From Synechococcus sp. (lineage in GTDB: Bacteria > Cyanobacteriota > Cyanobacteriia > PCC-6307 > Cyanobiaceae), in NCBI GenBank assembly GCA_047284725.1, contig JBJBEO010000001.1, forward strand, positions 288,001-352,000: a stretch of DNA of 64,000 nt. The letters run 5' to 3'. This document shows, piece after piece, positions 1-64,000 of this stretch. A program made the position numbers and the translations under genes. Positions within the stretch are counted from its first letter, which is position 1; each line of letters opens with the position of its first letter. Below the pieces are notes generated by a model, which was given only the letters and a program-made list of their open reading frames with translations, did not search any database and had not been told where the DNA came from.

Positions 1-323
1 ACGATGGCGGGCAGGCCGGTTTCGAACATCGTCTGAAGTGCTTCCTTCAAATAGGGGTTCCAGCCACCGGTGCTCACCTTGCCGTGCCTCACGGTCCAAT
101 CCCAGGTGCCCTGCAAATCACGGGGGATGCGGCCCTCGCGGTCTCTTCGGGCCACGAGGTCGAGGGATTCGACGAGTCCCACCACCACGGGTTGCTTGCC
201 GTAGGCGGGTGTAAGGCTCAGCTCCAGCCGTACAGGGTCGTCCTTCAGCATGCGCAGGCGGAAGCGCGGAGGTAATTTCACGGATTTGATCACCGCCGCC
301 ACGATCCGTGTTCGTTGATCCAC
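1..323 (-). CDS. conserved picocyanobacterial hypothetical protein (partial, runs off left edge)
   Basis: Manual translation from GTG at 323: MDQRTRIVAAVIKSVKLPPRFRLRMLKDDPVRLELSLTPAYGK...WNPYLKEALQTMFETGLPAI; frame open to window edge; not in ORF track. Confidence 0.7.
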   Translation of the reverse strand, partial: MDQRTRIVAAVIKSVKLPPRFRLRMLKDDPVRLELSLTPAYGKQPVVVGLVESLDLVARRDREGRIPRDLQGTWDWTVRHGKVSTGGWNPYLKEALQTMFETGLPAI

Positions 324-383
324 CTGGGAGTCCCCCTACGAGTCCAATCGGCGCTGTCATGGCCGCCGTGGCACCAACCTTAT

Positions 384-614
384 TCAGTCGGGGTTCGCGG
401 GGGAATCCTGATCGCCTCCGAATCGCACAGTGAGCAGATCCTCTTCGGTGAGGCGACCGTCTTGATCGAGCAATTCCGGGTGAACGGTGACTTTGCCGGT
501 TCGATCCTTGTCTGGCCGGACTGCCTTGAAGCCAGTTCCCATCACTTTGAACGCTTGCCACAGCAGCAGCACAAACACTGCGCCATACATCAGTGGAAAC
601 AGGCTGTTCAGCAT
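384..614 (-). CDS. small membrane protein, DUF2973-like
   Basis: MLNSLFPLMYGAVFVLLLWQAF TM segment followed by VTVHPELLD motif; start placed at ATG 614. Confidence 0.65.
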   Translation of the reverse strand: MLNSLFPLMYGAVFVLLLWQAFKVMGTGFKAVRPDKDRTGKVTVHPELLDQDGRLTEEDLLTVRFGGDQDSPANPD

Positions 615-778
615 GGTGGAGTGCCAGTTGAGTGGGCGTCGTCGGCTGTGCCAGGTCTGGAGCGTTCCCCAATCATCGCTGGTCTGGTTGCATCTGGTCA
701 TCGATGGGCACTGTTTGCCTGCTGACCGGGGGGTGCATCTTGCCTACGGTCTGTGAGCTGTGTTCATCGCTCACGGTC

Positions 779-1897
779 ATGACGAGACGCTCTTCCGCTG
801 CTTGGCTTGTCTCGATGGCTGCTCTTGCGATCCCTCTGCTCCCTCCTCGACCCGTGCTGGCAGCGTCTGCCGCTCAAGCCCTCCTGGCCCCGCGATCGTT
901 CGTGGCGGAAGCGGTGAAGCGGAGCGGACCTGCTGTGGTGACCTTGGAAACCAGTCGGACGGTGTCCAGCGCCCGTTCGCGAGGTGTCCCAACCGGGCTG
1001 ATGCAGGATCCCTTCTTCCGGCGTTTGTTTGGCCTGCAGGCTCCTCGGCCTCAGTCAGCTCGCATTGAGCGGAATCAGGGCAGTGGAGTGATCTTTGATG
1101 CGTCTGGCCTGGTGCTAACCAATGCGCACGTCGTGGAGAACATTGATCAAGTGATGGTGGGCCTCCCCGATGGTCGCCGTGTGTCGGGGCAAGTGGTGGG
1201 TCAGGACAGCCTCACCGATCTGGCTGTGATTCGACTTGATCAACAGGGGCCGTGGCCCCTGGCTCCCCTGGGTGACTCCGATCAGTTGGAGGTGGGTGAT
1301 TGGGCGATTGCTGTTGGCAACCCATTCGGCTTGGAAAACACGGTGACGCTTGGAATCATCAGCAATCTCAACCGCAATGTGTCGCAGCTGGGAATCGCTG
1401 GGAAGCGATTGGATTTGATTCAGACCGATGCGGCCATCAATCCGGGCAATTCCGGTGGTCCTCTTCTCAATGCTGCTGGCGAGGTGATCGGCATCAACAC
1501 CTTGGTGCGTTCAGGCCCCGGAGCCGGCCTGGGGTTTGCGATCCCGATCAACCGAGCTCGCGCCATTGCTCGGCAACTGGTTGACTCCGGCAGGGCGAGC
1601 CATCCGATGGTGGGCGTCGGCTTGTCGCCTGTGCCTTCCATCCAGCCCGGTGGCAGTGCACCTCCTGGGGCTGTTGTGCGCACCTTGGTGCCCGGCGGCC
1701 CCGCTGTCCTGGCGGGACTTCAAGTGAAAGACGTGATCATCTCCATCGGTGGAGCGTTGGTGGAGGGGCCGCAAGATGTGGTGACGGCCATCGATCGCCA
1801 AGGGGTCGGTGAGCCTTTGGACCTTGTGGTTCGGCGTGCCGATCGGCGTCTGCAGTTAACAATTATCCCTGTGGACATGCGTGCGCTTCAGCGTTGA
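779..1897 (+). CDS. HtrA/DegQ-family trypsin-like serine protease with PDZ domain
   Basis: [27 protein letters not shown] triad motifs; C-terminal PDZ; signal peptide from ATG 779. Confidence 0.93.
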
Positions 1898-2092
1898 TTA
1901 GTCGTCTGAATTGCGAAGTTGATCAACACAGCGGGTGATGCATTCACCATCATCTAGCGAGCAAGTCGTAATGCACTCGAAGTAGGTCTCGACCGAGTCC
2001 CACGTTTGTTCGTGCTTCTGGTCGTCGCCATGGCTGCGTTCCGTGGTGGCGTCCTGATTCAGGTCTTCATGGAGTGATTGGTTGCTTTCCAT
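1898..2092 (-). CDS. small conserved cyanobacterial Cys-containing protein
   Basis: YFECITTCSLDDGECITRC four-Cys motif; fills intergenic space. Confidence 0.7.
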   Translation of the reverse strand: MESNQSLHEDLNQDATTERSHGDDQKHEQTWDSVETYFECITTCSLDDGECITRCVDQLRNSDD

Positions 2093-2207
2093 GGCAGTCC
2101 TGAATCAGTGAAGTCAGCATATGCACACAAAAATTCTGGGTAAAGCGAAATGAGTTTTCCTGCTTAACCCAGTGTGAAGTTTCGTCTCGTCCAGGCGCTG
2201 TCTTGCG

Positions 2208-3932
<1,725 letters not shown>

Positions 3933-4013
3933 AGGGATGGGGGCAGGCGTTCTTCATCATCCCGTGTGACGGTGCGAGGCAGACTGGTGGGACGTGAATG
4001 GAGTCCCTGGGCC

Positions 4014-4175
4014 ATGCGGCGACTCGAACAGGTCACGGCTCTGGTTGTGGCGGCAGGTCTGGCGATCGTGAGTTATTGGCTGTTCTTCAGCTGGGCGGAT
4101 GGAGGTGGATACAGCCCGCAGAGGCAGTCGCCCAGCCCGGCCGATGCACGGGTCCAGTCCAGGCAGTCTCCCTGA
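4014..4175 (+). CDS. small single-TM hypothetical protein
   Basis: MRRLEQVTALVVAAGLAIVSYWLFFSWA hydrophobic helix. Confidence 0.5.
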   Translation: MRRLEQVTALVVAAGLAIVSYWLFFSWADGGGYSPQRQSPSPADARVQSRQSP

Positions 4176-4224
4176 ACCTGCCAGCCCTCAGTCAGGTTGA
4201 GCTGGGGTGGAAGCGAAGAGAGCC

Positions 4225-4452
4225 TCAGAGCCCCCCTCGCGCCTTGATCAACCATTGCTTGGTGAGGTCATCATCAAGACTGCCCAGATGCGCTTTCACC
4301 TCGTCTGAGGACACTGGAAGCCCCAGTGACTGACCGATCTCGCAGATGGCAGCGATGGCGCCGGAAGGATTCTGCAGGGCTTGGCGGAAAAGCCCGTTGG
4401 TGAGCTCACGGTCGCTTTCGATCCGGCGATAAAGCTCAGCGGCGTTGCTCAT
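4225..4452 (-). CDS. conserved hypothetical protein
   Basis: MSNAAELYRRIESDRELT...WLIKARGGL; ATG at 4452. Confidence 0.6.
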   Translation of the reverse strand: MSNAAELYRRIESDRELTNGLFRQALQNPSGAIAAICEIGQSLGLPVSSDEVKAHLGSLDDDLTKQWLIKARGGL

Positions 4453-4523
4453 GGAGACGGTGCGTCCTGGTTCAACGCTAATTCCGGAGGGAAGGATGTC
4501 GATGGCGGCTGTTGCGATCTCTT

Positions 4524-4958
4524 TCAAGCTGCAAGATCGAGGTCAGCCTCGCGAAGGCCTGTTGCCGAGGCGTCTTCCATGCTGCGTGCATCCATGCACA
4601 GCACTTTCCGCAATTGGGCGTAGTTGGCGGCCTGCGAGCTGCGTCCATCTTGGACGGCGCTGAATTCAGCCCGCTGCAGCACGTGGTGAAGGTGCGTCAG
4701 CAAATAGGTGCTGATCACCGCTGAAACGAGCACATCGCTGTTGTCTTGGCTGAGCTGCCGGCGTCGCGCCGCGCCAGGCTTGGTGCGCCCTGATGGCTTG
4801 CTGCGCGGCTGGCGTCGTCGTGGAGCAGGGTTCGGCAGGTCCGGCATCTGCAGGCTGTCGCCTGCAGATGGCTTGCCAGCGAACGACTTGGCCGCATCGG
4901 TGCTGGTTTGTGTTGCGGGTTCCCCGGCACGGGACGTCTTGCTGGCTGAACGGGGCAT
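4524..4958 (-). CDS. conserved hypothetical protein (start uncertain)
   Basis: Ordered C-terminal block DVLVSAVISTYLLTHLHHVLQRAE...AQLRKVLCMDARSM; low-complexity N-terminus. Confidence 0.6.
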   Translation of the reverse strand: MPRSASKTSRAGEPATQTSTDAAKSFAGKPSAGDSLQMPDLPNPAPRRRQPRSKPSGRTKPGAARRRQLSQDNSDVLVSAVISTYLLTHLHHVLQRAEFSAVQDGRSSQAANYAQLRKVLCMDARSMEDASATGLREADLDLAA

Positions 4959-5069
4959 GGGCTCTCCGGCTGGGTGAGCGAAGTGCTGAAGCGTGACCAC
5001 AGCATAGTGCTGGATACTATCCTTGCGCATCTCAGTACACTTTGCTGTAGCTCTGACGCTTACAGGGGC

Positions 5070-5417
5070 ATGGCCACACGCCAAACCTCATCCAGTGGCA
5101 AGCCGAAGTCCCCTCGGATTCAGGTGGTGCTGCCTGAAGATCTCTGTGAGCGTTTGTCTGCCCTCGCCGCAGCTGAATCCCGCACCGTCAGCAATATGGC
5201 CAAGGTGTTGATCCAGCAGGGGGTGCAGCGGATGGAGCAGGGCAAGCCTGCTGCTGCATCCCAGTTGCAGGCTCAACCGCCTGCGCAACCAGCCGCATCG
5301 ATGTCTGCGCAGGACCTGTCCCGCAGTGCCGATCAGATCCGTTCCAAGCTGGAGTCACAGCCGCCCCGGCGTTTGCGGGGAGCGCCTCGTCGTCTGCGGC
5401 TCTACCGGCCCGGCTGA
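5070..5417 (+). CDS. ribbon-helix-helix (CopG-like) DNA-binding protein
   Basis: PRIQVVLPEDLCERLSALAAAESRTVSNMAKVLI fits the RHH pattern. Confidence 0.75.
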   Translation: MATRQTSSSGKPKSPRIQVVLPEDLCERLSALAAAESRTVSNMAKVLIQQGVQRMEQGKPAAASQLQAQPPAQPAASMSAQDLSRSADQIRSKLESQPPRRLRGAPRRLRLYRPG

Positions 5418-6583
5418 CACCGTTGTATCCCGGGAGGATTGACGGTCACCCCAAGAATGCTGGGTCGTGAGGCGCCTGTCACCGCCGGCGCATTGCCCGG
5501 ATGCCCACACTGATTCCACCAGGCCAGCAGGGCAAAGACCAGGGCTTCGCGGCTGATGGCTGGCAGGGAAAACGCGTCGCTGCGGCGCACGCGCAGTCCG
5601 CGGCAGCGGTGTTCGAGTTGCCTCATCAGCACTGGGTTGTGGCATCCGCCACCGGCGACCACCAGTTCCACTGGCCTGGGATGTCCACGGCGAACGACAT
5701 GGTCGAGGTCTTGGGCGACGACCGCTGCGGTGTAGGCGGTGAGAGTCGCGATGCAGTCGTTGGGCGACTGGTTGCCGAGCATCTGCAGACGTCGTTTGAG
5801 ATCGCTGCGGCCAAACAACTCTCGGCCAGTGGATTTGGGAGGTGGTTGGAGCAGGTAGGGCTCTTCCAGCCAGCGCTGCAGTGCTGTTTCATCGACCCGC
5901 CCGGCCGCGGCTCGCTCCCCATTGCGGTCCACCCGTTCCTCACCGCCGCTGAAGTGTTCCACCGCCAGGTCGATCAGTGTGTTGGCGGGTCCGCAGTCCC
6001 AGCCCAAGACAGCGGCATGGCGATCGGGGCCGACGCGGGGAGGGATCAGGGTGAGGTTGGCGATTCCTCCCAGATTCAGCAGTGCTCTCCAGAAAGGACC
6101 TGCTCCGAGGAGAGCCGCATCGGCCATCGGCACCAGGGGGGCTCCCTGGCCTCCGAGAGCCAGGTCAGCAGCGCGGAAGTCGTGCACCACTGGTCGTCGC
6201 AACAGCTCTGCCAACAGGGGAGCCTGCAGCATCTGCCAGCTCGCTCCTCGACGGATCAGGTCGTGGCCTGTGTGCTCCGGAGGGCGATGCCAGACCGTTT
6301 GGCCATGGCATCCCACCAGATCTGCGGTGGCATCGGGATCGCAGGCCCTGGCTGCCGCGGCTTGGTAGTCGGTGATGGTTTCCGCCAGCTCCAGCAGAGC
6401 GGCGGCGGAGTGCGACAGTCCCTGCCCCACAGCCAGAATCCGTTCCTGAAGACAGGTGGGGTAGGGCACGGTCGCGTGGCGCAGCAGGGACCATCGCGGC
6501 CGGTGAGGTGAGCCGTTGAAACTGGCCAGAACAGCATCAACGCCATCGGCACTGGTGCCGCTCATCAATCCCACAACGCGCAT
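5402..6583 (-). CDS. anmK: anhydro-N-acetylmuramic acid kinase
   Basis: GLMSGTSADGVD, HGQTVWH, GGQGAPLVP, NLGGIANLT, DCGPANTLID, PKSTGRELF. Confidence 0.95.
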   Translation of the reverse strand: MRVVGLMSGTSADGVDAVLASFNGSPHRPRWSLLRHATVPYPTCLQERILAVGQGLSHSAAALLELAETITDYQAAAARACDPDATADLVGCHGQTVWHRPPEHTGHDLIRRGASWQMLQAPLLAELLRRPVVHDFRAADLALGGQGAPLVPMADAALLGAGPFWRALLNLGGIANLTLIPPRVGPDRHAAVLGWDCGPANTLIDLAVEHFSGGEERVDRNGERAAAGRVDETALQRWLEEPYLLQPPPKSTGRELFGRSDLKRRLQMLGNQSPNDCIATLTAYTAAVVAQDLDHVVRRGHPRPVELVVAGGGCHNPVLMRQLEHRCRGLRVRRSDAFSLPAISREALVFALLAWWNQCGHPGNAPAVTGASRPSILGVTVNPPGIQRCQPGR

Positions 6584-6588
6584 GGAGC

Positions 6589-7293
6589 TCAGTCCTTGGG
6601 CAGGTTCTGGAGATCGTCGATCAGGCCCATCACCACCAGCACATTGCCCTCCACGAGCATGTGGGACGCCGGGGGGTTGACGGTGAGTTCCTTCGCCGGG
6701 CCAGCTGCCAGGACATTCACCCTGAAATTTTTGCGCAGATTCAAGTCGCGCAGAGAGCGCCCCACAAATCTGCTGGGCACCTTGATTTCCTCGATGCAGT
6801 GGCGCTCATCCAGCTCCAGCCGCTCCATCAGGTTGGGACGCACCAGTTCAAGGCCCAGACGTTCCCCCTGCATGCGGGAGGGAAACACCACGCGGTCGGC
6901 TCCGACACGCTTCAGCATCTTTTCGTGCAGATCGCTCGTGGCACGAGCGATGACGCGCCGTACACGCGTGCCCTTCCCATCTTTGGCAATCAAGGTGGCG
7001 GTAATGCTGGCCTCGATCGGTTCGCTGATGGCGACGACCACGGTTTCCATGTCGAGGATGCCAGCCTCCCGAAGGGACTCTTCATCGGTGCAGTCCACAA
7101 CCCTGGCTTCAGCGGATGGGAGTTGTTGGCGCAGCTCTTCGATCGCTCGAGCGGAGCGATCCACCGCCAGCACTTCGGCGCCGTTCTGCAGCAGTTGTTG
7201 ACAGACCGCACTGCCGAAGCGGCCCACGCCCACGATGCCAAAACTCTGCAGTCGCTCGCCTTGACTGGGGGACCAATGCCACCACTCCCTCAT
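6589..7293 (-). CDS. ktrA: Ktr/Trk K+ uptake system NAD-binding (RCK) subunit
   Basis: GVGRFG Rossmann motif, TrkA-N and TrkA-C layout; adjacent to KtrB. Confidence 0.88.
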   Translation of the reverse strand: MREWWHWSPSQGERLQSFGIVGVGRFGSAVCQQLLQNGAEVLAVDRSARAIEELRQQLPSAEARVVDCTDEESLREAGILDMETVVVAISEPIEASITATLIAKDGKGTRVRRVIARATSDLHEKMLKRVGADRVVFPSRMQGERLGLELVRPNLMERLELDERHCIEEIKVPSRFVGRSLRDLNLRKNFRVNVLAAGPAKELTVNPPASHMLVEGNVLVVMGLIDDLQNLPKD

Positions 7294-7308
7294 GCCCGCC
7301 CCTCCTGA

Positions 7309-8712
7309 TCAGACATAGAGATCTTCGCGCGGAAACCCAATGCGATTCTGACGATTGAGCCGGTCACGGTTGAGGCTCTCCCAGATTGCGCTGAGAAGCA
7401 GAAGAATGCCAAGCCGTCCGACGAACATGCCGACCACAAGCACAAGCTGACCGAAATGACTGAGGTTTTCGGTCACCCCCAGATCAAGGCCGACGGTTGC
7501 AAAGGCTGAGATGCAGGTGAACAGCAGCTCAAGAAAGGTGAAGGGTTCATCTCCCTTGAGGTTGCTGCTCAGTGCCAGCAGGAGCGCCATGGCCAGCACA
7601 AACAGCAAGGACGCCACGGTGATGCTCACGGCCCTCAGCACCACCTTGTCGGAGATCTGGCGGTTGCGAATCACCACTTCCTCCCGACCCCTCAGGGTGG
7701 AACGGGTGGCTGCCATCAGGGCCACCACCGTGGTGGTTTTGACGCCGCCACCGGTGCCTCCAGGGCTGGCGCCGATGAACATCAGGGTCATCATCAGCAG
7801 CAGGCCGGAATCGGAGATGCTGTTCAGCGACAGGTGCACGGTGGTGAACCCTGCTGTCCGCGCACTCACCGATTCGAACAACGCACTCATCAATCGTTCC
7901 GGCCAGGCCAGCTTGGTGAGCAACTGACCTTGGGTCAGGCTTTCGGTGACCAGCAGCCCCAGGGTTCCGATCGCAATCAACAGCAGGCTCGCCCTGAGGA
8001 CGAGCCGTGTATGCAGGCTGAGGTTGCGTCGCCGCAACCGTTGTCGATTGATCCACAGGTCATTGGTCACGCGCCAGCCGAGGCCGCCCAGCACGATCAG
8101 CAGGATGACCACGGCGTTGACAATCCCATTGGTGCGATAACGCTCGAGACTGTCGCTCCAAAGACCGAAACCAGCATTGTTGTAGGCCGAAATGCTGTGG
8201 AACAGGGCGGCCCAAAGCCGGCCGCCGCCAAGGGGAAGGTCTGTGAACCCGAAGAAGTAGAGAACGATGGCTCCGAGAAGGATCAGCACCGTCGCGGTGA
8301 GGGCAATGCCTCTGAAGGTCGTGCCAACCCCCCCCACGCCGAATTCATCCAGGGTCTGCCCACGGTCGAGACGGCGGCGCAACGCTGTGCCACGCACCAC
8401 AAAGCCTTGCAGGAAGGTGGTGATGGCCATCAACCCGAGGCCTCCCACCAGGATCATCAGCGCCAGGACCCCCTGGCCGAAGCCGGTGAGATCGCGGCCC
8501 ACATCAATCACACTGAGTCCGGTTACCGTCACTGCTGAGGCAGCTGTGAAGAAAGCCTCCCAGAGCCCCACCCTGGGGCCGGAACACAATGGTGTGGCCA
8601 GAATCAAGCTGCCGGCGGCCACCACAAGGAAACCAGTGACCACGGTGAACTGCGGAACCGTGAGCTTGCGGTACCAGGCCTGGGTGCGGTGGAGAGCAGA
8701 AGGAATCGGCAT
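7309..8712 (-). CDS. ktrB: Ktr/TrkH family K+ uptake membrane subunit
   Basis: TVTGLS, NNAGF, RTAGF, GGTGGGVKTTT, ATVGL pore-loop motifs. Confidence 0.9.
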   Translation of the reverse strand: MPIPSALHRTQAWYRKLTVPQFTVVTGFLVVAAGSLILATPLCSGPRVGLWEAFFTAASAVTVTGLSVIDVGRDLTGFGQGVLALMILVGGLGLMAITTFLQGFVVRGTALRRRLDRGQTLDEFGVGGVGTTFRGIALTATVLILLGAIVLYFFGFTDLPLGGGRLWAALFHSISAYNNAGFGLWSDSLERYRTNGIVNAVVILLIVLGGLGWRVTNDLWINRQRLRRRNLSLHTRLVLRASLLLIAIGTLGLLVTESLTQGQLLTKLAWPERLMSALFESVSARTAGFTTVHLSLNSISDSGLLLMMTLMFIGASPGGTGGGVKTTTVVALMAATRSTLRGREEVVIRNRQISDKVVLRAVSITVASLLFVLAMALLLALSSNLKGDEPFTFLELLFTCISAFATVGLDLGVTENLSHFGQLVLVVGMFVGRLGILLLLSAIWESLNRDRLNRQNRIGFPREDLYV

Positions 8713-8715
8713 CGT

Positions 8716-10560
8716 CTACCCGGCGCCGTACTGCCAGAGAATCAAAGCTGGAACAAGCAGTGTCATCAAGACTGTGAGCCCGACGCCATAGCGAGGCACA
8801 TCGAGGAAGCGATAACGGCCCGGGCCGAACACCATCAGATTGGTCTGGTATCCCATCGGTGTGAGAAAAGACTGGCTGGCCCCAAACAACACCACCAACA
8901 GCAGGGCTTGAGGGGCAATGGCCAGCGGGATAGCCAATTGGGTCGCCACAGGGATGAGCAAGGCCACCGAGGCGGCGTTGCTCATCACGCTGGTGATCAC
9001 GTTGGTGACTAGGAAGATCACCACCAGGGCCCAATAGGGCTGCCAGTGCAACAGCAACCGCTCCATGGCGGAGGCGAGACCCTGGGCCAGACCACTGGTC
9101 TGGAGCGCCACACTGAAGCACGACAGCGAACCGAGCAGAAGGATCACATCCAGTCGGATTGATCGCTGAACCTCGCCAGCACGCAGGCAGTCCCCCAGCA
9201 CCAGAGCCACCACTGCAAACAGCACCGACGCCACCAACGGAATGGGGGTGAGCGAGGGCACCATCAGCATCAGCAGGGTGATGCTGATGGCGAGAGGTTT
9301 GCGTCGCACCGTGGGCAGGTCGTTTTCCAGTTGATCCAGCACGAGCAGATCGTTGCTGGCCTGCAGGCCCCGGATGGCGTCGAGGGGTGCTTGAAGCAGC
9401 AAGACATCACCTTCACGAAGCACTGCCTGGCCGAGACGTTCCTGCACCGTTTGCTGGCCGCGACGTAAGGCCAGAACAGTGGCGTTGTGGCGTTGACGGA
9501 AACGCAGTTCCCTCAGGCTCGCGCCCGCCAGGGTGGAGCCAGCCGGCAGCAACACTTCAACTGTTTTTTGGCCAGTGGCTTCGCTGCCGAACAGGGTGGA
9601 GTCACCGCCGCCGAGGCCGATGGGCTGTTTCGCTGGTTGCTTGGCTGCCGCCAATTGCACCGTGTGTTCCTGTTGAAGCCTGAGCAGATCGGAACGGGTG
9701 ACGCGGAGAAGCAGGCGATCACCCGCTTCGATGCCTCGATCCGCAAGGGGGGGCAGCATGCGCTCGCTGCCGCGTTGGAGTTCGAGAACATCCACATCAA
9801 AGCGCCTCTGCAGACGGCTGTGGCGCAAGGTCTGGCCCACCAGCATTGAGTTGGCGGGGATGGTCACTTCCGTGAAGTAACCGCTTTGTGCCGGGTCGCT
9901 GCTGAGTTGATCAGGAGGGGGGCTGCGGTCGGGAAGGAACGAACGCGGGGCGAGCAGCATGTAGGCCGACCCTGCCAGCCACACCGGAATGCCGATGGCT
10001 GTGAAGCTGAACAGATCAAGGGCGCCATAGCCGAGTTGTCGGCTCACATCACTGGCCAACAGATTCACCGAGCTGCCCAGAAGGGTGAGCGTGCCCCCCA
10101 GCAAGGTGGCGAAGGAAAGGGGGAGCAGCACACGGGAGGGAGGCACCTGGCGGCGTTGACACCAGGTCTCAAGCACTGGCAACAGGCTTGCCACGATCGG
10201 GGTGTTGGGAACCACACCGGAGATCGGTGCCACCACCATGGTGAGCAGGGCGACCATCCGGCGCGGCGAGCGAATTCGCTCGGAGGCAATCAGTTCGCGC
10301 AGTCGATCAAGGGCCCCACTGCGAAAGAGGGCCGCCGAGACGGCAAACAATCCCATCAAGGTGATCAGTGCTGGGCTCCCGAATCCAGCCAGCCCCTGTT
10401 CAGGGGTGAGCACACCCGTGCTCACCAGGAGCGCCACACTCAGCAGGCCTGTCAATTCAGGGGCAAGGGCACCGGTGACGAACAACACGATCGCCAGCAA
10501 AAGCACAGCCAGGGTGATCAGGGCCTGTGGGTTCTGAAGCGCCGCACTCAGTTCGGCCAT
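8716..10560 (-). CDS. SLC13/DASS family permease with TrkA-C domains
   Basis: Hydrophobic N- and C-terminal halves, two central TrkA-C repeats, TPMGYQTNLMV motif. Confidence 0.88.
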   Translation of the reverse strand: MAELSAALQNPQALITLAVLLLAIVLFVTGALAPELTGLLSVALLVSTGVLTPEQGLAGFGSPALITLMGLFAVSAALFRSGALDRLRELIASERIRSPRRMVALLTMVVAPISGVVPNTPIVASLLPVLETWCQRRQVPPSRVLLPLSFATLLGGTLTLLGSSVNLLASDVSRQLGYGALDLFSFTAIGIPVWLAGSAYMLLAPRSFLPDRSPPPDQLSSDPAQSGYFTEVTIPANSMLVGQTLRHSRLQRRFDVDVLELQRGSERMLPPLADRGIEAGDRLLLRVTRSDLLRLQQEHTVQLAAAKQPAKQPIGLGGGDSTLFGSEATGQKTVEVLLPAGSTLAGASLRELRFRQRHNATVLALRRGQQTVQERLGQAVLREGDVLLLQAPLDAIRGLQASNDLLVLDQLENDLPTVRRKPLAISITLLMLMVPSLTPIPLVASVLFAVVALVLGDCLRAGEVQRSIRLDVILLLGSLSCFSVALQTSGLAQGLASAMERLLLHWQPYWALVVIFLVTNVITSVMSNAASVALLIPVATQLAIPLAIAPQALLLVVLFGASQSFLTPMGYQTNLMVFGPGRYRFLDVPRYGVGLTVLMTLLVPALILWQYGAG

Positions 10561-12293
10561 GGAGGGGCGTGATCGGTCGGACTCAGCTGTGACACCGTAT
10601 CTGTATCGGTGCCTGGGGTCATGTCCAGGCTTCCGGGGGCATCCCAGAATTCCAGCTCGAGCCGTTGCTTGAGCCTCTGAAGCCCTGTTCCATCAGTCGC
10701 GGAGATGAAGATGGCGTCCGGCTCCAGATCGGTGATGGCCTGGATCGCTTCTGCGGGGCAGCGGTCGATCTGGTTGGCGACCACCAGTCTGGGCTTGTCG
10801 CCGCCAAGATCATCCAGCAGCCGCTGGACGGCGCAGAGTTGAGCCTGCCAGTCGGGATCGGCCAGATCCACCACCAGCAGCAAACGATCCGCGTCGAGTG
10901 CTTCCTCAAGGGTGGCTCTGAAGGCTTCCACCAGGGCCTCCGGCAGGTCGCGGATGAACCCCACGGTGTCGGTCAGCAAGAGCTCCCTAGCGGCAGAGCC
11001 CGGCTGGGGCAGCGACAGTCGACGGGTGGTGGGATCAAGGGTGGCGAACAATTTGTTCTCCGCCAACACGGCTTTGTGGTTCCCTTTGGTGCAGAGAGCA
11101 TTCAGCAAGGACGACTTCCCTGCGTTGGTGTAGCCGACCAGGGCCAGTCTGGGTAAGCCGTCGCGACGGTCGCGCAAACGGGCGCGGTGTTCTTCCAGCT
11201 GCCGGGTTGAACGTCTCAAGGCTTCAATCCGACGGCTGATGGCGCGCCGATCTTTTTCAAGCTGGGTCTCTCCGGGCCCGCGGGTGCCAATCCCCCCCCC
11301 CTGTCTCGACAGGCTCCGGCCACGCCCCAGCAGGCGCGGCAGGCGATAGCGCAGCTGGGCCAGCTCCACTTGAATGCGCCCAGCCGCACTGGCGGCCCGC
11401 TGGGCAAAAATATCGAGAATCAGCTCGCTGCGATCCATCACAGGGCAATCAAGCCAGCGTTCGAGGTTCCGGGCCTGAACGGGCGACAGTTCTCGGTCGG
11501 TGATCACCAGCGATGCACGATGGCGGCGCACCTCCAGGGCGGCTTCCTGCAGTTTTCCTGTTCCCCAGAGGGTCTGGGGGTTGGCCGTGCCTTGCTTCTG
11601 ATGGCACACCATGACTGGACGGGCCCCAGCGCTGCGCACCAGACCTTCCAGTTCCGCCAGGTCGCGGGCATTGCGATGGGGATCGGTGCCGATCAAGGTG
11701 AGCAACAGCACGCGTTCTTCGCTGCTGGCGGCTGGGGCTGCATGCGGTTGTGAGCCAGTGTCGTTGTTCACCGGCAGGAGCTCTTCCTGGCACAGGGTTA
11801 AGAGCTGGTCGCTGCCGACGGCCGACCAGCCCTGGTCGGCGCTGGCGTCTGGTCGCCATGCCCCTGCTCGCCAGCGTCCTCCCGGCAGGGGTCGGCAGGG
11901 ATACCGCATCCAGCTTTCCGGTTGCAGATCGAGAGCAACCACCGCTTCTCTCGACTCGGGGGTCAGGTTGGCGTCAGCTGTGGCTTTCAGACAGCTGATC
12001 AGGCGCCAGCGGCGTTGGTCTGCGTTGCGTCGTTTGGATGGGCCCTGAAGATGCGACAGCAGTTGACCTGACTCCGTCAGGGGACCCACCCAGAGCAATC
12101 GGCAGAGGCCACGGCCATCGATCAATAAATGCAGAGGCTGCTCCACATCGATCACCAGCTCGGCGAGCCGCTCAAGGGCGAGCGGGTCGGCCCCCATGGC
12201 CTGGGGATGGCGACGGTGCCCCAGGCGTTCTGCCCGCCGTAGTTGAGAGGGGCGCAATCCTTTGGTGCGGCCGGCCAGATGGGTCTGTTTCAA
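10548..12293 (-). CDS. hflX: ribosome-splitting GTPase HflX
   Basis: GGGIGTRGPGET, GYTNAGKSS, LFATLDPT, DTVGF; cyanobacterial long N-terminus. Confidence 0.95.
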   Translation of the reverse strand: MKQTHLAGRTKGLRPSQLRRAERLGHRRHPQAMGADPLALERLAELVIDVEQPLHLLIDGRGLCRLLWVGPLTESGQLLSHLQGPSKRRNADQRRWRLISCLKATADANLTPESREAVVALDLQPESWMRYPCRPLPGGRWRAGAWRPDASADQGWSAVGSDQLLTLCQEELLPVNNDTGSQPHAAPAASSEERVLLLTLIGTDPHRNARDLAELEGLVRSAGARPVMVCHQKQGTANPQTLWGTGKLQEAALEVRRHRASLVITDRELSPVQARNLERWLDCPVMDRSELILDIFAQRAASAAGRIQVELAQLRYRLPRLLGRGRSLSRQGGGIGTRGPGETQLEKDRRAISRRIEALRRSTRQLEEHRARLRDRRDGLPRLALVGYTNAGKSSLLNALCTKGNHKAVLAENKLFATLDPTTRRLSLPQPGSAARELLLTDTVGFIRDLPEALVEAFRATLEEALDADRLLLVVDLADPDWQAQLCAVQRLLDDLGGDKPRLVVANQIDRCPAEAIQAITDLEPDAIFISATDGTGLQRLKQRLELEFWDAPGSLDMTPGTDTDTVSQLSPTDHAPPWPN

Positions 12294-13489
12294 CGACTCA
12301 GCAACCAGGCTCCTGCCGACCGCAGGCCCAATGATGCCTTGGGCAGGCGGGCTAAGTAGGTGAGACGCCGGAGCTTGAACGCAAGGGGGCCGGACAGGGT
12401 CATGCCCATGCCTGTGAGGGTGGCGTTACCTTTGCCGAGGCTCAACATCTCACCGAGATCGTTGAAGTGGAAGGCTGGCGGTTCTTGGTTTCGGCGCATG
12501 GCCATCACCGTCGCCATCGCAGCCTCTCCCTGCTGCATGGCGACCTGGGCGGTGCTGGGCCAAGGCTTGGAATGGCCATCAGCCGGCTGATGGATGCCTA
12601 GGTCGCCAATGACGACGCAATCGGGCAGGTCCTCGCTGCGCAGCTGTTCATCCACGGCTAAGCGCCCCTCGGTTTGGGAGAGCTCAGGGACGCAAGGAGG
12701 TCGTCGCGGCTTGCTGCCGGCGGTCCAGATCAGGCCCTTGTGATGCAGGGTGGTCTTCCGTCCATTCTCAGAGAAGAGGACGTTGTCGGCACTGATCGTT
12801 TCCACCCGCGCCTGGAGGTGGCAATGGATCTTCAGTCGTTTGAGAGTGACCAGGGCCTGTTCACGGTTGAAGGCACGCGCCAACGGCAGCACCTGATCAC
12901 CCTGCTCGATCAGGTGGATGCTGGCCCGGCCTTCGAGCAGGTCGGCCAGTTTGCAGGCCAACTCCACGCCGGTCGCCCCTGCTCCCACGATGACCAGGGC
13001 CGGGGTTGGATCTTCATCCGTTGAGCCGGTTCTGCTCAGGGTTCTGACAAGCTGTCGCACCCTGGACACATCCTCGAGGCTGTGGAAGTGGAGGGCATGT
13101 TCCTTCACCCCGGGAACACCGAAATCGTTGGGTTCCGAGCCTGTCGCCAGCACCAATTGCCCGTAGGTCAACCGTTGGCCTCCGAGGGTCACCACAGCGT
13201 GGTCCTGCCAGTGAATGGCGCTGACGCGATCCTGAATCAGAGCGATGCCTGAGCTCTGCAGAATGTCGTCGTAGCGGGGGGCCACTTCCCAGGCTTGGAG
13301 TTCGCCACTGAGCAGCTCATAGAGCAAGGGAAGGAATGCGAACTGTGGTTGAGGCTCCACAAGCACGATGGGGGGCCTGGGACGTTGACGACTCAGTTGC
13401 AGGGCCAGGGTCAGGCCTGCAAACCCTCCGCCAACGATCACGACCGGCGGAGCATCTGCCGATGCATGGCCGGTGGATGGGGCTGACAT
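12290..13489 (-). CDS. NAD(P)/FAD-dependent oxidoreductase, type-2 NADH dehydrogenase family
   Basis: VGGGFAG and VGAGATGVELA dinucleotide motifs, WTAG, TAQVAMQQG; start placed at ATG 13489. Confidence 0.85.
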   Translation of the reverse strand: MSAPSTGHASADAPPVVIVGGGFAGLTLALQLSRQRPRPPIVLVEPQPQFAFLPLLYELLSGELQAWEVAPRYDDILQSSGIALIQDRVSAIHWQDHAVVTLGGQRLTYGQLVLATGSEPNDFGVPGVKEHALHFHSLEDVSRVRQLVRTLSRTGSTDEDPTPALVIVGAGATGVELACKLADLLEGRASIHLIEQGDQVLPLARAFNREQALVTLKRLKIHCHLQARVETISADNVLFSENGRKTTLHHKGLIWTAGSKPRRPPCVPELSQTEGRLAVDEQLRSEDLPDCVVIGDLGIHQPADGHSKPWPSTAQVAMQQGEAAMATVMAMRRNQEPPAFHFNDLGEMLSLGKGNATLTGMGMTLSGPLAFKLRRLTYLARLPKASLGLRSAGAWLLSR

Positions 13490-13558
13490 GACAACGGCCG
13501 GACACTGATTGCGACCATAGACACCGCATCCCGACCGGCGACATTGGAGGATGGATGC

Positions 13559-14290
13559 ATGACTGATGCCCCCTCCGCAGCGACTGTCGCCGACGATTCC
13601 CTGGCTCTTGAGGCCCTGACGCCTCTTCAACGCCTTGATTGGGCCCGTCAGCGCTTCGGCGAGGGATTCGCGCTGACCACAAGCTTCGGCATTCAGTCGT
13701 CGGTGTTGCTGCACATGCTCAGCACCCTGGAGGGGGCTGAGCATGTGCCAGTGATCTGGGTCGATACGGGCTATCTGCCGGCCGAGACCTATCGCTACGC
13801 CGATCAGTTGTGTCAGCGCTTCGAGCTCAATTTGCAGATCGCCCAAAGTGTGATCTCACCAGCCCGGATGGAGGCTCTGCATGGCCGTCTGTGGGAAACC
13901 GGCAAGGTGGAGGACTTGGAGCTCTATCACCAATTACGCAAGGTGGAGCCCCTCGAAGCCACCATGGACGCCCTCAAGATCACCTGCTGGGCCAGTGGTG
14001 TACGCCGGGGACAGACCGATCACCGCAGCACCATGGGATGGCTGGAGCCGATCCGCGGCAGATTGTCCTTGCGACCAGTGCTCAGCTGGACGCCAAGAGA
14101 CGTTTTTTATTACATGCAGGAGCATGAGTTGCCGCAGCATCCCCTGTTCGAGCAGGGTTATTCCACTGTCGGTGACTGGCATTCCAGTGCCCCTGATGGT
14201 GGGGACCAGTCAGGGCGCCAGACCCGTTTTGGTGGCCTGAAACAGGAATGTGGCATTCATCTGCCGGGTGTGATGGGTGACGGAATCTAG
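13559..14290 (+). CDS. cysH: phosphoadenylyl-sulfate reductase
   Basis: TTSFGIQS, DTGYL, RKVEPL, GYSTVGD, C-terminal ECGIH. Confidence 0.95.
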   Translation: MTDAPSAATVADDSLALEALTPLQRLDWARQRFGEGFALTTSFGIQSSVLLHMLSTLEGAEHVPVIWVDTGYLPAETYRYADQLCQRFELNLQIAQSVISPARMEALHGRLWETGKVEDLELYHQLRKVEPLEATMDALKITCWASGVRRGQTDHRSTMGWLEPIRGRLSLRPVLSWTPRDVFYYMQEHELPQHPLFEQGYSTVGDWHSSAPDGGDQSGRQTRFGGLKQECGIHLPGVMGDGI

Positions 14291-14292
14291 GT

Positions 14293-14988
14293 ATGTCTGA
14301 CGGCGGCATCTGTCTGCTGATCGGCAACAGCCGCTGGCACTGGGCAACGCGCACGGACGCAGGGTGGAGGTTCGACCACACCGCCCCTGATCCTTGTCGC
14401 CTCGACCGACTGCCTCTCGACCGCTGGGCGGCCGTGGGGCCGGTCCCTGACCATGGTTCTCTGACCGCACCCAAGCAGTTGGGTCTGACCCATGTCCCGC
14501 TGCAAGGGATGCCTCCTTGGCTTGGTGTTGACCGTGCCTTGGCTGGGTGGGCCGCATGGCGGGCTGCTGCACCGTTGTCGTCTGGCGCTGGTGTGATCGT
14601 TGCCGATGCCGGCACTGTGCTCAGCCTCACCCGGGTGACGGCTGACGGAGGGTTCGCGGGGGGGCAGCTGGCTGCAGGACTGCGCTTGCAACTGAAGGCG
14701 ATGGCTGCTGGCACCCGCGATTTACCTCAGTCGGATGGCTGTGACCCATGGCCTGAGGAGGTGTTTCCGCAGGACACGTTGGCGGCCATGCAGCAGGGCT
14801 GTCTTCAGGCACTCCTGGGCCTGTTGCTGGAAGCCCAGCGCCACTGCCAATGGCCACTGTGGCTCTGTGGTGGCGATGCCCCCGTGCTGGTCAACGCGCT
14901 TGAACAGCGGGGGATCGCTGTGGTGCATGCCCCTGATCTTGTGATGCAGGGGATGGTGGGTTTGCTTAGCCCAGGCCCAGATCGCTGA
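14293..14988 (+). CDS. coaX: type III pantothenate kinase
   Basis: IGNSR, LGVDR, VADAGT, LCGGDA motifs. Confidence 0.85.
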   Translation: MSDGGICLLIGNSRWHWATRTDAGWRFDHTAPDPCRLDRLPLDRWAAVGPVPDHGSLTAPKQLGLTHVPLQGMPPWLGVDRALAGWAAWRAAAPLSSGAGVIVADAGTVLSLTRVTADGGFAGGQLAAGLRLQLKAMAAGTRDLPQSDGCDPWPEEVFPQDTLAAMQQGCLQALLGLLLEAQRHCQWPLWLCGGDAPVLVNALEQRGIAVVHAPDLVMQGMVGLLSPGPDR

Positions 14989-15433
14989 GGATCTGATCAG
15001 CCATGCTGTCGGCTTTCACTTTTCGATAAATCAACTCCAACTGGCCGTTGGCATCGACCACAAAGGTGTGGCGCATCATGCCCATGTATTCGCGACCCAT
15101 GAATTTCTTCAGGCCATAACTCTCATAGCTGCTTGCCACCGCACAGGGTTCCTCATCGGTGAGCAGGGTGAAGGGCAGCTCCTGTTTGGCAATGAAGCGC
15201 AGGTGGGAGGCTGCGTTGTCTTTGCTGATGCCCAGAACGGTGATGTCATGAGCCTTGAAGGCATCCCAGCGATCCCGGAAATTGCAGGCTTCCTTCGTAC
15301 AGCCCGGAGTGGCATCTTTCGGATAGAAGTAGATCACGACCCGTTTCCCTCTCAGGGATGACAGCTGCAACGATGCACCGTTCTGGTCCGGGAGTTTGAA
15401 ATCTGGTGCGGGATCACCGATCTGAAGTGCCAT
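14966..15433 (-). CDS. bcp: thioredoxin-dependent peroxiredoxin Bcp/PrxQ
   Basis: YFYPKDATPGCTKEAC. Confidence 0.95.
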   Translation of the reverse strand: MALQIGDPAPDFKLPDQNGASLQLSSLRGKRVVIYFYPKDATPGCTKEACNFRDRWDAFKAHDITVLGISKDNAASHLRFIAKQELPFTLLTDEEPCAVASSYESYGLKKFMGREYMGMMRHTFVVDANGQLELIYRKVKADSMADQILSDLGLG

Positions 15434-16113
15434 GGCGACAAGCTGAAAGGCCGCGGCGCAGCGTACCTGCGCTCTGGCTGGTGCCGCAGTGCCGTCCGCT
15501 TCCGGTTGTTTCGCTATCGGCACAAGAGCAGGCCTGGGGGAACGCCTTGCCTGATCCCAGGTGCGCTCAGTTCACCTGGTCACGCCAATGGATGCGTGCC
15601 TTGCTGGCTTCTCTGTTGCAGGTGTCCCCAGCGGCTCTTCCGCTCGTTGCGCCTCCCGGGGAGCCTCCTCGCTTGGCTGACGGCTGGGGTTTTGTCAGCC
15701 TCAGCCACTGCCGGGACGCGCTTGCAGTGGCTTGGGCACCGTGGCGGATCGGGGTGGATCTGGAACGGACCGATCGGGCCCTGTCCGTGACCGCCCTGGT
15801 GAAGCGCTTTTTCTGTGCTCACGAGCGCGATGCGCTGCTCGCAATGGAGCCCCCACGTCAGCGGGAAGCAGTGCTCGAGCACTGGTTGCTGAAGGAAGCA
15901 GCCATCAAGTGGCAAAGGGGCAGTCTCGGTCGAGATCTCAGCGACTGGTGCTGCAAAGCGGATCGCAGCGCTGTGATCCATCGCGTTCATGGCATGGAGT
16001 TACAGGCCCAACGCTGGAGACAGGCCGATTGGTCCCTTGCCCTGGTGGGAGAGGCGGCGGACATGGGCGAGAGTGCCAATCCCATGCATTCGGCCTTGCT
16101 CTGCCTAGCGTGA
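15406..16113 (+). CDS. 4'-phosphopantetheinyl transferase (Sfp type; start uncertain)
   Basis: SLSH, IGVDLE, WLLKEAAIK motifs. Confidence 0.85.
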   Translation: MRDHRSEVPWRQAERPRRSVPALWLVPQCRPLPVVSLSAQEQAWGNALPDPRCAQFTWSRQWMRALLASLLQVSPAALPLVAPPGEPPRLADGWGFVSLSHCRDALAVAWAPWRIGVDLERTDRALSVTALVKRFFCAHERDALLAMEPPRQREAVLEHWLLKEAAIKWQRGSLGRDLSDWCCKADRSAVIHRVHGMELQAQRWRQADWSLALVGEAADMGESANPMHSALLCLA

Positions 16114-16116
16114 ACG

Positions 16117-16650
16117 GTGGCTTCCGTTGGGGTGGTTGTGATGGGGTTCGGTGCGCATGCAATGCCGTCTTGTGTGGCCGCTGCTGCGCTGATCGGTCTC
16201 GGATTGTTGGGCATGCGGCAGCCTTTGTCGCCCTCCCAGGTTCCGTTTGTGTCTGCGGCGCCGCCGCCGGATTGGGCTGCGATTGACGAGGCATTGCATC
16301 ACCGCGAAACCACCCTGCATCAGCGTCGTGAAGCGGAGGAACTGCTGGGTCAGTTCATTCGTGGACAAATGACGCGTCACTATTGGGGACATTTCGCCTC
16401 GTCTTTGGCCGATCTGGGGATCAGCAGTGGTTCTCAACTACGGGCCCGGGTCGTCTCAAGCCCTGAAGGCAGTGAGTTGTTGCTGATGCCTAAACGTGGC
16501 AAAGAGGCCTATGCCGCTGTCGTTCGGCAACAGGGGCCACGCTTGGCCCGTTGGCAGTGCAGGGGCCCTGTCCCGATGCCTGGGGAGGAGCTGCGCATCG
16601 ACACGGGATGCCCGCAGGGATGGCAAACCATTGCCAATGACCAGGGCTGA
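16117..16650 (+). CDS. hypothetical membrane-anchored protein
   Basis: Hydrophobic N-terminal helix; co-oriented ORF filling the gap; start uncertain. Confidence 0.55.
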   Translation: MASVGVVVMGFGAHAMPSCVAAAALIGLGLLGMRQPLSPSQVPFVSAAPPPDWAAIDEALHHRETTLHQRREAEELLGQFIRGQMTRHYWGHFASSLADLGISSGSQLRARVVSSPEGSELLLMPKRGKEAYAAVVRQQGPRLARWQCRGPVPMPGEELRIDTGCPQGWQTIANDQG

Positions 16651-16860
16651 TTCGTCTCCAAAGCAGTTGATTTGGTGTTGTCTTTTGGAGTGAGGCATTG
16701 AAGTTCTGCGTTTGTTGCAAACGCAAAAACCTTGATGTGGGAATTGATTCCAGGCAGCGAAGATCCCTGCCGGATCATTGTTGGCCGTCTTGATGACAGA
16801 AGTGTTGGCAGTTTTTTTTGTGTTGTCTAAAAAAGGGTTGACGTCCTCTTTTTGCCGTCC

Positions 16861-17487
16861 GTGTTCAATCGTCTCGCAGCCGGCCTCCTCGCTGGCGCAA
16901 CTCTTTCCACCTTCGCTCTTGCAGCTGAAGCCGGCACCATGCGCCCTGTGCGTTGGAAGACCGGTGGCGCTGTTTGGACCACTACCTCCTCTGCTTTCAA
17001 CACCTTCTTCGAAGATGGTGAGATCACCGATCGTGGTCTTGAAGCAGGCATCAACGGTTCCGGCTGGACCGCGGATGAAATCCGCGACGGCATGACCGAA
17101 AACTATGACGTGGATCTGATCGGCGTTTCTCGCTTCCTCTATTCCGAGGAAGGCGAGCAGTTCCTCGACGAGCAGACCCGCAGCTACTTCCCCTACTGGA
17201 TGAAGAAGAAGACAGCTGTGGTCGCCCTGCGTTCCGCCATCATCGCCGACTCCGTCGATGGTCAGCTGTCGTCCGCCGGCATCATGCGCAATCTGCCTGT
17301 TGATTTCGCTCTGGCAGACAACGGTGCCTCCGATGGGGCTCAGAATGTCTGTAAGCCTGGTCTGGATGCGCCTCGCGACACCTCCCTGCTGTCTTGGTAT
17401 GTGTTCCTGCCCGCTTGCGTGCAGGCCAATCAGGTGGTCGACCCCGCTCCCGTGCGTCCTTCTGCACCGGTTCGTGGCCTCTGGTGA
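16861..17487 (+). CDS. exported conserved cyanobacterial protein (DUF1400-like)
   Basis: Signal peptide from GTG 16861, strong codon bias, APVRGLW C-terminus, followed by a terminator. Confidence 0.7.
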   Translation: MFNRLAAGLLAGATLSTFALAAEAGTMRPVRWKTGGAVWTTTSSAFNTFFEDGEITDRGLEAGINGSGWTADEIRDGMTENYDVDLIGVSRFLYSEEGEQFLDEQTRSYFPYWMKKKTAVVALRSAIIADSVDGQLSSAGIMRNLPVDFALADNGASDGAQNVCKPGLDAPRDTSLLSWYVFLPACVQANQVVDPAPVRPSAPVRGLW

Positions 17488-17514
17488 TTGGCGCAAGCGC
17501 CATTACCATTCTGC

Positions 17515-17541
17515 AGCCTCGGCATCGCCGGGGCTTTTTTT
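17515..17541 (+). terminator. rho-independent terminator
   Basis: agcctcggc-atc-gccggggct stem (with G-U pair) followed by a T run. Confidence 0.75.
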
Positions 17542-17550
17542 ATGTCGGCT

Positions 17551-19764
17551 TTATGTAGGCGATGGTGGCTTGATGCCGACGATGCGTTGATGATTCAGCA
17601 CTTGTGGCAGTTGTTGTGAGCCGGCCTGGTTCAACAGCCTGGTCAGCAAGGCGACTTCGCGCTTGCCTTGTGTCCCTGCGGCAAGCAGCTGACGGTAGGG
17701 ACGATCCTTCCCCAGCCAACGCTCCTTAAGTGCGCTGTCGACCGGCAGGCTGAGTCGTTCCTCCCACTGGTCATGCTGCAGTTGCCAACCCTGATGTTGT
17801 AGTGCTTCCAGGAAGCTCGCCTGAGTGCCCGGTGGCTTCAGCCAGGTCTGCTCTCGTTGCAGGAGCTGGTGCAGGAGTTCCTGCTCCTCGGTGTTGAGAG
17901 GAGAGAGTCCCTTGAGTTGACGCAGGGCTGCGGCTGGTCCAAGGCCGGCGTTGGTGAACAACAGGCGCAGTTGGCAACCTGCGCCGCATCGTCTCTGCAG
18001 CTGCTTGAGCATCGCCGGATGGCTGAGTCGCTCGAGATCCTGCCGATTCAGCCTTCCGCCAACGATTTCAAAGCAGTGATCAGGTGGGAGTGTTTCCAGA
18101 TCCCGGTGATCGCCGACCAAGTTTGGGCGTTGAAGGGGGTCGAGCAGCTGCAGTTGTGCCTTGAGGCGATTGATGGCGTTGTCGGTTGGACAGAGGATGG
18201 TGAGCCCGCCCTCAGCAACGTTGGCCAGGGGATCGAGGCTCCAGAGCAAGGAGGTTCCCCCCAACATCAGGACCCGGTCCGTGCGCTTCCAGCGCAGGTC
18301 TTGCCAGAGCTTGCTGCGTAAATCCTGCAGTCGTTCGCCATCTTGACTGAGTTGGCGCTGCAGCCACCGCTCCATCTCTGGCACCTCGGGACCGCTGCTC
18401 ACCAGCAGGGGGTGCTCTTCGACAGCTTCGGCCGCGGCAGCCAGCTGGGCTGCACGGCGTTCCAGCATCCGTTGCCGTCGCTGGCCTTCCCAGCCTTGCT
18501 GACTGGGGGTCCAGAACACTTCTCCCTGTAGCGCAGTCGGGAGGTATTGCTGTGCAACCCAATGCTCCCGAAAGGCGTGGGGGTAGCGGTAGCCCTTGCC
18601 ATCGCCGAAGGCGTCGCCGTCGCGGTGGGCATCGCGTAGATGGCTTGGGACGTCCTGCCGGTCGCTGGCGCGGACGTGTTTAATCGCTTCGAAAAGACCG
18701 ATGGTGCTGTTGCTTTTCTCCGTGTTGGCGAGATACAGCGCTGCTTGGGCCAAGGGGTAAAGCCCCTCCGGAAGACCGATGCGTTCGAAAGCGGCTGCAC
18801 AGGCCTCCACCACCACAACGGCCTGAGGGTCGGCGAGACCGACGTCTTCTCCAGCTGCGATCAACATCCGCCGGAAGATGAAGCGCGGGTTTTCCCCTGC
18901 TTCCACCATGCGTGCCAGCCAGAAGAGGGCAGCGTCAGGATCGGAACCTCGCAGGGATTTGATGAAGGCGCTGATGGTGTCGAAATGGGCGTCGCCCTGT
19001 TTGTCGTACAGAACCGCCCGCTCCTGGATCGACTCCTCGGCGATGGTGAGGTTGATCTGAATGCTGTTGTCGTCATGGGGCGGTGTGCTCTCCACTGCCA
19101 ACTCGAGGGCGTTGAGGAGGCTCCGGGCATCACCGTTGGCGACGTTCACAAGATGATCGCTCGCTTCGTCGCTGATGTGCACCTGACGTTCGCCGTAACC
19201 CCGTTCTTGGTCGTTCAGGGCGCGCTGCAACAGATCGCGCAGATCGTTGGGGGCAAGGGTTTGCAGACGGAACAGGCGTGAACGGCTCACAAGGGCCTTG
19301 TTCACTTCGAAATAGGGGTTTTCGGTGGTCGCTCCGATCAGCGTCAGGGTGCCGTTTTCAACCCAGGGCAACAGTGCATCCTGCTGGGCGCTGTTGAAGC
19401 GATGCACTTCATCAATGAAGAGGATGGTGCGCAGACCATGGCGCTCGAGCCGTTGCCGGGCGTCATCCACTTCGTTGCGGAGATCCTTCACCCCCGCCAG
19501 AACGGCATTGAGACTGCTGAAGTGAGCGCGGGTGTGGTTGGCGATGATGCGCGCCAGGGTTGTTTTGCCGACTCCTGGTGGGCCATGGAGAAGGAGATTG
19601 CCAACGCGATCGGCGGCAATGGCGCGTCGGAGTAGGCGTCCCTCCGCCAGGATCGCGCCCTGACCGACGAATTCATCGAGGGTGCGCGGCCGCATCCGAT
19701 CCGCCAGTGGAGCCTGGCGTTGGCGCAGCTGATCGCCCTGATGGGAGAACAGGTCTGCCGTCAT
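17551..19764 (-). CDS. rarA: replication-associated recombination protein A (MgsA/RarA AAA+ ATPase) with C-terminal extension
   Basis: [51 protein letters not shown]. Confidence 0.92.
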
Positions 19765-19846
19765 GGCGAGATTTCCATTCACCAATTTTGACCCTGTTCG
19801 GATCATTTTTTTTGTTTTGCATACCCATAATTCGATTGGACATGGA

Positions 19847-20989
19847 GTGCCTGTGAACCGTTCCGTTCGAGCCGTGGGTCTGTTGTCGCTGGGACTCGTG
19901 CTCACGGCCTGTGGCCCTTCCGACCCGCAGCGTCCACCCGTGGCGGTGGAACAGGCTCCTGTGCAGAACGCCACATTCACGGATGACGTGGATACGGTGA
20001 GCACGCTTGAGGCCTATGAGCTGGTGCAGCTGGCCGCTCAGACCTCCGGCAGGGTGCTGGAGCTCAAGATCAGCCAGGGCGATCAGATTGAACCTGGCCA
20101 GCTGTTGGTGGTGCTGGATCAGACCCAACTGCGAGCCGACCTGGCCGCGCAGAAAGCCAAGGCGGCCACGGCCAAGCTCGACTGGCAGCGGGAGGAGTTC
20201 CTGGCGCGGGTTGGCGCCTCGTCGCTGCGACAGCGGGACAGCTACCGCACGCGATACATCTCCGCCGCCGAGGAGGTGAAATCGCTTGAGGCCACGCTGA
20301 GTTACAGCAACCTCCGCTCCCCTACGGGCGGCACTGTGGCCGATGTGCAGGTGAAAGTGGGCGATGTGGTGCAACGCAACCAGCCGTTCACCAGCGTGGT
20401 GAAGAACAACAGGCTGGAAGCACGGGTCGAAGTGCCGGCGGTGTTTGGTGAGCGTCTCGCCATCGGCCAGCCCGTTCTGCTCACGGCTCCAGGCAGCTCC
20501 AAGGTGCTGGCCACCGGCACAGTCGATTCGATTGACCCCCAGGTGAATGCTCTGACCCAGGGGCTCCTGGTGAAGGCTTTGTTTGCGAATGACGATGGCA
20601 AGTTGCGCAGCGGCCAGCGGCTGCGCACGCGTGTGCAGTTGCAGTCTCAGCAGAAGATGTCGGTGCCGTTTGCGGCCGTGACGCAGACCTCCGGACAGAG
20701 TTTCGTGTTCCGGATGGGCAGCTTTGAGGACCTGAAGTCCGATCCCGGTAAAGCCGACATCGAACGGATCAGCAAGGGCATTGAACTGGGCAAGTTGCCG
20801 GCCAATACGCTCTTCGCGCTGCAGACCCCCGTCACGGTGGGCGAGTTGCAAAACAATCGTTACCCCATCACCAAAGGGCTGAGCCTGAATCAGAAGGTGA
20901 TCACCACCAACCTGCTCAATCTCAAACATGGGATGCCGGTGCAGCTCAAACCGGCTGGGGCCTCCTCAGCCTCTGCTCCTAAGAACTGA
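19847..20989 (+). CDS. RND efflux periplasmic adaptor (lipoprotein)
   Basis: Lipobox LTAC, lipoyl-like halves (SGRVLEL..GD, SPTGGTV..GD); upstream of RND permease. Confidence 0.9.
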   Translation: MPVNRSVRAVGLLSLGLVLTACGPSDPQRPPVAVEQAPVQNATFTDDVDTVSTLEAYELVQLAAQTSGRVLELKISQGDQIEPGQLLVVLDQTQLRADLAAQKAKAATAKLDWQREEFLARVGASSLRQRDSYRTRYISAAEEVKSLEATLSYSNLRSPTGGTVADVQVKVGDVVQRNQPFTSVVKNNRLEARVEVPAVFGERLAIGQPVLLTAPGSSKVLATGTVDSIDPQVNALTQGLLVKALFANDDGKLRSGQRLRTRVQLQSQQKMSVPFAAVTQTSGQSFVFRMGSFEDLKSDPGKADIERISKGIELGKLPANTLFALQTPVTVGELQNNRYPITKGLSLNQKVITTNLLNLKHGMPVQLKPAGASSASAPKN

Positions 20990-20998
20990 GGCTGAGGC

Positions 20999-23900
20999 AT
21001 GTCTGCATCCAATAACTTCATCACCAGACCGGTCCTGAGCACGGTCTGCAGTCTTCTGATCGTGATCGTTGGCTTGATCGCGATTCCGATCCTGCCGATT
21101 GAGAATCTGCCGGATATTGCGCCGCCTACGGTGAAGGTCCAGGCCACCTACGTAGGGGCTGATGCTGTGTCGGTTGAACAGGGCGTCACCACCGTTTTGG
21201 AACAGCAGATCAACGGTGTCGAGGAGATGGATTTCATTACCTCCAATAGTTCATCGGATGGTGTGAGTTCGATCTCGGTGTCATTCAACAGTGGCACCGA
21301 TGGCAACATCAACCAAGTGAATGTTCAGAACCGCGTTTCGCTGGCTGAGCCGCAACTTCCGGAAGAGGTGCGCAAAGCCGGTGTCACGGTGAACAAGGCT
21401 TCGAATTCCATTCTGCTTGTTTATAACTTCGTTAATTCCGATCCTGACAAGACGGAATACAGCGTTGAGACCATCAGCGGTTACCTCGATAAGAACCTCA
21501 CGGACAACATCAAGCGGGTCCCAGGTGTGGGCGAGGTTACCTACTTCGGTAATCGCAAGGTGGCATTCCGTCTTTGGCTTGACCCCGAAAAGCTCGCCGC
21601 CAACGGCCTTACTCCCACCGATGTGGTGAACCAGCTCAGGAGCCAGAACCGACTGGTCCCTGCCGGCAAAGTGGGAGGTGCTCCCGCACCTGACGGCCAG
21701 GAGTTCACCTTCACGGTGCAACTGCAGGGGCGCCTCACCTCAGAGACGGAGTTTGAGAACATCGTGCTCAGGACCACTGCGGATGGTGGACTGATCAAGC
21801 TCCGCGATGTGGGTCGCGTCAGCCTCGGCGGTGAGACCTACGGCATCGATGCCATGGATCTCAATGGCATTCCATCGGTTGGTGTGGCTGTTTATCAGCT
21901 TTCCGGTAGTAACGCAATCCAAGTGTCGAACGGCGTCAAGGAGGTGATCGCTGACTTCGAGCAAACCCTGCCGGTGGGGCTTGAGTCCGAGGTGATTTAC
22001 GACACGACGGACTTCATTAACCAGTCGATTAAGGGGGTCACCAACTCTCTGCGCGATGCAGTGATTCTGGTCGTCCTCATTCTGTTCCTCTTTCTTCAGA
22101 ACTGGAAGGCAACGCTGGTTCCTGCCATTGCCATTCCAGTGGCACTGATCGGCACCTTCGCTCTCGTCCTGGCCTTCGGCTTCTCTCTCAACCAGCTCAC
22201 CTTGTTCGGGTTGGTTCTGGCGACTGGACTGGTGGTGGATGACGCCATCACCGTGGTTGAAGATACATCGGCGAAGAAGGCAGAAGGCCTGACATCGGTG
22301 CAGGCGGCCATGGCCACTATGGATGAACTGTTCAGCGCTGTGATCGCCACGTCATTGGTGAAGATGGCCGTGTTTCTGCCGGTTCTCTTTTTCCCTGGAG
22401 CGACAGGAACGATCTACAAGCAGTTTGCGGCCACGATTCTGTTTTCGATCGGTATCTCCACCTTCAATGCCCTGACGTTCTCTCCGATGCTGGCGGCGCT
22501 TCTGCTCTCACGGGAGACCAAGGAGCTCACCAAGCAGCAATACGCCACGGCAGGTGTCTGTCTCGGGTTTGTGTACGGCTTGCTCAGTGCCGGTGACGGT
22601 GCCGCCGTGGTGATCCTTCCTGCAGTGGTTGGAGCCCTGCTGGGCTTTGTGCTTTCAAAGCTCACTGGACTTTCCCTGCGTCTGCCTGGTGCCGTTGGAG
22701 GCGCTGTTGTCGGATTGGTGGTGGTGGGTGTCACCAATCTGATCCCTGTGGTGTTGTTCACCGCGATCGGGGGTGGTGTGGGTTGGTTTGTTCCTGTGAT
22801 CTTTGCCCGCTTCAACATCCTTTATGCCGCGTTTGAACAGCGGTATTCCAAACTGCTGGATCTGGTGCTGAAGGCACGCCCCGTGGTGATGGGAGCGTTG
22901 GCGGTGGGCATCTTGCTCACGGGCTTCGCCTTCACCCGAATCCCCGGAGGTTTTGTCCCGATCGAAGACCAGGGTTATGCCATTGGTTTTGTTCAGGCAC
23001 CGGATGGCGTGTCCAACGAAACGACTCTGGCCATCAACAGAAAGGTCGCAGAGGTGCTGCGCAGTGAAGACGACATCAAAGCGGCTGCATTGTTCAGTGG
23101 GGCTAGCCTCGATGGCAATGCTCCCAACAAGGGTCTGTTTTTCTTCGGTACCAAACACTGGGATGAGCGATCCGGCAATGAGCAAAGCGTCAAGGCGATC
23201 GTTGAACGTCTGAACAAAAAGCTGTTCATGACGGTGGATGGTGGTCGGGTGTTTGTGGTGGAGCCCCCGTCCATTCCCGGCTATGGCGCTGGGGGTGGCT
23301 TTGAATTCCAGTTGCTCGATCAGAGCAGCGGTGCCTATGCCCTCAATCAGTTCTTCGCATCTGCCGGTCAGATCATTCAGGCCGGTAATGCCAACCCGCT
23401 GCTGAATCGCGTCTACACCTTGTTCTCGCCTGAATCTCCTCAGATTGAGATCAAGGTGGACCGCGACAGAATGGCCTCGCTCGGCGTTGACTTCGGCACG
23501 GCGATGCAGGCCTTCAGTGTCAATTTTGGTGGGGCTTATGTCAATGACACGTTCCAGGAAGGCAAGGTACGCCGCGTCTATGTGCAGTCAGATGAGGCCA
23601 ATCGCGCCACGCCTGAACAGTTGTCCACCCTGTATGTGAAGAACATCAAGGGCGATCAGATTCCCCTTGCTGAATTCTTCACGGTGAAGCCCACCAATGG
23701 CCCAAGTGTGATTCCCCACTTCAATCTGTACCGCTCGATCAAGATTGAAGGGACGCCAGCGGCTGGGAGGAGTTCCGGTCAGGCGATTGGGACGATGAAG
23801 ACCCTGTTCACCGATGGCAACTTCCAAGGGCTTGGTTTTGACTGGACCGGGATCTCAAGAGAGGAGGTGAAGGCAGGATCTCTGGCTGTGGTGATCTTTG

Positions 23901-24409
23901 CCCTTGGCATTCTTGCGGTGTTTCTTGTTCTCTCGGCGCAGTACGAGAGTTACACCGACCCCATCATCATTCTGCTCACGGTTCCCACAGCGTTGCTCGG
24001 TGCACTGGTGTTCCTTGGGGCAGCTGGCCAGGTGCTCAACATCTACGCCCAGGTCGGTCTTGTGATGCTGATCGGTTTGGCAGGCGGGAACGCGATTTTG
24101 ATCGTCGACCTCGCCAATCAGCAGATGGGTGAAGGGGCTTCTGCGCTGGAGGCGGCGCGGTTTGCCGCCCAGTCGCGATTGCGGCCGATCTTGATGACAG
24201 CGATTTCATCGCTGACAGGATTTCTGCCGTTGATGCTGGCCAGCGGAGCCGGTGCCCAGAGTCAGTCTTCGCTTGGTCTGGTGGTGTTCGGGGGGTTGTT
24301 GGTCGCCACCTTCCTGTCCACCTTGGTGGTTCCGGTGTTTTACGTGGTGATGAAGTCCTTGACAGGTCAGGCTGAAGCCAGGCCAGCTGCTGACACTGAG
24401 GTGGGTTGA
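20999..24409 (+). CDS. RND efflux permease, AcrB/HAE1 family
   Basis: FITRPV, PDIAPP, GLVVDDAI, RLRPILMT motifs; 1136 aa. Confidence 0.95.
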   Translation: MSASNNFITRPVLSTVCSLLIVIVGLIAIPILPIENLPDIAPPTVKVQATYVGADAVSVEQGVTTVLEQQINGVEEMDFITSNSSSDGVSSISVSFNSGTDGNINQVNVQNRVSLAEPQLPEEVRKAGVTVNKASNSILLVYNFVNSDPDKTEYSVETISGYLDKNLTDNIKRVPGVGEVTYFGNRKVAFRLWLDPEKLAANGLTPTDVVNQLRSQNRLVPAGKVGGAPAPDGQEFTFTVQLQGRLTSETEFENIVLRTTADGGLIKLRDVGRVSLGGETYGIDAMDLNGIPSVGVAVYQLSGSNAIQVSNGVKEVIADFEQTLPVGLESEVIYDTTDFINQSIKGVTNSLRDAVILVVLILFLFLQNWKATLVPAIAIPVALIGTFALVLAFGFSLNQLTLFGLVLATGLVVDDAITVVEDTSAKKAEGLTSVQAAMATMDELFSAVIATSLVKMAVFLPVLFFPGATGTIYKQFAATILFSIGISTFNALTFSPMLAALLLSRETKELTKQQYATAGVCLGFVYGLLSAGDGAAVVILPAVVGALLGFVLSKLTGLSLRLPGAVGGAVVGLVVVGVTNLIPVVLFTAIGGGVGWFVPVIFARFNILYAAFEQRYSKLLDLVLKARPVVMGALAVGILLTGFAFTRIPGGFVPIEDQGYAIGFVQAPDGVSNETTLAINRKVAEVLRSEDDIKAAALFSGASLDGNAPNKGLFFFGTKHWDERSGNEQSVKAIVERLNKKLFMTVDGGRVFVVEPPSIPGYGAGGGFEFQLLDQSSGAYALNQFFASAGQIIQAGNANPLLNRVYTLFSPESPQIEIKVDRDRMASLGVDFGTAMQAFSVNFGGAYVNDTFQEGKVRRVYVQSDEANRATPEQLSTLYVKNIKGDQIPLAEFFTVKPTNGPSVIPHFNLYRSIKIEGTPAAGRSSGQAIGTMKTLFTDGNFQGLGFDWTGISREEVKAGSLAVVIFALGILAVFLVLSAQYESYTDPIIILLTVPTALLGALVFLGAAGQVLNIYAQVGLVMLIGLAGGNAILIVDLANQQMGEGASALEAARFAAQSRLRPILMTAISSLTGFLPLMLASGAGAQSQSSLGLVVFGGLLVATFLSTLVVPVFYVVMKSLTGQAEARPAADTEVG

Positions 24410-24720
24410 TGCTTGATCGCAGCTCTTCGGTTCAACAGACCGAGAAGTCCTCAAAACAACGCTTTAACGGTTCGCGAGTGCTGGTGGCCATCGCGATCGG
24501 TGCTGCGGTGGGCGCGTTACTCGCGTACTTCCTCAAAGTGTTGATCGACAACACGCCGGCGGAGATTGATATCCGCCGGATGCGCTTGTTCTTCCTCATG
24601 GTGATCACCTCCTGTGGCTTGGCCGGATTCGCGATTGAATCAACCCGTCAGCTGCAGGAGCAGGCGACAGACCCTGTCTATCGCCATCCCAACCGTCACC
24701 GTGGTCGGCGTGTCAAGTGA
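24406..24720 (+). CDS. hypothetical two-TM membrane protein
   Basis: Two hydrophobic helices; overlaps permease stop, suggesting translational coupling. Confidence 0.65.
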   Translation: MMLDRSSSVQQTEKSSKQRFNGSRVLVAIAIGAAVGALLAYFLKVLIDNTPAEIDIRRMRLFFLMVITSCGLAGFAIESTRQLQEQATDPVYRHPNRHRGRRVK

Positions 24721-24726
24721 CCGTGA

Positions 24727-26430
<1,704 letters not shown>

Positions 26431-26502
26431 TCAGCACCATGGCCATGACCACTTCTCGTAGCTATTGCTCAGAGAGAAACGTTCCAGCACCAGGAGCCCA
26501 AG

Positions 26503-26745
26503 GTGATGCAGATCGATCATCCCAATGCAGCCCCCCTCACTGCAGAGCAGGTGGAGGTTCTGGATCGCTTTCGTTTGCGGCTCGAGCAGATGGTGTCCAG
26601 CCATGGCCTCACGCCGTCAAACGTGGATGATCTGGTGCACGAGTTGAAGGCACATCCTCTGATCAGCGTTGAGCTGATGCAGAAGATTCGGGACGAGGTG
26701 GGGCGGCTCCTGCCCGGGCAACGGTTCACGTTTGATTGGGACTGA
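26503..26745 (+). CDS. small hypothetical protein
   Basis: 80-aa ORF with AGGAG RBS-like element upstream. Confidence 0.55.
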   Translation: MMQIDHPNAAPLTAEQVEVLDRFRLRLEQMVSSHGLTPSNVDDLVHELKAHPLISVELMQKIRDEVGRLLPGQRFTFDWD

Positions 26746-27133
26746 CGCCCCCTGGTGTAGTGGGTGCCGGTTGTGCGGGTTCCTTGGGACCACAGACCAC
26801 CGACAACCTGCGGGCCGGACGATCGATGCTGTCGCGGCGTCTGTAGCTGTTCAGGGAGACGACCGTGGCGACCTGGAGCAGTTCCCAGACGGTGTCTTTG
26901 CAGGCTGCTGATAGGCGCGGGTGATCCATCAGCGGGTTGCTGAGGGTTCTGGTCTGATCACAGGATGCCTTTTTGTTTTCTCTGGAGCAGGCGTAGGCCT
27001 TGAGTTCGATTTGCCTGAGGGCATCCCGTGTGGGAAGAGGCACGGAGACCGGTTTGGCGTGAAGATCAGCTGGCACCGCCATCAGCACACAGATCAGGGC
27101 GGGCACCGTTGGTCGCATGGGAATTGCAGTCAT
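26726..27133 (-). CDS. conserved exported hypothetical protein
   Basis: Signal-like N-terminus, four Cys, LMDHPRLSAACKD motif; start uncertain. Confidence 0.6.
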   Translation of the reverse strand: MTAIPMRPTVPALICVLMAVPADLHAKPVSVPLPTRDALRQIELKAYACSRENKKASCDQTRTLSNPLMDHPRLSAACKDTVWELLQVATVVSLNSYRRRDSIDRPARRLSVVCGPKEPAQPAPTTPGGVSPNQT

Positions 27134-28433
27134 GCCGTCATCATGCACTGATTCTGGACTGCCTGGATGGGTCTTGAGACAGCCCATGTCAGATGTCAAC
27201 CTCATGGCGACGCAGAGCACAAACCATTGCATTGAAATAAGGAGGTGAAAATCCAGATGCCCTCATGGTGGAAAGCTCACTCTGTGTTCTTCGGAGGACG
27301 TGATTGATTGAATTGATTGATCTTTGCTCAGAGTTTTCAGCAGTGTTGGGAACTTGTTGTTGGCCCCAAGCTTGCTTCCCATGTTTAGTCAAGGATGATT
27401 CGGGTGGCTAAAAGTGCTTTCCCATTGCAGACTGTGTGATGTTTTACGGTGAGATCCGATCGTTTGTTTTTCTTGATTTGACTTCTTGGAGATGCTTCCA
27501 TGCATTCTTTCGTGGCTGTTCGCGCTGCCTGATTTGGTACCAATAAAAAACCGCAGAGGCTTTTGGTCGGAGCAGATGGAGGCCTTTTTGTTGGTTCTCT
27601 TGGTAAGAAGTGTGGAAATGCTGCCTTTGTCTTCCTTCAGGCATCACGGTGATGAAGTTTCAATTCCCCCCTTTCTAAACTCTTGGGAAAAATAAAGCTC
27701 GGTGCGATGGCACTGCCTTTGAAAACGCTGCATGGAGATCTGCCAGATATCTTGTTGCAGTCCCTTAGAAGGAGGAGGTGTCGTTCTCTCTTTCATCTCA
27801 AGGTCAAAGTGTTGCTGAGTTAGGGGTCGTGCATTGAAATCATTGTTGTCTGGATCAAGCTTCTGCAAGGAGATATCAATTCCTTGTTGAAGAGGGCTTT
27901 GCTTTCGCCCTGGGATTTCATTCCCTGGGTACGCTTAAAGGCTTTTGATCTTGGCACGATTACTTCTTTTCATGCACCATGCAAGGCCAGGTAATTCCTG
28001 GATGGTTTGTTTTTTTTGTTGATGGAAAGTGTATGCTTTTCGTTGGATGCGGAGCCCATGGGGCTTAGGGCTGGTCTTGCCAGGTCGCCTTGCGGCAAGG
28101 TCGCCAAGAATGACATTGGCTTAAAGTGCTGACTAGTGCCATGACTAGTAATGGCAAAAACCTCGTAAAACTCGCTGATAGGAGAGGTTGAGAATGTATG
28201 GATGCTATGCCTTAGTAGAGACAGCTTTCGTAAAAGTGCCCAAATATTTTTTGTGTTGTGGAGTATGAGCCTTGTTCGAGTTTCGATTTATTGGCAACGA
28301 GCCAATTGCAAGTGAATGTCGATTGCTTGCTGTTTGGCTTAGGCATTGCTGCGTACTCTATTGGTTGCAATTTTATATAAAGCGACCATTGCTCTTGCGG
28401 TCACTTTAAAATTCATCAGATCAGTTTTTTGAG

Positions 28434-29444
28434 ATGGAAGAGAGCTTGCAGGAATGCCTAGGACGCTTTGAAGCATTGGGAGGTGTTGCAGAAAATGTTT
28501 GCCAAAGAGAAGGGGACTTTGGGCGCGGCATGTTTCCCGTTGATGCATCGCGCAGTGCGAAAATCATGGCCCCCAAGAACCTTCTTGTTGACAGCGGCAA
28601 TCTGGGGATTTGTGGCGGTGAAATTATGATCAAAGACAAAGCTCGTTATACGGCCCAGGAGGCGGCATTTTTGGGAGATTACTATAATAATTATTCGTGG
28701 GGTAATAATGGAAACAGTGACTCTGCTTCTTTCCTGAAGTTTATTGCTTCTTTGTCAAGCACGATCAAGAAACAGCTTCTTGTCAATGGATTTGTTGATC
28801 GCAAGCTTCTTGGCTACTGTGACGATAGCGATCATTTATTAAAACGATTTATTGATGAGAGGGTCGTCGAATTTCATGGCCGTAATGTGCTTGCTCCTGT
28901 ATGGGAATTTGTGAATCACAGTTCGTTTGTGCCTCCGCTTAGAGTAACTCCTCATGGAGTCGAAACACCACCAATGGAGCGGGGTTCAGGAGAGATTCTT
29001 TTTAAATATAGTGCAAAAAATAGCCCTATGGGCATGTGGAGAAAATATGGATTTGCGTGCAGTTGCGTTGTGGCTTATAGCATTCCTTTTGAAATGACTG
29101 TTGACAATCAACCTCTCTCGGTCAGTTGCTCCGGTCAGCTTGGTTCAGATTCTAAGGATGGGAAAAACTTCTCTGTTGTTGGCAACAGGCTATTGATTAA
29201 GTCTTTGCCGGTGGGTTGTTTATCCGTTGGCCTTCCATTTTCTAACTTTTCTTCGATTTTAGCTTCGGTTGGCTTATCGCAAGCGACTGCGAATAAGTTG
29301 TTCTCAAGAATCCTCGAAGCCAATATTAAGGCCCGCTGCGATCTGATTGGTCTGTTTCAAGGGCCTGGGTTGGGCGCCCAAGCTCAATTGCACAAAGCCT
29401 TGTCCTATGAGATTAGTCTTATTGAGAGCTCTTCGCTTGATTAA
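28434..29444 (+). CDS. putative SET-domain (LSMT/SETD3-like) protein methyltransferase
   Basis: GRGMF (aa 30-34), LAPVWEFVNHS (N161-H162), GEILFKY (Y192) and KYGF (Y205) in the order seen in LSMT-type SET enzymes. Confidence 0.6.
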   Translation: MEESLQECLGRFEALGGVAENVCQREGDFGRGMFPVDASRSAKIMAPKNLLVDSGNLGICGGEIMIKDKARYTAQEAAFLGDYYNNYSWGNNGNSDSASFLKFIASLSSTIKKQLLVNGFVDRKLLGYCDDSDHLLKRFIDERVVEFHGRNVLAPVWEFVNHSSFVPPLRVTPHGVETPPMERGSGEILFKYSAKNSPMGMWRKYGFACSCVVAYSIPFEMTVDNQPLSVSCSGQLGSDSKDGKNFSVVGNRLLIKSLPVGCLSVGLPFSNFSSILASVGLSQATANKLFSRILEANIKARCDLIGLFQGPGLGAQAQLHKALSYEISLIESSSLD

Positions 29445-31158
29445 TCGATCTGTCTGTGCAGGCTATGTCTTTGATGAATTGTTCACCGAGGGATGAGATA
29501 GCCTCTACGTAGGTTAAGTTGTTGAGATTATTTTTATTCTGACTGATTGCTTCTTGGGCGAATTCTCTAAGGTTTTTCATGTCTCCTTCGTTGTAGATGC
29601 TCACTAGATTTGATAGTGCTTCGGGATTGTCAGGATTGATTTCGAGTGATTTGAGGGTAGAAGCAAGTGCTTCGTCAAGATTGCCAAGTTCTTTGTAGAT
29701 GCTGCCCAGGTTCATGTGGGCAGCAGGGTTGTCGGGCTTGAGCTCCAGGGATTGGAGAGTGGAGGCAAGTGCTTGGTCAAGCTTGCCGAGGTCTTTGTAG
29801 ATGTTGCCCAGGTTTATGTGGGCAACAGGGTTGTCGGGCTTGAGCTCCAGGGATTGGAGAGTGGAGGCAAGTGCTTGGTCAAGGTTGCCAAGGGATTTGT
29901 AGATGTTACCCAGGTTCATGTGGGCATCGGGGTTATTGGGCTTGATCTCGAGTGATTTGAGTGTTGAAGTAAGTGCATGATCAAGGTTGCCGAGATCTTC
30001 GTAGATGCAGCCCAGGTTCATGTAGGCAGCAGGGTTGTCAGGCTTGATTTCGATTGATTTGAGTGTTGAAGCAAGTGCTTGATTAAGGCTGCCGAGGTCT
30101 TTGTAGATGTTCCCCAAATTTACGAGAGCAGCAGGGTTGTCGGGCTTGATTTCGATTGATTTGAGTGTTGAGGCAAGTGCTTGATCGAAGTTGCCGAGGT
30201 CTTTATAAATGCTTCCCAGATTCATGTGGGCATCAGCGTTGTCAGACTTAATTTCGAGTGATTTGAGTGTTGAGGCAAGTGCTTGATCGAAGTTGCCGAG
30301 GTCTTTATAAATGCAGCCCAAGTTCATGTGGGCATCGGGGTTATCAGGATTAAGCTCCAGGGATTGACGGGTGGAAGTCAGTGCTTGATTGAAGTTGCCG
30401 AGGTCTTTATAAATGCTGCTCAGGAACATGTGGGCGTCAATATTATTGGGATTGAGCTCCAGGGACTGAAGGACGGAATTAATCGCTTGATCAAGGTTGC
30501 CGAGTTCTTTATAGATGCTGCCCAGGTAGATGTATGCATCAGCGTTGCCAGGTTTGAGTTTGAGTGATTCAAGGACGCAGTCAATCGCTTTCTCGAAGTT
30601 TCCAAGTGTTTTGTAAAAGCTGGCCAGGTTCGTGTACGCATCAGGGTTGTCAGGCTTGAGCTCTAAGTACTGAATGGTGGAGGCAATTGCTTGCTCGAGC
30701 TTGCCAAGATCTTTGTAGATGCTGCTTAAATTGAGGTGATAAACTGCGAAAGCAGGATCGAGATTGCGAGCCCTTTTGACTAACTCTTTTGCGGTGCCAA
30801 GGTCTCCCTGGTCTTTGTAGATCAAGCCAAGGTTGTTGAGTGCTGGTGCATAGTCTGGATCAATCAATAGAGCTGCCTTGTAATATTTTATTGCTTCCGC
30901 TTGGTTCTGTAGGGCTTTGAAGATGTTGCCAAGATCCTTGAGTGTCTCGGGATCGTTGTTGTCTAGATTGTGAGCTTTGGATAGGCACTCTTGAGCCTTT
31001 TCAAGTTGCCCCAAAGCGCGTAATGATTTTGCGGCGAACTTCCAGGCGTCAATATTATTGGGCTCGCTTTGAAGCAGTTGTTGGCAAGCCTGGAGGCACT
31101 CTGGATGGCGTCCAGTGGTTGATAATTCCTGAATGATCTTTTTGTCCACCGAGTGCAA
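29419..31158 (-). CDS. tetratricopeptide repeat protein (~15 TPRs, no catalytic domain)
   Basis: 34-aa repeats with consensus PDAHMNLGxIYKDLGNLDQALASTLKSLELKPDN; start (TTG) uncertain. Confidence 0.92.
   Translation of the reverse strand: MHSVDKKIIQELSTTGRHPECLQACQQLLQSEPNNIDAWKFAAKSLRALGQLEKAQECLSKAHNLDNNDPETLKDLGNIFKALQNQAEAIKYYKAALLIDPDYAPALNNLGLIYKDQGDLGTAKELVKRARNLDPAFAVYHLNLSSIYKDLGKLEQAIASTIQYLELKPDNPDAYTNLASFYKTLGNFEKAIDCVLESLKLKPGNADAYIYLGSIYKELGNLDQAINSVLQSLELNPNNIDAHMFLSSIYKDLGNFNQALTSTRQSLELNPDNPDAHMNLGCIYKDLGNFDQALASTLKSLEIKSDNADAHMNLGSIYKDLGNFDQALASTLKSIEIKPDNPAALVNLGNIYKDLGSLNQALASTLKSIEIKPDNPAAYMNLGCIYEDLGNLDHALTSTLKSLEIKPNNPDAHMNLGNIYKSLGNLDQALASTLQSLELKPDNPVAHINLGNIYKDLGKLDQALASTLQSLELKPDNPAAHMNLGSIYKELGNLDEALASTLKSLEINPDNPEALSNLVSIYNEGDMKNLREFAQEAISQNKNNLNNLTYVEAISSLGEQFIKDIACTDRSINQAKSSQ
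29630..30750 (-). repeat. 102-bp tandem coding repeats (TPR units)
   Basis: Recurring near-identical DNA such as gggttgtcgggcttgagctccagggattggagagtggaggcaagtgcttggtcaag at 102-bp spacing. Confidence 0.9.
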
Positions 31159-31241
31159 TTGGCGTTGCTCAAGATCGATTCTACTGTGATTGAGCGATTT
31201 CTCCAGGTACCTCTAAAGCAAACTTCTGATTGCTCAGCCGC

Positions 31242-31483
31242 TCAGTCTCTCTGTATTCCCTCTCCACATCGCCCTGTCTGACGGTCAAGCTTTCTCTGCA
31301 TGTAAGGCGTGATCCCCAGTTCACCATTACGCCAGAGGCGATCCATCTCACGGGTGAAATGGGCTGCCACCTGAGGTGAATCGATCACCAGCAGGGTTTA
31401 ATCGTTGGTGTGGGCTGCGGACGGGCTCCAGTTGAACGATCCTGTGACCACTGTTTTGTTGTCGATCACGGCGAACTTGTGGT
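31242..31483 (-). pseudogene. displaced 3' end of the PLD-family gene (att remnant)
   Basis: Collinear with 38422-38663 at a constant 7180-bp offset; encodes HKFAVIDNKTVVTGSFNWSPSAAHTND*TLLVIDSPQVAAHFTREMDRLWRNGELGITPYMQRKLDRQTGRCGEGIQRD*; 47-bp identity 31401-31447/38581-38627. Confidence 0.92.
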
Positions 31484-31648
31484 CGACATCCCTGAGATGC
31501 TCCTGGTGATGGGAGGTTTCAGAGCAGCTGAGGATGAGTGAGCCAAAAGACGAGCCAACCAGGGGTGTTTTGGAGGGTTCAGATGGGGTTTTGGCTTGGC
31601 TTGCGGTGGTGGAGCTGATAGGCCGGATTGCAGTTGTGGAGCTGGATC

Positions 31649-32701
31649 TTGAGTAACAAGCCGGCGTTGCGGCGGAACAACGGCAGCATTGTGATCCGGG
31701 TGCGGATCGATGGGGAAGACAAGCGGATCTATCGGTTATGCCGCTGGGATGATCCGGTAGCGGTTGCCAGAGCCCAGGCGATTGCTGCTGAGATCTGGAG
31801 CGATATCCATCGGGGTGAACTGGATGCATCGTTGAGCCGGTATCGCCCTTTGGTGGAGGAAGAGGAGTCCGATTTGATCCGAGGCCTCAAGCACTTGATG
31901 GAGATCAAGCGTCAGGGCCGGGTGACCCACGCGTATCGGACAGTTCAGAGATATGGCCGCTCGATCAGAACCAGCACAGAAGCGGAGGGGGTCGTGGTTT
32001 GGATGCAGCAGCAAGGCCTTGCTGCATCAACGCAGTCAACGATCCTGAGCACGATCCGCAGTGTGCAACCAAGAAACAACGCCCTGCAGGCGGTGAGGGT
32101 GAAGGTGCCTGCCAGACGAGTTCAGGAGGAAGTGCCGAGCAGGCATGAGATCCAGGCGGTTCTGGAGGATCTCAAGACGCATGAACGATGGTTCTATCCA
32201 GTGTTTGCACTGTGGTTAGGAACTGGTTCGCGGAACGCGGAGGTGATTGGTTTGAGCTGGGATGCAGTGCGGTTGGAGGATGGCGAACTGCTGATCCACA
32301 AGACCCTGAAGCGCGATGGAACAGCGACGCATCGACGCACCTGGAGCACCACCAAAACCGGTAGGAGTCGCGTGGTTCCTCTCCGGGAGGATCTGGTGGT
32401 TTTGCTCCAGGTGCACCAGCAGCGGATGAAGTGTCTGGGACTGGATGTTCAGAGGGGACTGGTGTTCGTCACCCACAGAACCCACCGTCACCTCTATGAC
32501 TCAGGGTTGGAGAAGGTGTGGAAGCGATCTCAGCAGCGGGTTGGACTGATGCCAAGGCGTTTGTATGCCCAACGCCATTCCTTCTTGAGTCACGCCTTAG
32601 CAATGGGGAACTCTCCTGCGGATCTTGCTGCTGTTTCCGGCCATCATTCTCTTGTCAATTTGTTTAAAAGATTTGAGTTTATGAATCGAACTTACCGATG
32701 A
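31649..32701 (+). CDS. tyrosine recombinase/integrase with N-terminal arm-binding domain, probably C-terminally damaged
   Basis: TGSRNAE (catalytic R), KTGRSRVVPL, YAQRHSF, LAAVSGH; N-terminal region resembles an arm-DNA-binding domain; no Tyr at the expected distance after GH; start uncertain (TTG 31628 or 31649). Confidence 0.88.
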   Translation: MSNKPALRRNNGSIVIRVRIDGEDKRIYRLCRWDDPVAVARAQAIAAEIWSDIHRGELDASLSRYRPLVEEEESDLIRGLKHLMEIKRQGRVTHAYRTVQRYGRSIRTSTEAEGVVVWMQQQGLAASTQSTILSTIRSVQPRNNALQAVRVKVPARRVQEEVPSRHEIQAVLEDLKTHERWFYPVFALWLGTGSRNAEVIGLSWDAVRLEDGELLIHKTLKRDGTATHRRTWSTTKTGRSRVVPLREDLVVLLQVHQQRMKCLGLDVQRGLVFVTHRTHRHLYDSGLEKVWKRSQQRVGLMPRRLYAQRHSFLSHALAMGNSPADLAAVSGHHSLVNLFKRFEFMNRTYR

Positions 32702-32717
32702 GCATTGGCGGCATAAT

Positions 32718-33521
32718 TTAAGATTCTCTTCGGTATTGTTCTCTCGCTAGTATTGCAACAAGCAACGTATACAAGCTGATGATTAGCAGCTGATAAAATG
32801 ACAGAAAGGGTATTTGTCTTTCGATAATGATGTCTGAACCAAACATCCCCGAACGACTTCCCTTCACAATTAGGACGCCCTTTCGATACTTGTCAATGGT
32901 TTTCTCGATTGATGATGGCTGGATTGATATACTTTTGATATTAAGGCTTGAATGATTAATAAGGCTAGAAAAAATATCACTTAGCCTTGGGTCAGGTATT
33001 CTTTTGCCAAAATAAAGGCATCCATAATTAACCTCGCTTTTGCTACTTTCTGTTGGCGAGATAGGTGATGAGCTTATTAGATATGTGCTGCCAAAAATTG
33101 CCGTAAAGCTACTTCCGCATTCTTGGAATGATGAGGAAATTTCTTTAGTGGTTTCGGGATTTATAGATTCAAACGACTGAGTGTCTTCGCTCCAAACTTT
33201 GCCAGAAACCGGCTCTTTGGCCTCGTTGATGACAATCGCTATCTGAATAACTCTCGATGTATCTTCATTAAAGTTGTCGATAAAGTAATTCTCATATCGC
33301 TGTTTAACCAACTCAACTGTGTCGTCCCAGCTAGCCCAGTCATAAACGTTCGCTTCGTTTTGTTCTACCAAAGCGCTAATAGAATCATTTATTCTATTTG
33401 ATATTTGCTCGTCAACGATTCTGTTGGATCTTATTGATTGAATGGAAGCAGATACAAATAAAAGAGTAGCAAGAGTAATCTGTGCGTAGTAGCCTTGCTT
33501 GCGTTTAAATTCGATAGCCAT
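32718..33521 (-). CDS. membrane sensor with CHASE4-like domain, no output domain
   Basis: TM - extracytoplasmic domain with YDWASWDDT motif and GCLYFGK - TM, then stop. Confidence 0.7.
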   Translation of the reverse strand: MAIEFKRKQGYYAQITLATLLFVSASIQSIRSNRIVDEQISNRINDSISALVEQNEANVYDWASWDDTVELVKQRYENYFIDNFNEDTSRVIQIAIVINEAKEPVSGKVWSEDTQSFESINPETTKEISSSFQECGSSFTAIFGSTYLISSSPISPTESSKSEVNYGCLYFGKRIPDPRLSDIFSSLINHSSLNIKSISIQPSSIEKTIDKYRKGVLIVKGSRSGMFGSDIIIERQIPFLSFYQLLIISLYTLLVAILAREQYRRES

Positions 33522-33531
33522 TGGGTTAAGT

Positions 33532-34023
33532 TTATAACCGACTGAAAACTGACTTTTGCATTAGTCCCATTAGAGCTTTACGATCTTCTTCCCCAACGCG
33601 CATGTCATATACAAATAGTTGGTCGCCTGCTCCACGCTTAATATAAACGTCAACTGGTATCAAATCCCCCCCGATGTTTTTGGCTGAAACGCAGAGTACA
33701 AAATTGTCTTTGTTCTCATGAATAAAAATTTCTGGGTGATGCTTAACTATATACAGCGATTCTACTGCCCCCGTATTATTGTTGAGGTAGGCAAATGATT
33801 CGTCGGCGACTAAAGTCTCTAAAAAATTAAGCATCTTTGAATGTAATGAAAGTTTAAGCCCGCCATTCTCTAATTCTTTGTTGGCAATGTTTTGATTTTC
33901 TGCTAATTGCTCTGTGGGATTTGCTGGACTGGCATCCTCGTCTTTACTGGTTGATTCGCTTTGAAATTCACAGCCCGTTAGCAACAGAATCGCAAGTGCC
34001 AACGATGATTTTGTAAAGCTCAT
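33532..34023 (-). CDS. hypothetical lipoprotein
   Basis: MSFTKSSLALAILLLTGC lipobox; 10 bp upstream of the CHASE4 gene. Confidence 0.75.
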   Translation of the reverse strand: MSFTKSSLALAILLLTGCEFQSESTSKDEDASPANPTEQLAENQNIANKELENGGLKLSLHSKMLNFLETLVADESFAYLNNNTGAVESLYIVKHHPEIFIHENKDNFVLCVSAKNIGGDLIPVDVYIKRGAGDQLFVYDMRVGEEDRKALMGLMQKSVFSRL

Positions 34024-34118
34024 AGATTTTCTTCTAGCATCCTTAGCTATAATAAATGGTTGTTGGCTTAAGGGAGGGCATTGACTTATCTCTTGATCTC
34101 TTCACTTGGCCTTAACCG

Positions 34119-36335
34119 TTGGACTTTAGTCGTTTACACAAATTAAGACGGATCAAATTCTCGGCAGCGCTTCCGTCACTGGTGGGGGTTGTTGTTTTTT
34201 ATACTGTCCTTTTCGCATATTCTGAGTATCAGGCAAAAAATACCTACGACGATTTTTATTCTTCCTCGGCTAGATCGTTGGCATTCGCCAACAAGCTATT
34301 AGGCACCTCTTTAGGTTTTTCTTCGGATAAATTATCCTTGCTTCAGGATAAAAAAGCGAAGGATTTGTTGCGTCTATTGTCTCTAAATGCAAATGCTCAA
34401 TGTCTTTCTATTGAGGGGGAATCATATACGCTTTTTTATCCACCAGGTCAATTTTGCTTTTCTGGAGGTGATCCAATTGTAATTCAGGACAAGCTGCAAA
34501 AATCTTCAGGACTATCTTTGAAATTATACATTGATGGCGAATCTGTTTCTAATGTAGTCGATCAAAATCGTCTTGTTAGCTATATTGGCGGAACTCTTTT
34601 GGTCTTAGGGGCTCTCGCATCTGCTTCAATTTATTCCTATCGCAAAGCATTGAGGCAACGTTATGAGACAGATCGCTTGATTGACAAGATCATTGCATCT
34701 AGTCCGAATCCCTATATTATTGTTGATCAAAACTTTAGGATTGCCTCTATCTCTGATTCCTTGAGCGGTCTTCTCCTCGATACTGCCGATCATCAGAGTA
34801 CTGACAGAGCTCATAATGATTCGTCTGTTGACTTGACATGCTTCTTTTCCTCTGATTCGGCAGAGCGTATTGTGTCTTTTTTGTCTCAATTAAACATAGA
34901 TGAATTTAAGGGTTCGGTGTCTTTGAGGGATTTGAATGTCGCCTTCAAGAAGACCTTGGTTTTTGCTTCATCTATTTCTGTTATACGTAATTCTACGACT
35001 TCTAATTTCTTTTTTAGTCTTTTTGATGAAACACAATCTTCTGTCCAGAAAAGCTATTTAGCTGAGCAGTTGAGTAGAGACTCTCTCACTGGGGCATTCT
35101 CTCGTAGATATTTATTTGAAACCTATGGAGGGGTATCACGCAAAGATCAGTATTGCCTCTTTCTGATAGATCTCGATGACTTTAGGGATATCAACGATTC
35201 TTATGGGCATGATGCTGGTGATCAGCTTTTGTTTGCATTTGCATCGGTCTTGGCTGCGTTTAGTGCTCGTAATCAGGGTGAAGTCTATCGACTTGGTGGT
35301 GATGAGTTTGTTGTTCTGTTGAAGGTTTCCAATGTTAATTTGTTGTCTTCTTTCAGTGAGAGCTTACATGCTTTGTCGGAAATTTCGTTTCTTTATATGG
35401 AGCGTCCAATTAACAACACATTCTCTTTTGGATCAACGGTGTTTGCTTCCTCTGAATGTTTGTCGGATGCGTTGAAGCGTGCGGATGAGGCTCTAATCCA
35501 GGCTAAAAAAAGTGGGAAAAAAGCATATGTCGTGGCTGAAAAAAATAAGTTAATTGATGGCCTTTTCTCCATATCACATCAAGCTAGCCTCAGTCTTACA
35601 GAGACAAAGGAGGCTTTTAACGCTGGCCATCTTGAGTTGTATCTTCAGCCAGTTTTTAATACCGTTTTGAGTTCTTTCGTTGGCTATGAGGCACTTGTCC
35701 GTCTGCATCGTGATAGTCATTTGATTTCTCCTGCTGCTTTTTTGGACTCCTTGTATAAGCTTTCTGCGCGTTCTGATTATGTAATTGATCATTATGATCT
35801 GCTTGCAGATCTATTTGTAAAATTGCCAGATGGTGGTGATTTCTGGATCTCCTATAATGTGAATGAGGTTGACCTTAGTGATAATTGCTTTGAGAGATTG
35901 CTAGATGCTCTCAAATGTCGTACGGGAGACTACAAGGATCGGATTGTACTTGAGATTTCCGAAACTACCTTCCAGGCTACTCAGTATTCATCCTCTCTTT
36001 TGGACCGTATTTCACTCTTGAAGTCTAAGGGCTTTAGGCTCGCACTCGACGATTTTGGTGTTCTCTCGTCGAATATTTTTGCTTTATCAAATTTACCGGT
36101 TGATATTGTCAAGCTTGACAAGTTTTTGGTGACTGGCATTCGCGAGAATCTTAAAAATCAACGGATCATCGAGTCGTTAAGGTCTCTCTCTGAATCTCTT
36201 GATTTTGAATTGATAGCTGAAGGCATTGAGTCCACTGACGAAGCAGCCTGTTTGGAAGGTTTGGGCATCGTGCTGCATCAGGGCTTTCTCTATGGGAGAC
36301 CATCACCCATTACCGATTTCCTCTCGTCCATGTAG
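34119..36335 (+). CDS. membrane-bound GGDEF-EAL protein (diguanylate cyclase/phosphodiesterase) with PAS-like segment
   Basis: Two TMs, PAS-like region, DSLTG, DLDDF..INDSYGHDAGD, RLGGDEF, YLQP, GYEALVR, LALDDFG, VKLDK, AEGIE, QGFLYGRP. Confidence 0.93.
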   Translation: MDFSRLHKLRRIKFSAALPSLVGVVVFYTVLFAYSEYQAKNTYDDFYSSSARSLAFANKLLGTSLGFSSDKLSLLQDKKAKDLLRLLSLNANAQCLSIEGESYTLFYPPGQFCFSGGDPIVIQDKLQKSSGLSLKLYIDGESVSNVVDQNRLVSYIGGTLLVLGALASASIYSYRKALRQRYETDRLIDKIIASSPNPYIIVDQNFRIASISDSLSGLLLDTADHQSTDRAHNDSSVDLTCFFSSDSAERIVSFLSQLNIDEFKGSVSLRDLNVAFKKTLVFASSISVIRNSTTSNFFFSLFDETQSSVQKSYLAEQLSRDSLTGAFSRRYLFETYGGVSRKDQYCLFLIDLDDFRDINDSYGHDAGDQLLFAFASVLAAFSARNQGEVYRLGGDEFVVLLKVSNVNLLSSFSESLHALSEISFLYMERPINNTFSFGSTVFASSECLSDALKRADEALIQAKKSGKKAYVVAEKNKLIDGLFSISHQASLSLTETKEAFNAGHLELYLQPVFNTVLSSFVGYEALVRLHRDSHLISPAAFLDSLYKLSARSDYVIDHYDLLADLFVKLPDGGDFWISYNVNEVDLSDNCFERLLDALKCRTGDYKDRIVLEISETTFQATQYSSSLLDRISLLKSKGFRLALDDFGVLSSNIFALSNLPVDIVKLDKFLVTGIRENLKNQRIIESLRSLSESLDFELIAEGIESTDEAACLEGLGIVLHQGFLYGRPSPITDFLSSM

Positions 36336-36461
36336 TGGGCTGTATGTGGAGAATATTTTCTTTTCTAAATTTTCCACTTGCTCGTTGTTGATGGCTGGTC
36401 AGATTCACCGGTAAGTTTGTATCCTGGATATCTTACTCTTGCAAGATTCACCCAGCTCAAA

Positions 36462-36600
36462 TCAGTCTCTCTCCATTCTGCTGGCGCACTGTTCACTGAA
36501 GTGTCCGCTGCATCCGTGCGGCGACTCCGACTTCCTCCCAATGCCAGACCCATTCCATCTCGTGCATGATGAAGGCAGCGAATTGGGTTGATCCGATCAT
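36462..36600 (-). pseudogene. second, degraded copy of the PLD gene 3' end
   Basis: 26-bp identity ctgaagtgtccgctgcatccgtgcgg with the PLD 3' region near 38464; translates MIGSTQFAAFIMHEMEWVWHWEEVGVAARMQRTLQ, aligning with IIESPQLAKHFTREMDRLWRGAELGITARMQRTLQ. Confidence 0.8.
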
Positions 36601-36806
36601 GCGCTTAATGAAGTTTTTTGAGGGATCTGCAGATGCATGACCATCAAAGCATATCTTCGTAATTGTCCAATAAGATAATTTTTAAGTATTTACCCCTACA
36701 GCTTTAGGTGTATTACGCAAAGAAAAAAAATTTATAGCAAACCTTTTTCTTGTTTTTTCGTGCGGGCTTGGGCTATTGTCTTAAATGAGACTAGTGGATT
36801 GATGAC

Positions 36807-38300
36807 GTGAGTACTCTCCCGCGGCTGTCTTCCAAGCTCTGCATATCTGCTGCTATTGCTGTAACTGGAATCGGCTTCAGCCTACTCATCGCTCGCAGAA
36901 CATATGACCTCATTTATCCCTCATTGCGTTCTTTGGGTAATACAACAACAAGCTACCTTTCCACTTGGAATTGCAAAAAAACGCACGAGCTTCTTTCTGA
37001 GTTAACAGTGCATCGCTTAAGGGCTCAAAATCACCAATCACATGCTGGACATGGCGATACCATCCCCGCAGTTGATGTCATTTTGGGAACATACTCGCCC
37101 ATGGATGGTAGAGTTAGTGATTTTCATTCCTTAGTACCAGCCTCTCGGCAGTCTGTGCAGATTATTGAGTCGTTTATTGGCAAAGATAAGTTAGACGCTA
37201 ATGCTGACAAGATTCATGATCATTCCGACACTACTGCAACGTCTTCTCGTCCATCAGTAGAAATTTCACCTATTATATCTGCTCCTAATAAATATCTCTC
37301 TGAGTCGGCTTGTGAGCAGTTAAAGCATGGGCTTTCTCCTCAAAATGTACATATTTATGCACTGGACTTTGCTCAATTTGAAGCTCTTGCGCAAGATCCA
37401 CGCGCCGATGACACCTGGATGCTCTTCCTGTATGGACCTTGGCAAGATTCTCGCGGTAAACCAAGTTACTCTTTCGCAATCTCAAGAATATCACCTCATT
37501 ACGTAGAGATAAACGGAAAACGAACGCCTCTCAGGTCACTCCTCCCAGCGGGAGCAGGCGAGGTGTCTGTACAAGTCAATGTGGTCCCAATTGATAGTGC
37601 TAAGACATCTGCTCGCCTTGTTAAAGCCTTCCCTTTCCTTCTAGATTCAGAAGATACGTTGAGTTCACATAAAATTCTCCCATTTGCAAATAACATATAT
37701 TCAATTTCTTCTGCTGTTTCGTCTGACTCTTTTGAAAAAGCGTCTATTGGTGCATCCCTGCCTTTTGCAATATTAGGTGTTCTGATGTCTTTGGCGATTG
37801 CCGCTTTGGTCTACAGGCTGCAGTCATACTTTGAAAGTCGGCACGACCTTGTTCTTGCCGAAAGTCGAACTGACAACTTAACCAAAATACCAAACAGGCG
37901 GTCTTGGGATGAGCGTTTGAAATCTTCTGAACTTCAGCGTTTGAATTCAAAAAGACAGTTTCATGTTATTGTTGTTGACCTGAATGCTTTTAAGGAGATC
38001 AATGATTCACTGGGCCATGAGTATGGTGATCAGTTGCTGCAAAAAGCATCTGGTTCTTTGGCCTCTGTGTTGAGAGGTGAAGAGGATTTTGTTGCACGTT
38101 TAGGCGGTGACGAATTTGGTTTGATTTTTAGTGGGACTGAGGTTTCGCCTGAGGCATTAACAGCCAGAGTCAAGAAGCAATTGAAGGACGATAAAATCAA
38201 CGCAGCCGTGGGAATCGGTTCTACTTCCATTCAGCGTTCTGTTCATGATGCCTGGTCTGATGCTGATAAGGGAATGTATGTCGACAAGAAAGCGATTTGA
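36807..38300 (+). CDS. membrane-bound diguanylate cyclase (sensor-GGDEF)
   Basis: TM-sensor-TM, TDNLTKIPNRR, DLNAFKEINDSLGHEYGD, RLGGDEF, ADKGMY. Confidence 0.92.
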   Translation: MSTLPRLSSKLCISAAIAVTGIGFSLLIARRTYDLIYPSLRSLGNTTTSYLSTWNCKKTHELLSELTVHRLRAQNHQSHAGHGDTIPAVDVILGTYSPMDGRVSDFHSLVPASRQSVQIIESFIGKDKLDANADKIHDHSDTTATSSRPSVEISPIISAPNKYLSESACEQLKHGLSPQNVHIYALDFAQFEALAQDPRADDTWMLFLYGPWQDSRGKPSYSFAISRISPHYVEINGKRTPLRSLLPAGAGEVSVQVNVVPIDSAKTSARLVKAFPFLLDSEDTLSSHKILPFANNIYSISSAVSSDSFEKASIGASLPFAILGVLMSLAIAALVYRLQSYFESRHDLVLAESRTDNLTKIPNRRSWDERLKSSELQRLNSKRQFHVIVVDLNAFKEINDSLGHEYGDQLLQKASGSLASVLRGEEDFVARLGGDEFGLIFSGTEVSPEALTARVKKQLKDDKINAAVGIGSTSIQRSVHDAWSDADKGMYVDKKAI

Positions 38301-38421
38301 GTAGTTGTGGATCTGTTGTTTAATGGCTGTCGTCGCGTCCTGACAACCAAGTACGCTGCTTTGCCCTTTTCTTTGTGACGAGTTTTGCGGATCATTTCTT
38401 TAGGTCAATGCCCGAGCCAAC

Positions 38422-39840
38422 TCATCCCCTCCGGGTCCCACTGCCGCATTGCTCCCGTCGTCGCTGAAGTGTCCGCTGCATCCGTGCGGTGATGCCAAGT
38501 TCCGCCCCACGCCAGAGGCGGTCCATCTCACGGGTGAAGTGTTTGGCGAGTTGGGGTGACTCGATGATCAGGAGCGTTTCATCGTTGGTGTGGGCTGCGG
38601 ACGGGCTCCAGTTGAACGATCCTGTGATCACGGTTTTGTTATCGATCACGGCGAACTTGTGGTGCAGCTTGTCGCCGTGGGCGAGACGTGGGGTGCCGAC
38701 ACCCTTGAGGGGGCGTTCCAAGGGTTTGTTCCCTGCCTCCAGTTTGCAGAAGCGGTCGGGCATGGAGAGGCCAAGGAGATCAAGCACCTCTGAGAACGGC
38801 CGGCTTGCAAAGCCTGGATCGGCCAAGAGCCGCACGTCGGTGCCTTCATCGATTTTGTCGGCCAAGGTGTCCGTCAGCTCCTGGGCGGAAAAGACAAACA
38901 ACGCCAGATCGATGCTGTGCCTGGCTTGGTTGAGTTCATGCTTGATCAGGTGAAGGCCGTGCTTGGGATTGTGTCTGGCATGGGGAGCAAACAGCACGGT
39001 GATACGGCTGTCTACAACCCTCACGGTTGCTCCGTTGGGATCCCCTTTGCCGCGGCCAAAACGGCTGTTCTCAAGTCCGCCGGGGCCATCGCCCCACATC
39101 CGGTTGAACTCAGTCGTGAAGACGGCGGCCAAGGCAGCACTGTCGATCCGCAGCAGGTGGTTGACGTTGCCGCGGGTGCGAGGTGCTCCGGCATCGCCAT
39201 GCATGCCGGAGCTCGTGAAGTTGGCGCTGCCGCTGATCACCACCCGTTGATCCACCACCACGAACTTGTGGTGCATGAGACCACTTCCCTTGCTGCCGTC
39301 TTCGGTGTCGTCGATTCTGGGCACGGAACCACGGTCGAGCTGAGCCAAGGCATCTCCTTGTTGCTCTTCGTCTGTGGTGATGAGCCCATTGCCATCGCTG
39401 TCGGCGAGTTGACGCAGTCGGTGCAGGCGTCGCCGTTCGTGCTTGTTGAGATCGCTTTCATGGAGGTCGCTCCACGGGGTGCTGTACGTGTTCTCCAGCA
39501 CGACGCGGACATCAACGCCCCGTTGCTGGGCCCGGACGAGGGCCTCGGCGATGGCCGGAAGGCTGAGCTCTTGCACTGCAACGAAGCAGTCTTTCTCGGC
39601 GGCATCGATCGCATCGATCACCATTTGCTCGAGATTGTCGCCGTTGCGCCAGTGGCCATCGAGGGGGCTGCGATAGCGGCTTCCATCACGGTGGTTGAAC
39701 GCCAAGGTGATGTGGTCGGGTAGTGGCGGATCGTCCGCAGCTCTACCGAGCAGCTCCCCGGGTTGGCTGCAACCAACACACAGCAAGGGAAGCAAGGCGA
39801 GAAGAGCCGTCCTCAGTGTGCCTGTCGTGTTGTGGTTCAT
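38422..39840 (-). CDS. phospholipase D-family (Nuc-like) nuclease lipoprotein, related to the cyanobacterial ComA N-terminal region
   Basis: Lipobox LCVGC; two HKD motifs (MHHKFVVVD..GSANF; LHHKFAVID..GSFNW); no C-terminal HhH domain seen. Confidence 0.88.
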   Translation of the reverse strand: MNHNTTGTLRTALLALLPLLCVGCSQPGELLGRAADDPPLPDHITLAFNHRDGSRYRSPLDGHWRNGDNLEQMVIDAIDAAEKDCFVAVQELSLPAIAEALVRAQQRGVDVRVVLENTYSTPWSDLHESDLNKHERRRLHRLRQLADSDGNGLITTDEEQQGDALAQLDRGSVPRIDDTEDGSKGSGLMHHKFVVVDQRVVISGSANFTSSGMHGDAGAPRTRGNVNHLLRIDSAALAAVFTTEFNRMWGDGPGGLENSRFGRGKGDPNGATVRVVDSRITVLFAPHARHNPKHGLHLIKHELNQARHSIDLALFVFSAQELTDTLADKIDEGTDVRLLADPGFASRPFSEVLDLLGLSMPDRFCKLEAGNKPLERPLKGVGTPRLAHGDKLHHKFAVIDNKTVITGSFNWSPSAAHTNDETLLIIESPQLAKHFTREMDRLWRGAELGITARMQRTLQRRREQCGSGTRRG

Positions 39841-39918
39841 CGGATCCCGCACCCCTGAGAGGATCATTCCCCGCAGCATCCTGGAGGGATCAGGGTGACT
39901 CGCTGACCCGTGGGGCCA

Positions 39919-40107
39919 TCAGTGCGGCATCTCTGCTGTGAGAAGCATCGCCACAAACCAGAGGGTGCTTAGGACGAGGGCAACGCCGACGCCGGCACCA
40001 ATGCCAACCCTCGCGATGGTGAGGGGCACCGCAAGAGGAAAGGCCATCGCCCCGACAAGCGGAGTGATGGCCACGATCCAACGCAGAGTTGAACGTTCGC
40101 TGTTCAT
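39919..40107 (-). CDS. small two-TM hypothetical protein
   Basis: Hydrophobic 62-aa ORF co-oriented in the operon. Confidence 0.65.
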   Translation of the reverse strand: MNSERSTLRWIVAITPLVGAMAFPLAVPLTIARVGIGAGVGVALVLSTLWFVAMLLTAEMPH

Positions 40108-40111
40108 AAAG

Positions 40112-41203
40112 TTAAAACCATTCTAATTGAGTTTCGCTCGCCGGATTGGTGTTGTCTTCCGGTGTGACGCGCTCGAAGTTGAGCGTGATGTTTCGCGTCT
40201 GTTCGCCATCAGCTGCAGTCGCTTCAATCGGGTACAGCTGTTTGCCATCGCGGAAGGGCACCTGAATCCGGAAGGTGCCATCGCTGGACAGGGGCACATC
40301 CTCTCCTCCGATGGTGAGACGGGCGGAAGGATCGGTGGCGCCGTAAACGATCAGTTCAGCATCGGCAATCAGCCAGAACGAGCGCTGACGAGGAGCGACA
40401 CCGCCAAGGCCTGATTCGTTGCGGCCACTTGCCCACAGGCCAGCGCCGGAATCACTCAGGCCCCGTTGATCACTGCCGAGGCCTTCCTGCTCGTGCAGCA
40501 CCTCTGAGCCGACCCGACGGCTGCGGAAGTGCGTGGTGGCGGTTTGATAGAGACGTTCATGCAATCCACTGTCCGTTGATTCGGTGGGCTTCACCTGGAC
40601 AGGCGCAGGCGCAGCGGCCGCTGGGGTGGAGTCGAGGCTGAAGGGCACGAACTGGTCAAGGATCTGTTCGCTTGGGTGCAGTGCAGGAACGCGAGCGATC
40701 GAAGAGAAGGCCAGGGACATCCAGGTTGAACCAGCCCTGTAACCGAGTTCAACGCGATAGTCGCGATCACAGAGGGGAACCGGGAGGTACCACTCGGTGC
40801 TGTGACTGTCGACGGGAACTTCCTGCAGAGTGTGGGGGTGGGAGCTGCCGTCTTGGATCCCGGTCACGTCGGCCAGGCGCAGGCTGAGATGACCGGCGCC
40901 ATCGGCCTGGGCACGCTTGCGATCGGTGTCGGCGATTTCCCAGAACACGTAGGCCCACTGGGGATCGCGGGGAAGAAAGACAACTCGGGTCGACGCTTCG
41001 ATGTGACTGGGCGCAGAGGACGCCAATTCGATGGGTTCTTCATCGACCACCTTGCGCTCTTGGCGCTCAGCGATGGCGGACACCAAAGCGTCCTTGCTTT
41101 TGCGGCTGTAGAGCGTCACGCCCAGATCGCTGGCCATTTGGCGCAGTTGACGCAGTGTGAGGCGGGCCAACGAAGACAGTGCTTGCGTCACGAAAGGAGT
41201 CAA
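40112..41203 (-). CDS. DUF4912 family protein with Rho-N-like N-terminal domain
   Basis: LTLRQLRQMAS..YSRKSK, LPRDPQWAYVFWE, FWLIADAELIVYGAT. Confidence 0.85.
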   Translation of the reverse strand: MTPFVTQALSSLARLTLRQLRQMASDLGVTLYSRKSKDALVSAIAERQERKVVDEEPIELASSAPSHIEASTRVVFLPRDPQWAYVFWEIADTDRKRAQADGAGHLSLRLADVTGIQDGSSHPHTLQEVPVDSHSTEWYLPVPLCDRDYRVELGYRAGSTWMSLAFSSIARVPALHPSEQILDQFVPFSLDSTPAAAAPAPVQVKPTESTDSGLHERLYQTATTHFRSRRVGSEVLHEQEGLGSDQRGLSDSGAGLWASGRNESGLGGVAPRQRSFWLIADAELIVYGATDPSARLTIGGEDVPLSSDGTFRIQVPFRDGKQLYPIEATAADGEQTRNITLNFERVTPEDNTNPASETQLEWF

Positions 41204-41302
41204 CCAGGTTTCTTTGGGATCAGTCTGCGTGAAACCTCTCCGTTTCGATCACCTTGCTGCCGCAGGGTCAGAGGATCCTGACCACCGCACCTCTGCAGAC
41301 GC

Positions 41303-41331
41303 AAAAAAAACGGGGGCTCAAAGCCCCCGTT
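41303..41331 (-). terminator. rho-independent terminator after cpcG
   Basis: aacgggggct-caa-agcccccgtt stem with A-run on + (U-run on -). Confidence 0.85.
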
Positions 41332-41353
41332 GTGTGGATATTTCCGCCGAGAT

Positions 41354-42121
41354 TCAGCGGCCGACGCTGCGATATGGAACTTTCGCCATGTAGTCCATGT
41401 CGGTATTGCTGTTGGGGGATGCTGCTCGGGCGTTGGCGATGCCGGCCACCCAGCCCATGTAATCCGCCGGTGCTCCACCACGCTTGATCTTGGCGCGGGC
41501 AGGCAGGGCTTTGGCCGTACCCGTGAACACGATTTGGGGGAAGCCGAAGATGCCGCGGTAGTACTCGTCGTAGCGCGGGGTGGCGATGTTGAAAGGCGTC
41601 TCGCCCAGGTCACGGCCAGGAAGGACCCGGTTGCGTTGGTAGGGAACCGTGTCGTAGCCGAAGGCATCGAGGTACTCCTGGCTATCGAGGAGCACATCGA
41701 CCAGGCCCTCGAGGCCCTTGCTGGCGATCACGATGGACCAGGACAGCTCTTCGCCCTTGCCGTTCACCTTGCGGCCGAGGATCCGCTCGCAGAGGTGGCG
41801 GACCACCTTGTAGTTGCTGTTGAAGCCGTAGAAGCTGCGCTTGAAGGTGTCGGACAGCACCAACCCACGGATGAAATCACGCACCGTGATCTGGCCATCA
41901 CGGAGCTGGGACTCGAGATTCACATCCCGATCGGTTTTGAAGGCGTGGAAGAAGATCTGGCGGTAGGCGCTTTCGATCACCGTCTTCAGATTGTCCGCAT
42001 CCATGGCGATCTCCATGGAGTAGGCCCTGGATCCCTCGTCAGAGCCGATGCGGATGTTCGGAACTCCTGTTCTGAGGGAGTTCTGAGTGATCGGCGCGTA
42101 CTTCAGAAGAGGAATGGCCAC
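41354..42121 (-). CDS. cpcG: phycobilisome rod-core linker polypeptide
   Basis: (M)AIPLLKYAP, AYRQIFFH, LESQLRDGQITVRDFIRGL, VPYQRNR; GTG start. Confidence 0.95.
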   Translation of the reverse strand: MAIPLLKYAPITQNSLRTGVPNIRIGSDEGSRAYSMEIAMDADNLKTVIESAYRQIFFHAFKTDRDVNLESQLRDGQITVRDFIRGLVLSDTFKRSFYGFNSNYKVVRHLCERILGRKVNGKGEELSWSIVIASKGLEGLVDVLLDSQEYLDAFGYDTVPYQRNRVLPGRDLGETPFNIATPRYDEYYRGIFGFPQIVFTGTAKALPARAKIKRGGAPADYMGWVAGIANARAASPNSNTDMDYMAKVPYRSVGR

Positions 42122-42214
42122 GCGAGCTTCAACGCACACTGAGCCGGACTGTAAATCGAGGCTCAGAGTCGTCTCCTGACTTGCCTGAAAAGCGATTACA
42201 GACCGTAATAATTA

Positions 42215-42823
42215 CTACCAGCCCAGTGCTGAGAGCGTTCGCTGCCCGTCTTGCTTGGTGGGCGGCGGTGTTGTGTTCACCTCGGGTTTCTCCTCGCTCG
42301 TCCGGCATTCAACGCAGTAGGATGCGTTGTTGGACAGCCCTTGCACGGTGCTGGAGCGCACCCGAACGTCGTTGTTCACGAAGCTGAAGCGCTCCCAGAC
42401 CGTCATCGTTTCGTAGCTGGTTTCGAGAATCAGACCGTTGGTTGCGTCCATCGTGAACAGGGAGGATGCTGGCGCTTTTTCGGCATACCCCATGGTGCGC
42501 AGGAGCAGGCCGGACCGGCCGTCGTCGCTGGTGGGAATGAGACCAAAGAAGGTTTCCCCGTCGTGACCGTCTTCGCTCTGGTCCCAGGCCATCGATGCGC
42601 TCCAGCGCACGAAGCTGCCACCCACCACCTTGGCGGGGTCTTGACCATGGGTGATGGCCAGCTCCTGGAGGCGGGGATCGGCGCGCTCCAGGTCATCGAC
42701 CACGATCAAAGAGCCTCCGGCCTCGGCCCGACGATGGAGGAGATGATGAACACTGCGCAGCGACCGCCAGCGACCGCAGCTGTGTTGAAAAAAGCTGAGG
42801 GCATCGGGAATGTCGAGGTTCAT
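42215..42823 (-). CDS. cpcS: phycobiliprotein lyase, CpcS/CpeS family
   Basis: FFQHSCGRWRSLR..HHL, GYAEK, WERFSF, YCVECR; adjacent to cpcG. Confidence 0.85.
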   Translation of the reverse strand: MNLDIPDALSFFQHSCGRWRSLRSVHHLLHRRAEAGGSLIVVDDLERADPRLQELAITHGQDPAKVVGGSFVRWSASMAWDQSEDGHDGETFFGLIPTSDDGRSGLLLRTMGYAEKAPASSLFTMDATNGLILETSYETMTVWERFSFVNNDVRVRSSTVQGLSNNASYCVECRTSEEKPEVNTTPPPTKQDGQRTLSALGW

Positions 42824-42877
42824 GCGCTGCTCACGGAGAACGCTGGGTTGTGTTGGATGATCGCAGGCCGAAGGGGC

Positions 42878-43261
42878 CTAGGAACTCTGATGCCTGGCCT
42901 TGGCCAGGGCCATCGCTTCATCGATCAGATGGGACAGGGTCAATTCCAGCGGCGTGATGCCGTTGTATTCCGCCAGGGTTTCCAGATGTCTGGCCGCCCC
43001 TTGGAACTGTTGCAGCAAAAGATCCCCGAACTGAGGGTCGTCGCGCAGCTGAGGTTGCTGACTGCACCAGCTGCGTTGCTGGTCAAGGCTTGGAATCGGA
43101 CCGGTGGTTGCAGGCGCTTTCATGGTCTGGAAACTTGCCAGGCAGTGGGCAAGCAGACGCAGGTGGTGGCGCTCCAGGGTGGGCAGCAGTGTGGCATCGA
43201 TTGCCTCAACCATCTCCCTGGTCAGTGGACTTCCGGCGGGAGTGAGATCGGAATCCGTCAT
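42878..43261 (-). CDS. conserved hypothetical protein
   Basis: IDATLLPTLERHHLRLLAHCL; overlaps sufR stop. Confidence 0.7.
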   Translation of the reverse strand: MTDSDLTPAGSPLTREMVEAIDATLLPTLERHHLRLLAHCLASFQTMKAPATTGPIPSLDQQRSWCSQQPQLRDDPQFGDLLLQQFQGAARHLETLAEYNGITPLELTLSHLIDEAMALAKARHQSS

Positions 43262-43896
43262 GACTGAGGAGTGATGCGGAATCCACAGGAGTGGCCTTCC
43301 TTCAGGCGCCAGTGCACCCGCTCCACGCGGCAGTCAGCAAAGGTCTGTCGAATCAGTTCCAGTTCCTGGTCACAGATCACGGGGTATTCCTCAGCAATGC
43401 GTTGTACAGAGCAGTGGAACTCGCTGAGACACCAGCTCTGGCCATCGGCATCCTGCTGCAACTCGGTGATGTAGCCCTCCTGACGTCGGAGTTCCGCCAG
43501 GCGCTCCAAGCGATGCTGCAGTCTGCCTGAGCCAAGCCTTTGTCGGTATCGTCCGGCTTTCTCGGTCGCCTGTTGGCGAAGCAGGGAGCTCATAGCTTCC
43601 GGCGGGAGGGTCGCTGCCATGGAATGCAGCAGGCCGAGGGCGAAATGTTCGCTGCCGTCAGGGAATTGCTGATGGCCCAGATCGGTGAGTCGCCACTGGT
43701 TGCAAGGTCGACCCGGGCCAGCAGTGACTTGTGTGGACTCCACCAGTCCCTCGTCTTCAAGGCTGCGTAAATGACGCCGCATCGCCTGCACGGAAATGCC
43801 CAGCTGTCCTGCAAGCAGCGACGCACTCATCTGACCCTGCCGAAGCAGCAAGGTGAGTGTGCTCTCACGAGTTGGAGCCTGAGCCTGTGCGGCCAT
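43258..43896 (-). CDS. sufR: Fe-S cluster biogenesis transcriptional regulator SufR
   Basis: HTH with RRHL..LE..GLV, GRP; EFHC, C..ELE, GHSCGF; divergent from the suf operon. Confidence 0.92.
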   Translation of the reverse strand: MAAQAQAPTRESTLTLLLRQGQMSASLLAGQLGISVQAMRRHLRSLEDEGLVESTQVTAGPGRPCNQWRLTDLGHQQFPDGSEHFALGLLHSMAATLPPEAMSSLLRQQATEKAGRYRQRLGSGRLQHRLERLAELRRQEGYITELQQDADGQSWCLSEFHCSVQRIAEEYPVICDQELELIRQTFADCRVERVHWRLKEGHSCGFRITPQS

Positions 43897-44014
43897 GGGT
43901 CGAGGTACGTGTCATCACCTTGCCACGCAATTCGAAGGATTGACGTGATGGGGCAATGGCTCGCGTCGCATGGACCGGCAACCGGCGACGGCAGGGTTCG
44001 TGCCCTAGGCTCGA

Positions 44015-44040
44015 AATACGAAACAGGTTGGTTTCGTATT
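44015..44040. promoter_or_regulatory. perfect 10-6-10 inverted repeat, candidate SufR operator
   Basis: AATACGAAAC-aggttg-GTTTCGTATT between divergent sufR and ftrC-sufB. Confidence 0.65.
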
Positions 44041-44104
44041 CCTTTTCCTCGAAGTCTGCGGGCCTGCGGCCAGTCTCCGTAGGCCGCTCCCACCACCTCT
44101 GACC

Positions 44105-44464
44105 ATGTCTGACACGCCCGCCGGCAACGCTGAGCCAACTGCAGAGAGCCTTGAGGTGATCCGCAAATTCGCTCAGACCTACGCACAGCGCACCGGTACC
44201 TACTTCTGCAGTGATCCAGGCGTGACGGCAGTGGTGCTGAAGGGTTTGGCTCGACATAAGGATGAATTGGGCGGTGCTCTCTGCCCTTGTCGCCACTACG
44301 AGGACAAGGAGGCAGAGGTGTCTCAGGCCTTCTGGAACTGCCCCTGTGTGCCGATGCGTGAGCGCAAGGAATGCCACTGCATGCTGTTCCTGACTGAGGA
44401 CAACGCCTTCCGTGGTGATGCGCAGACCATCACCACTGAGGAAATCCACGCCGCCGCGGGCTGA
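44105..44464 (+). CDS. ftrC: ferredoxin-thioredoxin reductase catalytic subunit
   Basis: [17 protein letters not shown] motifs. Confidence 0.95.
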
Positions 44465-44469
44465 CTTCG

Positions 44470-45912
44470 ATGACCTCCAGTGCCTCAACGCGTGATCTTG
44501 TTGGTCAGCCGTACAAGTACGGATTTGTCACCGACATTGAGACCGAAAAGATCGGCAAGGGTCTCAGTGAAGATGTTGTGCGACTGATCTCCTCGAAAAA
44601 GGAGGAGCCTCAGTTTCTGCTCGATTATCGTTTGCGCGCCTATCGGCACTGGCTCACCCTTGAAGAGCCTGATTGGGCTGCATTGGGTTATACCGCGATT
44701 GATTATCAGGACATCATCTATTACGCGGCCCCTAAGCAGCAGGAGAAAAAGGCGAGTCTCGACGAAGTGGATCCCAAGCTGCTGGAGACCTTTGACAAGC
44801 TCGGGATTCCTCTCAGTGAACAGAAGCGTTTAAGCAACGTCGCGGTTGATGCTGTTTTCGACAGCGTTTCAATTGCCACCACGTATCGAGAGAAGCTTGC
44901 TGAGCATGGTGTGATTTTCTGCTCGATCAGTGAGGCGGTCAAGGAGTATCCGGAACTGATCGAGCGTTATCTCGGCACGGTTGTGCCGAGTAACGATAAT
45001 TATTTCACCGCACTGAATTCAGCTGTCTTCAGTGACGGCTCCTTTGTCTTCATACCAAAAGGCGTGGAATGCCCGATGGAATTGTCGACTTATTTCCGTA
45101 TCAATTCCGGTGACACTGGACAGTTTGAGCGCACCTTGATTGTTGCCGAGGAAGGTGCATCCGTTAGCTACCTCGAGGGATGCACGGCGCCGATGTTTGA
45201 CACGAACCAGCTTCATGCTGCTGTGGTTGAGCTTGTCGCTCTTGATGACGCTTCGATCAAATATTCCACTGTTCAGAATTGGTATGCCGGTGACGAAAAT
45301 GGTGTCGGGGGTATATACAACTTTGTGACTAAGCGCGGCCACTGTCGTGGAGCGCGCAGTCGCATCAGCTGGACGCAGGTGGAAACAGGTTCTGCGATTA
45401 CCTGGAAATACCCCAGTTGTGTTCTGCAAGGCGCTGACTCGGTTGGTGAGTTTTATTCCGTTGCCCTCACGAATAATTGTCAGCAGGCTGACACCGGCAC
45501 GAAAATGATCCACGTCGGCCCCCGCACGCGCTCAACGATTGTGAGTAAGGGCATCAGTGCAGGGCGCTCTAGTAACAGTTATCGAGGGCTCGTTCAGATC
45601 GGATCGGCCGCAAAGGGAGCGCGAAATTACAGCCAGTGTGATTCGATGCTGATTGGTGATGAAGCAACGGCAAACACGTACCCCTACATCCGTTCACAGC
45701 AGCCCCAGGCCGCTGTGGAGCATGAGGCCAGCACCTGTCGGATTTCCGAAGACCAGCTGTTTTATCTCCAGAGTCGTGGCATTGGCTTTGAAGAGGCTGT
45801 TTCGATGATGGTGAGTGGTTTTTGTCGGGACGTGTTCAATCAGCTGCCGATGGAATTTGCTGCTGAGGCCGACAAACTGCTTGCCCTCAAGCTTGAGGGA
45901 TCCGTGGGTTAG
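44470..45912 (+). CDS. sufB: Fe-S cluster assembly protein SufB
   Basis: [35 protein letters not shown]. Confidence 0.97.
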
Positions 45913-45989
45913 TTCATCGTCTCTCAGCGAGCGCTTGTGGTCTCGCTCCACCCGTTGTCGATCCCGTCCCTTTACATCCGCTTCTCCCT

Positions 45990-46784
45990 GTGATCCGCCC
46001 AGACGCTGAGCTGCTGCTTGACATCAACGATTTGCATGCATCCGTGGATGATCAGCCCATTCTCAAGGGGGTCAACCTCCAGGTGCGTGCTGGTGAAATT
46101 CATGCCGTGATGGGTCGTAATGGCAGCGGTAAAAGCACACTGTCCAAGGTGTTGGCGGGCCATCCCGCCTATCGCGTCACCGGCGGCACCGTTCGCTATC
46201 GCGGTGACGATCTTCTGACACTTGAACCGGAGGAACGGTCTCGGCTGGGGGTGTTTCTCGGTTTCCAGTACCCCGTGGAAATTCCAGGCGTAAGCAATCT
46301 GGAGTTCCTTCGTGTCTCCAGTAATGCCCGCCGTGTCAAGCAGGGTCTCGAGGAGCTCGACACCTTTGATTTCGAAGATCACGTGCGTGAGCGCCTCAGC
46401 GTTGTGCAGATGGATCCGGCTTTCCTCGAGCGCAGCGTGAATGAGGGCTTCTCCGGTGGTGAGAAAAAACGCAATGAAATCCTTCAGATGGCCCTGTTGG
46501 AGCCTGTGGTTTCCATCCTGGATGAGACCGACTCGGGCCTGGATATCGATGCCCTGCGCATTGTGGCTGGCGGGGTGAATCAGTTGGCCAAGGCCGACAA
46601 CGCGACCCTGCTTATCACCCACTATCAGCGGCTGCTCGATGAGATCACGCCTGATTACGTGCATGTGATGGCGGCCGGTCGGATCCTGCGCACCGGTGGT
46701 CGTGAACTCGCTCTTGAGCTGGAGAAAACCGGCTACGACTGGGTTGATCAGGAGCTGGCCGCGACGGGTCAGGGAGTGGCCTGA
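45990..46784 (+). CDS. sufC: Fe-S cluster assembly ATPase SufC
   Basis: [38 protein letters not shown]. Confidence 0.97.
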
Positions 46785-46786
46785 CC

Positions 46787-48040
46787 ATGGTTGCCGCTCC
46801 CGACACCGTGGCGACCGATTGGTTGACCAAGCTCCCGGCCCCCTCCGGACTGCTGCAACCTGTGCAACAGCGTGGTCGAGAGGCCCTGAGCAGGGTTGGC
46901 CTGCCCACCCGCCGCCAGGAGGACTGGCGCCTCACCGATCTCGGCCGGCTTCTTGATTTGCTGGCGCTGCCTCTCGGTTGTGGCCATTCCCGACAATCCC
47001 ATCAATCCACTGGAATCGATGTTCCTGACGCTCCAGCGGGTGGTTGGCGTTTACGGCTGGATGGGATGTCGGATCCTCTGGATGGGGTGTCTTTGCCAGA
47101 GGGGGTCAGCGTTCTGGATGGGGCTGAGCTCCAGCAGGCAGTGGGTCACACCCTGGAGCGGTGTGGTTGTGCCACGGCCTGGCCGGTGGAGTTCAACCAT
47201 GCCCTGACCACTCAGGTGCTGGCTCTGCGGGTTCGGGGTGCTGTTCCCCCCTTGGAGTTGCTTGTCGATGCGGCGGCCGATTGCGTGGTGCCGACTCGGC
47301 TGTTGCTGGTGGTGGAAGAAAAGGCTCAGCTGGAGATCCTTGAGGTGCTTCAGGCTCCGGGGAAGGCAGCCCACAGCCATCTGCTGGAAATGCATCTGGG
47401 ACAGGAGGCGCAAGTGCGCCACGGCGTTGTGGCCGCTGGATCGGGGCGTTCGTCGTTGCTGGCTCACCTGGCGGTCGAGCAGGAGCCCCGCAGTACCTAT
47501 GAGCTCACCACCGTGTCGTGGGGCTGGGCGTTTGGTCGGCTTGAGCCCCGTGTGGTGCAGGTTGATGGACGGGCAGCGACCGTGCTGAAGGGATTGGTGG
47601 TCACCAATCAGGACCAGCAGTTCGCGACCCATACGGCCATGCGCTTCGAAGGGGAGGAAGGGCAGCTGGATCAGTTGCAGAAGGCCGTCGCCGGTGGCGG
47701 CTCCCATGCCATCTTCAACGGCGCCGTGCAGGTGCCCAGGGCAGCGCAGCGCACTGATGCGGCTCAGCTGAGTCGCAACCTTCTGCTGTCGGACAAGGCC
47801 AGGATTGACACCAAGCCTGAGCTTGAGATCGTGGCCGACGATGTGCGTTGCGCCCATGGCGCCACCGTGACGCAGCTCCAGGAAGACGAGCTGTTTTACC
47901 TGCGCAGCCGTGGTATTTCGGCTGCCCGCGCAGCCTCCCTGTTGCTCCGGGGATACTGCCAAGAGGTGGTGGATCTGTTGCCGTCCATGGCGCAGCGATG
48001 GCCTGTGATCGCGCAGGTTCTGAAGGGTTTTGAGGTATGA
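46787..48040 (+). CDS. sufD: Fe-S cluster assembly protein SufD
   Basis: PTRRQEDWRLT, KPELEIVADDVRCAHGAT, FYLRSRGI. Confidence 0.94.
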   Translation: MVAAPDTVATDWLTKLPAPSGLLQPVQQRGREALSRVGLPTRRQEDWRLTDLGRLLDLLALPLGCGHSRQSHQSTGIDVPDAPAGGWRLRLDGMSDPLDGVSLPEGVSVLDGAELQQAVGHTLERCGCATAWPVEFNHALTTQVLALRVRGAVPPLELLVDAAADCVVPTRLLLVVEEKAQLEILEVLQAPGKAAHSHLLEMHLGQEAQVRHGVVAAGSGRSSLLAHLAVEQEPRSTYELTTVSWGWAFGRLEPRVVQVDGRAATVLKGLVVTNQDQQFATHTAMRFEGEEGQLDQLQKAVAGGGSHAIFNGAVQVPRAAQRTDAAQLSRNLLLSDKARIDTKPELEIVADDVRCAHGATVTQLQEDELFYLRSRGISAARAASLLLRGYCQEVVDLLPSMAQRWPVIAQVLKGFEV

Positions 48041-49308
48041 CGATGGCACTGGACCCTGGTGTTGGCCTGACAATGGCCGATCGCACGCGGGCTGATTTCC
48101 CGATCCTGTCGCAGCTCTCATCGTCGGGACAGCCTCTGATCTATCTGGATCATGCGGCGACGAGCCAGAAGCCTGAGGCCGTGGTGCAGGCCCTGCGGAC
48201 TTACTACTGCCAGGACAACGCCAATGTTCACCGCGGCGCGCATCAACTCAGTGCCCGTGCCACGGATGCCTTCGAAGGGGCCAGGGTGATCACGGCCGAA
48301 TTTGTGTCTGCCTCCAGTCCTCGTGAGATTGTTTTCACCCGCAACGCCAGTGAAGCGATCAACCTGGTGGCTCGCACCTGGGGTGATTCCGAGCTGAAGC
48401 AGGGTGATGAGGTGCTGCTCACCGTGATGGAGCACCACAGCAACCTGGTGCCTTGGCAGCAGTTGTCCCAGCGCACCGATTGTGTGTTGCGTCATGTGCG
48501 GGTCACGGAGCAGGGCAGCCTTGATCTGGAGGATCTGCGCAGCAAGCTCAATGCCCGCACTCGCTTGGTGAGCCTGGTGCATATCAGCAACACGCTCGGG
48601 TGTTGCAATCCTGTTGAGGAGGTGGTGTCGCTGGCCTCGACCGTTGGTGCTCGGGTGCTTCTTGATGCCTGTCAGAGCCTGGCTCATCAACCGGTCGACG
48701 TGCGCCGGCTCGGGGTGGATTTTCTTGTCGGCTCATCCCATAAGCTTTGTGGACCTACCGGGATGGGATTCCTCTGGGCCCGCGAGGAGTTGCTGGAGGC
48801 GATGCCCCCCTTCCTGGGTGGTGGCGAAATGATCCAAGACGTGTTCTTGGATCACAGCACCTGGGCCGAGCTTCCCCATAAATTCGAGGCCGGCACCCCC
48901 GCCATCGGCGAGGCGATCGGGATGGGTGCCGCCATTCGCTATCTCCAGGCGTTGGGACTGACGTCGATCCAGGAGTGGGAGGCGCAGCTCACCCGCCATC
49001 TGTTCTCGCGCCTGCAGGCGATCGAGGGCGTGCGCATCCTGGGCCCCACCCCCGACCAGCAGTCAGGTCGCGGCGCTCTGGCCACGTTCCTTGTGGATGG
49101 GCTTCATGCCAATGATCTCGCCGCGATGCTCGACCTCAGTGGCATCTGCATCCGCAGTGGTCACCACTGTTGCCAGCCCTTGCATCGCCACTACGGCGTC
49201 AGTTCTTCAGCGCGGGCAAGCCTCAGCTTCACGACGACGTTCGACGAAATCGATCGTTTTGCCGATGAACTGCAATCGACCATCCGTTTCCTCAAGGCGC
49301 ACGCCTGA
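48037..49308 (+). CDS. sufS: cysteine desulfurase SufS
   Basis: YLDHAATSQKP, EHHSN, SSHKLCGPTG, RSGHHC. Confidence 0.96.
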   Translation: MTMALDPGVGLTMADRTRADFPILSQLSSSGQPLIYLDHAATSQKPEAVVQALRTYYCQDNANVHRGAHQLSARATDAFEGARVITAEFVSASSPREIVFTRNASEAINLVARTWGDSELKQGDEVLLTVMEHHSNLVPWQQLSQRTDCVLRHVRVTEQGSLDLEDLRSKLNARTRLVSLVHISNTLGCCNPVEEVVSLASTVGARVLLDACQSLAHQPVDVRRLGVDFLVGSSHKLCGPTGMGFLWAREELLEAMPPFLGGGEMIQDVFLDHSTWAELPHKFEAGTPAIGEAIGMGAAIRYLQALGLTSIQEWEAQLTRHLFSRLQAIEGVRILGPTPDQQSGRGALATFLVDGLHANDLAAMLDLSGICIRSGHHCCQPLHRHYGVSSSARASLSFTTTFDEIDRFADELQSTIRFLKAHA

Positions 49309-49363
49309 AACGGGTGGTCGATTGCAGCGTTGGATCGGGTTCGCTCGCCAGTCCGGAGTCAAC

Positions 49364-50410
49364 TCACTCACGAATCTCGATGTGCCGCGTTGGACGATTG
49401 CGTTGAAGGCGACCGCGCTGACTGTTCAGGACCGCGGGGAGATCGTCCCAGCGCACCGCCTCGTAGGTGTCAACGGCATAGGTGGTTTCGTGCAAAGAGC
49501 CGGTGCTCCAGTTGATATCGAGGCTTGTGTAGGTCTGTTTGCGGGGGATGGTTCCCTGGAGCAGTGAACGCGGGCCACTGCCGAGGGCCCCGAGATGAAT
49601 CAGGTCGAGTTGGCCCTGGCGCGCTGGATACCAGGCGTGCTGATGTCCACTGATGTAGGCCTGCACCCCTCCCTCTTGCAGCAAGGCTTGGATCGCTTCG
49701 GCCTGTTGGAGCCTTTCTCCAGGTCGATCCCGCCCCTGGCTGATGCCGAAGAGTGGCAAATGACCCACCACCATGCGCATTCGAGCCTTCTGAGCGACGC
49801 GGCTGTTCAGTTGCCGGCGGGCCCAGTGGAGTTGTTCGGCCGGGATCCGGCTTGAACTGGCATCCCAGACCAGCCAGAACACATGGTCCTGCAGAACGCT
49901 GTAGTGAAAAGGGAAGTCGGCGTGATCGACAAAGTTGAGCCCGAGGACTTCACGCCGCTGTGACCAGAAACGCCTTGCGGCAGATCGGTCGGCTGCGAAG
50001 CCAGGAGCGCCGTCGTGGTTGCCGATGGCCACCAGCAACGGAACCCTGGCCTGACGGATCGGGTGGAGCACCGTGCGGGCAAAGCTATCCCACATCGCAT
50101 CCAGTCGGCTGCTGCTCAGCCCGTGTTTCTGTCCGGCGACCATGTCACCGGCGCAGACCAGAAGAGCTGGGTCCAGCTTCAGCAGTTGCTGCAAGCCCTG
50201 GTTGACCTGGGGGACGTAGCGGGTGGAGCCGTAACTGCTGTTGAGGTCGCTGATCAGGCCGATCCGCATTGCATGGTTTTGCGGATCGGCCTGATCAGCT
50301 TCAGCTCCCGGACGGTGCGCGGCACGTGTTCTTGCGCGCCACGACGCGGTTGCCATGAGGCTCAGTCCACCGGCAGCCAGGCTGAGAAGCTGTCGGCGAT
50401 CGCAGCGCAT
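49364..50410 (-). CDS. Tat-exported calcineurin-like metallophosphoesterase
   Basis: DRRQLL twin-arginine signal; ISDLN, AGDMV, GNHD, GH, SGHQH. Confidence 0.85.
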   Translation of the reverse strand: MRCDRRQLLSLAAGGLSLMATASWRARTRAAHRPGAEADQADPQNHAMRIGLISDLNSSYGSTRYVPQVNQGLQQLLKLDPALLVCAGDMVAGQKHGLSSSRLDAMWDSFARTVLHPIRQARVPLLVAIGNHDGAPGFAADRSAARRFWSQRREVLGLNFVDHADFPFHYSVLQDHVFWLVWDASSSRIPAEQLHWARRQLNSRVAQKARMRMVVGHLPLFGISQGRDRPGERLQQAEAIQALLQEGGVQAYISGHQHAWYPARQGQLDLIHLGALGSGPRSLLQGTIPRKQTYTSLDINWSTGSLHETTYAVDTYEAVRWDDLPAVLNSQRGRLQRNRPTRHIEIRE

Positions 50411-50462
50411 TGGGGGTTCCATCGAGGTGCAGCATGGATGATTCCTCGCTGATCTGCAGCTC

Positions 50463-51575
50463 ATGAAGATTGATGGCCAGGCCTGGCGCACGATCTGGCT
50501 CGAGCCTGACGGTCGCTCGGTGGGCGTGATTGACCAGACCTTGCTGCCCCATAGCTTTGCGACGCGAACCCTGCGCAGCTGTGATGAGGCCGCTGAGGCC
50601 ATTCGCTCCATGGTGGTGCGTGGTGCACCGCTGATCGGAGTCACCGGCGCCTATGGCCTGATGCTGGCGTTGCAGCACGACCCATCGGACGCAGCCCTGG
50701 CGCACAGCGTTGAACAGTTGAACGCCACGCGCCCCACAGCGGTGAATCTGCGCTGGGCGCTGGAGCGGGTGCGCGATGTGGTCCAGTCGTTGCCGCCCGA
50801 ACAGCGGGCCGCGGCGGCCCGAGAGGAAGCGGCACGGATCGCTGATGAGGATGTGGCCATGTGCGCGGCCATCGGTGATCACGGCCTCAGGTTGTTTCAG
50901 CAGTTGGCCGCCGCCAGGAAGGTGGAGCGGCAGGGACAGCCGTTCAATGTGCTCACCCATTGCAATGCCGGTTGGCTGGCCACGGTTGACTGGGGCACAG
51001 CCTTGGCACCGATCTACAAGGCATACCGTGCCGGGATGAACCTGCATGTCTGGGTGGACGAAACCCGTCCGCGCAATCAGGGCGCTTCGCTGACCGCCTT
51101 TGAGCTCGGGCGAGAAGGGATTCCCCACACGGTGATCGTCGATAACGCCGGAGGTCATTTGATGCAGCACGGCCAGGTGGATGCGGTGATCGTGGGCACC
51201 GATCGCACCACCCGTTGTGGCGACGTGTGCAACAAGATCGGCACCTATCTCAAAGCTCTCGCCGCCTACGACAACCAGGTGCCGTTTTACGTGGCCTTGC
51301 CAGCTTCCACGATCGATTGGTCGATCGATGACGGCGTGGCCGAGATCCCGATCGAAGCCCGCACCGCGGCTGAGGTGACCCGCATCCAGGGACGGTTGCA
51401 GGACGGCGCATCCGTGGGTGCGTTGGCCAGCGTGCAGCTCACGCCCGATGGCAGTGAGGGCTTCAATCCAGCCTTTGATGTCACCCCCGCGCGCTTGGTC
51501 ACGGCCCTGATCACTGAACGGGGTGTGGCTGAGGCCAGTGAGCTGGGACTGCGGGGGCTTTATGCCGATGTCTGA
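50463..51575 (+). CDS. mtnA: S-methyl-5-thioribose-1-phosphate isomerase
   Basis: MVVRGAPLIG, RPTAVNL, THCNAGWLAT, DETRPRNQG, NKIGTY, NPAFDVTP. Confidence 0.95.
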   Translation: MKIDGQAWRTIWLEPDGRSVGVIDQTLLPHSFATRTLRSCDEAAEAIRSMVVRGAPLIGVTGAYGLMLALQHDPSDAALAHSVEQLNATRPTAVNLRWALERVRDVVQSLPPEQRAAAAREEAARIADEDVAMCAAIGDHGLRLFQQLAAARKVERQGQPFNVLTHCNAGWLATVDWGTALAPIYKAYRAGMNLHVWVDETRPRNQGASLTAFELGREGIPHTVIVDNAGGHLMQHGQVDAVIVGTDRTTRCGDVCNKIGTYLKALAAYDNQVPFYVALPASTIDWSIDDGVAEIPIEARTAAEVTRIQGRLQDGASVGALASVQLTPDGSEGFNPAFDVTPARLVTALITERGVAEASELGLRGLYADV

Positions 51576-52230
51576 GCAGGGTCTGAGGGAGGAGCTGGTG
51601 ACGGTCGCCCGTCAACTCAATACCAGTGGACTGAACCAGGGGACGTCCGGGAACCTTTCGGTCCGCATTCCTGGGGGAGTGTTGATCACCCCGAGCTCGC
51701 TGTCCTATGAGCAGATGCAGCCTGCGGATCTGGTGGCCCTTGATCTGCAGGGACGGCCCCTGCAGGACAACGGCCGCCGCCCGTCCTCGGAATGGCGTCT
51801 GCACGTGGATGTGCTGGCTGCCCGCGCCGATGTGCAAGTGGTCCTCCACTGCCATCCCATCCATGGCACGGCCCTCGCCTGCCACGACCGCGGCATTCCG
51901 CCCTTTCACTACATGACGGCCGTTGCGGGGGGTGATGACATTCGCTGTGCGCCCTACGCCACCTTCGGAACAAGGGAGCTGTCGGCGTTGGCGGTGGAAG
52001 CCCTGGAGGAGCGTCAGGCCTGTCTGCTGGCACGCCATGGTTTGGTGAGTCTGGGGACGACCCTTGACCAAGCGCTTCGCCTCGCTGTGGAGGTGGAGAC
52101 GCTGGCACGCATGTATCTGCAGGCGCTGCAGCTGGGGGAGCCACCCCTGCTCAGCCCTGAGCAGATGCACGCCGTGCATGCCCAGTTCCATGGACTGCAT
52201 TACGGCCAGCCTGATCAGAGCCCCAGGTGA
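51568..52230 (+). CDS. class II aldolase/adducin family (FucA-like) protein
   Basis: GTSGNLS, PSSEWRLH, HCH, LLARHG; overlaps mtnA stop. Confidence 0.88.
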   Translation: MSEQGLREELVTVARQLNTSGLNQGTSGNLSVRIPGGVLITPSSLSYEQMQPADLVALDLQGRPLQDNGRRPSSEWRLHVDVLAARADVQVVLHCHPIHGTALACHDRGIPPFHYMTAVAGGDDIRCAPYATFGTRELSALAVEALEERQACLLARHGLVSLGTTLDQALRLAVEVETLARMYLQALQLGEPPLLSPEQMHAVHAQFHGLHYGQPDQSPR

Positions 52231-54146
52231 TGGCGGAAAAAGGCTTCGGTGGCCTCCAGTACGGCCACCTGAACCGCGCTGTCGCGGAAGCCATGGCCTT
52301 CGTCCGGGAAGGTGCACACCTCCACGGGCACCCCATTGCTGCGCAGAGCTGAGGCCATCCGTTCGGTCTGCTCTGGCAGCACCACCTGATCTTTGAGGCC
52401 TTGGAAAAAGATGACCGGACAGCGGATCCGTTCGGCATGCTGCAGGGGGGAGCGACGTTCGTAGCGCTGCTGAGCTTGAGGCCATGGGCCCACCAGGCCA
52501 TCCAGGTAACGGGCTTCAAATCGATGGGTGTCGGAGGCCATGGTCTTCAGATCGCTGACGGCATAGCGGCATGCGCCGGCGCGGAAGATGTCCGTGAAAC
52601 AGAGGCAGGCCAGGGTGGTGAAGCCGCCGGCACTGCCGCCTTCCATGGCGATCTGATCGGGGTTGGCTTTGCCACGGGCGATCAGGGCCTTGGCGGCAGC
52701 GGCGCAGTCCTCGACATCCACCGCGCCCCAGCCTCCCTGCAAGCGATCTCGGTACGCACGTCCGAAGCCGGTGGATCCGCCGTAATTCACATCCACGACG
52801 CCCCAGCCCCGGGAGGTCCAGAACTGGATACCGAGATTGAGGCCTGTGCGTGCCATTGCCGTTGGGCCGCTGTGGCCCTTCACGAGGAGGGGAGCGGGGG
52901 AGGTCTGACCCGTCATCGGCGGGTAATACCAGGCATGGGTGCGTTGGCCACCAGCGCCCTCAAACCAGAGGGCCTCTGCATGGCTGATCTGCGCTGCGGG
53001 AAAAACCGCAGGGCTGGCTTGTGTGTGGCTCCATTCGCCGCTGGCGAGGTCGAGCTCCAGCAGACCCATGCCGGCACCGCCATGGCTGGCGATGGCAACC
53101 GCCCGTCCGTCTCGAGCCCGAAGGCCTGCCAGGTCGTCGAAGGGCTGCTCAACCATGGTCACCGTTCCATCGGTACCAAGACGGTCCAGGTGCCAGCGGC
53201 CCTGCTCGCAGACCGCTGCCAGCACCGCGTTCCCCTCCCATGCGGTGGTGCTCATGCCGTAGATCCATTGCGGCATCGCTGTTTCAGCCTGAAGAGGCCA
53301 GGGGCGTTCCCACGAGACCGACTCTGCCTCTGGTCGGCAGTGGATCAGATTCCACCAACCGCTGCTGTCTTCTGCCACCAGCAGGCGACCGTCGGGCAGC
53401 CACTGGGGCTGAAAGACGGAAATCGGCTTGGTTGCGTCCGGTGTGCTGCCTGCCAGTGGCCTTGGCTGCTCCACTCGGCCGTCATCGCTGAGGGGTGTCC
53501 ACCAGAGGGTGCTGCAATCCCAGGGCATGGCTGGTTGTTCCCACTCCACCCAGGCCAGGTTGTTGCCGTCGGCACTCAAGGCCATATAGCCCGCGAAATC
53601 CTTGGGCTGATGCAGCACTTCCGGTGTCTGGTCGTCGCCATCGATGGCGACGCTTACCAGCCAGTCCTGGCCGTCGGCCTCCATCACGCCCAGCCAGCGC
53701 TGACGTGTGGCGTCAATCAGTCCGTCGGCCAAGGGGGCGCCGGGTTGGGTCAGGCGCCTCGCGGGGGCCAGCGCTTGCAGTGCGTCGTGACCGGACTCGT
53801 GTTGATCCAGTCCGACCCAGCGCTGGCTCCAGAGGCAGCCATCGCTGTCATTGATCCAGGCGAGCAGCAGCTCGTCACCGTCGCGATGACAGGCGAGCAC
53901 GCCACCGCCGTAATCGTGCACACGACTGCGAAGGTTGTAGGGCGCTGGTGTCAGCTCCTGGGGGGATGAGGTCTGGGTGCGCCAGGGTCGGATCAGCGCT
54001 GTGGTGCGTCCCTTTTCCCTGGGGCGTTGCTCCAGCCAGATCACCCAGTCCCCAAGCAGTTGGGGGTCCCGCAGCACCGGACTGCGGCCCAGGGCGATGT
54101 CGGCAGCCAGCGGGGCGGTCTGCTCCGGAACGGGTGGGGTGGGCAC
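52215..54146 (-). CDS. S9 family (prolyl oligopeptidase-like) peptidase
   Basis: HSGPT, GGSAGG nucleophile, D..V, EGHGF. Confidence 0.92.
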   Translation of the reverse strand: MPTPPVPEQTAPLAADIALGRSPVLRDPQLLGDWVIWLEQRPREKGRTTALIRPWRTQTSSPQELTPAPYNLRSRVHDYGGGVLACHRDGDELLLAWINDSDGCLWSQRWVGLDQHESGHDALQALAPARRLTQPGAPLADGLIDATRQRWLGVMEADGQDWLVSVAIDGDDQTPEVLHQPKDFAGYMALSADGNNLAWVEWEQPAMPWDCSTLWWTPLSDDGRVEQPRPLAGSTPDATKPISVFQPQWLPDGRLLVAEDSSGWWNLIHCRPEAESVSWERPWPLQAETAMPQWIYGMSTTAWEGNAVLAAVCEQGRWHLDRLGTDGTVTMVEQPFDDLAGLRARDGRAVAIASHGGAGMGLLELDLASGEWSHTQASPAVFPAAQISHAEALWFEGAGGQRTHAWYYPPMTGQTSPAPLLVKGHSGPTAMARTGLNLGIQFWTSRGWGVVDVNYGGSTGFGRAYRDRLQGGWGAVDVEDCAAAAKALIARGKANPDQIAMEGGSAGGFTTLACLCFTDIFRAGACRYAVSDLKTMASDTHRFEARYLDGLVGPWPQAQQRYERRSPLQHAERIRCPVIFFQGLKDQVVLPEQTERMASALRSNGVPVEVCTFPDEGHGFRDSAVQVAVLEATEAFFRHHLGL

Positions 54147-54251
54147 GGTTCTGGTGTGTTGGGTTGGCGGCGGTGGATGTCGTGGCCTTGACGACGAGCT
54201 GACATCGCGAGGTCTGCCTAAAATGACTCATCATTCCGTGTGGAACAGACC

Positions 54252-54857
54252 TTGGCTCGCAGCTTCGCTCAACTGGCACGGTCGGCTGAGAGGAGCAGCT
54301 CGTCGGTGGTGGTGGCGAAGGAGGCACTCGACGTTTCGCCGTTCGAGATTCATCAGCTGGGTGATGACGTGCTGCGTCAGGAGGCGAAGCGGATCAGCAA
54401 GGTTGATGAATCGGTGCGGGAGCTAGCCCGCGACATGCTGCGCAGCATGTACACCGCTAAAGGCATCGGGCTGGCCGCACCTCAGGTGGGCGTGCACAAG
54501 CAGCTCCTGGTGATCGACCTTGATCTCGAGACCCCCACCTCTCCACCCTTGGTGCTGATCAATCCCGAGATCACCTCAGCCAGCGCCACGGTGGACACCT
54601 ATGAAGAGGGCTGCCTCAGTATTCCTGGTGTGTATCTCGATGTGGTGCGTCCCTCCGCGATTCAGCTGAGCTATCGCGATGAAATGGGGCGACCGCGCAC
54701 CATGAAGGCCGATGGATTGATGGCCCGTTGCATCCAGCATGAGATGGACCATCTCAAAGGCGTGCTGTTCGTTGATCGGGTCACGGATGCTGGTGGTCTC
54801 AACAAAGAACTGAAGGATCACGGCTTTCAAGCCGATGATGTGCGTTCTCTCGTCTGA
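54252..54857 (+). CDS. def: peptide deformylase
   Basis: GIGLAAPQVG, EGCLS, QHEMDH. Confidence 0.96.
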   Translation: MARSFAQLARSAERSSSSVVVAKEALDVSPFEIHQLGDDVLRQEAKRISKVDESVRELARDMLRSMYTAKGIGLAAPQVGVHKQLLVIDLDLETPTSPPLVLINPEITSASATVDTYEEGCLSIPGVYLDVVRPSAIQLSYRDEMGRPRTMKADGLMARCIQHEMDHLKGVLFVDRVTDAGGLNKELKDHGFQADDVRSLV

Positions 54858-54875
54858 TCCTCAGCTCCCGATCTC

Positions 54876-55073
54876 ATGCCGATGAAACCCCTGGCTGGAC
54901 TGTTCCTGGCCCTCGCCTGTGTGCTGGGCATTGCTGCGACGGGTTCGGTGTTTGAGCTGGCCTACGGCAATCCTGAACTCGGGGTCGCTCCCACCTCGTG
55001 GATCCTCGGCCTCAGTGCCCCCGGCACGGTTGGGTCACTTCTTGTCGCGATTCGGCTCAACAAACCGGCCTGA
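54876..55073 (+). CDS. small membrane hypothetical protein
   Basis: Two hydrophobic segments, GSVFELAYG. Confidence 0.65.
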   Translation: MPMKPLAGLFLALACVLGIAATGSVFELAYGNPELGVAPTSWILGLSAPGTVGSLLVAIRLNKPA

Positions 55074-55131
55074 ACCCCCCTGACGGTCGGCGCTGCGACT
55101 TATACGATCCGCCCAAGAAGTCTCCCTCCTG

Positions 55132-55785
55132 ATGGTTCGCCCTTTCCCCGTCACCCTGGCTTTCACAGTGGCCGGGGCCACGTTGGCGTCGGGGCTGCAT
55201 CGCCCAGTAGAGGCCCAGGGCTCACTGTTCACGGCCGTGCCTGTGGAGCAGACCAATTTCATCCTGGTGGCTGCTCCGATCGGGAATGGTGAGTCATCGC
55301 AGCTCAACATCTATGAGCAGCGCACCAGCAAACGCCCCTGTTTTGCGGTGGCCGGCGGCGCACCAGCGGTCGTGGATCCGCTGCTGGCCAGTTTTGATTT
55401 CACGGGCATCTGCAACCGTTACATCGATGGCAATGGGTATTCCCTGCGCATTGGTGGTGATGACTTCGGAACGCGCTACCGCCTGTCGGTGGTGAAAACC
55501 AATCGTGATGTGGAGCTGCTGGCGATTCCGACCCGGGATCCCTCTCGCCCCACCATGGTGGTGGCCCGTGCCGGTGGTTCGGGGGCTGGCTTCCTGCGGT
55601 TGACGCTCGAGCCTGGTTGGAGCCTGATGCGTCGTCACTACGGCACCCGGTCATTGGGCCATCTCTACGTCTTCCGAGACACCTGGCCCGGCAGCGAGCC
55701 CGAGGCTATGCCGGAGCCCGCGCCGGAGTCTGTTCGGCAAGACGGGGAGGTTGATGGGGAGACTGAGATCGACGGGCGCAGTTGA
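55132..55785 (+). CDS. DUF3747 family exported protein
   Basis: VDPLLASFDFTGICNRYIDGNGYSLRIGG motif. Confidence 0.8.
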   Translation: MVRPFPVTLAFTVAGATLASGLHRPVEAQGSLFTAVPVEQTNFILVAAPIGNGESSQLNIYEQRTSKRPCFAVAGGAPAVVDPLLASFDFTGICNRYIDGNGYSLRIGGDDFGTRYRLSVVKTNRDVELLAIPTRDPSRPTMVVARAGGSGAGFLRLTLEPGWSLMRRHYGTRSLGHLYVFRDTWPGSEPEAMPEPAPESVRQDGEVDGETEIDGRS

Positions 55786-55833
55786 GGGGGGGGTCGGTTG
55801 CTACATTGACGGGCTGGAATCCACGCTTGTTGC

Positions 55834-56004
55834 ATGACTCAGGTCACGGTCGGAGAAAACGAAGGCATCGAATCAGCGCTGCGTCGCTTCAAGCGTCAGG
55901 TGTCGAAAGCTGGGATCTTTGCCGACCTCAAGCGTCTGCGTCATCACGAGACTCCGATCGAGAAGTACAAGCGCAAAGCACAGCAGCGTCGCCGTCGTCG
56001 CTGA
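55834..56004 (+). CDS. rpsU: 30S ribosomal protein S21
   Basis: Manual translation [56 protein letters not shown]; too short for the ORF track. Confidence 0.96.
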
Positions 56005-56106
56005 TTGGTTCAGAGTCGATTCCTCACTGAGGAATCGGTAGTTCCACTGGTTGGCTCGCTGGTTGTCTCTGATCAGACTGATCAGAGACGCCCGGTGCCT
56101 GCCGTG

Positions 56107-56250
56107 ATGGATCTGAAGCTCAAGGGAATTCGCCAATGGGTCGGTGAGACGTTGTCTCATGCCATTGGCAACCCACGGGAAGAGAAGATGCACCTTCCAC
56201 CACCGATCGGTGAGCAGCCTTTCCGTGATACACCTGAGCGGGCGAAGTAA
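56107..56250 (+). CDS. small hypothetical protein
   Basis: MDLKLKGIRQWVGETLSHAIG...PPPIGEQPFRD, 47 aa. Confidence 0.5.
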   Translation: MDLKLKGIRQWVGETLSHAIGNPREEKMHLPPPIGEQPFRDTPERAK

Positions 56251-56283
56251 GTCGACGCTGCGGTGATGCGTTGCCTTCATCAC

Positions 56284-57828
56284 CTAATCGGTGTTGGAGG
56301 CATCAAAGCTGCGGAAGCAGAGTGCTTCGGCCAGATCCCCTTCGGTGATGCTGGCTCGATCGCGTAGATCGGCCAGGGTTCTCGCCACGCGAAGCACACG
56401 AACCCCGCTGCGGGCGGTCAGTTGCCGCTGCCTTACGGCCCTCTCCCATCGTGCGAGCACAGCGCTGTCACCACCCACGCTCTCTCCCAGGGCACGACCG
56501 CTGAGCTCTGCGTTGAGGCATCCATTGGGATTCCTGGCCCCCATACGCTGCCGGGCCAGAGCAATCTGATCCGGTGTTGGCGCGTCGTCACAGGGCTGCA
56601 TCCTCGGGTTGCTGCTCACACTGGAGCGGATGTCGCTGCTGCTCAGGCGCTCAAGACGCAGTTGCAGGTCGAGGCGATCGAGAAGGGGGCCTGAGAGTCG
56701 TGCCCAGTACCGCTGCCGCTGCAGGGCTGTGCAGCGGCAGGCGCGGTCGGCATCGCCATGCCATCCACACGGGCAGGGATTGGTGGCAGCTACCAAGGTG
56801 ACGCGGCATGGGAAGTGGCACTTCATGCGGGCCCGACTGAGCAGCAGCACCCCTTCCTCAAGGGGTTGACGGAGTTGATCCAAGACACGTCTGGGAAATT
56901 CCGCTAGCTCGTCGAGAAAGAGCACGCCGCCATGGGCGAGGCTGAGCTCTCCAGGGCGGAGCTTGATGCCGCCACCCAGCAGTGCCGTCACCGAGCAGCT
57001 GTGGTGTGGGGCGCGGAACGGTCGCTGCCGCACCAGGCCCTCGTCGGCTGCCAGCACGCCGGCAACCGAGTGCACACGACTCACCTCCAGGGATTCCTGC
57101 CGGCTCAGTGGTGGCAGCAGCCTGGGCAGTTGCCGGGCCAGCAGGGTTTTGCCGCAGCCTGGTGGGCCCACCATCAGCAGATGATGACCACCGGCCGCTG
57201 CCAGGGCCAAGGCGGTTCTGGCCACAGGCTGGCCAACGATGACGTCTTCCGGAGTGTCGTCGGGAGTCCTGCTCGTGACGCTGGGGTGGCTGGGCTGTCG
57301 GTCTGTGGCCGTGTCGGGTCCCTGTTTCAGGAGTGCCACCAGCTGCTGAAGGGAACTGGCGCTCAGTACCGTCAATTTGGGGACCAGGGCCGCTTCCTGG
57401 GCATTGCTGTCTGGAACCACGAGCGCTCGTGCTCCCCTTGCAGCGGCAAGACAGGCCACGGCAAGAATGCCTCGGCACGGCCGCAGGCTCCCATCCAGCC
57501 CCAGCTCACCTGCACACCAGAGGTCCTTCAGCAGGGGAGCATCCAGTTGGCCGCTTGCGGCCAGGAGCGCCAGGGCGATCGGTAGGTCAAAGGCGGGACC
57601 TTCCTTGCGTCGGTCTGCAGGTGCCAGATTGACCACGACTCGCACCAACGGGCCGCGAAAGCCGCTGTTGCGCAGGGCTGCCCGCACCCGTTCCCGGGAC
57701 TCCTGGATGGCGGTATCCGGCAAACCCACCAACTGGAGACCAGGCAGGCCAGGGGCCAGATCGACTTCAACCGTGACCGGACAGGCGTCGAGGCCGAGCA
57801 GGGATGCGCTTTGGCAACGTGCCAGCAT
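56284..57828 (-). CDS. comM: YifB/ComM family Mg-chelatase-like AAA+ ATPase
   Basis: VGLPD..ESRERV, NLAPAD..KEG..FDLPIA, GPPGCGKT, PFRAPHHS, LDELAEF, NPCPCG, SGPLLDR. Confidence 0.9.
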   Translation of the reverse strand: MLARCQSASLLGLDACPVTVEVDLAPGLPGLQLVGLPDTAIQESRERVRAALRNSGFRGPLVRVVVNLAPADRRKEGPAFDLPIALALLAASGQLDAPLLKDLWCAGELGLDGSLRPCRGILAVACLAAARGARALVVPDSNAQEAALVPKLTVLSASSLQQLVALLKQGPDTATDRQPSHPSVTSRTPDDTPEDVIVGQPVARTALALAAAGGHHLLMVGPPGCGKTLLARQLPRLLPPLSRQESLEVSRVHSVAGVLAADEGLVRQRPFRAPHHSCSVTALLGGGIKLRPGELSLAHGGVLFLDELAEFPRRVLDQLRQPLEEGVLLLSRARMKCHFPCRVTLVAATNPCPCGWHGDADRACRCTALQRQRYWARLSGPLLDRLDLQLRLERLSSSDIRSSVSSNPRMQPCDDAPTPDQIALARQRMGARNPNGCLNAELSGRALGESVGGDSAVLARWERAVRQRQLTARSGVRVLRVARTLADLRDRASITEGDLAEALCFRSFDASNTD

Positions 57829-57890
57829 TGTTGTGAGGTGATGCATCGATCTGATGCCCCACCTGTCTCAGCAACTGTTCCAATCACTGA

Positions 57891-58250
<360 letters not shown>

Positions 58251-58274
58251 GGGCTGGTTGGACAGAATGGGGGC

Positions 58275-60254
58275 ATGACCACCACCCCCATCGCAGCGGC
58301 CTCCGGATTGGCGATCCAGCTGCGGAAGATCCGCAAACTTGCGCAGCCGTTCTTTCTGCCCCTCGACCAGGCAACCGGCTGGCAGTTCTCCGGACTGCTG
58401 CTGGCGTTGCTGTTCTGTGTCGGCGGCCTTGTGCTCTTTGCCCTGACGGGGCTGACCAACCTCTCGGAAAGCCTGCTCCCCGAGCTCACCGACAAGTATT
58501 TCGGAGGTGTCGCCTCCACGATCGATGGGATCTGGGGTGGCTGGTGGGGCGATGCCTTCTCAGGCCTTTTTCTCGTCGGGGCGGTGTCATTCCTGCTGAT
58601 GCGTCAGCAGCTGCGCAACAGGCGCTGGCTGCACTGGCTGATGCTCGGCGTGATTGTGCTGATGCTGCTCACAGTGAATGGCATCAATGCAGGAATCGGC
58701 TTCATCGCCAGGGATCTGAACAATGCCCTGGTCGCCAGGCAGGAGGATGGCTTCTACAGGATTCTGATCATTTACGCCTGTTGCTTCGTGGTGGCCCTGC
58801 CCATCCGCGTCACCCAGTTGTTCGTGACGGCGAAGCTGGGAATCATCTGGCGTGACTGGTTGTCGCGCAGCCTGATTGGCGACTACATGCGCAACCGTGC
58901 GTATTACGTTCTCAATCCCAATGATGAACAGGCAACCGATGTTGACAACCCTGATCAGCGCATCACAGACGACACGCGTGCGTTCACGGCTCAGAGTCTG
59001 GGATTCACGCTTGGGATCTTTGATGCCTTGCTCACCTTTTCCCTCAATATCCTGATTCTCTGGAGCATTAGTACAAAGCTGACGTTCTCCTTGTTCGGAT
59101 ATGCGGCGTTTGCCACCTCGGTGCTGGTGCTGGCTGGGCGTCGCCTGGTGCGAATCAATTTTGATCAGCTTCGCTATGAGGCTGATTTCCGCTTCGGTCT
59201 GGTGCACATCAGAAACAATGCGGAGTCGATCGCTTTTTACAAAGGTGAAGTTCAGGAGTCGGCAGAGACGACGCGTCGGTTGGGTTCGGTCGTCCAGAAT
59301 TTCAACCTGTTGATCATCTGGCAGGTCATCATTGATGTGATGCGCAGATCGACCAACTATGCAGGCGTTTTTTTCCCTTATGTGATCATGGCTGTCCCGT
59401 ACTTTGCGGGAGATATTGACTTCGGCAGTTTCACGCAGGCAATGTTTGCTTTCAACATGGTTGAAAGCTCCCTCTTCTTTGTTGTCAATCAGATTGAGGA
59501 GCTTGCCAAGTTCACCGCAGGAATCAGCCGTCTGGAGGGCTTCCAGAGCAAGGTGGAGCAGGTGGGCAGGGAGGTGATCCCGGAAGCTCAAACGTCTGCT
59601 GACGCCATTGTCGTGCGCCACACCGATCTGACGCCACCTGGGTCAGACACGCCGATTCTGCGGGATCTGAGCCTCACCATCGGTGAGTCAGAGCGCCTGT
59701 TGGTGGTCGGCCCCTCAGGCTGCGGCAAGACCTCGTTGCTGCGGATGATCAGTGGTCTCTGGCCTCCGACCAGAGGCGAGATTGAGCGTCCGGAGACAGG
59801 CGATCTGTTGTTCATCCCCCAGAAGCCCTACATGCTCCTGGGCTCCCTGCGGGAACAACTCTGCTATCCAGCCGAGGAAAGTCGTTACAGCGACGACCAG
59901 CTCCGCCACGTTCTGGAGGAGGTCAACCTCGGTGCCTTGTTGAGTCGTTATCCCGATCTGGATGTGAAGCAGGACTGGCCGAGAATCCTTTCACTCGGTG
60001 AGCAGCAGCGACTGGCCTTCGGCCGTCTTCTGCTCAACGCTCCGCGTTTCGTCGTGCTTGATGAAGCGACCAGCGCCCTGGATGTGGCCACGGAGGATCG
60101 TCTCTACAAGCTCCTGAAGGCGCGGGATGTCTCGGTGATCAGCATCGGCCACCGGCCAACGCTGAAGGCCTATCACGACAGTGTTCTGGCCCTGGATGGT
60201 CAGGGTGGCTGGCAGCTGTTGCCGGCCGCGAGCTATGACTTTGGGCATTCCTGA
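58275..60254 (+). CDS. ABC transporter fused permease/ATPase (ABCD/YddA-like)
   Basis: DNPDQRI, NAESIAFY, GPSGCGKTS, LSLGEQQR, LDEATSALD. Confidence 0.9.
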   Translation: MTTTPIAAASGLAIQLRKIRKLAQPFFLPLDQATGWQFSGLLLALLFCVGGLVLFALTGLTNLSESLLPELTDKYFGGVASTIDGIWGGWWGDAFSGLFLVGAVSFLLMRQQLRNRRWLHWLMLGVIVLMLLTVNGINAGIGFIARDLNNALVARQEDGFYRILIIYACCFVVALPIRVTQLFVTAKLGIIWRDWLSRSLIGDYMRNRAYYVLNPNDEQATDVDNPDQRITDDTRAFTAQSLGFTLGIFDALLTFSLNILILWSISTKLTFSLFGYAAFATSVLVLAGRRLVRINFDQLRYEADFRFGLVHIRNNAESIAFYKGEVQESAETTRRLGSVVQNFNLLIIWQVIIDVMRRSTNYAGVFFPYVIMAVPYFAGDIDFGSFTQAMFAFNMVESSLFFVVNQIEELAKFTAGISRLEGFQSKVEQVGREVIPEAQTSADAIVVRHTDLTPPGSDTPILRDLSLTIGESERLLVVGPSGCGKTSLLRMISGLWPPTRGEIERPETGDLLFIPQKPYMLLGSLREQLCYPAEESRYSDDQLRHVLEEVNLGALLSRYPDLDVKQDWPRILSLGEQQRLAFGRLLLNAPRFVVLDEATSALDVATEDRLYKLLKARDVSVISIGHRPTLKAYHDSVLALDGQGGWQLLPAASYDFGHS

Positions 60255-60263
60255 CCTCGCCGC

Positions 60264-60479
60264 ATGACCTCCAGCAGTGCTGACGCGACTCCCAAGGAGT
60301 CGTCGACCCGGTCAGTTCCGCCAACGAGTGCCACCACCTCCGATGTCCCTGCGTTTGGCTGGAGTGGCTACGCCGAAAGGGTGAATGGCCGTTTCGCCAT
60401 GGTGGGGTTCATGGCCGTGCTGGTGGTGGAGGCCCTTTGTCATGACACCTTTCTGCATTGGGCGGGCCTGATCCCCTGA
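60264..60479 (+). CDS. hli: high-light-inducible protein (HLIP)
   Basis: AERVNGRFAMVGF chlorophyll-binding motif. Confidence 0.9.
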   Translation: MTSSSADATPKESSTRSVPPTSATTSDVPAFGWSGYAERVNGRFAMVGFMAVLVVEALCHDTFLHWAGLIP

Positions 60480-60504
60480 ACGGCACGGCGATCCGCGGTT
60501 GCCC

Positions 60505-60996
60505 TCAGGGCAGTCGAATGATGTCGACCTCCCATCGTCCGCCTCGGCTCACCTGGACCGCCAGCGTGCGTCCGTCTCCATTCAGGCTCACATGCCGGGG
60601 CACCCCTGCTGGATTGATATCGAGTCGTTGAACAGCGGCGATGCTGCGTCGATAAAGCACCAGTTCCGTGCGGCCATCCCTCTGCCGCACCACAGCCAGC
60701 CGTTCGCCGTCGCTGCTGAGGCTGATGCTCACGGGTTGAGCATCAGCACGGTTGAGCCCCGGCGTGGCAACGGGGTTGCCGCTGCGCAGGTCAATCAGTT
60801 CAATGCGTTCCCTGCCGTTCCGGCTGGCGAGGGTCGCCAGCCAGCCCTGGACGAGGCTGGGGTCGCGCCGGGCTTCACTGCTGCGCTCCAGGGCCTTGTT
60901 GAGGGAATGCAGGGGGCGCACCTCATCGCCGGCGCAGCTCGAGAGCAGAGCACAAGCGATCGCGATGCCTGCGTGGGCCCAGCGGGGCTGGATCAT
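60505..60996 (-). CDS. TolB-like beta-propeller lipoprotein
   Basis: Lipobox LSSC; PD40-like repeats. Confidence 0.7.
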   Translation of the reverse strand: MIQPRWAHAGIAIACALLSSCAGDEVRPLHSLNKALERSSEARRDPSLVQGWLATLASRNGRERIELIDLRSGNPVATPGLNRADAQPVSISLSSDGERLAVVRQRDGRTELVLYRRSIAAVQRLDINPAGVPRHVSLNGDGRTLAVQVSRGGRWEVDIIRLP

Positions 60997-61550
60997 GGCG
61001 TTGGCTCGTCGCTGCTGAGCCGCAGCCCACCAGGCCGATCGGCCTCGAGCACCCCGCTCAGATCCAGGAGCTCCACCCGCCAGCGACCGCGATCGGACAC
61101 CTGCAGCGCCAGCCGTTGGGCGTCGGGGCTGAGGCTGAGGCGCACGGGATCATGGTTGCCCGGTGAGCGAAGCGGATGGGCACTCCCGGTGAGCCGATCT
61201 TCAATCACTGCCATGCGGCGATTGCCTCGCTGGGTGATGACCGCGAGGTAGCGACCGTTCCAGCTCAGGGACGGTGAGCTGTGGGGTTGATGGCGATTGA
61301 GGTGACGGGTGGGCAAGGGCTGACCGGTGCGCAGGTCGCGTAACTGCACCGTGGGACGCCCCCGCTGCTCAACAAGCACCGCCAGAATGTTGCCACTGCC
61401 ACTAATGGCTGGTTCCTGTTGCTGACGGTCGGTGACGCCGCCGGGAGCGCGTCGTGCGTCGGGGCCGCATCCCATCAGCAGCAGGCATGTTGCGGCCACC
61501 CATGCAGACCGACGTATCAGGCGCAACATCCTGGGCAGGAGCGCCTTCAC
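60993..61550 (-). CDS. TolB-like beta-propeller lipoprotein
   Basis: Lipobox LMGC; EPAISGSG, SPSLSWNGRYLA, SLSPDAQRLA repeats. Confidence 0.75.
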   Translation of the reverse strand: MKALLPRMLRLIRRSAWVAATCLLLMGCGPDARRAPGGVTDRQQQEPAISGSGNILAVLVEQRGRPTVQLRDLRTGQPLPTRHLNRHQPHSSPSLSWNGRYLAVITQRGNRRMAVIEDRLTGSAHPLRSPGNHDPVRLSLSPDAQRLALQVSDRGRWRVELLDLSGVLEADRPGGLRLSSDEPTP

Positions 61551-61568
61551 GGTTCAGTCCACCTGCGG

Positions 61569-62573
61569 TCAGTCGTCAAAGCGCGAGCTGTTGTCACGTG
61601 GGCGGGAGCTTCGCGGTGCTGGCCGGTTGGCCTCCCCCCTGCTGGAACTGGGGCGGCTCGATGCCGCGCGCGATGGACTGCTGGGGTCGCTCCCCCCACG
61701 CGGGGCAGACGTGCTCTGGGGCCTGGAGCCGCGGGAGGATGGGCTGAAGGCTGCATCTTCCGGGGCCTTGCGCATAGGTGTCCCCTGGGGAACCCCTGCA
61801 GGAGTGGGGCTGCTGCCGCCGGGAACAGCACGGCCGGAGGATGGAGACGGGCCACGATCCCGAGGGCTTCTCTCCTCAGTAGCTGCTCCTGGGGAACGCG
61901 CCGCACTGGGACGGCTGCCACGGCGTTGATCCTGGCGTTCATTGCGCCGGGAGCCGAAATCGGAGCGGCGATCAGAGGGATCGTCGCTGCGGCCGAAGCG
62001 GGCCATGCGACGTTCCCGTTCGCTGGTGTCGTTCCAGCTGTCGGCGGCATCGCCCTGGCCGCGGCGACGGCTGGCGGCCTGCTCGGGGATCGCAGCCTTG
62101 GAGGTGCGGCGTGGGCGGTAGAAGTCGCGCTCACCACCATCGCCGTAATCGTCATCGGTTCCGCCTTGGAAGCGACGACGCAGGGGCTGCGGTTCGGGTT
62201 CGTCGAATCGGTCGTAGGGGGCCTCCCATCCACCGTTCAGGCCACCCGCAGGGCCTCGGGCAGGAATGGACTCCTCGTCGAAGTAGGCAGAGCGTCTCGC
62301 CTGTTCGGTCGACACGCCCCGCAGTCTCACGCTTTCGTAGGCGAAAAACACCGTGGTGCTGGCGAGAAGAAACTGACCGAACTGCAGGATCGGGTCGAGG
62401 CGCCAGCCCTGAAAGAAAAGAATGCCGCCGCAGAGAAGGCCGATGGCAGCGAAAAACACGTCGTAATCACGTGCCAACGCAGGTTTGAAGCTGCGCATGA
62501 AGTAGAGAAGAGCTCCGCCAACGGCCAGCACGATGCCAACGATGCTGGCCCAATTCAGACTGGCATTAACCAC
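61569..62573 (-). CDS. ycf66: Ycf66 family protein
   Basis: LARDYDVFFAAIGLLCGGILFFQGWRLDPILQFGQ; disordered C-terminus. Confidence 0.92.
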   Translation of the reverse strand: MVNASLNWASIVGIVLAVGGALLYFMRSFKPALARDYDVFFAAIGLLCGGILFFQGWRLDPILQFGQFLLASTTVFFAYESVRLRGVSTEQARRSAYFDEESIPARGPAGGLNGGWEAPYDRFDEPEPQPLRRRFQGGTDDDYGDGGERDFYRPRRTSKAAIPEQAASRRRGQGDAADSWNDTSERERRMARFGRSDDPSDRRSDFGSRRNERQDQRRGSRPSAARSPGAATEERSPRDRGPSPSSGRAVPGGSSPTPAGVPQGTPMRKAPEDAAFSPSSRGSRPQSTSAPRGGSDPSSPSRAASSRPSSSRGEANRPAPRSSRPRDNSSRFDD

Positions 62574-62652
62574 AGATGCGGGCCCCCTGGCTACGGCGTT
62601 GGGCTACGACGATGCAGCCCTTTCACGTCAGTTTACGGAGTGCGCCAGTGGC

Positions 62653-62775
62653 TCAGAGCTTGCGGTCGACCTGGTCGGTCTGGCTCAGCAGGAACAGGCC
62701 GATGCTGGCAGGGATGACCACGATCACGGCACCCCACACGAGGCTGCTCAGAAAGTTGGCGAGGGAGGGGGTCAT
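62653..62775 (-). CDS. psbX: photosystem II reaction centre protein X
   Basis: MTPSLANFLSSLVWGAVIVVIPASIGLFLLSQTDQVDRKL. Confidence 0.95.
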   Translation of the reverse strand: MTPSLANFLSSLVWGAVIVVIPASIGLFLLSQTDQVDRKL

Positions 62776-62859
62776 AGCGCGGAAGCGACGGCCTGAATTG
62801 GAGGATCTTAAGGAGTGTCGGTCTCTTTCTACGATGCACCTTCGGATGCTTTGAGCTTT

Positions 62860-63180
62860 GTGACGCCAACTCTGGTTGCGATCCTGCCGCTGGTGCACCT
62901 GGTGCTGGGCCTGCTGCTGGCGCTTTGGACCCTCAGTTTCCTGGTCCGGATCGTGCTCACCTGGTATCCCCAGGTGGACCTGAAGACCGGGTTGTGGCCT
63001 CTGGTGGCGGTCCCAACGGACCCGTTTCTCGCGGCGAGTCGACGCCTGATTGCGCCGATTGGGGGAGTGGATGTCACACCGGTGATCTGGGTCGGCCTGG
63101 TGAGCCTGGTGCGCGAACTGCTTGTGGGGCAACAAGGCCTGGTGTCCCAGATGCTGATGCGCACGTCCGGGCTGGCTTAG
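62860..63180 (+). CDS. YggT/YlmG family membrane protein
   Basis: RIVLTWYP, PTDPFL, PIGGVDVTPVIW. Confidence 0.9.
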   Translation: MTPTLVAILPLVHLVLGLLLALWTLSFLVRIVLTWYPQVDLKTGLWPLVAVPTDPFLAASRRLIAPIGGVDVTPVIWVGLVSLVRELLVGQQGLVSQMLMRTSGLA

Positions 63181-63201
63181 TCAGCCAACTTGATGCATGC
63201 C

Positions 63202-64000
63202 TCAGAGCATGTCCTGCTCAACAAACTTGGTGTGCACATCGCCGTTCTGGAATTCAGGACGGTCGAGCAGGCGCAGGTGGAACTCCACGGTGGTGGGAAT
63301 GCCCGTGACGGCGCACTCGTTCAAGGCGCGGCGCATGCGCTTCAGAGCCAGTTCCCGGTCGGGGGCCCAGATAATCAGCTTGCCGATCAAGGAGTCGTAG
63401 AAGGGCGGGATGTCATAGCCGGTGTACACATGGCTGTCGACGCGTACCCCTGGCCCTCCAGGCGGCAGCCAGCCGGTGATTTTTCCGGGGGCGGGGCGGA
63501 AATTGTGGGCAGCATCTTCGGCGTTGATCCGGCATTCGATGGCATGGCCTCTGAGATGGATCTCGTCTTGGCTGACGCTGATCGGCTCTCCGCCGGCAAT
63601 GCGCAGTTGCTCCGCAATCAGATCGATTCCCGTCACCATTTCGGTGACGGGATGCTCCACCTGGATGCGGGTGTTCATCTCCATGAAATAGAAGCCGCCG
63701 CTGCGATCGAGCAGGAACTCAACGGTGCCCGCTCCTTCGTATTCAATGCTCCGCGCCGCCGCGACCGCGGCTTCGCCCATCCGGCGGCGAAGCTCAGGAT
63801 CAAGGGCGGGGCTGGGTGCTTCTTCGAGAAGTTTCTGGTGACGTCGCTGAATGGAGCAGTCGCGCTCCCCGAGGTGGACGACATTGCCGTGGCGGTCGGC
63901 CAGCACTTGCACTTCGACGTGCCGAGGCCTGTCGATGAATTTCTCCATGTAGAGGCCAGGGTTGCCGAAGGCGGCGTCGGCTTCGCCCTGGGCGGCCTTG
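63202..64000 (-). CDS. accC: acetyl-CoA carboxylase biotin carboxylase subunit (partial, 5' end outside window)
   Basis: [46 protein letters not shown]. Confidence 0.96.

Follow-up and report, generated by a model that had tools for sequence, protein, structure and literature searches.

Evidence that the 3' end of a protein-coding PLD gene is a reused integration site in a Synechococcus genomic island

Introduction

Genomic islands hold much of the niche-specific gene content of marine picocyanobacteria, and the genes described as seeding these islands are tRNA and tmRNA genes. In Prochlorococcus, tycheposons are found at six tRNA genes and the tmRNA gene; "protein-coding" and "phospholipase" have 0 occurrences in the available text of the preprint that describes them (Hackl et al.; bioRxiv 10.1101/2020.12.28.424599). 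Tycheposons are cargo elements with tyrosine recombinases, and newcomers push older elements inward, so that integrase fragments and incomplete target copies are left behind. In marine Synechococcus, tycheposon-like insertions have been described at the tRNA-Phe gene upstream of the phycobilisome rod region (PMC8995045, accessible sections). Their recombinases, complete or partial, lie at the distal end beside a target remnant, and iterative integration at one site was proposed.

Protein-coding targets are known from other hosts. According to the accessible parts of the respective sources, the e14 prophage of E. coli integrates in the 3' part of icd, for which it provides an alternative 3' end, and a displaced pseudo-end of 163 bp remains (PMC6379469), while ICESt1 and ICESt3 of Streptococcus thermophilus integrate site-specifically in the 3' end of fda, where islands evolve by deletion and tandem accretion (PMC3234194). 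Two titles cited in the latter source (Pavlovic 2004; Bellanger 2011) indicate that composite elements can move as one.

The locus described here lies in a 64,000-nucleotide stretch of Synechococcus sp. DNA (GCA_047284725.1 JBJBEO010000001.1:288001-352000), hereafter the window. Like the tycheposons, it combines a tyrosine recombinase gene, cargo and repeated integration, with integrase fragments or partial targets at the same site in the related loci L025, L035-L038 and L041. Its likeness to them is drawn from island architecture, not from kinship of the recombinases, and its repeats are PLD gene ends rather than partial tRNA copies; tRNA and tmRNA genes number 0 in the window and 0 in the 12 related loci scanned. 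It shares host group and recombinase position with the tRNA-Phe insertions, but what is targeted here is a protein-coding gene, in its 3' third, and the replacement end runs to 80 codons. As in elements of the e14/icd and ICESt1/fda type, the insertion lies between direct repeats of the target's 3' end whose homology starts at a common core, and a tyrosine recombinase gene adjoins the att site. The displaced end measures about 243 bp. However, e14 is a single prophage with another host, integrase and target, whereas the window carries an array of small cargo elements, and the ICEs are conjugative and tens of kb long, whereas the units here are 1-7 kb and no transfer genes were detected in them. 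The island, tycheposon-like or accretion-type, thus belongs to a known class of island formation, and what is new is the protein-coding gene that serves as target. A literature search that took in only a minority of subscription journals found nothing relevant on the PLD site.

Results and discussion

The gene at the right-hand end of the island encodes an intact member of the PLD superfamily, with HHKF at residues 202-205 and 405-408 and hence two HKD motifs in a single chain (Table 1). Matches to NucT/DrmC-like NCBIfam models score under their cut-offs. The gene order DUF4912-PLD...ORF168-PGM recurs in relatives, as judged from tBLASTn synteny. The PLD reading frame is restored, its 485 aa being aligned up to the ends of its orthologues. 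The best PLD match among the available genomes is 70% identical at the amino acid level, and neither a near-identical relative nor an empty site of the window's lineage is present among them.

Table 1. Features of the island and its flanks, in window positions
Feature	Position	Strand	Basis or remark
Phosphoglucomutase (PGM), after ORF168	24727-26388		tBLASTn synteny
ORF168, conserved flank gene, 168 aa	26726..27232	-	tBLASTn synteny in relatives
Left island end, 1.2 kb, low GC (0.449), no long ORF, no PLD tail	27233..28433	.	ORF list; tail profile
ORF336, 336 aa	28434..29444	+	No Pfam or NCBIfam match
TPR protein gene, 579 aa, 13 repeats of 34 aa	29419..31158	-	Pfam TPR; 102-nt repeats
Tail2, displaced PLD 3' end (codons 407-485), young pseudogene	31234..31483	-	nhmmer E 2.5e-61
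Core copy 2, 5' edge of tail2	31462..31482	-	Match scan of window
Integrase-start-to-core spacer, putative integrase-side att arm	31484..31627	.	GC 0.57; no PLD similarity upstream of core in this copy
Tyrosine integrase gene, 3'-truncated	31628..32701	+	Pfam PF00589 E 6.9e-15; PHROG integrase E 9e-30
CHASE4 sensor domain protein without output domain	32718..33521	-	Pfam CHASE4 E 1.7e-13; translation
Small cargo protein, lipoprotein-type signal (LTGC)	33532..34023	-	Translation; no family match
GGDEF-EAL protein, 738 aa, GGDEF at residue 393, EAL at 524	34119..36335	+	Pfam EAL E 8.8e-42, GGDEF E 5.4e-27
Tail3, old PLD 3' end relic, 5'-truncated, frameshifted, without core	36457..36599	-	nhmmer E 2.1e-10, profile positions 164-314
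Membrane sensor diguanylate cyclase (DGC), GGDEF at residue 433, two hydrophobic segments	36807..38300	+	Pfam GGDEF E 4.2e-30
Tail1, working PLD 3' end (codons 405-485)	38422..38663	-	Read as delivered by last incoming element
Core copy 1, in HKD2	38642..38662	-	Match scan of window
PLD-superfamily gene, 485 aa, two HKD motifs, intact, attB-bearing target	38422..39879	-	Pfam PLDc_2 E 6.4e-48 and PLDc, 2 stretches each

Three copies of the PLD 3' end are present. An nhmmer profile built from 32 resident PLD tails of other genomes only matches the working tail (tail1) with E 5e-85, tail2 with E 2.5e-61 and tail3 with E 2.1e-10; it also matches PLD's own first HKD region. Tail1 and tail2 have 243 nt in common at 76% identity, and their homology stops at 38663 and 31483, respectively, which is to say at an identical 21-bp core, CCACAAGTTCGCCGTGATCGA, encoding H-K-F-A-V-I-D of the second HKD motif (HKD2). 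The core has only these two matches in the window, exact or with up to 3 mismatches, and 0 of 100 shuffles gave any; a 21-bp identity is also expected from conservation of the HKD motif alone. Tail2 is aligned with the 485-aa PLD by tBLASTn over 78 aa (31248-31481, 76% identity, E 3e-34) and is interrupted by one in-frame stop, with no frameshift. A fourth tail was not found at the left edge of the island, the profile giving no match of E<10 at 27000-31000 and tBLASTn none.

Tail3 had been noticed in an earlier, sequence-only reading of the window as a third and more eroded PLD 3' end. It proves to be real and significant at 36457-36599, and the details then given for it are borne out. It shares 26 bp exactly with the functional copy (36496-36521 and 38464-38489; matched in 0 of 100 shuffles), is aligned with PLD by tBLASTn over 35 aa without gaps (36496-36600, 49% identity, E 1e-5), and closes with the same 11 nt as tail2, AGAGAGACTGA occurring only at 31242-31252 and 36462-36472. 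All three tails align at their stop codons. Two corrections apply: tail3 lacks the HKD core, and it is frameshifted because of an 8-bp deletion between the 26-mer and the stop. Its GC content is 0.545, with flanks of 0.41 and 0.35; similarity may extend upstream to about 36666, a weak signal with composition correction off. Identity to tail1 is a mosaic (22/37, 28/40, 26/28, 20/33), so that decay is non-uniform and any estimate of age soft. Functional tails from outside the picocyanobacteria match just 20-23 of 29-30 "invariant" columns; a distant origin of tail3 could mimic decay, but its frameshift argues for decay.

The integrase gene starts 145 bp from tail2's core copy and reads away from it. 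Its homologues are up to 87% identical and their alignments end at 32650. Both homology and GC content end at about 32647-32650, GC falling from 0.56 to 0.28 at 32650. A T[YF]AKP motif near the C-terminus is found in 118 of 119 full-length homologues and is missing from the window copy, which is a remnant that lacks the catalytic-Tyr segment and is not catalytically complete; being defective, it cannot act now. The middle one of the cassettes drawn in the sequence-only reading thus does contain an integrase gene, but a 3'-truncated one. Searches of the window for further integrase, serine recombinase or 387-aa ORF remnants found none except 31646-32650, and Pfam identified no primase, helicase, capsid, replication or packaging genes in its island.

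This anatomy, in which tails with a core adjoin an integrase, is that of site-specific integration that restores the target gene, and supports a reading of the PLD 3' end as a reused integration site at which incoming DNA adds a fresh tail and displaces the old one. We propose, with a probability of roughly 0.6 for the scheme as a whole, integration at the HKD2 site by a tycheposon-like family, a 7.2-kb composite insertion that displaced tail2, and later loss of the integrase. The HKD2-coding DNA would be the chromosomal attachment site for a tyrosine-recombinase integrative element family of marine picocyanobacteria. The att site of the element would consist of an integrase-side arm, the ~21-bp core identical to the HKD2 coding sequence, and a replacement PLD 3' end of about 80 codons plus stop. 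Crossover at the core would fuse the PLD body of the host with the tail of the element and keep the gene whole, while the old tail would remain past the integrase as a pseudogene. The insertion likely spans 31484-38663 and comprises tail1, DGC, tail3, GGDEF-EAL, lipoprotein, CHASE4 and integrase. Tail2 would have been displaced by it and still lie beside its old neighbour, the TPR gene; tail2 is nearly pristine, and the displacement is therefore likely recent. Tail3 would be an older relic within the insertion and the trace of an earlier accretion, most likely in a previous host, of two elements that were welded into one when the inner core and inner integrase were lost. Once in the window's lineage, the integrase would have lost its last ~20 codons, including the catalytic tyrosine, and the island would consequently now be fixed. 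The sequences show the anatomy, its statistics and its recurrence elsewhere, from which the crossover, the sequence of events and the arrival as a composite are inferred.

The proposed delivery of tail1 is consistent with a jump in nucleotide identity to L019, which is 58% immediately upstream of the core and 84% between core and stop. In a weakly resolved tree of tails, tail1 clusters with L019, L016 and L014, which also have the nearest PLD bodies; tail1 could thus be native, and the jump could reflect recombination in L019 rather than in the window. The tree was discarded as a guide to the native tail, its resolution being too weak to decide.

Recurrence of the arrangement was assessed in loci retrieved by PLD similarity, and tail counts are therefore biased. 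Extra tails downstream of PLD are detected by nhmmer in 5/23 syntenic loci, and by BLASTn additionally in L028; the other 18 of 23 have none by nhmmer, but no locus among them is close to the window's lineage (<=70% aa). In the 10 kb that follow PLD, L025 carries 7 tail relics, all in PLD orientation, and 2 integrase fragments; decay is greatest in the relic farthest from PLD (21/29 invariant columns). L041 carries 3 tails. In the L026/L028/L029 group, whose members are 93-95% identical, both indels begin at a tail copy, and in L039 and L040 foreign sequence runs directly into GCTGTGAT...tail. All integrase copies with the N-terminus kept (8/8: the window, L025 twice, L035, L036, L037, L038 and L043) have a PLD-like segment no more than about 200 nt away. 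P0040, found via integrase similarity alone, is a read-through ORF of which residues 16-93 match the antisense of a PLD tail. L043 holds a related element at a secondary site, with 168-nt flanking direct repeats that are 98% identical and a PLD-like arm ending at GCTGTGATG. Repeated integration at one attB, as the sequence-only reading had it, is supported by the core of tail2 beside the integrase, the L025 relics and the L026/L028/L029 indels.

That reading saw three serial cassettes, and of these the tails and the reuse of the site stand. In its strict form, serial accretion in place would require three separate integrations in the window's lineage, tail2 arriving first with TPR/ORF336, tail3 next with GGDEF-EAL/lipoprotein/CHASE4/integrase and tail1 last with DGC, followed by deletion of the native tail and of two integrases. 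We regard this as improbable. The order of tails and cargo fits it, multi-tail arrays do accumulate at the PLD site in L025 and L041, 5'-truncated relics abutting integrase fragments (e.g. L025 at 17718) show that such deletions occur, and the TPR/ORF336 region is low in GC. However, the left edge at 27233-28433 holds no tail or integrase remnant, and in L022, L023, L025 and L041 the TPR genes, low in GC there too, come immediately after the last tail or the working one. Further, tail3 would have been the working tail after tail2 was displaced, yet it is frameshifted and keeps only 24/30 invariant columns and 34/47 at-least-90% columns, against 30/30 and 45/47 in tail2. The decay of tail3, far beyond that of the more distal tail2, makes it probable that tail3 came in already enclosed in a composite element, a possibility that the sequence-only reading had entered as a caveat.

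The TPR gene, placed by that reading in the third cassette, is probably an old downstream neighbour of PLD, since its segment has no distal tail and relatives carry TPR genes at that position: L022, L023 and L025 have them at the matching place, and in L041 a 57%-identical N-terminal TPR remnant lies between the last tail and ORF168. The left island end shows no similarity to related loci except a marginal tBLASTx match. A methyltransferase remnant, as in the TPR-methyltransferase genes of L022/L025, was sought in the window and none found. ORF336 had been called SET-like; with neither Pfam nor NCBIfam supporting it, this is only an Atlas lead, cyanobacterial hypotheticals scoring 0.98 and SET-containing clusters appearing from rank 19 (0.92-0.94).

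Homologous recombination between the conserved flanks (PLD; TPR/ORF168) may instead have brought in the island within a larger donor fragment, a doubtful alternative. The tails would then record events in the donor, and the integrase-core-tail2 junction may be unrecombined or inherited. PLD tails, which between genomes are 76-90% identical over the first 160 nt after the core vs 50-72% in the body, would make good recombination flanks; the integrase is defective; and large PLD-ORF168 gaps occur without an extra tail in L001 (8.6 kb) and L022 (2.3 kb), and in L028 (5.8 kb) with only a short BLASTn relic and no nhmmer match. Homologous exchange alone, however, creates no duplicated tails, the sharp edge of the duplication at the core beside the integrase is a signature of site-specific integration somewhere in the history, and the near-pristine state of tail2 points to recent displacement.

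A wider reading, which we hold to be unlikely, is that the PLD 3' end is a landing pad common to several element families, with discrete crossover points, and not the site of one integrase family. In related loci, tail-copy starts cluster at the HKD2 core, near codon 430 and in the last ~62-78 nt. In the codon-430 cluster, 5 copies start within about 8 nt of each other; a large serine recombinase adjoins one of them, in L042, and no direct repeats were found around the L042 element. Copies of the last ~62-78 nt delimit units of 1-2 kb that carry a single gene, lack an integrase and share a conserved 300-nt module. If distinct recombination sites were indeed serviced in trans, the locus would be a cassette-capture platform anchored in a coding gene, and an integron-like device of independent origin in picocyanobacteria. 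A family of 376-387-aa ORFs beside tail relics was considered as a recombinase and set aside, with no family match and viral hypothetical proteins as the nearest Atlas cluster.

The term integron-like had also been applied to the array in the sequence-only reading, where it holds as analogy only. Integrons likewise have an ordered, one-directional cargo array at a single site, but no integron feature is found here: there is no IntI beside attI and no common promoter logic, the integrase lies at the far end of the array and scores 29 bits against a cut-off of 220 with the NCBIfam "XerA/integron integrase" model, unit borders are copies of a coding-gene end not read as attC, and each unit would bring, or once have brought, a recombinase of its own. 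The island is therefore not an integron.

It is very improbable that the PLD 3' end was duplicated locally in tandem and that unrelated insertions of cargo followed, with the integrase as a bystander. The copies do form direct repeats of a single orientation within 7.2 kb, but they differ by 24-27% and are of different allele types, the integrase-tail unit recurs in other genomes, and the edge of tail2 falls at the core beside the integrase.

Under the preferred scheme of HKD2-site integration, a conserved protein-coding gene takes the role of island seed, the core being its most conserved stretch, the HKD active-site motif. This adds to the sites that may be screened for tycheposon-like elements, offers tail relics as a countable record of past insertions, and would account for the PLD 3' end being more alike between genomes than the PLD body. 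The cargo consists of c-di-GMP signalling genes, so that the site can move sensory circuits between strains; the DGC cargo has a GC content of 0.44 vs 0.61 in the flanks.

Homology of the tail3 flank to the 168-nt repeat of L043 or to the flank of the last L025 relic was also considered and rejected, 239, 60 and 483 of 500 shuffles having reached the score. Tail3 and the tails of L043 and the last L025 relic all begin at profile positions 164-166.

A probable integration site at the 3′ end of PLD

The PLD-superfamily gene PLD sits in a conserved frame (ORF165, DUF4912, PLD, variable gap, ORF168, phosphoglucomutase (PGM)) that recurs across picocyanobacterial genomes. In the window, the GC content of the gap is 0.39-0.47, against about 0.60 in both flanks. 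No tRNA or tmRNA genes were found in the window, nor any tRNA genes in the 12 related loci scanned.

Besides the working 3′ end of PLD (tail1), the window holds two dead copies, tail2 and tail3. tBLASTn of PLD against the window matches tail2 at 31248-31481 (78 aa, 76%, E 3e-34, one in-frame stop) and tail3 at 36496-36600 (35 aa ungapped, 49%, E 1e-5). A nucleotide profile of 32 resident tails, all from other genomes, recovers them with E values of 2.5e-61 and 2.1e-10, respectively, and finds no further copy in the window or near the island's left edge. The third, eroded 3′ end that the sequence-only reading placed at ~36462-36600 is therefore real. Its reported details also hold: the ungapped alignment over 35 codons, the 26-bp match to tail1, which is exact and unique (36496-36521 and 38464-38489), and the ending AGAGAGACTGA in common with tail2, exact and unique to 31242-31252 and 36462-36472. 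Damage to tail2 amounts to a single nonsense codon; tail3 is truncated and frameshifted, lacking ~33 codons from the start of the repeat, and an 8-bp deletion separates the 26-mer from the stop. tail3 is also a mosaic when compared with 38422-38568 and 31234-31380: 26 of 28 positions are identical to tail1 in an otherwise hypervariable block, identity is about 60% elsewhere, and the last 11 nt agree with tail2, not tail1. This pattern may stem from short-patch conversion between the repeats.

tail1 and tail2 are homologous up to a sharp edge at 38663 and 31483, respectively, and match at every position of the first 21 bp, CCACAAGTTCGCCGTGATCGA. This core encodes H-K-F-A-V-I-D, the second HKD motif, and is absent elsewhere in the window, allowing up to 3 mismatches. 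The order is PLD body, core, tail1, cargo, tyrosine integrase, arm (the spacer between integrase start and core), core, tail2, which is the product expected of recombination between the chromosomal site and an arm-core-tail element. We propose that the att site of the element would comprise the arm, the core and a replacement tail, and that recombination with the chromosomal site would leave the tail previously attached to the gene, tail2, adjoining the integrase.

From its nucleotide identities, tail1 looks imported. From core to stop it is 84%, 82% and 84% identical to L019, a related locus, against 56-71% for the PLD body upstream of the core and 58% for the 116 nt preceding the core; the last 78 nt of tail1 are only 53-70% identical to genomes other than L019. 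As a caveat on import, tail1 clusters in a weak tree with L019, L016 and L014, the same loci that have the nearest PLD bodies. Across the window and 13 loci, the 160 nt past the core (gene nt 1217-1380) are 70-90% identical, and PLD bodies 50-72%; either the second HKD domain is strongly constrained or the tails have been homogenised through element traffic.

Judged by its alignments, the window integrase is what remains of a member of a large family (486 matches, up to 87% identity, 336-360 aa). All homologue alignments end at about 32650, where GC drops from 0.56 to 0.28 and the window protein terminates in unrelated low-GC sequence. The catalytic-tyrosine segment, T[YF]AKP, lies within the last 40 residues of 118 of 119 full-length homologues; a search for the missing 3′ part in the other frames found none that holds it.

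Coordinates of features at the PLD site in the window and in related loci, with profile columns kept by each window tail
Feature	Location	Description	Invariant columns	≥90% conserved columns
PLD	38422-39879	minus strand; 485 aa, two HKD motifs		
Variable gap	27233-38421			
tail1	38422-38663	working 3′ end	30/30	46/47
tail2	31234-31483	dead copy	30/30	45/47
tail3	36457-36599	dead copy	24/30	34/47
Tyrosine integrase	31628-32701	reads towards PLD; start 145 bp from core copy at tail2		
CHASE4 protein	32718-33521			
TPR-only protein	29419-31158			
ORF336	28434-29444	336 aa		
Broken resident PLD	L035:4397-5766			
Element at non-PLD site	L043:9842-15912			
Tail starts near codon 430	L025:11796, 13423, 17718; L041:1043; L042:10001			
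~300-nt module, L026-L028	L028:11988-12309, 13353-13653; L026:6420-6722; L027:12292-12612, 14393-14690			
~300-nt module, L039-L040	L039:10822-11193; L040:11139-11663			

The site in related loci

A scan of genome contigs with PLD yielded 43 loci. Among the 23 with DUF4912-PLD synteny and at least 1.5 kb downstream, the profile detected extra tails in five (seven in L025; one each in L026, L027, L035 and L038), and L028 has a short relic detected by BLASTn only. Six freshwater-type loci (L002-L007) have no extra tails and a constant gap of 1.38-1.39 kb. The seven relics of L025, all oriented as PLD, lie within 10 kb together with two integrase fragments. L041 has three tails ahead of ORF168-PGM, L036 an integrase fragment followed by a tail and ORF168-PGM, and L037 two integrase fragments and two tails.

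All eight integrase copies that keep their N-terminus have a PLD-like segment within about 200 nt, a count that leaves out the N-terminus-less fragments of L016 and L037 (contig end). P0040, a protein retrieved solely by its similarity to the integrase, is encoded by an ORF that reads through a PLD tail in antisense. The integrase-side arm resembles PLD from codon 384 onward in L025, L035-L038 and L043, where the loss of 2 codons marks it as element-borne; the window arm has no PLD likeness. The counterpart of this junction, in which foreign sequence leads into GCTGTGAT...tail, is present in L039 and L040.

In one group of close relatives, cargo breakpoints coincide with tails, as the sequence-only reading would have it. 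L026, L028 and L029 are mutually 93-95% identical here, and both indels among them begin at a tail copy: L028 equals L029 plus 938 nt exactly past the PLD stop, then a relic of PLD's last ~62 nt, and L026 equals L029 plus 1.8 kb with a relic at its beginning. In L030 an aminotransferase gene stands in place of the first unit, and here too the change starts at the PLD stop.

In L035 the resident PLD gene is defective: its matches fall in two frames and in-frame stops interrupt the tail, even though an integrase fragment and displaced tail are present downstream. L014 and L009 show the picocyanobacterial DUF4912-PLD synteny yet are filed under MAGs carrying the names Salipiger bermudensis and Chitinophaga pinensis, and are probably mis-binned or mislabelled.

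Order of events

Decay was scored over 30 columns (profile positions 164-314) invariant among 26 resident picocyanobacterial tails. The simplest reading of the scores is that tail3 was dead on arrival, inside a composite element that would have displaced tail2 recently; loss of an inner core would have welded two former elements together. Embedded arrival of the middle scar, which the sequence-only reading had offered as its alternative, thus fits the scores, with the age of tail3 not firmly set because its mosaic may include a conversion patch. Relics do travel inside elements: the related L043 element, at a non-PLD site between 168-nt direct repeats 98% identical, has a truncated integrase, an arm that resembles PLD and ends at GCTGTGATG, and, just inside its other end, an embedded PLD tail relic. 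It looks like a target-site switch with the old att remnant retained. The reading first preferred, ordered displacement of older tails in place, would put the oldest relic farthest from the gene. L025 shows that order, its most distal relic keeping 21 of 29 invariant columns, but in the window the relic nearer the gene, tail3, is more decayed than tail2.

Cargo and the left-hand segment

The window cargo includes a DGC with GGDEF intact and two membrane segments, a GGDEF-EAL protein with both motifs present, and a small lipoprotein-like protein. The CHASE4 protein lacks an output domain and has two membrane ends; its gene adjoins the GGDEF-EAL gene on the opposite strand, which would fit either a split sensor or a fragment of a gene. 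Relatives carry methyltransferases, a restriction-modification pair, an SPFH/NfeD pair and an aminotransferase at this site.

The TPR and SET-like genes had been counted as a third cassette. Segment 27233-31233 has no distal tail by the profile and no integrase trace, so nothing marks it as a unit delivered this way. A TPR gene or remnant follows the last, or working, tail in L022, L023, L025 and L041, the L041 remnant matching the N-terminus of the window TPR protein at 57% identity, and in L035 a remnant survives of the methyltransferase portion of a TPR-methyltransferase gene. TPR genes at this position have low GC in every genome. ORF336 and a 1.2-kb non-coding stretch have no counterpart among the loci. 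For ORF336, which lies beside the TPR-only gene, the lead towards a SET methyltransferase is weak; in L022 and L025 the corresponding position holds one gene that fuses TPR to a class-I methyltransferase, to which the window pair is possibly functionally analogous.

Comparison with known systems

The island belongs to a known kind of 3′-end integration and is not an integron. e14 in icd (PMC6379469) is a known case of an element that inserts at the 3′ end of a coding gene and brings a replacement end; ICESt1 and ICESt3 integrate in fda, a similar case for which PMC3234194 describes tandem accretion. Archaeal elements likewise integrate in 3′-distal gene regions and form arrays (PMC6563490). 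The picocyanobacterial island seeds described in bioRxiv 10.1101/2020.12.28.424599 are tRNA and tmRNA genes, whereas the seed here is protein-coding. In the Synechococcus tRNA-Phe insertions of PMC8995045 the recombinase lies at the distal end beside a remnant, as the window recombinase lies beside tail2. The literature searched yielded no account of this PLD site.

Other tail edges

Near PLD codon 430 (…CAACGAYGAAAC), the starts of five tail copies fall in a span of about 8 nt, perhaps a second crossover point or else a hotspot for deletion. The copy in L042 has a large serine recombinase gene 2.2 kb off, with HTH_17 and AAA_25 genes nearby. A conserved ~300-nt module forms the 3′ end of a family of 376-387-aa ORFs with variable N-terminal parts; the family has no match in Pfam, NCBIfam or PHROG, and its nearest Atlas cluster consists of viral hypothetical proteins (0.97). 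Within L026-L028, short PLD tail relics directly follow the module, in units that have no integrase.

Follow-up and report, generated by a model that had tools for sequence, protein, structure and literature searches.

We consider it highly probable that nucleotides 31242 (or about 27233) to 38663 of a 64,000-nucleotide stretch from the genome of a marine Synechococcus sp. (the window) constitute an island whose origin is site-specific integration, the site being the second HKD motif in a conserved, Nuc-like PLD gene that has two such motifs. Mechanistically it appears to be a tyrosine-integrase island that restores its target gene, as the dusA-specific islands do, and that has a protein-coding gene as the site where it builds a tycheposon-like island; the mechanism is conventional and the target previously undescribed, and related elements use the PLD site in many picocyanobacteria. 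The PLD 3' end is repeated, the element junctions are conserved, one integrase clade is associated with PLD fragments, an empty site exists and a recombination breakpoint lies at the core. The original prediction, that an integrative element lies in the HKD codons of a PLD gene and supplies a replacement C-terminus, is therefore supported by recurrence, by the empty site and by the breakpoint.

Direct repeat and target gene

The 3' end of the PLD gene occurs twice in the window, at 31242-31483 and 38422-38663, in direct orientation and with an offset of 7180 bp. This repeat, already read at these positions in the original prediction, was recovered by alignment, by a repeat finder (31241-31483 against 38421-38663, 76% over 243 nt, spacing 7180), by blastn within the window (85% over 175 nt, E 1.5e-53) and by tblastn (76% over 78 aa, E 3e-34). 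The abrupt stop of homology proposed for a 22-bp block encoding HKFAVID likewise held, the 22-mer showing no difference between the two copies and homology ending directly past 31483 and 38663; the two different C-termini that had been quoted for the copies are correct. The features at the gene and its junctions are as follows.

38664-39879, minus strand: chromosomal 5' part of the PLD gene (codons 1 to about 405, first HKD motif)
38422-38663, minus strand: putative new 3' end of the PLD gene, brought by the element and fused in frame (the final 80 codons and the stop)
38642-38663, minus strand: attL core, the 22-bp block, encoding (H)HKFAVID of the second HKD motif
31242-31483, minus strand: displaced PLD 3' fragment on the attR side, a pseudogene (in-frame TAA at 31398-31400; core at 31462-31483)
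31484-31627, plus strand: P arm of the att site, reaching from the core to the start of the integrase
31628-32701, plus strand: tyrosine integrase, 3'-truncated (Pfam Phage_integrase, 6.9e-15)

The minimal block common to all junction types is GTTCGC(C/T)GTGATCGA, and a P-arm motif, CATCTCA(A/G)GGATGT, adjoins the core and is conserved among type-1 elements. A dyad in the core, ATCAC-N9-GTGAT, which fits the PLD site, approximately the uvrA site and not the mpg site of sister integrases (see below), may mark the overlap region.

The identity between the copies had also been described as highest near the breakpoint and decaying toward the stop. This gradient is real (28, 28, 28, 21, 25, 20, 15 and 16 matches per 30 nt from breakpoint to stop); however, orthologue pairs show the same decay toward the PLD stop, so that it mostly reflects protein conservation. 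At third codon positions of the first 37 codons the window pair agrees at 30/37, against 17-24/37 for the eight other PLD 3' ends compared, and this is the only respect in which the identity of the pair is somewhat higher.

An intact ORF of 485 aa (38422-39879, minus strand) has the right copy as its 3' end; its N-terminus carries a predicted signal or lipoprotein-like region. The protein matches PLDc_2 (6.4e-48) in two stretches, as it does PLDc (Pfam), and has two HxK(x)4D motifs, at 39250-39275 and 38642-38663, as befits the two-HKD PLD superfamily. The reading frame has been kept open, the last 80 codons align with orthologues, and the gene stands in the order o165-DUF4912-PLD, as in relatives. 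Past the core, the signature TAACAAAACC is common to the window and the gene-attached copy in genome G080; the native type of congeners is CAACAAAACA. The best NCBIfam models, DrmC and NucT, reach 77 bits (cut-off 133) and 74 bits (cut-off 297), and the best PDB matches, to Zucchini/MitoPLD, Nuc and NucT, involve the second PLD domain only. The label 'ComA-like', with its suggestion of DNA uptake, thus found no support: the nearest relatives are NucT, DrmC and Nuc/Zucchini-type HKD nucleases, all under family cut-offs, and by sequence the gene is Nuc-like.

Integrase and insert

The integrase had been placed ~165 bp inside the left copy; a Phage_integrase ORF is indeed present, but its true distance is 145 bp. 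It scores 55.7 bits against PF00589 (cut-off 27.1), with residues 173-342 covering profile positions 6-159 of 172. Homology to intact relatives stops at 32643, the final 16 codons being unrelated AT-rich sequence. Relatives carry a catalytic-tyrosine block, GH(R/S)TxxLLxTYAKPTGR, with Tyr 9 residues after His; in the alignment to these relatives the window integrase has, past GH(H), neither a Tyr at that spacing nor the LLxTYAKPTGR block. Since the enzyme is without its tyrosine-bearing C-terminus, the window element is to be regarded as a fossil that is now immobile. The integrase of locus L057, 85% identical to that of the window, has an intact C-terminal end, and both forms, truncated and intact, are present among metagenome contigs. 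The excision joint or circle (31483 to 38663) was absent from the contigs of four runs (contigs drop rare forms, and the window integrase is truncated; where a run did not cover a part of the stretch, that gap was given no weight), so that evidence for the activity of any family member is comparative.

A single-sequence scan of genome contigs with the window integrase gave no matches; an alignment-based scan did find relatives. Among viral contigs there was one match only (3.5 kb, 48% identity), and so nothing points to phage. A second integrase relic, G000:C1:2500449-2500733, has no recognisable target fragment in its flank.

The remainder of the insert and the stretch to its left contain the following.

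32718-33521, minus strand: CHASE4-domain protein, 267 aa, cargo (Pfam CHASE4, 1.7e-13)
33532-34023, minus strand: ORF of 163 aa, cargo (no family match)
34119-36335, plus strand: GGDEF-EAL protein, 738 aa, cargo (Pfam EAL 8.8e-42, GGDEF 5.4e-27)
about 36454-36695, minus strand: third PLD 3' fragment, decayed (discernible at 36493-36600, its core region no longer so)
36807-38300, plus strand: GGDEF-domain protein, 497 aa, cargo (Pfam GGDEF 4.2e-30; NCBIfam GGDEF domain; GC 0.44)
27233-31241, no strand: low-GC stretch left of the left copy (GC 0.45-0.47)
28434-29444, plus strand: ORF of 336 aa in the low-GC stretch
29419-31158, minus strand: TPR protein, 579 aa, in the low-GC stretch

Within the third PLD copy the best part, 36493-36561, matches the right copy at 81% identity (E 2e-13 by blastn and 1e-5 by tblastn). 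As the trace of an older junction, this copy shows the insert to be composite; its flanks yielded neither a P-arm nor an integrase remnant. In NCBIfam the GGDEF-EAL protein resembles c-di-GMP phosphodiesterases, under the cut-offs. GGDEF matches number 22 in this genome, against 0-4 in 30 sampled congeners. Replication, packaging and excisionase genes were not detected by Pfam in the elements scanned.

GC content is low (0.40-0.50, against 0.60-0.65 elsewhere) from about 27200 to 38400 and therefore reaches left beyond the left repeat copy. The stretch 27233-31241, which is absent at the empty site described below, is probably older island material, and TPR genes recur in or beside related islands of G004, G032, G080 and G149; a search for a further PLD copy where the low-GC region begins on the left, at about 27 kb, found none. 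The simple model of integration leaves these 4 kb of low-GC DNA beyond the displaced fragment unaccounted for.

Recurrence in genomes and metagenomes

Our sample comprised 151 genomes of the family, 88 of them with a PLD match. An integrase lies near a PLD C-terminal fragment, at ~145-225 bp and in divergent orientation, in all eight places found in these genomes as well as in the window; the eight comprise integrases of at least 60% identity (two in G149, two in G025, one in G080) and integrase relics (G004, G105, G109). On named genome contigs the fragment accompanies 4/4 integrases of 64-85% identity and 0/23 more distant ones. Among 80 metagenome loci, 43 were informative, in that they contain the N-terminus of the integrase together with 200 nt or more of upstream sequence: 40 of these have the PLD fragment, two more have the core only because too little flank is present, and one (L106) has neither. 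The ten PLD-associated integrases form one clade in the tree (SH-aLRT 100), and the element-side junction sequence is conserved across genomes. That integrase homologues should lie beside partial PLD 3' duplicates ending in HKFAVID codons was thus confirmed in all three sets, and so was the non-tRNA nature of the site, ARAGORN finding tRNAs neither in the window nor in the PLD-type loci L035-L038.

Units also occur in tandem, with three PLD 3' copies in the window, four fragments downstream of a full-length PLD gene in G149 and three fragments without a full-length gene in G025. Three metagenome studies have contigs with the same island, at about 98-99% identity, and its depth there is similar to that of the flanking gene. 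A 25-kb insertion in G132 was considered as the same event and ruled out: PLD is split there between codons 426 and 427, with no duplication, and the insert contains a serine resolvase.

Empty site and recombination breakpoint

The conserved backbone of the locus is o165-DUF4912-PLD-[variable]-B168-phosphoglucomutase. The empty-site genome that the original prediction had called for was found in one congener, G037, where no more than 115 bp separate the PLD stop from the B168 homologue and hold neither fragment nor integrase.

Different histories for the parts of PLD 5' and 3' of the breakpoint, which had likewise been proposed, are supported by a comparison of two other congeners, G080 and G135. 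The displaced fragment of G080 is 99.2% identical to the 3' end of G135, whereas the gene-attached copy of G080 is 82.4% identical to it and the 5' parts are 86.8% identical. At the core, identity between these genomes jumps from 72-97% to 98-100% for about 1.7 kb, with mismatches at -2 and +75, counted from the core, and none in between. The 3'-end tree (240 columns) is poorly resolved: element-borne and native ends are not separated, with five changes each, no better than shuffles, and the only informative pairings are G080/G135/G037 and G080/G109. In this poorly resolved tree the displaced fragment of the window groups with copies from other genera and not with same-genus native 3' ends; since it is not native-like, it may be the copy of an earlier element rather than the native end.

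Proposed mechanism and alternatives

What follows about the chemistry, the precise overlap region and the sequence in which events took place is our inference from these observations. In the circular element, the integrase would be followed by a P arm of ~145 bp, then by the core and lastly by the element's own version of the final 80 PLD codons. The tyrosine integrase would recombine this attP with the chromosomal core inside the F-A-V-I-D codons. The element-borne 3' end would thereby be fused in frame to the chromosomal 5' part, and an exchange at this place would leave the H and K of the motif chromosomal, with D and GSxN coming from the element. The native 3' end would be displaced to the far end of the element, beside the integrase, and then decay, and repeated rounds would give tandem units with relic fragments between them. 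The window would hold at least two such units, A with the integrase, CHASE4, the 163-aa ORF and GGDEF-EAL, and B with the relic fragment, GGDEF and the functional 3' end; no integrase remnant was found in unit B.

Site-specific integration could also have taken place with the crossover further 3' within the 242-bp homology, the 22-mer then being merely the edge of the captured PLD homology. The window attL and attR copies are nearly identical over about 90 nt, the two P-arm types stop at different positions inside the 22-mer, and in G004, G105 and L127 the PLD fragment reaches ~24 codons upstream of the core, so that the end of homology differs between elements. Yet both P-arm types end in the same 22 bp at dozens of independent loci, the first attL/attR mismatch in the window is already at +23, and the G135/G080 breakpoint falls between -2 and +75. 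By analogy, tRNA-targeting integrases would argue the same way, since they reportedly (in work attributed to Williams, 2002) cross over at the integrase-proximal edge of the identity block. We therefore think a more distal crossover quite unlikely.

The decay of most integrases (truncated in the window, with stops in G080 and G025, and relics in G004, G105 and G109) would suit a replacement island kept by homologous recombination, for which the PLD 3' end and flanking core genes serve as anchors and the integrase is a passenger, as would the 1.7-kb near-identical segment that G135, which has no integrase, shares with G080. We judge this very improbable: homology stops abruptly at one short block, integrase distance and orientation are fixed, the P arm is conserved, integrase clades match target genes one to one, and homologous exchange would not yield direct partial duplications of its anchor. 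The window alone, with two copies in direct orientation, would even allow a single local event that happened to duplicate the PLD 3' end near an unrelated integrase, but the arrangement turns up again in many genomes and metagenomes, with cargo that differs, and there is an empty site; the recurrence counts refute such a duplication, to which we give next to no credence. Site-specific integration at the core is thus the reading that we adopt below.

Relation to known integrative elements

Phage 21 and e14, in icd, and SXT, in prfC, are known examples of elements that integrate within a protein-coding gene and bring a substitute for the displaced gene end. To our knowledge these are single elements, of enterobacteria or Vibrio, and unlike the PLD islands do not form a clade-wide hotspot with tandem fossil arrays. 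We found no description in the literature of a PLD, mpg or uvrA integration site in cyanobacteria.

The closest parallel is offered by the dusA islands (Farrugia et al., 2015; PMC4482086). Both have a dedicated tyrosine integrase clade that uses a conserved stretch of a protein-coding gene, an island-supplied gene end, semiconserved direct repeats around highly variable cargo, and integrase relatives that use other genes with partly similar sites; the window family shares with them an integrase at one att junction, direct partial target copies, an intact frame and an unoccupied site. Unlike the dusA islands, the PLD islands have a PLD-family target and a joint inside its catalytic motif, whereas the residues affected in dusA are, as that paper states, not known cofactor- or tRNA-binding residues. 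The PLD islands replace the 3' end of their target, whereas their mpg sister clade replaces the 5' part, as dusA islands do; hosts are picocyanobacteria for the former and Proteobacteria for the latter; and excision was shown by PCR for dusA islands (PMC4482086), whereas the PLD islands are known here from sequence comparison.

Tycheposons (Hackl et al., 2020; Grébert et al., 2022, PMC8995045) are alike in host group, tyrosine recombinase, niche-type cargo, repeated integration at one site, and partial target copies and fragmented integrases between units; in the Synechococcus insertions the recombinase is likewise distal and adjoins a partial target copy (Grébert et al., 2022). Their sites, in contrast, are seven tRNA/tmRNA genes, or tRNA-Phe in Synechococcus, whereas the PLD islands occupy a protein-coding gene and have repeats of a PLD fragment; they thus show tandem and degenerate units beside the target, but not a tRNA/tmRNA site with partial tRNA repeats. 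The tree of the 2020 preprint contains 'non-tRNA-associated' recombinases, mentioned without a description of their sites (Hackl et al., 2020). The TIGER/Islander catalogue (PMC12424338), a large-scale map of integrase islands that includes protein-coding targets, may already list the PLD islands.

Sister clades and implications

The original prediction had the whole integrase family target PLD active-site codons. This holds for the PLD clade; its sister clades use mpg, with the 5' part duplicated, and uvrA, with the 3' end duplicated, and clades and target genes correspond one to one. The PLD and uvrA cores agree at 15/20 positions, in the same orientation to the integrase (GATCAC-N2-CGA-N2-TTGTG), and the family may move between targets through this shared core. 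The blocks concerned may be catalytic ones in conserved DNA-metabolism-type genes, namely the HKD motif of the PLD/Nuc-like protein, YGIHHC of mpg and EHNLDVI of uvrA. It is unlikely, in our estimation, that all this amounts to a family specialised in catalytic-motif codon blocks, which switches targets via a shared core, makes chimeric active sites and constitutes a natural domain-swapping system; on such a reading each integration would make a chimeric active site, since the joint lies inside HxK(x)4D(x)6GSxN. If it were true, the elements could generate diversity in a periplasmic nuclease-like enzyme, or even retune it deliberately, and so affect the fate of incoming DNA.

Until now, marine picocyanobacterial islands were associated with tRNA and tmRNA genes, and the present findings show that conserved catalytic-motif codons of protein-coding genes can seed islands likewise. 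A fragment of PLD, mpg or uvrA with an integrase some 150 bp away provides a search marker for such islands, and the one-to-one match of integrase clades and targets a natural series for studying specificity change in tyrosine integrases. In this genome, the cargo that the island carries includes c-di-GMP signalling genes.

Repeat, integrase and target gene

Alignment and repeat finding within the window bear out the repeat described in the original prediction, namely direct repeats at 31242–31483 and 38422–38663 with a constant offset of 7180 bp, an identical 22-mer (the core) and homology that stops abruptly, directly 5' of that core. An intact PLD gene ends in the right copy, and the left copy is a displaced fragment; the two match at 85% over 175 nt (blastn, E 1.5e-53) and at 76% over 78 residues (tblastn, E 3e-34). 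In the gene sense the core reads (H)HKFAVID, in the second HKD motif. No tRNA genes were found in the window. The features concerned are as follows.

38422–39879, minus strand: PLD gene, intact, 485 codons, two PLDc_2/HKD domains, the right copy being its 3' end
Start 145 bp past the left copy, reading away from it: Phage_integrase ORF
~36454–36690: third PLD 3' fragment, more degraded, its best part 81% identical to the right copy
Cargo: CHASE4 protein, 163-aa ORF without family match, GGDEF-EAL protein and GGDEF protein

The left copy has an in-frame TAA (31398–31400) and is therefore a decaying fragment, and in the third fragment the core-proximal part is past recognition. Low GC (0.40–0.50 versus 0.60–0.65) extends over ~27200–38400, reaching left of the left copy. 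The integrase is truncated: similarity to its relatives ends at nt 32643, past the conserved G-H, the final 16 codons are AT-rich and unrelated to theirs, and the LLxTYAKPTGR block kept in every intact relative is missing, while the nearest relative found (L057, 85% identical) has an intact end. The truncation point is also a switch in GC from 0.58 (integrase) to 0.40 (cargo). Since metagenome contigs include the truncated junction as well as sequences that continue into what reads as an intact end, we regard the truncation as a natural allele rather than a product of misassembly. The window copy is thus a composite fossil.

Each half of the PLD protein resembles single-HKD nucleases; the NCBIfam models DrmC and NucT match below their cut-offs, and residues 311–458 match Zucchini/MitoPLD, Nuc and NucT in the PDB. 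The first HKD motif of the gene (39250–39275) shares 22 of 26 nt (85%) with the core and is a potential secondary att site, at which no insertion was seen.

Association of an integrase clade with PLD fragments

The window integrase is matched in 13 of 151 sampled genomes of the family (E 1e-10 or better). All integrases of at least 60% identity, and all relics beside PLD, have a divergently oriented PLD C-terminal fragment ~145–225 bp away, at eight places in six genomes in addition to the window. Such partial 3' duplicates, which the original prediction expected next to integrase homologues, also occur among named genome contigs at 4/4 loci of 64–85% identity (Vulcanococcus, Cyanobium and Synechococcus MAGs) and at 0/23 of the remaining integrase loci (27 in all). 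Metagenome contigs contributed 80 integrase loci (63–74% identity), 43 of which span the integrase N-terminus together with 200 nt or more of upstream sequence; the fragment is present on the opposite strand in 40 of these 43, two show the core alone in a flank that is too short, and one (L106) has neither core nor fragment. The integrase tree unites the 10 PLD-associated members in a single clade (SH-aLRT 100).

The backbone common to relatives is o165–DUF4912–PLD–variable segment–B168–phosphoglucomutase. An empty site was sought and found in the congener G037, where the B168 homologue follows within 115 bp of the PLD stop. In G080, of the same genus, the order is PLD, 9 kb of other genes, integrase (62% identical to that of the window, with one in-frame TGA), a PLD fragment 144 bp away, and B168. 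Three genomes (G109, G004 and G105) each carry an integrase relic and a PLD fragment. In G025 there are three fragments and two integrases, both with stops, and in G149 a tandem array holds four fragments and two intact integrases. Since the PLD target is matched in 88 of the 151 genomes but has no match in 63, and is split or frameshifted in G149 (alongside its intact integrases), G118, G122 and G050, the gene is conserved but not essential, being dispensable in some lineages. A different, 25-kb insertion in G132 splits PLD between codons 426 and 427 (NWSP|SAAH) without duplication (L043 ~10355, L042 ~3690); it encodes a serine resolvase as well as a protein bearing an HsdR N-terminal domain (type I restriction).

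At many of the metagenome loci (L084–L163) the distance between the integrase start and a contig end is just a few nt to a few hundred nt, which would fit a repeated PLD fragment breaking assemblies; if so, such islands would be under-represented in short-read MAGs.

Junctions and recombination at the core

Type-1 elements of different genomes have a conserved element-side flank, in which CATCTCA(A/G)GGATGT precedes the 22-mer. A second common type of P arm (the stretch between core and integrase start) ends 7 nt further in, at ...GCGAAC|TGGTYTG in the integrase orientation, and the block common to all junctions is therefore GTTCGC(C/T)GTGATCGA, the codons F-A-V-I-D. From these alignments we infer that strand exchange takes place within this codon block, in which case, within HxK(x)4D(x)6GSxN, the H and K residues would stay chromosomal and the element would contribute D and GSxN. 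The PLD fragment reaches ~24 codons further 5' in G004, G105 and L127, so the homology edge is not universal; it varies among elements, and the crossover position given here is only a candidate.

Comparison of G080 with G135 provides independent sequence evidence that points to recombination at the core. The displaced fragment of G080 and the 3' end of the G135 PLD gene share 99.2% identity, whereas the gene-attached copy of G080 is only 82.4% identical to that end and the 5' gene parts are 86.8% identical. When the G080 flanks are joined at the core, G135 matches them at 72–97% upstream and at 98–100% for ~1.7 kb from the core, with mismatches at -2 and +75 (counted from the 22-mer) and none between them; beyond ~1.7 kb, identity is mostly 86–95%, with one gapped 200-nt window at 44%.

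L049 5992 to ~7700 versus L035 13747 to ~15450: near-identical 1.7-kb segment of G135 and G080, starting exactly at the core

Since neither integrase nor fragment is present beside this segment in G135, it is likely an integrase-less remnant or a recent transfer.

The proposal that the 5' and 3' parts of the gene have separate histories holds for this breakpoint but draws little from the whole 3'-end tree, which is weak (240 columns) and does not separate attL (gene-attached) from attR (displaced) copies as classes. A signature just past the core is common to the gene-attached copies of G080 and the window, and is absent from native-type copies of the genus. In the same tree the displaced fragment of the window clusters with copies of other genera and not with congeners, so it may derive from an earlier element, an origin that would fit the 4 kb of low-GC DNA beyond it, which holds a 336-aa ORF and a TPR protein.

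The decay of identity towards the stop, also part of the original prediction, is real (from 28 to 15–16 matches per 30 nt) but mostly reflects protein conservation, since orthologue pairs show the same trend (G135 versus G066: 24, 29, 28, 25, 22, 19, 21 and 17). The sole excess is in third-position identity over the first 37 codons, 30/37 between the window copies versus 17–24/37 in comparison PLD 3' ends.

Sister clades at mpg and uvrA

Integrases of ~50% identity (among L058–L080, and at L081) have beside them, on their own strand, a 5' piece of mpg (DNA-3-methyladenine glycosylase). In G138 a 5-kb element has the full mpg at its far end, the two 5' copies being ~93% identical over ~235 nt, and mpg homology ends at ...CACCACTGCGTCAA, within the YGIHHCVN codons; here the gene end that the element brings in appears to be the 5' and not the 3' one. 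No target fragment was recognizable beside the mpg-clade integrases L060 and L067, nor beside L076 (frameshifted, outside the tree). Three further integrases (L069, L070 and L073) adjoin the last ~84 codons of uvrA on the opposite strand, the copies beginning at or before the EHNLDVI codons.

L081 583–861, 1050–2039 and 5349–6146: mpg locus of G138
L070 2555–2833, minus strand: uvrA locus

Read in the orientation of the integrase, the PLD core matches the uvrA core at 15 of 20 positions (GATCAC..CGA..TTGTG.T; manual count), a likeness that is suggestive only, since both encode H-x-x-x-V-I.

Cargo and occurrence

Related islands carry different cargo, mostly without family assignment; among the products that could be assigned are AbrB-like regulators, TPR proteins, an acyltransferase-SGNH protein, methyltransferases and an IS200-like transposase. 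Genes for replication, packaging, conjugation or an excisionase were recognized neither in the window nor in the related elements, and among viral contigs a single small one has an integrase relative; the PLD-site elements are minimal integrase-plus-cargo islands. In three metagenome studies the island interior is represented by contigs of ~98–99% identity, at a depth similar to that of the flanking PLD gene, and no metagenome contig joins across the island. A natural lineage in which the island is fixed would fit this, although rare excision would be invisible there.

In the window's own genome (G000), 22 GGDEF-domain matches exceed the Pfam cut-off (those in the window at 34119–36335 and 36807–38300), so that c-di-GMP signalling is strikingly expanded for this group: 22 of 30 other sampled genomes of the genus have none above the cut-off, and the maximum is four. 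Outside the window, a decayed integrase relative (L002; G000:C1:2500449–2500733; 37% identity, two stops) adjoins a GGDEF gene cluster (~2501.6–2510.4 kb), with no recognizable target-gene fragment beside it. The window TPR gene (29419–31158) consists of ~13 tandem 102-bp (34-codon) units, 63–100% identical to a reference unit, and TPR genes recur within or beside related islands in G004, G032, G080 and G149.

Relation to known systems

Taken with the PLD-associated clade, the empty site and the G135/G080 breakpoint, the interpretation of the HKD motif as an integrase att site is essentially right. The mechanism is of a known kind and the target is new. The dusA-specific islands (Farrugia et al., 2015, PMC4482086) are alike in having an integrase clade dedicated to a conserved protein-gene site, in replacing the gene end and in having integrase relatives at other genes. 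Tycheposons share the island-building pattern (Hackl et al., 2020, preprint; Grebert et al., 2022, PMC8995045), and tycheposon-like insertions of Synechococcus have the recombinase distal, beside a partial target (PMC8995045), but tycheposons target tRNA/tmRNA genes, whereas PLD islands occupy a protein-coding gene. Literature on tycheposons, on picocyanobacterial islands and att sites, and on integrases with phospholipase D or uvrA yielded no description of the PLD site, though the TIGER/Islander catalogue and the tycheposon preprint supplements may already contain such islands. The part most worth following up is the existence of related integrase clades, each tied to the catalytic-motif block of a different conserved gene.
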